From Candidatus Electrothrix sp. GW3-4 (GTDB lineage: Bacteria > Desulfobacterota > Desulfobulbia > Desulfobulbales > Desulfobulbaceae): 32,000 bases of DNA. This document shows, piece after piece, positions 1-32,000 of the stretch. Location: the NCBI RefSeq assembly GCF_037902255.1, contig NZ_CP147990.1, forward strand, positions 2,550,001 to 2,582,000, written 5' to 3'. A model generated the notes under the pieces. The model worked only from the letters and a program-made list of their open reading frames with translations. It was not told the DNA's origin and made no database searches. The position numbers and the translations under genes are program-made. How positions within the stretch are numbered: the first letter of the stretch is position 1; every line of letters starts with the position of its first letter.

Positions 1-174
1 GAAGATGATCGTGTCCCATGAAGACGAAGATGCACCATTATCATATTCATAACGAAATCCACCAGCCTTCATGTCTCCACATTTATTTTTACAAGCGATA
101 GGAAAAATAAAGAAAAACAAAATCAAAAAAATAGCCCGACCCTCTTTATTCAACCTGCTTTTATCTTTATACAT
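1..174 (-). CDS. Partial small signal-peptide / lipoprotein-like protein; candidate cognate immunity protein of the upstream RHS toxin (only the 5' 58 codons are in the window)
   Basis: Not in the ORF track because it runs off the left edge. Minus-strand ATG at 174..172, 8 nt after the RHS stop (TAG, 185..183). It reads MYKDKSRLNKEGRAIFLILFFFIFPIACKNKCGDMKAGGFRYEYDNGASSSSWDTIIF... This gives a basic n-region, a hydrophobic core, then Cys after FPIA (lipobox-like, not canonical). It has the same AT-rich composition as the toxin tip. No clear Shine-Dalgarno. Confidence 0.35.
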   Translation of the reverse strand, partial: MYKDKSRLNKEGRAIFLILFFFIFPIACKNKCGDMKAGGFRYEYDNGASSSSWDTIIF

Positions 175-182
175 AGCACATT

Positions 183-3100
183 CTATTTTATATATTTCTC
201 AATAAACCGAAATTTATCTGGATCTAATTCTCCAGGATCTAACGGAACAACATCGGGAAGATTACTTGAATTATCACGCCATAATGCCGTCTGTTCTGGA
301 CTTAGATTTCGTCTTGACGAACCGCCTGCTCTATTCCAAAAATGTTTTTTCCCCTCTCTTAGCCAACTAACTAGTAGTTCGGTATTTCTTCTACTGTATC
401 CACAACAGAAATGCCCTTTTAAATCTACCATTGCATCAAGAACAAAATTAATGGTCAGGTTAACAGTTCCTGCATCTGTTGTTAAACTCTTTGCGACATC
501 GTTTATTTTTCTACTTTTTGACGAACTAAAATTATACCCCATATAATTGAGAGCCGTTATTAAATTAATATTTGCTGGTCCAAGATCATGCCTTCCTGCG
601 TGAACTTGGGTCACTGCTTTTTGAGCAACATTCCCTCGTTTCCAAGATTCATCTATCCACCCAACTAAGCCTTGTGTTCCTGGAATCATATGTAAGCCTG
701 TTCCTGCTGTAACGTCTTGTAGATAATCATATATCCCCTTTAGTCCTATTTGAGTTGAATATTCATCCGCTATAAATTTTAACGAGGTCGCACGAAATAA
801 CATTTTACAACTTACAGAGGAAAGACCACCTAATTGACATTTTTTATCAACTCCTTCTCTTACCATTGGAGATAGTTGTCGTATTTTATTTTTAACTTTG
901 CTTGAATACTCCTCAAGCCCCAAATAATCCCATCCATTAATCCCATCATTCCCCACAAACCCATACAGATTCAGTCCGCCATCTTCCCCAATAGGATCCC
1001 TGCTCAACCACCGGCCAAGCTCAGGGGAATAATACCGATACCCGTAATAATACAACCCCGTCACACCATCGGCATACTTGGAGCTGAACCTGAACGGATT
1101 GGTCTCCGCATAGCTTCCCATAGCAGAAGTCAGGCCGCCGAAGGGTGCGTATTCGTAGGCGGCGGCCACAGAACCGTCCGAGCTGTCGAGGAGCTGGCCT
1201 ACGTTACCGTTGGCGTCATAAAGATAAACGTGAACTTTATCCGCCCCGTGATCAATCCGGGCTAAGATACCTCCAATACCTCCGGCACCCTGCAACGACT
1301 GACTCAGATCAAGGCCGTAGACATAACTCGCCGTAACAGCTCCGGCCCCGTCCAGTTCCTCAATCAGGTTCCAGCCGTCGTAGACAAAGAAGCGGGTTTC
1401 ATCAGCTTGCCAAGTTGAGCCGTCCCAGGCAGTTGTAATTTTCCGCGCTCTGCGGCCCATGTAATCATAAAGAAACTCAAGCTTCTCATCCCCGACAGCC
1501 GGTGTTTTCGGGGTAATGGTGATGAGCCGGTTCTCTTCGTTCCAGCTATAGGTGAAGGTTCCGTCGTCGGTAAGGCCGCCGTCGTTATCATACGCCGGAC
1601 TGGCCGCTGCCCCGTTCGTCTCCACGGAAGTATACTGATTCAGATCATTCGCCGTGTAATCGACCGAGGTATAGGTTCCCGTGTTGATGAGTTTCTGATC
1701 CGGCGGAACCGGCAGGGAGACGGAAAAGGCATCCCCGGAGGTCGTCATGGTTTTCCGACGCCCTATATTGTCATGGGTATAGTCGTACTGTGAAATTGTT
1801 GTGGTGTTATACGTATTCAGTACAGAAGTTTTCAGGTTACGATGGGTTTCGTAGGAATAGCCTGTTGATGCACCGGAGCCAAAGGTTGCGCTTTTTAGCA
1901 GGTGTGAGTTCGGCTCGTACCCGTACTGCACAGTATCGCTGTGCGTGCCGACATTCCAGGAAACACCTCCGAAGCGTCCGGTGCTGTCATAGCCATAGGT
2001 GACAGCATAGCTGCTGTCTGTGCTGAAGCCGGTGTTTCTGCCGGGTACCCCGGTGGTTTCATAGGAACGGGTGAGCGTCCGGTTGATCAGTCCTGTGATG
2101 CTTTCGCTGTCCGGTTGAAGAGCAGAGTTATAGGCAAAAGTACGGGTCCCGACGGCATCGGTCACTGTACTGCGTTGGCCAGTTCGATTGTAGGTGAATC
2201 CGATATCCGGGGTGGTGTCGGAATAATCAATCCCGGTCAATTCACCGGTATTGGGATCGTAACTGTAGGTGGTTGTGATGGCCGGAGTTCTGGCCCAGGT
2301 TCGGGTGTGCAGCCTGCCGCCTTCGAGATAGGTGTATTGCGTGCTCTTATTTTGTGCATCCTCCTTGCTTTCCAGCAGGCCGGAAGCCTCGTGGTAATGC
2401 CAGCGGGTTATATCGGCCAGCCCGTCGTTGGCAGACGGCCAGGTCGGGGAATCCCAGCCCTCACCACTCCGCCAGGTGTGCATGGCATCCATTCTGCCGT
2501 AGTTGTCGTATTCATAGCGGACAGGCGTTGTTCCACCCCAGGTATGGGTGACCCGATCAAAGTTGTCATAGAGAAAGTAGACCGTCCGGTTCTCCGCATC
2601 GGTCACTGAAGTTTTCCTGCCCGTGATTGGATCGTAGCCGTACTCTGTGCGCTTCGTTGCTGCGTCCTCAGTGTAATCAACCTGCCCCAGGGTGTTGTAA
2701 TGGGTGATGCTCTGGCCGGTGCGGGGATCGGTGACGCCGGTGCGTCGTTCCAGGGCGTCGTACTGGTAGGTGGTGGTGATGCCGGATTTGTCCGTGGAGG
2801 ATTTCAGCAGGCCGTACAGGGATTCCTGCACCGCATTCGTGTCCGAATCAAGATAATCCGTGATTTTAGTAATTGTATGAGAGGTCCGGTTGATATACCG
2901 CGACGAAACAGTCTCATTGTCGTGGATGTCCGTGCTCACGGTTTCGGCAATCAGGCCGCCTGCGCCCAGACCGGTCAGGCGAGTCCGGGTTTTGCCGGTG
3001 ATTGTCTCGGCAGATGAACCGAATTCGGCAAAGATACTCTGTACCTGTTCCTGCCACCACGCACCGTTATCCAGGAGAAAGGCTGTGCTGCTGCCGCTGA

Positions 3101-3875
3101 TCCGGTCGTCTGAGGCGGTTTCCAGGACCCCGCTGCTGTCGATATCCAGACCTGAACGGATTCTGTTGCCCAGTTCGTCGTACTGGTGCAGGGTGTCAGC
3201 CAGTCCCGGCGCAGTTGTTCGGATCAGCTGCCCTTTGTCGTTGTAAAAATTCTCCGAGACTTCCGTGCCCAGATAACCCGGCTTTTCGGTCTTCACTGTC
3301 CGTCCGGCCAGGTCTGTTGTGGTTTTCTCCCAGACCGGTGAGGAAGCGGTTCCGCTATGCACCTCTGTCCAGATGCTGCCGTCGCTGTTCACCCCGTAGC
3401 TGTAGAAGCGGGGCACAACGCCGCTGCCGGTCACGGATCTGGTTCGACCATCCAAATAGGTTTCTGTGATTTCGGTGATGTTACCGGGCCGGGTTTCGGT
3501 GGTGATCCGACCTCCTGAAGCATAATCGTAGTTGGTGGTCAGGTTCCTGCTGTCGGTCCGGCTGATGATCCTGCCGGACAGGTCGTACTGGCTGGAACTG
3601 CCCAGACTGAGACTGCCGGAGGACACGGTTTCGGTGAGCCGTCTGCCCGAAGCGTCGTAAGTATAATCAGTTACAACAGGCCCCTGTTCAGCAGCACGGC
3701 TTTGACTGATGAGGCGGCGCAGGCCGTCATAGCTGAAATCAGTCCGCACGCCGGTGGCGTTGATCTCGAAATTCTTCACGCAGCAGGACCAGTCTGTTTC
3801 AACAAGCGTGCCGTCCGAGGATGTCCGGTCGGTCACTCTGCCGAAATCATCAAATTCCTGCGCTGTCCAGCTCAC
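183..3875 (-). CDS. RHS/YD-repeat protein, C-terminal portion (repeat shell, RHS core end motif and variable toxin tip)
   Basis: YD/RHS repeats run throughout (YTYDASGRRLTE, YDYASGGRITTE, YQYDALERRTGVTD, YEYDNYGRMDAM...). The canonical core end YRYYSPELGRWLSRDPIGEDGGLNLYGFVGNDGINGWDYLGL finishes at codon 987. The frame is actually open upstream to about 4070; the listed start at 3875 is an internal GTG (..YQPVSWTAQ..). Confidence 0.9.
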   Translation of the reverse strand: MSWTAQEFDDFGRVTDRTSSDGTLVETDWSCCVKNFEINATGVRTDFSYDGLRRLISQSRAAEQGPVVTDYTYDASGRRLTETVSSGSLSLGSSSQYDLSGRIISRTDSRNLTTNYDYASGGRITTETRPGNITEITETYLDGRTRSVTGSGVVPRFYSYGVNSDGSIWTEVHSGTASSPVWEKTTTDLAGRTVKTEKPGYLGTEVSENFYNDKGQLIRTTAPGLADTLHQYDELGNRIRSGLDIDSSGVLETASDDRISGSSTAFLLDNGAWWQEQVQSIFAEFGSSAETITGKTRTRLTGLGAGGLIAETVSTDIHDNETVSSRYINRTSHTITKITDYLDSDTNAVQESLYGLLKSSTDKSGITTTYQYDALERRTGVTDPRTGQSITHYNTLGQVDYTEDAATKRTEYGYDPITGRKTSVTDAENRTVYFLYDNFDRVTHTWGGTTPVRYEYDNYGRMDAMHTWRSGEGWDSPTWPSANDGLADITRWHYHEASGLLESKEDAQNKSTQYTYLEGGRLHTRTWARTPAITTTYSYDPNTGELTGIDYSDTTPDIGFTYNRTGQRSTVTDAVGTRTFAYNSALQPDSESITGLINRTLTRSYETTGVPGRNTGFSTDSSYAVTYGYDSTGRFGGVSWNVGTHSDTVQYGYEPNSHLLKSATFGSGASTGYSYETHRNLKTSVLNTYNTTTISQYDYTHDNIGRRKTMTTSGDAFSVSLPVPPDQKLINTGTYTSVDYTANDLNQYTSVETNGAAASPAYDNDGGLTDDGTFTYSWNEENRLITITPKTPAVGDEKLEFLYDYMGRRARKITTAWDGSTWQADETRFFVYDGWNLIEELDGAGAVTASYVYGLDLSQSLQGAGGIGGILARIDHGADKVHVYLYDANGNVGQLLDSSDGSVAAAYEYAPFGGLTSAMGSYAETNPFRFSSKYADGVTGLYYYGYRYYSPELGRWLSRDPIGEDGGLNLYGFVGNDGINGWDYLGLEEYSSKVKNKIRQLSPMVREGVDKKCQLGGLSSVSCKMLFRATSLKFIADEYSTQIGLKGIYDYLQDVTAGTGLHMIPGTQGLVGWIDESWKRGNVAQKAVTQVHAGRHDLGPANINLITALNYMGYNFSSSKSRKINDVAKSLTTDAGTVNLTINFVLDAMVDLKGHFCCGYSRRNTELLVSWLREGKKHFWNRAGGSSRRNLSPEQTALWRDNSSNLPDVVPLDPGELDPDKFRFIEKYIK
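186..914 (-). other. Variable C-terminal toxin (CT) domain of the RHS protein, 243 aa, family not recognised
   Basis: It begins immediately after ...WDYLGL (EE codons at 909-914). The composition switches from the GC-rich YD shell to AT-rich sequence at about 950. I can see no catalytic motif of a known toxin class. Confidence 0.55.
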
Positions 3876-4353
3876 CGGCTGATAGCTGCTCCCGTCGTAG
3901 ACCAGGGTCTGCTGAAATACCCCTTTACCCAGGCTGTCGCTGATGCTTTCTTCTTTACTCGTCTTCAGAGCAATGCCCGCTGGCGAGCTTTCCGTACCAT
4001 GTACCGTCGTGACCCGTTCGTCCGTGCCTGTGCCCGGTGTGAAGACCTGGCTGCCGACATCAAAGCTCCCTGTTCATAGGTGGTGGTTGTCAGCCGTCCG
4101 TCCGATGAAAGCACGGATTGCAGCCTGCCTGCGAAGATGCTGCCGTCTTCAGGATAATAGGTCGTGACCGTGCGCAGGTTGGCCGGATCACCAAAGGACG
4201 TGGCCTGGGCAGTGGCGATCTCGCTGATCTCCTGCCTGCTGCCTGAGCCATCAACGGAGTAGACAACGTATTTCCGGGAGGTGACAATACCGCCCGTGGT
4301 TTCTGTCGTAATTCTGGGACGATTTTTATCCTCGTCCAGATCCGAATCACCGG

Positions 4354-7300
4354 TTAATGCTGTGGGATCGTAGTTATAGCTTGTGACACGGGCATTGGCC
4401 CTCTGGCTGATATCCCCAGATCCAGCCAGCTCGAATATTGGGCCGCAATCCGGCCCTGGCTGTCGTATTCGTAATATTCCCAGGAACCGTCTGGATTTTC
4501 GACGGACTTCAGTTTGGAATAACTGCCCGGATTATTGCTGTCTTCGTAATAGGTGAAGCTTGTGACCAGATTGTCACCGTCCGAGTCGTCGGCCTGATTA
4601 AGCAGTTCCTCGCCCCAAGGGAATTCTTTGTAGGTTCGCTCAATCACCGAGGATATATGACCGGAACTGTTTTTCACGATCTCCCGCCGAACGATGGTCT
4701 CACCGACAACCTGCTCGGAGCGTTCGCTTATCCGCTCACCGTCCGCCTCGCTGAGAGTCCAGGCCCCGGTGTCTTTATCATTGAAATATTCTGTAACCGA
4801 AGAATCGCTTCCCCGGGTCTCGGTAATCCGCAGCCGCTCGCTCACTGTCGGCAGCATATCCGGATTTTCAATCTGAAAGGCGACAAAGGGGACTGCGACG
4901 GGGTTCAGGGTGTACAGCCCGTCGACTTGCCCCGCGATGTCATCGGGACAGTACAGACTGACTGTGTACCGGTATTCGTTTTCCGTGGTTATATCGACAA
5001 AGGTCTTGGCTGTGAGAATTTGGCGCAATGCGTCGTTTGCATCGTAGTACACCTCGTTATCCCTGACCAGGGACGAGAGGTACAGAGCTTCAGGAGAGTA
5101 GAGTTGCGCAGAAACACTGTCCGAACGGAGGAGCAGGCTGCCTGCCGGATTGCCGTCTGTGGTTTTGCCCAGCGATATGGCGAAATCCACACTGGAGAGC
5201 CTGTCACTGCTGCTGCCTTCTATCGACAAAGGGCAATAGCCTTCATTGCATTCCTGACATCCGATTGGAACCTCTGCGTCTTTGTACACGCAACCGTTGT
5301 AAGAAGCCCGGACTGTTACGGTGCCGCTGCCTGAGTTCTCATCAACGGTCAGCACACCGGTGCCGGGATCTATGGCAGCTATAATTTTTCCGGTTTCATC
5401 ATTTGGTTGCTCAGCAACAATGGACCATTCCAGATCATTCGCCAGTTCTTCAGGGGATGTCTGCGCCTTGATTGTGACCGTTTCCCCCTGCATGACCGGA
5501 ATCTTTTCTTTCAGATTTTTGATGTACAGGTAGTCGATGGGGTCTTCTTCTGACAGAACCAATGTCATTTCGTTGCTTTTGGTGCCGTCAAGACGGCCTG
5601 GTCCATAGTCGTCTACAAATATAGCTGCGGTATATGTTTTGGAAGGGTCAAACTGCGTTTCTCTACTTATGACAGGCGGGGCAAGGGTAACAGGATCAAT
5701 TGGTATTACCGTAAAAGAAGTACCATCTTCAAATATAGTCAGATTTACTCTCCCCGGCTGATACCCATCGTAAGGAGGAATAAGCTGGAAAGGAACCTCG
5801 ACATCGCATCGAGTTAAACCATTCTGATTCACAGCGATGGGTATAGATGAGTCTAAGGTGACAGACAAAGGAATTATCACAAAATATTGAGATGTTTCTC
5901 CGGGAGTATCCTCAGTTAAGGTACAGTAGCATCCCGAACTACTCTGATATTCCCTGACGCGGTCTTCCCATGTATACTCGGCGTCCACATACCAGTATTC
6001 ACCCACATCTGGAGCTTCTTTGTTCAGAGCGGCGTACACATGCCCATATTCTGTGTTCTCGGTAGGAGCTAGCACATCTCCATTAAACGTAAGCGTAATC
6101 CCTGTAAGGGTAGAACCAGTAAAGTATTCTGTTTTACCAACGATGTCATTACAGGTACCACATCCCGAGATTACCTCATCCTGTTCTTTCATCTCATAAA
6201 GCCAAAAATACAAATCGAATGTACCACCATCTGGTTGATAACCGAATCCATAAACCCATAACAAAGCTTCTGAATCAGGAGGATCATCCCCGTAGCAGTT
6301 ACCTATAGCCCATTCTCTCCTATTCGTTGTAATATTGAATTGTTCCTCCAATCCTGAGGAGCTGACTGTCACTGTATATTCCGCATCAGGTGTGCCACCA
6401 CTATAACCGGCAAAAGATATTGGAACATAATTAGATTGAAGGACCAGAGGACCGGAATATTCCGTTGCGAATTGTTCATACGAAAAAGGTGGGGAACCGA
6501 CAGAATATTCCTCGATAGGAACAAGCAATGCGGGGCGATTATCGCTATTGGGATGAGTACAGGTTTCATTATTCAGAGGAGCTGCCGCACCGACCTCTAC
6601 CGTTACCGTAACATTGGATATTGGATTTTGATACTCATCATTGACAGTTAGGAATGCTGTGCCACTAAAATTTATCATATAACAGACAAATGGACTATCA
6701 GGGCCACACATGTCCTCTTCTAAATTAATCTCCGCTGGGTCACCAGGAAATCCGTACGCGGAAAATATCGTCTTATACGAAGGAATATTCGCAGGCCAGC
6801 ACTCAACAACATTGAGTCCAACCTGCTGTGTGTTCAGCCCGGTCTCCAGCCAACCAATCGGATTGGCTGCGGTACTGGTACCGAGAATAAGTTCGACAGA
6901 GGCCTTGCCGCTGCTATCGGTCGTAACCGTCAGTACTGTTAAACCGCCGACAAAGGTCCCGCCGCCCTTAGCAACCTGAAAGACAACCTGCGTATCGGCA
7001 ACCGGCTCATCATTTTCATCCAGGATTGTAACTTCCAGTGCTTGAGCAAGCTGTTGTCCGACGATTCCCTGCTGGTAATCCGTGCTCTCTGTTTTGATAA
7101 TTCGCTCTGACGGCAGAGCGAGAGTTGCTGCATCTGCTTCGAGGTTCAGCTCCACAGCGGAATCTGCCGCATAGACCGCCATTGTATCAGCTGCAAAAGC
7201 ATCCGAACGAACTTCAGGGAGCTTTTTCTCCGGCTGTTTTCCATAGGTAATAACCCGTTGATGTCCCCGGTTATCCATCATGATCATGAAAGGACTACCG

Positions 7301-7452
7301 GAAGTCAGCACCTCTTTCGGCAGGGTTAGTTCCATCTTTTTTTCAATGGTATTGTCCGATGATTCGGCAAGGCAGAACCTTGCTGCCCCGGAACAGAAAA
7401 GAACGATCGTAAAAAAGACGAACAAAATATGGCGATATTTTCTCTGATACAT
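4354..7452 (-). CDS. N-terminal portion of the RHS protein: signal peptide, Ig-like domains, first YD repeats
   Basis: Signal peptide MYQRKYRHILFVFFTIVLFCSGAARFCLAES. Invasin/intimin-type Ig-like segment at about 6868-7080 (LEVTILDENDEPVADTQVVFQVAKGGGTF..DSSGKASVELILGT). Big_2-like segment at about 5285-5500 (GETVTIKAQ..GTGVLTVDENSGSGTVTVRASYNG). The last ~60 codons become YD repeats (FTYYEDSNNPGSYSKLKSVENPDGSWEYYEYDSQGRIAAQY). AGGA lies 7 nt upstream of the ATG. The terminal ISARGPMPVSQAITTIPQH* looks like out-of-frame read-through. Confidence 0.8.
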   Translation of the reverse strand: MYQRKYRHILFVFFTIVLFCSGAARFCLAESSDNTIEKKMELTLPKEVLTSGSPFMIMMDNRGHQRVITYGKQPEKKLPEVRSDAFAADTMAVYAADSAVELNLEADAATLALPSERIIKTESTDYQQGIVGQQLAQALEVTILDENDEPVADTQVVFQVAKGGGTFVGGLTVLTVTTDSSGKASVELILGTSTAANPIGWLETGLNTQQVGLNVVECWPANIPSYKTIFSAYGFPGDPAEINLEEDMCGPDSPFVCYMINFSGTAFLTVNDEYQNPISNVTVTVEVGAAAPLNNETCTHPNSDNRPALLVPIEEYSVGSPPFSYEQFATEYSGPLVLQSNYVPISFAGYSGGTPDAEYTVTVSSSGLEEQFNITTNRREWAIGNCYGDDPPDSEALLWVYGFGYQPDGGTFDLYFWLYEMKEQDEVISGCGTCNDIVGKTEYFTGSTLTGITLTFNGDVLAPTENTEYGHVYAALNKEAPDVGEYWYVDAEYTWEDRVREYQSSSGCYCTLTEDTPGETSQYFVIIPLSVTLDSSIPIAVNQNGLTRCDVEVPFQLIPPYDGYQPGRVNLTIFEDGTSFTVIPIDPVTLAPPVISRETQFDPSKTYTAAIFVDDYGPGRLDGTKSNEMTLVLSEEDPIDYLYIKNLKEKIPVMQGETVTIKAQTSPEELANDLEWSIVAEQPNDETGKIIAAIDPGTGVLTVDENSGSGTVTVRASYNGCVYKDAEVPIGCQECNEGYCPLSIEGSSSDRLSSVDFAISLGKTTDGNPAGSLLLRSDSVSAQLYSPEALYLSSLVRDNEVYYDANDALRQILTAKTFVDITTENEYRYTVSLYCPDDIAGQVDGLYTLNPVAVPFVAFQIENPDMLPTVSERLRITETRGSDSSVTEYFNDKDTGAWTLSEADGERISERSEQVVGETIVRREIVKNSSGHISSVIERTYKEFPWGEELLNQADDSDGDNLVTSFTYYEDSNNPGSYSKLKSVENPDGSWEYYEYDSQGRIAAQYSSWLDLGISARGPMPVSQAITTIPQH

Positions 7453-7551
7453 GACTTTGTCCTGCTGTTCAGTTATTTTGCAGACAACTGATTAATCTCT
7501 TAAAAATATAAACATTTCAAACGTGTGACCGACGCAGCTCCTTGTTACTGG

Positions 7552-8082
7552 TTACGGCGTCTCTTGTCCGTTAAGGAGTAGAAATAAAATTGGCGGCAGC
7601 ACCATAGACGGAAAATCATCAGAGTCGCCCGGATCGGTACCGCGCCCGACTTCAAAACCATCGCTGTACCCGTCACCGTCTGCATCATAATCCAGCAAAT
7701 TGATCTTTCCGTCATTATCAATATCGCTGTCCCACTCCTCACCCCAGTAGGCAACCTCTTCTCCGTCATCCAGGCCGTCGCCGTCCGTATCAGCGACATA
7801 GGGGTCTGTGCCATACAATAAGACCTCCTCGCCATTCCCTAAACCGTCATTATCAGAATCCTGTGGTGTGACGGTCATGGTCTTTCGGTTGCCCATAAGA
7901 TCATAGGTATAATCAAAAACAGTCCCTGTTGACTCTTGAGCCTGCTCAAGATAACCAATCGTACTGTAATCATAATAAATAATCTTTGAAAATACAGCAG
8001 AAGGAATAGTGAAAATTAATAGCCAGATAACGGACACTATTTTCAGGACGGATAACAGGTGGGGCGTTTTTCGATCTGTCAT
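7552..8082 (-). CDS. Small signal-anchored protein with one YD repeat and thrombospondin-type-3-like Ca-binding Asp repeats
   Basis: I prefer the ATG at 8082 (MTDRKTPHLLSVLKIVSVIWLLIFTIPSAVFS = signal/anchor) to the track's GTG at 8148. YD repeat: TGTVFDYTYDLMGNRKTMTV. DxDxDG-type repeats: DSDNDGLGNGEE, DTDGDGLDDGEE, DIDNDGKINLLDYDADGDGYSDGFE. It is co-oriented with the RHS gene and ends 99 nt upstream of it. Confidence 0.65.
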   Translation of the reverse strand: MTDRKTPHLLSVLKIVSVIWLLIFTIPSAVFSKIIYYDYSTIGYLEQAQESTGTVFDYTYDLMGNRKTMTVTPQDSDNDGLGNGEEVLLYGTDPYVADTDGDGLDDGEEVAYWGEEWDSDIDNDGKINLLDYDADGDGYSDGFEVGRGTDPGDSDDFPSMVLPPILFLLLNGQETP

Positions 8083-8353
8083 TATAGAATAAGGGGTTGT
8101 ATTATTCTTCAGTATCAAGACGCATATTCTGTAGATTTCTACAAACACTACTCACGAATCAACTTTTAAGTCAATAAAAATAATTAATTATCAGCTTCAC
8201 CTTGAATGGTGTTTAGAAATTTCTCTGTGCCACAGGAAAATTTCTATGCTATTTAATTACATTAACAACCAAGCAAATAGGATGGAATTTCAGTTAAGGG
8301 AGGAGAGAGGGACGCATTTCCCAAAAGTCGGAATGTGTGTGTTGACCGCAAAC

Positions 8354-8456
8354 TTGATGGCCTGGTAAAAAGTCAGAAAACAGTAATTCGCTAACGGCAA
8401 CTCAACGAGTTACAACACGATTTTTCGCAAAATTGGACTTTTTACGAAACCATCAA
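8354..8456. mobile_element. MITE-like 103-bp interspersed repeat, copy 1
   Basis: 100/103 identical to 29577..29679 in the same orientation. Imperfect terminal inverted repeats: TTGATGGCCTGGTAAAAAGTC ... GACTTTTTACGAAACCATCAA. No coding capacity of its own. Confidence 0.7.
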
Positions 8457-8638
8457 ACTTGATTCCACAAGACATATAAATCTTGCTTTTGCAGTTTTAT
8501 CTTGAAAAAATCAATGTGAGCAAAAGGGGGAGAAAGTGCTGTTTGTCGCCGATGGATAAAAATCGCGAGGGTAAGCTGTTTGCTTCGCTCAGACCTTCTC
8601 AAGTGGTTGAGACGATAAAAGAGCTTTATCGCAGGATT

Positions 8639-8732
8639 CAGTATACCCCTTCATCCCGGCCCAGCGGGCCGGGCCAACAAAGCATGAAAGGTGGGAAGCC
8701 TGATCGACTTCGCCGACCACTTTCATATAAAG
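8639..8732. repeat. Second short repeat family, copy A (about 94 bp)
   Basis: CAGTATA..CATCCCGGCCCAGCGGGCCGG..CATGAAAGG..ACTTTCATATAAAG aligns with 19196..19295. The ends and an internal hairpin are conserved; the centre is diverged. Confidence 0.5.
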
Positions 8733-8945
8733 AAGCAGAGAACAGAGCGAGATTATTTTGTTTGAAACATGAATCGTATGCTTTATTCCGATATAGCGGA
8801 AAAAGGACTGCCGATCGGCAGTGGGTCAGCCAAGAGTGTAATACAAAGAGTAGTCAACCTGCGTTTCAAGGATTCTTCGCTGTTTTGGTTGAAGGAAACA
8901 GCCGAGGCTATGCTGTATTTACGGGCGCACTATAAAGCCGCTTAA
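8688..8945 (+). pseudogene. Transposase C-terminal remnant (in-frame TGA at 8763-8765)
   Basis: The frame reads ..LIDFADHFHIKKQRTERDYFV*NMNRMLYSDIAEKGLPIGSGSAKSVIQRVVNLRFKDSSLFWLKETAEAMLYLRAHYKAA*. As I recall, the block (RM.Y....GLPIGSG..ES..K..V..R.K..GM.W....A.AML.LR) is the conserved C-terminus of ISKra4-like/related DDE transposases. The N-terminal ~80% of the gene is absent. Confidence 0.5.
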
Positions 8946-9030
8946 AGGAAGATGGAAGATGCTGAGAGAGCATATTTCTCATTGAAGGCTGCGAGGGTAT
9001 TTGACCAAATCTTATGGCATGCGCCCTTAT

Positions 9031-9082
9031 AAAAAAAATCTTCTCCTCAGCCGTTCTAGAGAAATCAGCTTAAGGAGAAGAT
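9031..9082 (-). terminator. Rho-independent terminator of the DsbC-like gene
   Basis: Perfect 10-bp stem ATCTTCTCCT (9038-9047) / AGGAGAAGAT (9073-9082), followed on the minus strand by T8 (9031-9038). It lies 31 nt downstream of the stop. The loop is long (25 nt). Confidence 0.6.
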
Positions 9083-9112
9083 GAGTTAGCAGGCAGTACC
9101 CTCAGGACAAAA

Positions 9113-9943
9113 TTATTTTTTTTCCTTCTCCTTCTCCTTCTCCTTCTCCTGAAGGGAGGATATAATCTGATCTGCCTTTTTAAATCCAGGAAGAACGCGT
9201 CCATCTGGCATGATCAAGGTCGGAGTGGAGGCGATATAGAACTTCTTGGCTAAGGTGATATTCTTCTCAACGATATCAGTATCGCAGTCTGGTGCAGGCA
9301 AAGGCTTTTTGTTCAGGCTGTCTTCCAGGAGGGCTATAGCCTTCTCATTCTCGCCTTTCAACTTGGTACAGACAATGGTTTGCGCCTTGGACTTGGCATT
9401 CGGGTGCATAGCCAAGGGAAACATTTTAATAAAAAAGGCGATATCAGGGCGCTGCGCAATAACTTTTTTCATTTCATGGTGGAGCCTACCGCAGTATGTA
9501 CACTCTGGATCATCAAACACAATAATCTTATTTTTCGCAGCAGCATCGCCAAGAATAAGGACGTCATCCAGAGGGATCTCCGAGCGATCAACCTTATTCA
9601 TTTTAACAAAATTTTCCTGCGTCACATTCTCATTATTCTTCAGGCGAATCACGTTACCACTGATCAGGTAGCTCTTGGAAAAATCAAGATAGAACGGAAG
9701 CTTCTGGCCGTTATAGACAGCCTCTACATCCCAAAGCCCTGGCACTTCGCTGCGTTTGACGTCCAGGACTTCGCTAACCTTGCCTTTGAGCAAACGGGCA
9801 ACCTCGTCTCGGTTGACAGAATGGCAGTCGCGGCAGTCCCCAGCACCGCAACCGGCTTCTTGGAACCCCATTGCCTGACTGCCAGAGAGCAAGGTAACAA
9901 GAAAAAAAGAAAGAAAAAGTTTATTGCGCTTCATAATCGACAT
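9113..9943 (-). CDS. Periplasmic DsbC/DsbG-family thiol:disulfide interchange protein with an additional N-terminal CxxCH motif
   Basis: Signal peptide (MKRNKLFLSFFLVTLLSGSQAMG). Thioredoxin-fold active site DDPECTYCGRLH. DsbC-like N-terminal region. GCGAGDCRDCH directly follows the signal peptide. C-terminal tail QEKEKEKEKEKK. Confidence 0.8.
   Translation of the reverse strand: MSIMKRNKLFLSFFLVTLLSGSQAMGFQEAGCGAGDCRDCHSVNRDEVARLLKGKVSEVLDVKRSEVPGLWDVEAVYNGQKLPFYLDFSKSYLISGNVIRLKNNENVTQENFVKMNKVDRSEIPLDDVLILGDAAAKNKIIVFDDPECTYCGRLHHEMKKVIAQRPDIAFFIKMFPLAMHPNAKSKAQTIVCTKLKGENEKAIALLEDSLNKKPLPAPDCDTDIVEKNITLAKKFYIASTPTLIMPDGRVLPGFKKADQIISSLQEKEKEKEKEKK
9124..9150. repeat. Hexanucleotide microsatellite (CCTTCT) x4.5 encoding the (EK)n tail
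   Basis: Read directly: ccttct ccttct ccttct ccttct cct. It is in frame within the 3' end of the DsbC-like gene. Confidence 0.9.
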
Positions 9944-10128
9944 AAAAAGTAAGAGTTTTTCTCAGATTGTTCGACAAAGCCACTTCCGCTGCATAACGTA
10001 CAGCGATCACACTGTTTACATATGAGCCAGTTTACCGTTTTCTAACCGTAAAAGCAAGGTGGTTCAACGGGAAGGCCTCTTGGTGTCTTTGCTATTTTTA
10101 TTCTCAAGGAGGCAAGGATGATAAGACA

Positions 10129-10166
10129 TAAAAAAGGCCGCCAGCTTACGCCAGCGACCTTTTTTC
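10129..10166. terminator. Hairpin flanked by A-run and T-run (bidirectional-type terminator), downstream of the 76-aa gene
   Basis: aaaaaaGGCCGC-cagcttacgcca-GCGACCtttttt. On the minus-strand RNA this is GGUCGC/GCGGCC (6 bp including one G-U pair) followed by U6. Confidence 0.45.
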
Positions 10167-10291
10167 TCTCTCGTTAGAGACCTACTTTAACGAATTCAGA
10201 ATAAAAAAACAACAGGCTTCAATATCCATAGAAGATATCACTCTCTTCTTCTGAACCGGAAAAGGACGCAATTCAGTTTAATCAAGCTGAA

Positions 10292-10522
10292 CTATTTTTC
10301 TTTCTCGATGCGCACATCCAAACCAGCCTTACGATAAGCCTGCGAGAATTTTTCCACCTTGGCTTTATCTTCGGAACTAAAGAGCTTACGAGGTCGTCCA
10401 TTCAACAACGTCTCCCGAACCTTCTCTTCGGATAACTTCGAGATGCGCTGAATCATCACAATACATTCCTTTTCCTTGGCCCCGGTGAACAAGCGTCCCT
10501 GAGAAATCAAATGGTATTTCAT
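10292..10522 (-). CDS. Small conserved-looking hypothetical protein (76 aa)
   Basis: ORF with AGGGG 6 nt upstream of the ATG. The sequence pattern (G.LF.G..KE.....I.K..KLSEEKV...L.GRP...........A.K....Y.KAGL.V.IE) resembles a small domain I recall from many proteobacterial hypotheticals. No known function. Confidence 0.5.
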   Translation of the reverse strand: MKYHLISQGRLFTGAKEKECIVMIQRISKLSEEKVRETLLNGRPRKLFSSEDKAKVEKFSQAYRKAGLDVRIEKEK

Positions 10523-10653
10523 CGACAGCCCCTATCTTCAAATCATTTTTTTAATATGATTATTATATTAACATATCTGCCCTCCAGATACCCGACTTAT
10601 CTTACAGGCTTTCATACTTTCCAGCAACAATCTTCTCTCTGCCTGTGTACTCC

Positions 10654-13110
10654 TTACCGCTCCTGTTGCAATTTCCTGAGTCTCTGCTGCAGCCCTTTAT
10701 CCAGGGGATCAAGCAGTAACGCCTGCTCGTACTCCTCAATTGCCTGCCCCTTATTCCCTTTTTTAAAAAATATCTCACCAAGAGAAATATGAAAAGGGGC
10801 ATAACGGGGCAGATGCCGAAGACCAAGCCGCAGGGCCTCTTCTGCCTCTGCCTCTTTATTTTTCGTGCGATAATACCGGGCCACTTCGATAAAATAACGA
10901 GGAAGCACCTTGGGTTCGTTTTCAATGAAGTCAAGTGAGCGCTTCAAGACAAACGCATATTCTTCTGTTTTCTTTTCCTTTTTTATCTGATCCCAAAAGC
11001 CAAACCAGACAGAGGTCCGCTCAGGTAACGTTGCGGCCACTTCCTTCTGGTCAAGCCCATACTGAGTCAGCAAGGGATAAAAGGGACGCAACAGATTGGC
11101 ATTCTGCTCAAGCTCTTTTCTCAACCTCTCCAGGCCCTGTCTTCTTGGATCACGAGAAAGCTCAAATTTCGCCCAGTTTTGAAAGGATACGGCCCTTTGC
11201 TCAGCTCTTCTATACCCGGTCTCCAACAAATTCTGCGCTTGTATGGGATCAACAGAAGTCATCAAATGACCAAGCTGTTGCAGATAGACAAAATGCATGG
11301 GTTGCCGCAGTACCGCCTCTCCAGACAGGGCAATAGCTTCGTTGTTTTTCCGCTGCCATCTCTTGACGTTTGCCAAAGCATAGGCATACATCCCGCTCAA
11401 GGAATCAATATTCTTTGCCTCTTCAAGCAGCCCAACCATTTTTTCTGCCTTGACAGCAGGCTCCAGGGAGCTTACGGCGAACACCAACCTTGCCTGCTGA
11501 TACTTTCTTTCTGCCAACACCATTCGTCCTTGCAAACACAAGGTGACGCAAAAAAGAAGAAGCGTCATTATAAACATCCCCCCTTTCATTCGCTGACTCG
11601 AGGTCACTGGCACCAATAAGGTGCGGGAATTCTGAGAGGAGCATCGAGTGTTTCCGGCCGAGACCAGCAGCGCGCAACAAAAAGCAAAATAAAGGCCGTT
11701 TGCACCATTATGCAAATTAAAATCAAAAAGGCTATAGACAAGCATCCCGGCAACACTACTCAATGCGCCCATTGCAAGAAGATATGATACGCTCTCCTTA
11801 CGCACCTGAATCTGCCGACAGCCTCCCCTTAATACGCTCACAATAAAGCACAGGCCTATGACACCGGCTATGAGCCCACCATCTGTGAGCAGTTCTAAAA
11901 AATCATTATGCGCGTGCTCATAAAGCAGGTCGTCAGGAAGGGTTTTATAGCTCGGAAAGATATCCACAAAGGTACCGAAACCACTTCCTGTGAAAGGAAA
12001 AGCCGCTATTATCCTCAGGGCGTCAGCCCAAACCAACAATCGATCATCCTTAATCCCACCAGCTTTGCTATCAATAATATTCCTGAAACGCTCAAGGATG
12101 GGCTCCCAGCTGTACCAGCTCACGATAATCAGCAGACCAATCGCCAGAACGAGCAAAGGGAGCGTTCCCATTCTTCTCTGCTGCCGACGAATAAGAAGAA
12201 AAAAAAGCAGTACGCCGCAGACAATACTGAGAATCCCCCCCCGTGACTGGGTCAGAAAAACGGAAGCAAGGAGAACAACAGTACCAAAACCCCAAAAAAG
12301 ATGCACTGTTGCACCATTGTCAGAGAAAAAGGCCACTATTTTCTCCCTGATGGTTTCTCCATGCTTGAGTGAAGGACGGTGCAATACAAATTGCGAGAGC
12401 ACAAGCGGACAGAGCATAACCATGAAGCCTGCATAGTGGTTCTTATACACCCAGGGCCCAAAAGCTGTTTTTCCTTCTGTCAATTTACGAAACCAGAAAA
12501 GAGTATCAGGGGCCGTCACCCTCTGTAAAATAGAAAAAAAGGCAATAAAGACGGCTAATGCACTGACAACTTGAACCGTCCTCAGCAATCTACGACTGCT
12601 CGTGAGCAGTTGAACGGTTATCAAATAAAAAAGCGCATATGAACTGACCCGGAGTAGCTCTTGCAGGGTTGCCTTCCGGTTGATAGTCAAGGGAATCCAA
12701 TTACCGAGGTGAGGCAATGCAGACAGGTCAAGAACCGGCTGATAGGCATGAAAGATATTTGGCGCAATCATGCGCACCAGAGGAGCAGGCAGAGAAAGGG
12801 ACTGGAACGCCATCCAGCTGAGCAACAAAACCAGGGCCAGCAAGCCTGGAGAACGATAATAAGTGCCTTTTGCCTTGGCAAAAGGAAAGAAGAGCCAGAT
12901 TCCAGCAAGAACGACAAGCAACTCCAGCGTGAACAAAGACCAGGTTTCTGTCGTGCCAAAGGCCAGCGGGGCAAAAAATAAGGTGAGCAAAAAAAGGAAA
13001 AAGGGCCCTCCTCTCTGCCCTCCCTGTGGCCGCTCAGCTCTTCTTTTGTTCCGTATAATAGCCCCCCTTCCCCTTACGAGAAGAGTAGGAATAATATCCG
13101 TAATATCCAT
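10654..13110 (-). CDS. Polytopic Wzy_C / O-antigen-ligase-like membrane protein fused to a C-terminal TPR domain
   Basis: Many TM helices. Wzy_C-type signature region YEHAHNDFLELLTDGGLIAGVIG. The C-terminal ~300 aa are TPR-like (..EAEEALRLGLRHLPRYAPFHISLGEIFFKKGNKGQAIEEYEQALLLDP). The listed ATG overlaps the upstream gene by 77 nt and has no SD, so the true start is uncertain. Confidence 0.8.
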   Translation of the reverse strand: MDITDIIPTLLVRGRGAIIRNKRRAERPQGGQRGGPFFLFLLTLFFAPLAFGTTETWSLFTLELLVVLAGIWLFFPFAKAKGTYYRSPGLLALVLLLSWMAFQSLSLPAPLVRMIAPNIFHAYQPVLDLSALPHLGNWIPLTINRKATLQELLRVSSYALFYLITVQLLTSSRRLLRTVQVVSALAVFIAFFSILQRVTAPDTLFWFRKLTEGKTAFGPWVYKNHYAGFMVMLCPLVLSQFVLHRPSLKHGETIREKIVAFFSDNGATVHLFWGFGTVVLLASVFLTQSRGGILSIVCGVLLFFLLIRRQQRRMGTLPLLVLAIGLLIIVSWYSWEPILERFRNIIDSKAGGIKDDRLLVWADALRIIAAFPFTGSGFGTFVDIFPSYKTLPDDLLYEHAHNDFLELLTDGGLIAGVIGLCFIVSVLRGGCRQIQVRKESVSYLLAMGALSSVAGMLVYSLFDFNLHNGANGLYFAFCCALLVSAGNTRCSSQNSRTLLVPVTSSQRMKGGMFIMTLLLFCVTLCLQGRMVLAERKYQQARLVFAVSSLEPAVKAEKMVGLLEEAKNIDSLSGMYAYALANVKRWQRKNNEAIALSGEAVLRQPMHFVYLQQLGHLMTSVDPIQAQNLLETGYRRAEQRAVSFQNWAKFELSRDPRRQGLERLRKELEQNANLLRPFYPLLTQYGLDQKEVAATLPERTSVWFGFWDQIKKEKKTEEYAFVLKRSLDFIENEPKVLPRYFIEVARYYRTKNKEAEAEEALRLGLRHLPRYAPFHISLGEIFFKKGNKGQAIEEYEQALLLDPLDKGLQQRLRKLQQER

Positions 13111-15340
13111 ACCCGGCGGTCTTTTTTGTCACACGATTGAGCACAAAGCCCAGCAGATGCGCCTGACTTTCCCGTAATTTTTTTATGCCGCTGTCCAGCA
13201 TATCAAAAGTGGTTTTTCCCGAGCGCAGGACAGTCACCGTCCCGTCAACCAGACCAGCTAAGAGCAGACTGTCTGTCACCTGCTGTACCGGCGGAGAATC
13301 AAGGAGGACAAAATCAAAGCGTTCTATAGACTTAAGCAGTAATGTTTTCATCCTTTTTGAGCCCAATAACTCAGCTGGATTCGGTGGTATCGGACCAGAG
13401 GGGAGCAGTGAGATTCCGCTGAGCGGCAGTTGTTTGATCAAGCTCGGTTGCTGCTCATCCGTGTTGCCAGAAAGGTAATTACTCAACCCGTAGGAATTAT
13501 TCACTTCAAACATAGAATGCTGTCTCGGGCGCCGCATATCACAATCGACAATCAGAATCTTTTTATCATTCTGTGCCAGGATATAGGCAAGATTCTTGGT
13601 TGTGGTACTCTTCCCCTCCTGCTGCATCATACTGGTAATAAGGAGGGTGCGCGGTGGATGATCCGGTGTGGAAAGAAGCAAACTGGAGCGAATAAGCCTA
13701 TAGCTCTCGCTAAAGGCGGAAAGGGGGTTATCCTGGATAAATGTCTCAATATTTTTATTCTTCTTTGACAGCTCTTCCACTGCACCAAGAACGGTCATTC
13801 CGTACCGTTTTTCCAGCTCCTCACCAGCTGACACCGTATTATCGAGGTAATCAATAAAAAAAACCAAGGCTATTCCAGTGCCCAAACCAATGATCAGCCC
13901 GACCATCAACTCTTTCTTTTTATTTGGTTTTGAGGGAGCAAGGGGAAGATCAGCCTTTTTTATTGCCCAGATTCTGATATCCATAGCCTGAGCCGTAACG
14001 TTGGTCTTCTTGATACTACTGGACAATGCATCGTATACGGTCCGATTCATTTCCTTATCCCGATTCAGGATGGTGTACTGAACAAATCGCTCGTTCATAT
14101 CCTGCATTTCTGCCTTGGTTTCCTTCATCATCTTGGCCAAATCTCTGACCCGAGTTTTGGCAAGCTCATAGCTGTTTTTGGCGACCTCAATGACTCGCTC
14201 CACCTCTGCCCGTTTCTTTTTAAAAAGAAGTTCCTGATCAGCCCGGGCTTTGATCATCATCGGGTGTTTTTCGCCGTACCTCTTGGACAACTCTCTGATA
14301 TGCTGCTCTGCGGCAAAGAGTTCGCCACGCAGGGTCTGTAACTCGCCATTATTGGCAAGCAAGGGAATGGCCTCAAGTTTTTTATCGTTTCTCCCTGCTT
14401 TCTTTATCTGGTGATAAACAGCTGCATACTTTTTCTCTTCTGTTTGCGCGGCTGAAAGCTCTGAGCTGAACTGAGAAAGACGCTCTGGGAGGACAGCGAG
14501 TTTATTCTCCACTGTCACAATATCGTGTTTCCGCATGTAAGCCTGCAAGGCCCTTTCTGAATCCTCCAACTTCCTTCTTTCCTCATCGGCCTTAACAGTC
14601 ATCCAGTTCAGACTGTGCCTTGTGGTACTTGTTTTGATATCTAAAATTTCTTCAATATAGGCCTGGACCACGCCATTAGCGACAAGTCGGGCAATTTCCG
14701 GTACCCGATGCGTATAACTGATATTGACAATCTTTGTATCGCGCACAGGAATAAGTGTGAGAGCACCCTGAATCATGGCCGCAATCTGTTCGGCATCACT
14801 TTTCGGCTCACTCTGAGGGATTACTTTATCCTGCTTCCCCTCATCAGCTGCATGGGGAATATCCAGTGTGGGGGCTGATCCCGTTAATGAGGACAGAAAA
14901 GATGTTACAGAAGAAACAATTCCAGCAAAAAAAGATCGCACGGACTCTCTGACAGAACCCATGACATCCGAACCAGCAGAATTATTTCCTAAAAAATAAT
15001 CTCTGTACTCGGTATCCAGCTGCTGATTTCTCACAACCCTGAGAGCGACATTAAAGCTGCGTATCAACTCGAACTGGGTTGCCTTAAAATCAGGGTCCCA
15101 GGTGATGTACGTTGCCAATCCTTCAAGGCGTCCTTTCTCTTGATTTTTTTCAACCAAGACCTGCGTTGTTGCCGTATACAACGGGACCTTCGAAAAAGTA
15201 GATAATGCCGTTGTCAGAAAGATTATTGCAGCAACGGTCATAATCAACCATTTCCGTTTTTGGATAACACGGAGATAATCAATGAGATGCTTCGAGGTTG
15301 GTTGCTGAAAACTCTCAGTTATAGCTTCTTCAGGATACAT
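13034..15340 (-). CDS. Polysaccharide co-polymerase / tyrosine autokinase (Wzc/GumC/EpsG-like, fused Wzz + BY-kinase)
   Basis: N-terminal Wzz topology (TM - periplasmic coiled coil - TM). C-terminal P-loop ATPase with Walker A (QQEGKSTTTKNLA), Walker A' (ILIVDCDMRRP) and Walker B (FVLLDSPP). Tyr-rich tail GYGYYGYYSYSS..GGYY. Confidence 0.85.
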   Translation of the reverse strand: MYPEEAITESFQQPTSKHLIDYLRVIQKRKWLIMTVAAIIFLTTALSTFSKVPLYTATTQVLVEKNQEKGRLEGLATYITWDPDFKATQFELIRSFNVALRVVRNQQLDTEYRDYFLGNNSAGSDVMGSVRESVRSFFAGIVSSVTSFLSSLTGSAPTLDIPHAADEGKQDKVIPQSEPKSDAEQIAAMIQGALTLIPVRDTKIVNISYTHRVPEIARLVANGVVQAYIEEILDIKTSTTRHSLNWMTVKADEERRKLEDSERALQAYMRKHDIVTVENKLAVLPERLSQFSSELSAAQTEEKKYAAVYHQIKKAGRNDKKLEAIPLLANNGELQTLRGELFAAEQHIRELSKRYGEKHPMMIKARADQELLFKKKRAEVERVIEVAKNSYELAKTRVRDLAKMMKETKAEMQDMNERFVQYTILNRDKEMNRTVYDALSSSIKKTNVTAQAMDIRIWAIKKADLPLAPSKPNKKKELMVGLIIGLGTGIALVFFIDYLDNTVSAGEELEKRYGMTVLGAVEELSKKNKNIETFIQDNPLSAFSESYRLIRSSLLLSTPDHPPRTLLITSMMQQEGKSTTTKNLAYILAQNDKKILIVDCDMRRPRQHSMFEVNNSYGLSNYLSGNTDEQQPSLIKQLPLSGISLLPSGPIPPNPAELLGSKRMKTLLLKSIERFDFVLLDSPPVQQVTDSLLLAGLVDGTVTVLRSGKTTFDMLDSGIKKLRESQAHLLGFVLNRVTKKTAGYGYYGYYSYSSRKGKGGYYTEQKKS

Positions 15341-15566
15341 TCTAAAATGTTATGCATAACAAAAGACAAAACTTTAGCTCATGCTTGATGAAGTTTTTCA
15401 GAGCTCGCGCTCAACAACGCGAACATAGGTAGCAAAATTATGCAAGAGGCTTTACTGACAGGCAGGGGTTGCCCTGGGTATACGGATTACTCCGCTTGTA
15501 CTTCAAAAGAAAGAAGAGCAGAGAGAGGTTATTTTCTTTCCTTATCAGAGAAGGGCCAGAAAGACC

Positions 15567-17018
15567 TCAAAAAAAGCTTTCAGGCACAACAATAACGTCC
15601 TCAGGCCGGACCAGGGTATCATGATCAACATCTTCGAGCACCTGCTTTGTTCCGTTGATCATACGATTAATTTTGATCCTCGATTCAGCAGCAATACCGG
15701 TAAAACTGCCTGCCAATGAGACCATTTTGAGCACAGTCGTATTTCGACCGCACGGGTACGCTCCAGGCCTGTTAACCTGCCCGGTGATATAGCAGACGGC
15801 TTCTTTTTTAGCGGCACTTGCAGGTACGACAACGACATCTTCAGGTAATAATAAGGTATCCTTGTTGACTGCTTGAAGTACCTGCTTATTGCCATTAACC
15901 TGTCGATTAATCTCAATTCCTGATTCCAGCGCCTTCTCGGTAAAGCCGCCCGCTCGAGTCAACAGTTTAAGAATGCTCATTCTCCTTGAACAAGGGTACG
16001 CACCTGGTCGATTCACTTCACCGGTAATATAACAGAGCGATTCTTCTTTTTTACTTATTGTGCGTTCGGGCACAATAATGACATCATCAGGCTGCACCAG
16101 TGTATCCTGATCTACATGTTGCACAACATGCTTCACCCCATTGACCGTCCGATTAATCTTCATTCCAGACTCAAGTGCCCTTTCGGTAAAGCCTCCTGCC
16201 AAAGAGAGGATCTTCAGGACCGTGGCATTACGAGCACAGAGGTATTCCCCCGGCTGATTGACCTCACCGGTAATGAAGCACACAGCGCCTTCAGCGATTG
16301 AAACGGTATCTCCCCCTTGAATTTGAATATTCTGTTGAGGATCACCTGTTCTTATCAATCGGTCAAGGTTAATAGAGATGTTTTCCTGTGTACCATTCCC
16401 CTGCCTTTTAATCGTTGCCGTTTGCCCCGCATTATCTTTTAACCCGCCGACTTGAGAAAGCAACTCCAACAGTGTTATCGGACCGTTCAACTCAACAAGC
16501 CCTGGATTATGCACCGGCCCGAGGACAACAACCTTTTTGCTTTTGAACTGTTCTATAAAGATCGTCACCTGAGGTTCAATTATATAGCCATCAGCCAACG
16601 CCACCTCAATACGCTCTGCTGCTGCTGATATTCCAAGACCACCGACGTACACTTGACCAATCAAAGGAAAATCGATTGCGCCTCCCTCGGTGACCCGTAC
16701 CTTAACGGTTAATTCCTCATGATCGTAGACTTTGATAGAAAGAACATCTCCTGCCCCGATCGCATATTCAGCCTGCGTCCGAGTCCTGCTTGCAGTGCTG
16801 AGCTTCTGAGACCTTATTGAAGGCAACCTTGTCGCTGGCATCTGAGAGATCCTTGACCGGGGTATTGGCAGAGCCCCACGAGTATTACCAGGAGACCCAA
16901 CATAGCCAGCAGCCAGACCAGAGGATACGACGATCGGGACCAACAGCGCAATAATGGGCAATAAAATTATCAACCGTACTGTTCTGCTTTTCAGATAGCC
17001 TGTTCTTTTCTTCCACAT
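15567..17018 (-). CDS. Polysaccharide export protein (Wza/Poly_export family) with four SLBB modules
   Basis: Poly_export-like segment (YAIGAGDVLSIKVYDHEEL..DFPLIGQVYVGGL). One diverged SLBB follows, then three near-identical ~81-aa SLBB repeats (C[FY]ITG[EQ]VN.PG.Y.C.....L......AG.FT......). Confidence 0.85.
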   Translation of the reverse strand: MWKKRTGYLKSRTVRLIILLPIIALLVPIVVSSGLAAGYVGSPGNTRGALPIPRSRISQMPATRLPSIRSQKLSTASRTRTQAEYAIGAGDVLSIKVYDHEELTVKVRVTEGGAIDFPLIGQVYVGGLGISAAAERIEVALADGYIIEPQVTIFIEQFKSKKVVVLGPVHNPGLVELNGPITLLELLSQVGGLKDNAGQTATIKRQGNGTQENISINLDRLIRTGDPQQNIQIQGGDTVSIAEGAVCFITGEVNQPGEYLCARNATVLKILSLAGGFTERALESGMKINRTVNGVKHVVQHVDQDTLVQPDDVIIVPERTISKKEESLCYITGEVNRPGAYPCSRRMSILKLLTRAGGFTEKALESGIEINRQVNGNKQVLQAVNKDTLLLPEDVVVVPASAAKKEAVCYITGQVNRPGAYPCGRNTTVLKMVSLAGSFTGIAAESRIKINRMINGTKQVLEDVDHDTLVRPEDVIVVPESFF

Positions 17019-17080
17019 GACTCGCTAGCTTCGCATAAAATTATCAGAGAATCGATAGAAACCTTCTTCGGTTGAAGCGG

Positions 17081-18574
17081 TCAAAACGCACCATGGACGC
17101 CTATCCCCAAGGTATTTGTCTCGTAATCCAGCTCATCAAAAGTAGAATCTTTTTTATCAAAGTTGTAATACAAGGTAAGAGACAGCCATTTTTTCAGCGC
17201 AAAATCAATACGCGGGCTCAAATTCCAGCGTTCATCCAGGCGGGATGAGCCATCAAACTGGGCATAGTCTGAATCTTCATAAATAAAATTCATTGTCCCT
17301 CTGATCCGACCGGTAAATCGATATCCATAGGCAAGCCGGGCAGCCCAAACGGTTTTATTCAGGGCATATTCGCTGTCTGACTGTTCAATATTATACTTTG
17401 AGTTCAGCAGAAATTCGCTCTTGCGGGTGGCCTGCCAGGTGGCCTGTGCTTCAAAATGAACGGTTTCCTCCCCGTCATTCAGGGTATCAGTAATGGCCCC
17501 AGCACCGTCACGGTTCCAATCTTCATCATAATCCACCATCTGATAGCCTGCTTTGAGCATAAATCCCGTCTTGACAGTGGCCTGCCAATTCATACCTGCC
17601 TGCAAGAAGAGATTATCATTATCCGGCATATCATTTTCTTCATAAGTGGCCGTGAGCAGGGAACCTCCAACAAAAAAACTCGTTTTCGGACTGTAATCAT
17701 AGGTCAGGGCACCATCAAATCCATCATCTCCACGATCCATGAAGTTATTAAGCTCAAGATCATAGATCAAAACATGGTTTCTATAGCCTATTCGTGCAGA
17801 TACCTTATCAGAAAGGCGCCAGTCGATTCCTGCGTTCAGGACATTAGCATCATACACTCGGTTATTTTCCGAAGTTGCTTCAATAATATTAAAGATATCC
17901 TGACTATGCGAGAAATTATCCATGAGACGCAGGGTCAGACGCTCATACGGCTTATACACCGCCTGTCCCTGGAGTGCGCTTTCAGCATGATCAAGTTCTG
18001 AATCTGCCGAATAGGTCATAAAATCCATTTTTCCAGAAAGGTAGAGCTCAAACTTATTATAGATATCATACTCGGCCTGACTGTATTGCAAACCACCTAC
18101 CGCTGTATTATCCGCCGCAACTTGAAGTGGACGCCGACTTCTTCTCGGCCAGGTCAACCACACAGAAGGAGAAATTTTCGTCAGAAAATTTTCTTCTTTC
18201 TCCGTATCTGTATTATACAGGTTATCGGTCCATTCACCGCTCAGTCCCAGGGCAGCATGGAGAGAGCCATTTCGATAGCCAAACACCCTACCTTCTGCGT
18301 TAACCTCTTTCTCCTCGCTCTGCGCCTGTTGATTGACCATCTCCTTCTCAGGCTCAGTTATGCTTGCAGAAGCCCCCACCATCCCCTGACTCTCCTTATA
18401 TACAGGAGGCTCTGTAGCCTGCATCTCATCATTATATATCACCGTTGCCATCGGCAGCCCGGAAGCTGACTGTGGCACGGCCTTATTATATTCCTGTGCT
18501 CCTGAAAAACTTGCATGTGAGCTCACCAAGATCAGCAAGGCACTGCCCATATATTTTTTCGACCGATTCTCCAT
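17081..18574 (-). CDS. Outer-membrane beta-barrel protein of the EPS locus
   Basis: Signal peptide (LLILVSSHASFSGAQE). Amphipathic Y/D/N/G-rich strands. C-terminal ..LGIGVHGAF (terminal Phe). Its position ahead of Wza/Wzc resembles the EpsL-type barrels of exosortase-associated EPS loci (recalled, not verified). Confidence 0.65.
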   Translation of the reverse strand: MENRSKKYMGSALLILVSSHASFSGAQEYNKAVPQSASGLPMATVIYNDEMQATEPPVYKESQGMVGASASITEPEKEMVNQQAQSEEKEVNAEGRVFGYRNGSLHAALGLSGEWTDNLYNTDTEKEENFLTKISPSVWLTWPRRSRRPLQVAADNTAVGGLQYSQAEYDIYNKFELYLSGKMDFMTYSADSELDHAESALQGQAVYKPYERLTLRLMDNFSHSQDIFNIIEATSENNRVYDANVLNAGIDWRLSDKVSARIGYRNHVLIYDLELNNFMDRGDDGFDGALTYDYSPKTSFFVGGSLLTATYEENDMPDNDNLFLQAGMNWQATVKTGFMLKAGYQMVDYDEDWNRDGAGAITDTLNDGEETVHFEAQATWQATRKSEFLLNSKYNIEQSDSEYALNKTVWAARLAYGYRFTGRIRGTMNFIYEDSDYAQFDGSSRLDERWNLSPRIDFALKKWLSLTLYYNFDKKDSTFDELDYETNTLGIGVHGAF

Positions 18575-18675
18575 GTATGTTCTCTCACCTCATCAAAGAA
18601 AAAAACGACGGCTCAGCCGCCGTAACAACGGGTATCAAAAGTGAAATACCAGTACCTCCGCCAAAAAAACATAGC

Positions 18676-19164
18676 TTATGGCGCAGAAGGGCTCGCAGAC
18701 TGTGGCCTTGTGGGAGGCTCAAGAAGCTCCGGCTCCGGGACAGGTTCCGGCGACGGTATAACATCCCGATCACTCATCCCAGGTTCTTGACCTGATCCAC
18801 CATCGAAAAGATCACGATCATTCAAGGTAAGCTTATCTCCGCATTCCGCGATACTCTCTTCAAGGGCCACGCTTAGATCTTGAACAGTAATGCCGAGTTT
18901 ATTTGCCGCCTCCCGGACCGCATCTCGATCAGCCCCGGCACAGTACAGGCCTTTTAATCCTTTTTTCGTTTCAAATTTTTCACTACTACTGATAATAAAG
19001 GTCAGGATTTCATCAGGCGTCACCTCGTTATTCAAGGCATCTTTCACAGCGATATCCATACCGAACGCTTCATAATCCCGTATAAAATCATCTGTCCATG
19101 CAGCCTGAGCCGCCCCGGCAGTCAGCAAAAAAAACAGCGCCATCATACAAAGAATCGTCCTCAT
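18676..19164 (-). CDS. Secreted hypothetical protein, first gene of the EPS export operon
   Basis: Signal peptide MRTILCMMALFFLLTAGAAQA/AW. Pro/Glu-rich tail (PSPEPVPEPELLEPPTRPQSASPSAP). Co-oriented with the barrel gene and 101 nt upstream of it. Confidence 0.55.
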   Translation of the reverse strand: MRTILCMMALFFLLTAGAAQAAWTDDFIRDYEAFGMDIAVKDALNNEVTPDEILTFIISSSEKFETKKGLKGLYCAGADRDAVREAANKLGITVQDLSVALEESIAECGDKLTLNDRDLFDGGSGQEPGMSDRDVIPSPEPVPEPELLEPPTRPQSASPSAP

Positions 19165-19195
19165 CTTCCCCTCCAGCCAATCCTTCTTTTTTTTT

Positions 19196-19295
19196 CAGTA
19201 TAGCTCTCATCCTGGCCCAGCGGACCAGAACAACACAACATGAAAGGGGCTTGGATGACTCCAAGCCAAGGGCTCATAGTTACTTTCATATAAAG
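19196..19295. repeat. Second short repeat family, copy B (about 100 bp)
   Basis: CAGTATA..CATCCTGGCCCAGCGGACCAG..CATGAAAGG..ACTTTCATATAAAG. It lies in the intergenic region between dCMP deaminase and the EPS operon start. Confidence 0.5.
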
Positions 19296-19431
19296 TTCAA
19301 AATATATTACCCGGCAAGCAAGCAAAAGTAAATACATCCCGCACATTCTTCAGAAGGCGCAGGCGAGCAGCAGCTCAGCATCTCTCTTCCAGACGTATTA
19401 TCGCCATACGGGAACGGGATAGTAAGCGGAC

Positions 19432-19932
19432 TTATCCCTCTTCCCTGAATGCAAGTAGAACCGCCTCGCGTTCGGTTGTGAACTGTCTGTACAGCACGCC
19501 GGATTTTTCCAGCATAACTTTTGATGCCTTCACCGAATCAGTCTGCCTATATTTATCAGAGAGGTAGACAATCTCCCCGATACCTGACTGGATAATCACC
19601 TTAGTGCATTCATTACAGGGAAAGAGCGCCACGTAGATTCGACAACCAGAGAGGTTGCGGGACGTCGCATTAAGGACGGCATTCAATTCAGCATGACAGA
19701 CATAGGGATACTTGGTATCCAGATACGCTCCCTCACGACTCCATGGCAACTCGTCATCAGAACATCCCCAAGGAAAACCATTATACCCTACCCCAACAAT
19801 CTTATTATCGGAATCTGCAACACAGGCCCCAACTCGTGTATTTGGGTCCTTGGAGCGCCAGCCAGAAAGCAAAGCGACAGCCATAAAGTACTCATCCCAT
19901 GACAGAAAATCTGTCCTTTTTCCACTTTCCAT
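19432..19932 (-). CDS. Deoxycytidylate (dCMP) deaminase
   Basis: CDA-fold zinc motifs CHAELNA and PCNECTKVIIQSGI. The 166-aa length and N-terminal WDEYFM.VA.L...RS.DP are typical of dCMP deaminases. Confidence 0.9.
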   Translation of the reverse strand: MESGKRTDFLSWDEYFMAVALLSGWRSKDPNTRVGACVADSDNKIVGVGYNGFPWGCSDDELPWSREGAYLDTKYPYVCHAELNAVLNATSRNLSGCRIYVALFPCNECTKVIIQSGIGEIVYLSDKYRQTDSVKASKVMLEKSGVLYRQFTTEREAVLLAFREEG

Positions 19933-20035
19933 ACTCTCCGGTCGTTCTCAAAACTTCCAAAAAAAATTTCCTACCGGAGCCACACCGGTTGACAAATCAT
20001 TCCTGCTCTTCCCTCCTCCCCAGTTCAACAGTTCT

Positions 20036-20962
20036 CTATTCAACAGCAGCCTGGTTCTTCTTAAATTTTTTCCTTCGATTCCGCCAGTCCGAATCTCCGG
20101 TGATCTTTTCAACAAATTGCTGAATAGCCATAAAATAATATTTTCCACCAATACTGATCAGTGAATTATGATCAGCGCCTGGCACCACCTGAAGCTCCTT
20201 GACACGGGCCCCACTTTCAGCATGCAGTTTTTCCGCCTGCCAAAGTGGGATCAGGGTGTCCCGCTGACCGTGCAAAAGAAAGGTAGGCATGGTGATCCTC
20301 TTGATTTTACTGATATTGTTAAAGGTCTGTTCCTCAGTGATATCAACCGCAGCCATGTCAGCACCAAGTGTCTTTGCCAAAGGCAAGGTCTCAGCAAAAC
20401 CACTTTCAATGATCAAGCCGCTGATCTCATCGTTATAGGCCTGCGCCAGCTCTATGGCCGCAGCAGATCCCAGCGACCGCCCCATAATAAAAATGACTGA
20501 TCGGTATTCCCGTTCCGCTAACATCTTTTGCAGCTCAGCATACAGCACATGACTATCGGCAAGCAAGGTGGAAAAAGAAGGCGTCCCTCCACTCCAGCCA
20601 TAGCCACGATAATCCGTGACCAGCACATTCAAACCATATCTCACATATTCTAGAGCAATGGCATCGTAATCAGCAACAATCTCCCCGTTGCCGTGGAAGA
20701 AAAGAAGGGTCGGTTTATCTTTGCCTGCTGCAAAAAAACGACAACCGATGACAACACCGGGCTCGACTTCAATATCAACATCCTCAGCACCTGCGGACAC
20801 AGGGGTTCGCGCCACAGTTCGCGGATGAAACAGAATACGTTGCACTTCAGGGCTATCCATAAAATTCTCCGTTCGCTTTTCCCGGCCCTCGCAACTCCAC
20901 AACACGCTCAACAATACCAATAAGGAGAACGCAGAGAGCAGCGATTGTCTCAAAAAATTCAT
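20036..20962 (-). CDS. Alpha/beta-fold hydrolase, exported (possible lipoprotein)
   Basis: Nucleophile elbow MGRSLGS (GxSxG). FFHGNG oxyanion region. Candidate Asp/His (HGQRD, GADHNS). N-terminal signal with LWSC. Confidence 0.8.
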   Translation of the reverse strand: MNFLRQSLLSAFSLLVLLSVLWSCEGREKRTENFMDSPEVQRILFHPRTVARTPVSAGAEDVDIEVEPGVVIGCRFFAAGKDKPTLLFFHGNGEIVADYDAIALEYVRYGLNVLVTDYRGYGWSGGTPSFSTLLADSHVLYAELQKMLAEREYRSVIFIMGRSLGSAAAIELAQAYNDEISGLIIESGFAETLPLAKTLGADMAAVDITEEQTFNNISKIKRITMPTFLLHGQRDTLIPLWQAEKLHAESGARVKELQVVPGADHNSLISIGGKYYFMAIQQFVEKITGDSDWRNRRKKFKKNQAAVE

Positions 20963-20996
20963 TCTAATTATTCTTCATCTTTCCTAAAAGCGGTCT

Positions 20997-21248
20997 TCAC
21001 CGACCACTCTTCTTCTTATCCATTCTGTTGACAAGCCGAATAAGCTTGAAAAACAACAGGGCAAGAGGCAATCCATGATAAAAAAAATCAAAGATATCAA
21101 TCGGCCTCTTCAAGGTACCTGCTATAACCATTCGCATTTTTTCAACAAGATGCGGTTCTGGTAAAAACGGGGCACCGCCCACAACAAGCGCGACAACCAA
21201 TAAGGGCGCCCAAGGCAGGATATCCAGCCATTCTCCAACTTTTCTCAT
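20997..21248 (-). CDS. Small two-helix membrane protein, hypothetical
   Basis: 83-aa ORF with two hydrophobic segments and a basic C-terminus. It sits 15 nt after ppsR. No family recognised. Confidence 0.5.
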   Translation of the reverse strand: MRKVGEWLDILPWAPLLVVALVVGGAPFLPEPHLVEKMRMVIAGTLKRPIDIFDFFYHGLPLALLFFKLIRLVNRMDKKKSGR

Positions 21249-21263
21249 CAGCTCTCCCCTGAC

Positions 21264-22079
21264 TCATCTTTTTTGCTTCGATATACCCAGCAGCTGTGTT
21301 ACCTGCACAGCAAGTTCTTCAATAGACTTACCTTCGGTATTCACGGTCTTGATCCCGTGGCGCATATAAAGCTGCTCTGCCTGGCGTATTTCGTCACGAC
21401 ACGTTGCCAGCTGGGCATAGGTGCTCCCCTTATAGCGTTCCTCTCTGATCCTGTGGAGAAACTGCGGGGTAATGGTCAAGCCAATGGTTTTCCTTCGATT
21501 ACGAACAATATCAACAGGTAATTCATAGGCGGCTAAATGGTCCGCTGTCATGGGAAAATTGGCTGTTTTCAACCCCATATGGGTCGCGAGATAAACAGAA
21601 ACCGGGGTTTTCCCTGTCCTGGAAACCCCTATCAGAAGAATCTCTGCCTCGTCATAGCCACTGCTTTTCTGGCCGTCGTCATGCTCAATAGTATAATGGA
21701 TAGCCTCCACCCGCTTATCCGGCTGTGCATCATCACGGTTTCGAAACACCCCAGGCTGGCGCAGGGCCTTGGCTTCGAGCTTCTGCTCAAGCCTATCAAG
21801 AAGCCCGCCATAAAGATCAAATAGCTCCATTTCAGCCCTGTCAAAGATAGCAAGGACATCTGGATCAATAATGGTGCAAAAAACCAGGGGAAGCAGTCCT
21901 CCCGACTGTTTCAATATGTGGGCAACGGCCTTCTCTGCCTCATACGAGGTTCTGACAAAGGGTATTTTCTCTTCATTCAACCCTATTGCAGGAAACTGAC
22001 AGAGGAGAGACTTCCCGATATCTTCAGTTAGCAGGGCTGTCGAATCAGAGACATAATAGACATCCTTTACAGTCCACAT
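21264..22079 (-). CDS. ppsR: Pyruvate/PEP dikinase regulatory protein (kinase/pyrophosphorylase, DUF299)
   Basis: Family-typical length (271 aa). P-loop GVSRTGKTPVSVYLA. Conserved C-terminal IREERYKG..YA....C..E...A..L pattern. Confidence 0.85.
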   Translation of the reverse strand: MWTVKDVYYVSDSTALLTEDIGKSLLCQFPAIGLNEEKIPFVRTSYEAEKAVAHILKQSGGLLPLVFCTIIDPDVLAIFDRAEMELFDLYGGLLDRLEQKLEAKALRQPGVFRNRDDAQPDKRVEAIHYTIEHDDGQKSSGYDEAEILLIGVSRTGKTPVSVYLATHMGLKTANFPMTADHLAAYELPVDIVRNRRKTIGLTITPQFLHRIREERYKGSTYAQLATCRDEIRQAEQLYMRHGIKTVNTEGKSIEELAVQVTQLLGISKQKR

Positions 22080-22088
22080 GATTCTTCC

Positions 22089-22382
22089 TTACTTATCCGT
22101 CTCAAGTTCCCTGACCTGATCAATCCTCTTATGGCAGAACAGGCATCGATAGGGCTGCGGATGTTTTTCTGGTAAGGGTTTTATTTTTTCCTCTGCATGA
22201 CATTCCTGGCAAAAGCCTTCGGCCTGTTTACGATCCATATCCATGAATCGCTCATGATTATTATCACGAGGCATATGTGGTGTTGTTTCCGGGGGCGCCT
22301 TCCATAAAAAATAAAAGAGGCCACCGCAAATTAAAATGAAAAAAAAATGATAAACAAGAAGGTTCTTTTTCTTTTCCGCCAT
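22089..22382 (-). CDS. Small membrane-anchored dihaem c-type cytochrome (97 aa)
   Basis: I place the start at the internal ATG 22382 (MAEKKKNLLVYHFFFILICGGLFYFLW = N-terminal anchor). Two CxxCH motifs are present (CQECH, CLFCH). The stop is 9 nt before the ppsR start. The 56-codon N-terminal extension in the track looks non-coding. Confidence 0.6.
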   Translation of the reverse strand: MAEKKKNLLVYHFFFILICGGLFYFLWKAPPETTPHMPRDNNHERFMDMDRKQAEGFCQECHAEEKIKPLPEKHPQPYRCLFCHKRIDQVRELETDK

Positions 22383-22704
22383 TGGGATAAAATCCAAGAG
22401 TAAACGTCTGCACGTACAAGACAGGATTGTCGCAGCATCCAACATTATTTTTACAACGCAGCATACCGATTTCTGATTGTATATTATTTGCCCAGCTATT
22501 ACCCTGAACATGATGGGTTTTCCTGCTGTCGACAGCAGCATTTCTTCCATTCATATTTATGGATAGATATCTATGGATAGCGCATGGAGAACGCAAAGGC
22601 ATAATCAGATAAATTTTTTCAGTATACACGAACCAGGGAAAATATAAAATCATTCATACGCATTTTCTTGTTCCTTTCACCAACTCCCGAAAAAGCATAA
22701 CTCT

Positions 22705-25371
22705 ATGAAACAGCATACCACAAAACACCTGAAAGATTACCGCCCCTACCCATTCACGCTCTCCACGATTGATCTTCGTTTTGAGCTGCATCCAGAGCAG
22801 ACACGGGTGACTGCCCGTACCACCATAAAGCGCAATGCACTCAACGAGCTGAACAGGGACAGCAGGTCTGCTCTTGAACTCAACGGCGAATATCTCACAT
22901 TAGTTTCTGTCAAAATTAACGATCGCTTCCTGACAGAGACGGAATACACATACGATGGTCACCTTCTCCAGATTCGCGAAGTACCAGATCAGTTCACCCT
23001 GGAAATCGAAACCCTTATCAATCCCAGGGACAACACCGCCCTGGAAGGGCTCTATCTTTCTTCAGGGAACTACTGCACCCAATGCGAGGCAGAAGGCTTC
23101 CGCCGTATCACCTGTTATCCGGACCGGCCCGATGTCCTGGCTGTCTTCACTACCACCGTAATCGGCCCCAAAGACAGCTGCCCGGTCCTGCTGGCCAATG
23201 GCAATCTCACCGACCAAGGAGAACTTGCTGACGGGCGTCATTTTGCCACCTGGCATGACCCCTTTCCCAAACCCAGCTATCTCTTTGCCCTGGTTGCTGG
23301 CGATCTGACCTGTATCGAGGATCACTTCACCACCATATCCGGTCGCCAGGTTACCCTGCATATCTATGTGGAACACCGCAACAAGGAAAAATGCCAGCAC
23401 GCGATGGAATCCCTCAAGAACTCCATGCGCTGGGATGAGCAGACCTTTGGCCGGGAATACGATCTCGACACTTACATGATCGTTGCTGTTGATGATTTTA
23501 ACATGGGGGCCATGGAAAATAAGGGCTTAAATATCTTTAACTCCAAATATGTCCTCGCCCGCCCAGAGACCGCAACAGATACTGACTATGCAAATATTGA
23601 AGGGGTTATCGGCCACGAGTATTTCCATAATTGGTCAGGCAATAGAGTGACCTGCCGGGACTGGTTCCAACTCAGCCTGAAAGAGGGTCTGACCGTCTTT
23701 CGCGATCAGGAATTTTCTGCGGATATGGGCTCCAGGGCTGTAAAACGGATTCACGAGGCCGATATCATGCGCTCCTTTCAGTTTCGGGAAGACAGCGGCC
23801 CTATGGCCCATCCCGTGCGCCCTGCCTCCTATGTGGAGATCAATAACTTCTACACCCTGACCGTCTATAATAAGGGGGCCGAGGTGATCAGGATGCTCCA
23901 TACCCTGCTGGGGCCGAAAGATTTTCGCAAAGGCATGGATCTCTATTTTGAGCGCCATGACGGTCAGGCCGTGACCTGCGATGATTTTATCCAGGCCATG
24001 CAGGACGCCCAAGCCGGAGAGACCACCCTGGATTTTGAGCACTTTAAACGCTGGTACAGTCAGGCGGGAACACCCACCATCACTGTCGCACAGAACTATG
24101 ACCCTGCAAGCCAGGAATACATCCTGAGCGTACAGCAGACTTGCCCGGCCACCCCGAATCAGGAGAGTGAAGAGAAAGAGCCCTTTCTCCTGCCCCTGCG
24201 CATCGGCCTCCTGGACAGCAAGGGCCAGGACATGGGACTCCATCTGCGTGATGAGGGGAGGAGCAACGGCACCTTGGTTTTACACCAGGAAAAGCAACAA
24301 TTCCATTTCACCGGGATTGAAGAAAAACCCGTACTTTCTCTCAACCGAAACTTTGCCGCCCCGATCAACATCGTTTCTGATCTCGGTGAAGAAGAACTGG
24401 CCTTTCTCATGGCCCATGATAACGATCCCTTTACCCGCTGGGATGCTGGCCAACAACTCGGGTTGCGCTATCTGCTGGCCGGGATTGATGCCTGGCAGCA
24501 GGGAAAGAAACTCACCGTCCCTGCCCTGTTTCATCAGGCCTTTGATCGCCTGTTATGCGATGAGAAGACGGACCCGGCCTTCCTTGCCTCGGCCCTGACC
24601 TTGCCCTCGGAGACCTGGATCAGCCAGCAACTGAAGATCATTGAACCCGAGGCCGTGCATGTCAGCCGCCAATCCTTCCGCTATCAGTTGAGTTGGCAGC
24701 ATCGGGATACCCTCTATGAGAATTATTACACCCTGGGAACAGAGGAGCCCTACCAATACTCAGCAGAAGAGGCAGCCCGCCGGGCCCTGCGCAACTGTTG
24801 TCTCGGCTATCTGCTCATCCCGGAGCCTGATGAACCAATGCCTGAGGAGATTCTCAAGGTCGGGGTGGAGCAGTACCACCAGGCCGACAATATGACCGAT
24901 GCCCTGGCTGCACTGAGGACGGTGGTCAATGCGGATCGGGCAGCAGGGGACGAGCTGCTTGCTGACTTTTACAGCCACTGGCAGACTGATCCCCTGGTGA
25001 TGGATAAATGGCTCACCCTGCAGGCCACCTGTCCCTTGCCTGACACTCTGCAACGGGTCCAGGAGCTGATGCAGCACCCGGCCTTCAGTATGAAAAATCC
25101 CAACAAGGTGCGCGCACTTGTCGGGGCCTTTTGTGGCAATCAGCACCAATTCCATGCCAAGGACGGCAAGGGCTATACATTCCTCGTCGACTGCATTACA
25201 GAACTTGATCCCATGAACCCTCAGGTGGCAGCACGAATGGTGTCTCCGCTCACCAGGTGGAAGCAGTATGACCAACATCGCCAGCAGTTGATGAAGGCAG
25301 CCCTGGAGCGAATAGCCGATTTACCAGGCCTGTCCCGTGATACAGGGGAGATTGTGGAGAAGAGTTTGTAA
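22705..25371 (+). CDS. pepN: Aminopeptidase N (M1 family)
   Basis: GAMENKG exopeptidase motif. Zinc site HEYFHNWSGNRVT..WFQLSLKEGLT (HExxH-x18-E). 888 aa, with the C-terminal ERAP1-like/DUF3458 region typical of PepN. Confidence 0.95.
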   Translation: MKQHTTKHLKDYRPYPFTLSTIDLRFELHPEQTRVTARTTIKRNALNELNRDSRSALELNGEYLTLVSVKINDRFLTETEYTYDGHLLQIREVPDQFTLEIETLINPRDNTALEGLYLSSGNYCTQCEAEGFRRITCYPDRPDVLAVFTTTVIGPKDSCPVLLANGNLTDQGELADGRHFATWHDPFPKPSYLFALVAGDLTCIEDHFTTISGRQVTLHIYVEHRNKEKCQHAMESLKNSMRWDEQTFGREYDLDTYMIVAVDDFNMGAMENKGLNIFNSKYVLARPETATDTDYANIEGVIGHEYFHNWSGNRVTCRDWFQLSLKEGLTVFRDQEFSADMGSRAVKRIHEADIMRSFQFREDSGPMAHPVRPASYVEINNFYTLTVYNKGAEVIRMLHTLLGPKDFRKGMDLYFERHDGQAVTCDDFIQAMQDAQAGETTLDFEHFKRWYSQAGTPTITVAQNYDPASQEYILSVQQTCPATPNQESEEKEPFLLPLRIGLLDSKGQDMGLHLRDEGRSNGTLVLHQEKQQFHFTGIEEKPVLSLNRNFAAPINIVSDLGEEELAFLMAHDNDPFTRWDAGQQLGLRYLLAGIDAWQQGKKLTVPALFHQAFDRLLCDEKTDPAFLASALTLPSETWISQQLKIIEPEAVHVSRQSFRYQLSWQHRDTLYENYYTLGTEEPYQYSAEEAARRALRNCCLGYLLIPEPDEPMPEEILKVGVEQYHQADNMTDALAALRTVVNADRAAGDELLADFYSHWQTDPLVMDKWLTLQATCPLPDTLQRVQELMQHPAFSMKNPNKVRALVGAFCGNQHQFHAKDGKGYTFLVDCITELDPMNPQVAARMVSPLTRWKQYDQHRQQLMKAALERIADLPGLSRDTGEIVEKSL

Positions 25372-25715
25372 AAAAAGGGAGGGAAGAAGCCGTGAAGATA
25401 TGGAGGGCATAAAAGAGAGCGGTTCCTTCCCGCCCCAATTGCCAAGAAGGTATGATGCAGTACGCTCCATCTCTTTGCCGAGGCCGTCTGCGCGCTCAGC
25501 CCACTTTACTCCAACACCGCCGTCACTGTAGCCTGGAGTTAATCTTCTGTACCAGGGCTATGATTCCTGCTTCGGTGTTCGGAAAACGCAGCAGGTTCAA
25601 CCCTCCTTGCTCTGATGTTTGTTTTTATGCCTGAGCTGCGGCCTATAGATGTTTCAACACAAGCATATGTTCAATATTCTTAAACTTTTACCCAATAAAT
25701 GTATATTCAAATAAT

Positions 25716-25770
25716 AAAAAAGGGGACAGATTTATTTTTCAATTAAAGAAAATAAATCTGTCCCTTTTTT
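25716..25770. terminator. Strong bidirectional-type intrinsic terminator / orphan hairpin
   Basis: Perfect 16-bp stem GGGACAGATTTATTTT (25723-25738) / AAAATAAATCTGTCCC (25749-25764) with a 10-nt loop. T6 follows (25765-25770) and an A-run precedes (25716-25721). It lies about 350 nt downstream of the pepN stop. Confidence 0.7.
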
Positions 25771-25943
25771 AGCTAGCTGCCGAACTGATTTATCGGCATA
25801 TTGGAGTGTCGATTATTCAAGGTGACCTACTTAACAGGGCATGCATTTTATTGGCACGCCCTGGATTTTCCATTGCATGGCCCTGACGAATATTTTCAAG
25901 TAACTAATGAATTTTTTGTTTACTTTTTAGATTCAATATGTTT

Positions 25944-25957
25944 CCTCTTGCAAGAGG
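25944..25957. promoter_or_regulatory. Perfect 14-bp palindrome upstream of the duplicated-domain gene (candidate operator)
   Basis: CCTCTTGCAAGAGG, 92 nt upstream of the ATG at 26049. It contains a TTGCAA -35-like hexamer, but no convincing -10 follows at 17 nt. Confidence 0.3.
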
Positions 25958-26048
25958 ATTACACCTGTAGCTTATAGGTACGATCAGCAATAATAAACAG
26001 GCCTTCTTTTGGGTTGTTTAACGTTTTAAAAAAACAAGGGGGAATACA

Positions 26049-26909
26049 ATGAAATTTTGTACGTCAACATTAGTACTGATGTTTCTTCTCGCTGGCGGAA
26101 CGGATATTGCCGCTCAGGATGTCAATCAGCCTCCATCATCTCTTCCCCTTTTTAAATGCGGCCCTGGATTTACCACGTATTCTGTCAAATCTTTAGATGG
26201 CGTTAAAGGAGAAGGCGTACGTTGTGTAATAATTGATAATCTTAAAACTGTTGAAGGAAAATATCTTTCAGGTGTCTATTGGTATGGAGAGGGAATTTGG
26301 AGCGACAAGAAGTACCGCCACATCGGCTGTACCTCCAGTGATCAGGGGTTCCAATCTTTCGTGACCGACATTTCTGGAAACGGTGAAAGCTATAACAATG
26401 AAGTGAGCAGTTTATTATTAACTTCCAACGACAATCTGAAGCATATTCGTGTAACTGGCGGCGGATGGAATGAAGAATGGGTTCGCGAACCCGATGGAGA
26501 AGCAAAGAGTTACCGGAGCACCTTAAAAAAGGTAACGAATTGTGGCGATCATCTCGAAAAAGCTTCAGTGACGCAACTCGACGGCTCAAGTTCAGAAGAC
26601 GATGGAATTCGCTGTATAAAACGCGATCTCTCCTCTTCTACACCAGACATTTGGTATGGCGAAGGAGAACGGAATGGTAAACCATACCGCCATTTCGGAT
26701 TTATCAGTAAAGACACTGATAAGGCATTAGGAACGGCTACTGATATCTGTAATGATCCTCAATACTCCTGCGGTCAAACTGCAAAAAACGGGCTTACCAT
26801 CACAGCTGAAATGGACTGCTGGCAAAAGAGTCAATATCGCGTTACAGGAGACTGGAATGAACGTTGGAATGGCAGTAAAGATTATGACTGTGAGATACTT
26901 TTGCAGTAG
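26049..26909 (+). CDS. Secreted Cys-rich protein composed of two tandem copies of an unrecognised ~125-aa domain
   Basis: AAGGGGG lies 7 nt upstream of the ATG. Signal peptide MKFCTSTLVLMFLLAGGTDIAAQ. Internal duplication: CGPGF..SLDG..GEGVRCVIID..VYWYGEGIWSDKKYRHIG..IRVTGGGWNEEW versus CGDHL..QLDG..DDGIRCIKRD..DIWYGEGERNGKPYRHFG..YRVTGDWNERW. The gene is AT-rich. Confidence 0.75.
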   Translation: MKFCTSTLVLMFLLAGGTDIAAQDVNQPPSSLPLFKCGPGFTTYSVKSLDGVKGEGVRCVIIDNLKTVEGKYLSGVYWYGEGIWSDKKYRHIGCTSSDQGFQSFVTDISGNGESYNNEVSSLLLTSNDNLKHIRVTGGGWNEEWVREPDGEAKSYRSTLKKVTNCGDHLEKASVTQLDGSSSEDDGIRCIKRDLSSSTPDIWYGEGERNGKPYRHFGFISKDTDKALGTATDICNDPQYSCGQTAKNGLTITAEMDCWQKSQYRVTGDWNERWNGSKDYDCEILLQ

Positions 26910-26932
26910 TCGTGACATGACCTGACAGTTTG

Positions 26933-26975
26933 ACCGGGTCCGTGCTTTTAGGCATGTGACCCGGTTTTTTATTTT
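26933..26975 (+). terminator. Rho-independent terminator of the 26049-26909 gene
   Basis: Stem ACCGGGTC (26933-26940) / GACCCGGT (26958-26965), followed by TTTTTTATTTT. It begins 24 nt after the stop. Confidence 0.7.
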
Positions 26976-27080
26976 CCCGCCATGCCAGGCAAACGAACAA
27001 AAGTCCACAGCCCCATACTGGCGGACGTTTTCTTTTCTCGGGCTCAAAACATTAGTTACTCCTCAGAACAACGCGCTCAT

Positions 27081-27830
27081 CTACCACGCCCGCTCATCAA
27101 GGAGCACACCCTGCGTGGACACAACAACCTGACGCACGGGCATCTCAGCCCCGGCATCCTTATAGGCCTTTTTGACGATCTGAAGCATGGCAGAGCAACA
27201 CGGCACCTCCATGATCAGGAGAGTCACCGAGTTCAGCTTGCGCGTTTTGAACAGCTCCGTAAAGCGTTCCACATACAGCTGCTGATCATCAAACTTGGGA
27301 CAACCCATCATCACAACCCTGCCCTGCAAAAAGTCCTGTTGCAGGCCAGCATAGGCAACAGCGGTACAGTCGGCAGCTATCAACAAATCGCAATTCTCCA
27401 GGAACGGGGCTGTCGGCGGGATCAGGCGAATCTGGACCGGCCAGTGGGAGAGTTGAGACAAGGCCGCCCCCCTCTGTGCATTGGGTTCATTGGCTGCCTG
27501 ACAGGACATGCTCGACTGAAAGGTCTTGAGTTGGGCAGAAGGGCATCCTCCCCCAGTCGGTGCAGCTGTCTCCTGCTTCTTTTTCTGCTCAGCAAGAAAC
27601 TCTTCCACTGCTTCCTCGTCAAACTCATCAGCCTCCCGCTCTATAATGCGCAAGGCCCCGGTGGGACAGGACCCAAGGCAGGCCCCAAGACCATCACAGA
27701 GTTTATCTGCCACCAAACGAGCCTTGCCGTCAATGATCTGCAAAGAACCTTCTGCACAATCAGGTACACATTCTCCACAACCTGTACAGAGTTCATCGTC
27801 AATTTCTATAATTTTTCGTGTTTTTTTCAT
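27081..27830 (-). CDS. Ferredoxin-like 2x[4Fe-4S] protein with Cys-rich C-terminal domain (FrdX-like, hcp-associated)
   Basis: N-terminal CTGCGECVPDC plus CDGLGACLGSCP cluster motifs. C-terminal domain with GCPKFDD and MEVPCC motifs. As I recall, ferredoxin-like frdX genes accompany hcp in sulfate reducers. Confidence 0.8.
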   Translation of the reverse strand: MKKTRKIIEIDDELCTGCGECVPDCAEGSLQIIDGKARLVADKLCDGLGACLGSCPTGALRIIEREADEFDEEAVEEFLAEQKKKQETAAPTGGGCPSAQLKTFQSSMSCQAANEPNAQRGAALSQLSHWPVQIRLIPPTAPFLENCDLLIAADCTAVAYAGLQQDFLQGRVVMMGCPKFDDQQLYVERFTELFKTRKLNSVTLLIMEVPCCSAMLQIVKKAYKDAGAEMPVRQVVVSTQGVLLDERAW

Positions 27831-27927
27831 GGCACTGCCTCGTCCTCGTATCGTTGTGTATTCGTTTTTCTTCGTAATAAACTTTCATCTCAGGGGCAAG
27901 ATAACGAAGCATGAACGTCTTCTCAGG

Positions 27928-28668
27928 CTAGGACATGACGTATTTCCCCAGTACCTTTTTCCCCTGTTCAGCCCCGGCCTTGGTCAAAAATATTGCCAGG
28001 ACGCGATCAAACGGTTCCTGCGTGGGCGGGTTTTCCTGATACTGCTCAAGCTTATTCACGATCAGGTCAGCATCGTACAGCACCTTAAAATTAGTGGTCT
28101 CCTCATCGCGTGGAGCATGATGATGGCCGATGATATCACAAACTTCGTCCACCAGCTCAGGTTTTGCCTTGAGTTGGGTCAGGATCTCCCGAGCCACCGG
28201 TGGCCCCTCGCTATGCTGGTACCGTGCTGCTGAAGAGGCAAATTTTCGTTCTGCCTCCCGGATCCCGATATCGTGGAGATAGGCAACAGCCATGATGACC
28301 ATCATATCCTCGCCCTCCTCTGCCTTGGCAATAATTTCAGCCTGCTCTGCAACGGCCTCAGCATGGCGGATACGTCGGGTATCCTCACCAAAATAACTGC
28401 GCATGGCCCGGGCAATGCGATCTTTGAACAAATCCCCCTGGGCTTCAACCAGCTCCGGCGGCAGAGCGCCGAGGCATTGTTCAGCATGAGGACAATAGGA
28501 GGCACAACCGAAATCGATTTTGGGATTCAACATCCTATACCCGCAATTGCGGCAGGTCCGCTGACTGTCATCCTTAAAGAACTCCACCCCATGACCGCAT
28601 TTGGGGCAGTTACTCTCAAACACATCCTCACCACTCCAATAGCGGCTATCTTGCCCTGGACATTGCAT
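27928..28668 (-). CDS. HD-domain phosphohydrolase with N-terminal zinc-ribbon / Cys-rich domain
   Basis: N-terminal CPKCG..CRNCG ribbon plus CASYCPHAEQC. HD superfamily residues H..(AYLHDIG)..(GHHH)..D. Confidence 0.8.
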   Translation of the reverse strand: MQCPGQDSRYWSGEDVFESNCPKCGHGVEFFKDDSQRTCRNCGYRMLNPKIDFGCASYCPHAEQCLGALPPELVEAQGDLFKDRIARAMRSYFGEDTRRIRHAEAVAEQAEIIAKAEEGEDMMVIMAVAYLHDIGIREAERKFASSAARYQHSEGPPVAREILTQLKAKPELVDEVCDIIGHHHAPRDEETTNFKVLYDADLIVNKLEQYQENPPTQEPFDRVLAIFLTKAGAEQGKKVLGKYVMS

Positions 28669-28683
28669 CTAGGCCTCCTCTGC

Positions 28684-29325
28684 TTATCCGTTAACTCCCC
28701 CCAACACGTTCTGTTTCAGCTCTTCAATACCAAAGCGTTCCACAAAACGAGCTGTTCTGGTCTTTGCCTTTGCCGTATTTCTATAATAATCTAAAATCTT
28801 CTCGACCAGCTCAAGGGCCTCATCATCGCTCAAACCTTCAGCAATCACATCACCTATCCGTGGTTTACCTGCGGCATTGCCGCCAAAGGTTAAGCGCCAG
28901 CCCTTTTTCTCCGCAGCCAGACCGATATCACGCATCCAGGACTCGCAACAGCAACGGACACAACCGGATATGCCGACCTTGACCTTGGCAGGCAGTGGAC
29001 CGTCCAGCTCCAAATCCATCAGAGCCTGAGTGAGATGCTCTGTCGCGCCAGTGCCGCAGTTGCACCAGGTCTTACCCGGACAGGCCTGAACATAGTTCAC
29101 CCGGTTCCTGGCATGAGGAGGTGTTGACGGAATATTGAGTTCCTGCTTCAGATCTGCCATTTTTTCCGGGGCAATTCCCTTGAAAAACAGGCGTTGTCCT
29201 CCGGTTACCTTTACCATCGGGACCTGGTATTTCTGAGCAAGCTCATTGACCTGTTCCAGCTTTTCCAGACTCAATACTCCAGCATTAACGCCCGGCATCG
29301 GACAAAAGGTTTTATGATTTTCCAT
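28684..29325 (-). CDS. Small nitrite/sulfite-reductase-like 4Fe-4S/sirohaem-domain protein (213 aa)
   Basis: Cluster/sirohaem Cys pattern C-x5-C (ACPGKTWC) ... C-x3-C (SGCVRCC), followed by DIG. The size resembles the low-molecular-weight assimilatory-type sulfite reductases of sulfate reducers (recalled). Confidence 0.7.
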   Translation of the reverse strand: MENHKTFCPMPGVNAGVLSLEKLEQVNELAQKYQVPMVKVTGGQRLFFKGIAPEKMADLKQELNIPSTPPHARNRVNYVQACPGKTWCNCGTGATEHLTQALMDLELDGPLPAKVKVGISGCVRCCCESWMRDIGLAAEKKGWRLTFGGNAAGKPRIGDVIAEGLSDDEALELVEKILDYYRNTAKAKTRTARFVERFGIEELKQNVLGGVNG

Positions 29326-29350
29326 ACGACAGACAATTCCCTATAATTCT

Positions 29351-29576
29351 TTATTCTTCAATTAAGCAAAAAACGTTTTCTCTTCTCTCCTTAACACGCC
29401 TTGATACCATCCGCTGTTGTTCAGCAATCAAGGGTGCTGTTATCCAAAGCTGGGACAGGAGCGTTGAGCCATTGAGCATAATTCTCTTCAAAATGAAAAG
29501 CAAGAGGCCTTGCAAGGACAAGATCATGCCCCACAAGTTCAAGGAGCTGCTCTTTTTCTACAAAGGTTTCCCAAAA
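29351..29576 (-). pseudogene. Possible remnant of an Xre/MbcA/ParS-type (DUF2384) antitoxin C-terminal domain, truncated by the MITE and frameshifted
   Basis: One frame reads FWETFVEKEQLLELVGHDLVLARPLAFHFEENYAQWLNAPVPALDNSTLDC*. The next frame continues ..TAPLIAEQQRMVSRRVKERRENVF... Together they resemble the DUF2384 pattern WL..P..ALGG..PL.LL.....V...L.RIE.GVF. The match is weak and from memory. Confidence 0.3.
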
Positions 29577-29679
29577 TTGATGGCCTGGTAAAAAGTCAGA
29601 AAACAGTAATTCGCTAACGGCAACTCAACGAGTTGCAATACGAATTTTCGCAAAATTGGACTTTTTACGAAACCATCAA
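29577..29679. mobile_element. MITE-like 103-bp interspersed repeat, copy 2 (inside the hcp cluster)
   Basis: 100/103 identical to 8354..8456, with the same TIRs. It lies between the hcp terminator hairpin and the sulfite-reductase-like gene. Confidence 0.7.
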
Positions 29680-29739
29680 AATTCAATAAAAGATCCTGAA
29701 TATTCCTGGAACTTCTGATCACCGGCATATTTTTATTTC

Positions 29740-29786
29740 CAAAAGAGTGAACAAACAGGGCCGAACCGACATTACGGGCTCGGCCC
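29740..29786 (-). terminator. Probable intrinsic terminator of hcp
   Basis: GC-rich hairpin GGGCCGA (29758-29764) / TCGGCCC (29780-29786) with an inner CCG/CGG extension. It starts 32 nt after the hcp stop and is followed on the minus strand by the U-rich stretch UGUUUGUUCACUCUUUU. Confidence 0.5.
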
Positions 29787-29817
29787 TAATCAAGTTCCTT
29801 GTAAATATACCTTACAA

Positions 29818-31449
29818 CTATCCCAAGATAGTTTTCAGATCTTCCTCAGGTGTCCCTGCAATCGGTTTAATATCAAAGGTCGCAACCAGGAAATCCAGAA
29901 CTGCCGGGCTGATAAAGGCGGGCAGGGAGGGTCCGAGACGGATATCCTTGATGCCAAGATAGAGCAGGGTCAGCAGGATAGCAGCGGCCTTCTGCTCGTA
30001 CCAGGAGATAATCATGGATAAGGGCAGCTCATTGACCTCGCACTCAAAGGCTCCAGCCAAGGCCACAGCGATCTGGATCGCCGAATAGGCATCATTACAC
30101 TGACCAATATCCAGCAGCCGCGGGATACCGCCAATATCGCCCAGGTCCTTATCAAAGAAACGGAACTTACCACAGGCCAGGGTCAGGACCATGCAGTCAT
30201 CCGGCACCTGCTCAACAAACTTGGTGAAGTAATCACGTCCCGGTTTGGCGCCGTCACAGCCGCCCACCAGAAAGAAATGGCGGATGTCTTTATTTTTCAC
30301 CGCCTCAATCACTTTATCGGCAACACCAAGGACTGCATTGCGGGCAAAGCCGACCATCACAGACCCATTATCCACATCGTCCTGCCAGCCATCCATAGCC
30401 AAGGCCTTGTCAATCACCGGCGTAAAATCCTTCCCGGCAATATGGCTCACGCCAGGCCAGCCCACCAGACCGGTTGTGAAAATGCGCTCCTGATACTCTT
30501 CCTTGGGCTTTTGGATACAATTGGTGGTAAAGAGGACCGGTCCAGGGAAATTTGGAAACTCCTTATGCTGATTCTGCCAGGCTGTACCAAAATGCCCGTA
30601 AAAATGCTTGTATTTTTTCAGCTCAGGATATCCGTGGCAGGGCAGCATCTCACCGTGGGTATAGACATCAATACCTTTTCCCTCGCTTTGCTTGAGGAGC
30701 AGTTCAAGATCCCGCAGATCATGACCGGTGATCAGGATGCATTTGTTTTTGCGATGCCCCAGGGGAACCGAAGTGGGCACCGGATGACCGTAGGCACCGG
30801 TATTGCCCGCATCAAGCAGCTCCATGGCCCGCAGATTGATCTCCCCGGCCTTCATGGCCATGGGCACGCAGGCCTCAATGGTCAGGCCCTCGGCCAGCAG
30901 GGCAGACAGGGCCTCATACATAAACCCAGCAATGGCCGGATCGTTCTGACCCAGAATAGAGGCATGATCGGTGTAAGCAGCAATCCCTTTGAGGCCGTAG
31001 AGCAGGGTCTGTTTAAGAGAACGAATATTCTCATCGCTATCCAGGTTCGGGATGAATTGCAGCTCAGCCCCCTGCTCAACCAGACCAGCCACGGAGTCCG
31101 CAGGAGTAAAAGCGGCTGCAGGATGCTCGAAATCAACCTTCCCGCCTGCCTCGGTAATTCGTGTCTTCAGAGATTCACGGAGTTCCACCACCTTATTAAT
31201 CAGGACCACAAAACGTTCAGAATCAAAATTCACATTGGTCAGCGTGGAGAAAATCGCCTCCATAGTAAAACGGTCAACATCCTCATCAACAATCCCCTTC
31301 TGCCGCGCTTCATGGGCAAAGAGGGACATACCGCACAGGGCGTAGATCAAGACATCTTCGATGTCTGCGATCTCTTCGTTTTTACCGCATACGCCGACAG
31401 TGGTACAGGCGATGCCCTTGGCTGTTTGTTCACATTGATTGCAATACAT
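29818..31449 (-). CDS. hcp: Hybrid-cluster protein / hydroxylamine reductase
   Basis: Diagnostic N-terminus MYCNQCEQTAKGIACTTVGVCGK. 543 aa. Conserved hybrid-cluster ligand regions (..HGEMLPCHGYP.., ..LACGKFRF.., ..GQCNDAYS..). GGGAGAG SD lies 5 nt upstream of the ATG. Confidence 0.95.
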   Translation of the reverse strand: MYCNQCEQTAKGIACTTVGVCGKNEEIADIEDVLIYALCGMSLFAHEARQKGIVDEDVDRFTMEAIFSTLTNVNFDSERFVVLINKVVELRESLKTRITEAGGKVDFEHPAAAFTPADSVAGLVEQGAELQFIPNLDSDENIRSLKQTLLYGLKGIAAYTDHASILGQNDPAIAGFMYEALSALLAEGLTIEACVPMAMKAGEINLRAMELLDAGNTGAYGHPVPTSVPLGHRKNKCILITGHDLRDLELLLKQSEGKGIDVYTHGEMLPCHGYPELKKYKHFYGHFGTAWQNQHKEFPNFPGPVLFTTNCIQKPKEEYQERIFTTGLVGWPGVSHIAGKDFTPVIDKALAMDGWQDDVDNGSVMVGFARNAVLGVADKVIEAVKNKDIRHFFLVGGCDGAKPGRDYFTKFVEQVPDDCMVLTLACGKFRFFDKDLGDIGGIPRLLDIGQCNDAYSAIQIAVALAGAFECEVNELPLSMIISWYEQKAAAILLTLLYLGIKDIRLGPSLPAFISPAVLDFLVATFDIKPIAGTPEEDLKTILG

Positions 31450-31508
31450 AGTTACTCTCCCTGATGAATGTTATGCAGCGTTTATCCGTTTATTAGTTAT
31501 CTATAGGT

Positions 31509-31529
31509 TCACAAAGTATATTTTTGTGA
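31509..31529. promoter_or_regulatory. Palindrome TCACAAA-N7-TTTGTGA in the predicted hcp 5' leader (candidate operator)
   Basis: Read directly. It lies about +5 to +25 relative to the TSS predicted from the -10 box below. Confidence 0.35.
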
Positions 31530-31539
31530 TTATGGGTGA

Positions 31540-31581
31540 ACTATACAGGGAATATTTTTTGTAGACATTGATCTGCGTCAA
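31540..31581 (-). promoter_or_regulatory. hcp promoter: FNR/CRP-family (HcpR-type) site TTGATCTGCGTCAA plus -10 TATAGT in class II geometry
   Basis: A TTGAT-N4-GTCAA dyad sits at 31568-31581. On the minus strand the hexamer TATAGT (31545..31540) starts 22 nt after the site. This places the dyad centre at -41.5 if the hexamer occupies -12..-7. Confidence 0.55.
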
Positions 31582-31778
31582 AAAAACGAAAAATATAGCA
31601 GAGCGAAACCGAGGATCATACCCCTTACATACTCCACGGAAAAGCATTCCGTCTCCTCTATAGGCCAACGATCTCACCCCAGTGCTGCCAACGGCTTCTT
31701 TTGACGAAAAAGTTCCGATTTTTGAGGAGTCATGGCCTGGAATGAATCAGAAAAAAATGCTAACATTGAAACAGAGGG

Positions 31779-31819
31779 ATACAAGGTATATCTTATTGAT
31801 ACAAGGTGGAAATACAAGG
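31779..31819. repeat. Three direct repeats of ATACAAGG (plus a fourth ACAAGGG at 31864-31870) upstream of the edge ORF
   Basis: ATACAAGG occurs at 31779-31786, 31799-31806 and 31812-31819 (spacings 20 and 13 nt). Confidence 0.4.
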
Positions 31820-31880
31820 GTGTAAAACAGAGCGTTGATGCCCTGCTGATATTTTACTCTTAGACAAGGGGAAAAATAAC

Positions 31881-32000
31881 ATGAAAGCACAGAGACGACC
31901 TGAGCAGAACAGAATCTCCAAAAAAGAATTCTTTGACATCTTTGGCTTGACACCTAGCGGGGCATCACAACAAACCGGCATCCCTTTAGCTGAGCTTGGA
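31881..32000 (+). CDS. Partial ORF (first 40 codons), possibly a small DNA-binding protein
   Basis: ATG at 31881 with AAGGGG 9 nt upstream. It reads MKAQRRPEQNRISKKEFFDIFGLTPSGASQQTGIPLAELG.. and runs off the window. The helix-turn-helix guess rests only on the ..GLTPSGASQQTGIP.. pattern. Confidence 0.35.
   Translation, partial: MKAQRRPEQNRISKKEFFDIFGLTPSGASQQTGIPLAELG

Follow-up and report, generated by a model that had tools for sequence, protein, structure and literature searches.

Peptidoglycan glycoside-hydrolase effectors of the T6SS are known together with periplasmic immunity proteins, as in the pairs Tse3/Tsi3 and Tge/Tgi. Sec-dependent polymorphic toxins of the RHS/WapA type, which carry arrays of orphan tips, were reportedly described by Koskiniemi et al. 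2013 and Zhang et al. 2012. Toxins of this Sec-dependent type are also covered in an earlier paper (PMC3150448), and two others present Tse4 of A. baumannii as a T6SS peptidoglycan glycoside-hydrolase effector (PMC11796386) and the SleB-like T6EC3 with T6IC3, in which a single glutamate is essential for T6EC3 toxicity (E108Q; PMC11148199). Lipocone toxins fold into a cone of four helices in which His (H2), Glu (H3), and Asp (H4) are conserved; peptidoglycan-binding domains can also be present in these toxins and in lipid-II-targeting toxins (PMC12419801).

Here, we describe a locus in a 32,000-nucleotide stretch of the Candidatus Electrothrix sp. GW3-4 genome (hereafter the window). The locus is tentatively read as a polymorphic RHS toxin-immunity cassette that includes a putative cleavage of peptidoglycan glycan strands, a chain of steps that, taken as a whole, falls somewhat short of even chances. 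Similar to RHS/WapA toxins, the encoded protein has a signal peptide, a YD shell, a core motif, and a variable tip with differing GC content, the immunity gene is adjacent, and more RHS fragments or copies with other tips are found downstream of the window gene. The locus differs from the known RHS/WapA cases in that its host is a multicellular filamentous cable bacterium and that the tip and immunity families are both uncharacterised.

With the T6SS hydrolase effectors, the locus shares the role proposed for the tip, which is that of an antibacterial enzyme for the periplasm of a neighbour, as well as an immunity gene located immediately downstream with a product that has an export signal. 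Unlike in those effectors, sequence and profile comparisons detect no similarity of the tip to SLT or GH73, its structural similarity is partial and non-significant (TM at most 0.48), and the immunity family of the window (FG-GAP-like DxDxDG) has no Pfam, NCBIfam, or PDB-sequence match. The carrier also differs. It is an RHS protein with a Sec signal, no PAAR or VgrG is present in the window, and its N-terminus consists of a signal peptide and then a Big_1 region rather than the features of a specialised T6SS effector; no T6SS genes were found within the 32 kb. Finally, TelC/TipC and the other Lipocone toxins resemble the tip in being helical tips of polymorphic toxin systems that act outside the cytoplasm (a site proposed for the tip), and the Lipocone systems further share lipoprotein or transmembrane immunity and occasional peptidoglycan-binding fusions (PMC12419801). 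However, the tip family lacks profile similarity to Lipocone toxins and has different conserved residues, with no conserved His.

RHS Carrier Protein

The RHS ORF encodes 1230 aa on the minus strand (3875..183 in the ORF list; stop TAG at 185-183). Most of it is an RHS/YD-repeat shell (915..3875), which was recognized by Pfam RHS_repeat (E 5.7e-24, five stretches) and TIGR01643 (E 3.1e-12) and is named 'RHS repeat-associated core domain-containing protein' by NCBI (WP_339132906.1). The RHS_core match spans aa 878-986 of the 1230-aa ORF. The RHS-associated core domain TIGR03696 corresponds to aa 909-987 (nt 1151-915; 77.5 bits against the NCBIfam cut-off of 32.5), and this match stops exactly at NDGINGWDYLGL. 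The core motif that closes the shell is RDPIGEDGGLNLYGFVGNDGINGWDYLGL; thus, a DPxG...xDxxGL motif directly precedes the tip (RDPIGEDGG...GWDYLGL, followed by EEY). A preliminary description of this DNA had placed the end of the shell at codon 987 with a canonical end motif, and an AT-rich tip of 243 codons after it. Both placements agree with the TIGR03696 match ending at ...GWDYLGL and with the measured GC content, which is 0.54-0.60 in the shell and 0.33-0.40 in the tip, with the switch at about 900-1000.

The N-terminal portion of the RHS protein is annotated as a separate 1032-aa ORF (WGN25_11405; 4354..7452, minus strand; ORF list and NCBI name). It begins with a Sec-type signal peptide, judged by eye from the sequence (MYQRKYRHILFVFFTIVLFCSGAARFCLA, followed by ES), which precedes an Ig-like Big_1 region (Pfam E 6e-7, under the gathering score) and the first YD-like repeats. 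Besides this Sec signal, no delivery or secretion machinery is visible in the window. According to three-frame translations, the segment at 4068..4417 (minus strand) continues the RHS protein in a third frame between two apparent frameshifts, each located at a G-run of the coding strand (GGGG at 4417-4414 and GGG at 4070-4068). These two apparent frameshifts suggest that the window copy might not be made as one protein.

If both frameshifts are real, only a signal-less 1230-aa fragment or no product would be expected. In that case, this would be a decaying or silent RHS copy whose tip/immunity pair serves mainly as a recombination reservoir for the neighbouring RHS copy. Such an explanation would account for the two frame changes that split the gene and for the NCBI annotation of the RHS pieces as separate proteins. 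It would also fit the surroundings, where a second RHS copy with a different tip (P0148; 1269 aa) and the RHS fragments P0144 and P0149 are found just outside the window; to the left, the locus continues into this array. The 107-aa fragment P0144 shares the shifted tail seen at the first frameshift site. However, both shifts are within G-homopolymers, where long-read assemblies usually go wrong. Two indels, both of them in A homopolymers, separate the window from a Logan contig of a different run in the same accession series (SRR28154590). Moreover, the paralogue P0148 is open through the second site (...TTTTYEQGSFDVGSQVF...), and the tip and the immunity gene are both under purifying selection (see below). 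A silent copy is considered rather improbable.

Distribution of the Tip Family

The C-terminal tip (243 aa; 186..914, minus strand) belongs to an unnamed and rare family and was delimited by composition, family searches, and an AlphaFold2 model. It has no match in Pfam and NCBIfam at E<=1 or in PDB sequences at E<=10, and a search of PDB sequences with the tip-family profile returned noise only (NheA, E 0.065). Foldseek also gave no significant match in PDB and BFVD. These results are in line with the preliminary description, in which no toxin family could be recognized. The tip is nevertheless no orphan, which is beyond what that description could see. Among 1.84 billion proteins, 32 representatives of the family reach E<=1e-3, with 20 reaching <=1e-10, and a profile search extended it to 109 clusters. 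Members occur in Desulfobulbaceae, Lentisphaeria, Verrucomicrobiales, Chryseobacterium, Thioploca, Pasteurella, and Myxococcaceae.

The homologues have various carriers. Those in P0004, P0005, P0017, P0029, L001, and L010/L011 are C-terminal to RHS cores, and those in P0028 (E 1.5e-24) and P0080 are C-terminal to Tox-PAAR-like/DUF4150, a PAAR-like T6SS adaptor that provides a further likeness to T6SS effectors. The fact that homologues occur on RHS cores that are unrelated, as well as on carriers other than RHS proteins, suggests that the family behaves as an exchangeable toxin module. T6EC2, which has DUF4150 and an unannotated C-terminus, was considered as a published relative and rejected; it is a REase-like toxin and unrelated (PMC11148199).

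A more distant subgroup B, with 22-31% identity to the window tip, comprises fusions to peptidoglycan-binding modules. These include PG_binding_1 (P0042, P0053, P0055, and P0071), PG_binding_3 (P0042), and LysM (P0044, P0057, P0064, and P0082). One family member carries the JGI name 'peptidoglycan hydrolase-like protein with peptidoglycan-binding domain'. Instead of the immunity family of the window, small proteins with 3-4 TM follow the subgroup B members. Neither tblastn of a subgroup-B protein against phage genomes nor tblastn with the tip as query on plasmids gave a match, which leaves an origin from endolysins or plasmids unsupported.

Candidate Immunity Gene and Cassette Mobility

The ATG of the downstream ORF is located at 174-172, 8 nt past the tip stop TAG, and the window contains the first 58 codons (1..174, minus strand; sequence and NCBI record) of this 136-aa immunity candidate. 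The ORF begins with MYKDKSRLNKEGRAIFLILFFFIFPIACKNKC..., which has a basic n-region and a hydrophobic stretch of 14 residues, together with a Cys (Cys28). The preliminary description had pointed to an ORF at this distance with a signal-like start and a Cys, and both features are confirmed. It had also reported the ORF as absent from the gene track, but NCBI annotates it as a hypothetical protein (WGN25_11390 / WP_339132904.1). The suggested lipoprotein-like character is retained in part. The N-terminal anchor or signal with its Cys is present, whereas the lipobox 'FPIAC' is non-canonical because of the Pro at -3, so that either a lipoprotein or a signal-anchored protein is possible. The full 136-aa sequence was taken from a near-identical (99.8%) 1.3-kb Logan contig (L002:788-1198).

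A search for related loci, in which a 7-sequence tip-family alignment was used, revealed immunity homologues directly 3' of tip homologues that are 27-35% identical to the window tip. These pairs are found in L004 (with an identical pair in L012), L005, L010/L011, L013, and L014, with three tandem copies of the immunity gene in L005 and two copies in L014. They represent five distinct contexts and at least two phyla besides that of the window (Lentisphaeria, Verrucomicrobiales, and metagenomes). The immunity homologues were found by BLASTP with E-values of 2e-13 and 1e-6, and an immunity HMM built without the window protein gave 53.7 bits (E 9e-19), compared to 10 bits for the best of 2000 shuffles. 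Every complete copy in the family has either a lipobox (LLISC, GFASC) or an N-terminal transmembrane anchor. Searches of the immunity family against Pfam, NCBIfam, and PDB sequences gave sub-threshold matches to FG-GAP and EF-hand and no PDB match. Both the toxin family and the immunity family are missing from Pfam, NCBIfam, and PDB sequences.

Conservation of the downstream ORF beside homologous tips had been named in the preliminary description as a point on which its toxin-immunity proposal depends. Given this co-conservation of tip and downstream gene across phyla, the two are very probably a toxin-immunity pair, and the downstream gene is predicted to protect against the tip. The same description had reasoned that an exported or anchored immunity protein would indicate a toxin acting on the envelope or in the periplasm. 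The export signals or anchors turned out to be family-wide, and the fusions of toxin-family members to peptidoglycan-binding modules also point to the envelope. It is therefore probable that the envelope or periplasm is the site of action of the tip.

Selection and divergence were assessed by comparing the window with L003 from a related population. The nucleotide identity is 95% for the tip and 97% for the immunity gene, compared to 77% for the adjacent RHS core. Similarly, dS is 0.16 for the tip and 0.22 for the immunity gene, compared to about 2.0 for the RHS core. The dN/dS values of the tip and the immunity gene (0.17 and 0.09, respectively) indicate purifying selection on both ORFs. Judged from these sequence comparisons, the tip and the immunity gene move jointly as one cassette.

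Predicted Structure and Putative Activity of the Tip

Five tip residues (E51, D110, G112, N115, and G149) are invariant across 124 sequences; E51 is kept in 123/123 sequences and D110, G112, and N115 in 124/124. In addition, D67 is conserved at 98%, and the family has no conserved His or Cys. Based on the alignment and the structure model, two motifs on the minus strand contain most of the invariant positions. The motif LKFIADEY (tip residues 45-52; 759..782) contains the invariant Glu51 (nt 764-762), and the motif HDLGPANINLITA (tip residues 109-121; 552..590) contains D110 (nt 587-585), G112, and N115. The AlphaFold2 model (pLDDT 89.2, pTM 0.86) was built from a 26-sequence alignment; a model from 2-sequence input had a pLDDT of 53 and was discarded. 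The predicted tip is all-helical except for one beta-hairpin. Glu51 is at the C-terminal end of helix 34-53, and the single hairpin (strands 110-111 and 116-117) bears D110 and N115. A Glu at a helix end followed by a hairpin with D110/G112/N115 fits the lysozyme-like/SLT family, an arrangement that is not specific to that family.

Foldseek searches of PDB and BFVD with the tip model gave partial matches to lysozyme-like peptidoglycan hydrolases, all with E>=0.5. Among the best 50 matches listed per library, those with the top TM values are nearly all lysozyme-like peptidoglycan hydrolases, including MltE 6gi4 (TM 0.40/0.48), 6gi3, phi6 lysin 4dq7, endolysin 9ms7, GH19, and a phage endolysin. 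The exceptions are the unrelated PDB chain 9n9j_7 (TM 0.26/0.33) and, in BFVD, two entries that are unnamed or uncharacterised. The best partial match is thus to a family-1 lytic transglycosylase, MltE/EmtA of E. coli (TMq 0.40, TMt 0.48). As in MltE, the tip has an invariant Glu at the C-terminal end of a helix after a small hydrophobic stretch (IADEY in the tip, AIES in MltE), with a hairpin next, and E51 is aligned to the catalytic Glu of SLT in a non-significant hhalign local alignment. Unlike SLT, however, the tip has a gap of about 58 residues with several extra helices between the Glu and the hairpin and lacks the GLMQ and AYNxG motifs as such, and Asp110 has no counterpart in the single-Glu lytic transglycosylases. 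Homology to SLT is also unsupported by statistics. None of the 26 tip-family members matched Pfam SLT (PF01464) at E<=10, and hhalign of the 124-sequence tip family gave a non-significant E of 0.098 (probability 0.6%) against a 5-sequence SLT profile, E of 0.14-0.41 against single SLT sequences, and E of 0.48 against FlgJ GH73. No statistically significant tie of the tip to a lysozyme-like family was found.

Overall, the tip is read as a putative peptidoglycan glycan cleaver, an assignment to which we give slightly less than an even chance. Other activities outside the cytoplasm may also be considered. One is that the tip attacks a lipid-linked wall precursor (lipid II or one linked to undecaprenyl-PP) or the head group of another lipid on the outer side of the inner membrane, as do TelC, colicin M, and Lipocone toxins. 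The all-helical fold and the conserved acidic residues would suit such an enzyme, as would the membrane-anchored immunity proteins and the polytopic membrane proteins that neighbour subgroup B, and these proteins resemble the 4-TM, transmembrane, and lipoprotein immunity proteins of Lipocone toxins (PMC12419801). However, hhalign gave E of only 0.34 against Min-Wnt and 0.27 against ClaspCone-2, whereas the control comparison of Min-Wnt with ClaspCone-2 gave 1.3e-4, and the 37 supplementary files that accompany the Lipocone paper contain none of six tip-family accessions (0/6; PMC12419801). Furthermore, the tip family has no conserved His to fit the Lipocone His/Glu/Asp pattern, TelC is absent from the best 50 Foldseek PDB matches, and the tip model has no long hydrophobic helices. 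This activity is accordingly judged unlikely, although it carries more weight than the two that follow.

The all-helical fold, the membrane location of the immunity proteins, and weak Foldseek matches to helical bundles of the Bcl-2 family could also be explained by a membrane-disrupting or pore-forming toxin, with the immunity protein shielding the membrane. This is very unlikely given that a hydrophobic helical hairpin is found nowhere in the 243 aa of the tip and that the Bcl-2 matches have a query-normalised TM of only 0.10-0.16. In addition, the invariant positions are charged or polar and active-site-like, and fusions to LysM and PG_binding are unexpected for pore formers. Regarding a cytoplasm-acting nuclease of the HNH/EndoVII (GH-E) type, weak matches to Pfam GH-E (PF14410) were obtained for three family members (best E 0.0046), and the HD...N...beta-beta-alpha arrangement at residues 109-124 is superficially like an HNH finger. 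However, the one match that was located (P0010) reaches 14.5 bits where the cut-off is 25 and maps to residues 231-265 of the C-terminal tail, away from the HD motif, and the position of H109 varies (H, Y, N, R, F, W). Exported or membrane-anchored immunity proteins and fusions to peptidoglycan-binding domains also argue against a cytoplasmic target. With the weak Pfam matches traced to the C-terminal tail, the GH-E assignment was rejected, and a nuclease activity is scarcely credible.

Proposed Mechanism and Implications

The preferred reading, in which the tip is a peptidoglycan-cleaving toxin, may be outlined as follows. The RHS protein, about 2,400 aa long and exported through Sec, would have a signal peptide and an Ig-like domain, and its YD-repeat shell would enclose the 243-aa tip. 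The tip would be released by autoproteolysis past ...GWDYLGL, as suggested by the core motif and by analogy with other RHS proteins, and would work as an enzyme on the target cell at a site outside the cytoplasm. Its most likely role would be that of a lysozyme-like peptidoglycan hydrolase that cleaves glycan strands, or of a lytic transglycosylase. Glu51 at the helix end would be the general acid, and Asp110 and Asn115 on the later hairpin would complete the active site. The 136-aa immunity protein would be membrane-anchored through a lipid or its N-terminal helix, with a predicted beta-rich periplasmic domain that has a DxDxDG (FG-GAP-like) motif, and would protect the producer and its kin by binding the tip in their periplasm and blocking it. 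The tip and the immunity gene would constitute one exchangeable module.

The tip family is best viewed as a new family of a known kind, made up of periplasm-acting, putatively peptidoglycan-cleaving toxins with periplasmic immunity proteins. With more than 100 clusters, the invariant E51, D110, and N115, and a confident model, it is an experimentally tractable addition to the known interbacterial weapons, and the matching immunity family is likewise added to their catalogue. If activity on peptidoglycan is true, the tip family would also be a new cell-wall hydrolase scaffold. No paper on RHS together with Electrothrix was found in the searched literature, and the cassette may thus represent an interbacterial toxin from cable bacteria that has not been described. 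Within a cable bacterium filament, the cells share a continuous periplasm, which gives a periplasmic toxin with its antidote particular biological interest.

A further possibility, which has a low probability, is that the tip represents an unrecognised envelope-acting catalytic fold, either a divergent offshoot of the lysozyme superfamily or a new enzyme class, paired with a new periplasmic immunity family that has an FG-GAP-like calcium-type loop. Given the shared periplasm of a filament, such a toxin and its antidote could police filament membership, which would amount to kin discrimination on the scale of a whole multicellular body. In the divergent-lysozyme version, the Glu/Asp pair would be spread over an inserted helical lobe; in the version with a new enzyme class, the tip would act on peptidoglycan or its precursors. 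The proposed immunity family would be built on a single FG-GAP-like loop of the calcium type.

RHS Carrier Gene and Reading Frame

By exact sequence matching, the window belongs to the closed 4.64-Mb genome of Candidatus Electrothrix sp. GW3-4, a cable bacterium. The toxin carrier is encoded on the minus strand by a 1230-aa open reading frame (ORF; 3875 to 183; annotated by NCBI as WP_339132906.1) that contains RHS repeats (Pfam, E = 5.7e-24). As the preliminary description had it, the RHS shell ends at the core motif; the RHS-associated core domain (TIGR03696, NCBIfam) covers aa 909–987 with 77.5 bits against a cut-off of 32.5, and the C-terminal end of this match reads ...RDPIGEDGGLNLYGFVGNDGINGWDYLGL. 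The 1032-aa ORF located upstream (7452–4354, minus strand), which has a signal peptide, an Ig-like region, and YD-like repeats at its end, supplies the N-terminal part of this RHS protein. This ORF and the remainder of the gene are split by two single-base frame changes, such that the gene occupies three reading frames. Both changes are located in coding-strand G-homopolymers (4417–4414 and 4070–4068, minus strand), and the second site is read through by P0148, an RHS paralog encoded elsewhere in the genome. Moreover, two single-base indels, each in an A homopolymer, separate window positions 1–963 from the Logan contig L002, which represents the same organism and comes from a different run within the same accession series. 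Given these observations, the two frame changes are probably assembly errors. Alternatively, the split RHS gene may be a real pseudogene.

Toxin Tip Family

The 243 codons after the end of the TIGR03696 match (914–186, minus strand) encode the toxin tip. The AT-rich composition described for this module holds (GC content of 0.33–0.40, compared to 0.54–0.60 in the shell), and its description as a tip of unrecognized family is in line with the lack of any match in Pfam, NCBIfam, or PDB sequences. A word-indexed search identified only two relatives, namely this gene itself, carried by a Logan contig, and a JGI metagenome tip that shares 50% identity and follows a different RHS core. When 1.84 billion representatives were searched exhaustively with an HMM, 32 proteins were identified at E ≤ 1e-3 (20 at ≤ 1e-10), and the tip domain is C-terminal in most of these. 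The domain is preceded by RHS cores in P0004, P0005, P0017, and P0029 and by a Tox-PAAR-like domain in P0028 (E = 1.5e-24), while in one member it lies at the C-terminus of a 2027-aa protein. Searching with a profile of 26 aligned family sequences yielded 109 clusters, many of which belong to a more distant branch (subgroup B; 22–31% identity to the tip) with fusions to PG_binding_1, LysM, PG_binding_3, or DUF4150. Named sources of the family include Thioploca, Chryseobacterium, Pasteurella, and a Myxococcaceae MAG. Taken together, the tip family is real, yet unnamed.

Among 124 aligned tip domains, five residues are invariant (E51, D110, G112, N115, and G149; tip numbering), followed by D67 (98%), G188 (97%), A121 (95%), T120 (94%), Q66 (93%), and Y184 (93%). 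No His or Cys is conserved across this alignment. Subgroup B (e.g., P0053, P0055, and P0042) has four conserved Cys, comprising a C..C ahead of an ENFPY motif and a PGEGCRVC near the C-terminus, which the subgroup of the window lacks. These four Cys suggest disulfides, and hence a possible extracytoplasmic life of subgroup B. Separately, the two indels in L002 break the tip into P0001 (166 aa) and additional short ORFs; when fragments of this kind enter protein databases, they can mask full-length tips from searches.

The AlphaFold2 model of the tip, built with 26 sequences (pLDDT 89.2, pTM 0.86), comprises thirteen helical segments along with a single beta-hairpin (residues 110–117). E51 is located at the C-terminal end of helix 34–53, and the hairpin carries D110, G112, and N115. 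Foldseek returned no significant match for this model in PDB or BFVD. Within the best 50 matches listed per library, the TM-score ranking is led mostly by lysozyme-like peptidoglycan hydrolases, namely MltE (0.40/0.48), phi6 lysin, a soil phage endolysin, GH19 domains, and an Erwinia phage endolysin; one unrelated PDB chain (9n9j_7; 0.26/0.33) and two BFVD entries, unnamed or uncharacterized, depart from this pattern. In profile–profile comparisons, homology was unsupported for every family tested, namely SLT (E = 0.098), FlgJ GH73 (E = 0.48), Min-Wnt (E = 0.34), and ClaspCone-2 (E = 0.27), while the positive control (Min-Wnt against ClaspCone-2) gave E = 1.3e-4. The non-significant local alignment with SLT places E51 on the catalytic Glu. 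Because the Foldseek matches are non-significant and profile–profile support is absent, the predicted lysozyme-like fold is a lead rather than a result.

Immunity Candidate and Cassette Mobility

An ORF just downstream of the tip had also been noted, and it is indeed present. The tip stop codon is at 185–183, and the next ATG, at 174 on the minus strand, opens an ORF that starts with MYKDKSRLNKEGRAIFLILFFFIFPIACKNKC... and runs off the window. NCBI annotates this ORF as the 136-aa hypothetical protein WGN25_11390, and L002, which matches the left end of the window at 99.8% identity, provides the full 136-aa product. A related population (L003, an ENA metagenome contig) carries a tip with 95% identity and, after it, a copy of the immunity candidate with 96% identity. 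Homologs are also found directly 3' of distant tip homologs (27–35% identity) in a Lentisphaeria MAG (L004; L012, a separate contig from a JGI metagenome, carries a protein-identical pair), a Verrucomicrobiales MAG (L005, PAAG01000006), and the JGI metagenome contigs L010/L011, L013, and L014 (two copies in L014). In L005 (6683–8278), three tandem lipoproteins of this family (lipoboxes LLLQSC, GFASC, and LLISC) follow one tip homolog. Pairwise BLASTP gave 2e-13 and 1e-6, and an HMM built without the window protein scored that protein at 53.7 bits (E = 9e-19; best of 2000 shuffled controls, 10.0 bits). Every complete copy has a basic N-terminus followed by a hydrophobic anchor or lipobox, and all copies share the motif GP..G(D/N).L.V...D.D.DG..(E/D)(I/V), with sub-threshold FG-GAP matches.

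Between the window and L003, the RHS core has 77% nucleotide identity (dS about 2.0, dN/dS 0.04), compared to 95% for the tip (dS 0.16, dN/dS 0.17) and 97% for the immunity gene (dS 0.22, dN/dS 0.09). Judging from these sequence comparisons, the tip and immunity gene appear to travel as one unit, and the cassette appears to be functional.

The L005 tip homolog lacks RHS repeats, and its N-terminal region has sequence in common with the upstream ORF at 2076–4154 and, more distantly and by eye, with the N-terminal region of the ORF at 4076–5212 just upstream. The latter has a borderline SLT lytic-transglycosylase domain at its C-terminus (20.4 bits against a cut-off of 21.3), which together with the N-terminal likeness suggests that L005 may hold alternative wall-targeting heads on one carrier.

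Small 3–4-TM proteins unrelated to the immunity family of the window (L016:5968–6336, L017:6158–6833, and L018:6098–6421) come after subgroup-B toxins, which lack a signal peptide and whose N-terminus is either peptidoglycan-binding or unknown. These neighbors may represent another kind of immunity protein or holin-like partners.

Possible Mode of Action

Peptidoglycan-degrading RHS/T6SS toxins countered by periplasmic immunity proteins, such as Tse3 and Tge, are well known. Further examples are Tse4 of A. baumannii (PMC11796386) and the SleB-like T6EC3 (PMC11148199). The tip studied here is an exchangeable module with active-site-like invariant acidic and polar residues on an RHS carrier with a signal peptide, its relatives occur on toxin carriers and on peptidoglycan-binding modules, and the co-conserved downstream protein is exported or membrane-anchored. 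We infer that the tip would be released from the RHS shell and act in the periplasm of the target, where it may cut the glycan strands of peptidoglycan, with E51 as the putative acid and D110 and N115 contributing from the hairpin, and where the immunity protein would block it.

The main alternative is that the tip attacks a lipid-linked precursor such as lipid II, in the manner of TelC and the Lipocone toxins (PMC12419801). Although such a target agrees with membrane-associated immunity proteins, it is unsupported by the comparisons with Min-Wnt and ClaspCone-2 and by the data of that study. A pore former is unlikely given the charged or polar invariant positions and the peptidoglycan-binding fusions of the family, and a nuclease is unlikely given these fusions and the exported or membrane-anchored immunity proteins.

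The novelty lies in the family, as both the tip and the immunity protein are without a Pfam/NCBIfam model or solved relative. The literature searched mentions neither the accessions tested nor RHS together with Electrothrix. The finding is solid and testable; it would surprise specialists only if its chemistry proves new.

RHS Arrays and Neighboring Genes

RHS fragments on the same strand are found 3' of the immunity gene in both L002 and L003, and the locus continues to the left of the window as an RHS array (L002:1199–1279; NCBI WGN25_11355–11385). In this array, WGN25_11385 (P0144, 107 aa) exactly repeats the end of the 1032-aa N-terminal ORF, shifted tail included, P0148 is a second RHS copy (1269 aa) with a different unannotated tip, and P0149 is a 135-aa RHS fragment. 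Fragments and a second copy downstream are typical of RHS arrays with alternative tips. The JGI contigs L010 (1956–4229) and L011 (2526–4799) show a further array of alternative toxins, in which the RHS–tip–immunity unit precedes a second RHS gene that encodes a PT-TG pre-toxin domain and a different tip.

No PAAR, VgrG, or other T6SS genes were found in the 32-kb window. Just upstream of the RHS gene are genes for a small TSP3-repeat (calcium-binding) protein (7552–8148, minus strand) and a DsbC-type disulfide isomerase (9113–9943, minus strand). A polysaccharide export cluster (10654–18574, minus strand) encodes an O-antigen-ligase-like Wzy_C/TPR protein, a Wzz/GNVR tyrosine-kinase-type co-polymerase, a Wza-like Poly_export/SLBB protein, and a beta-barrel porin.
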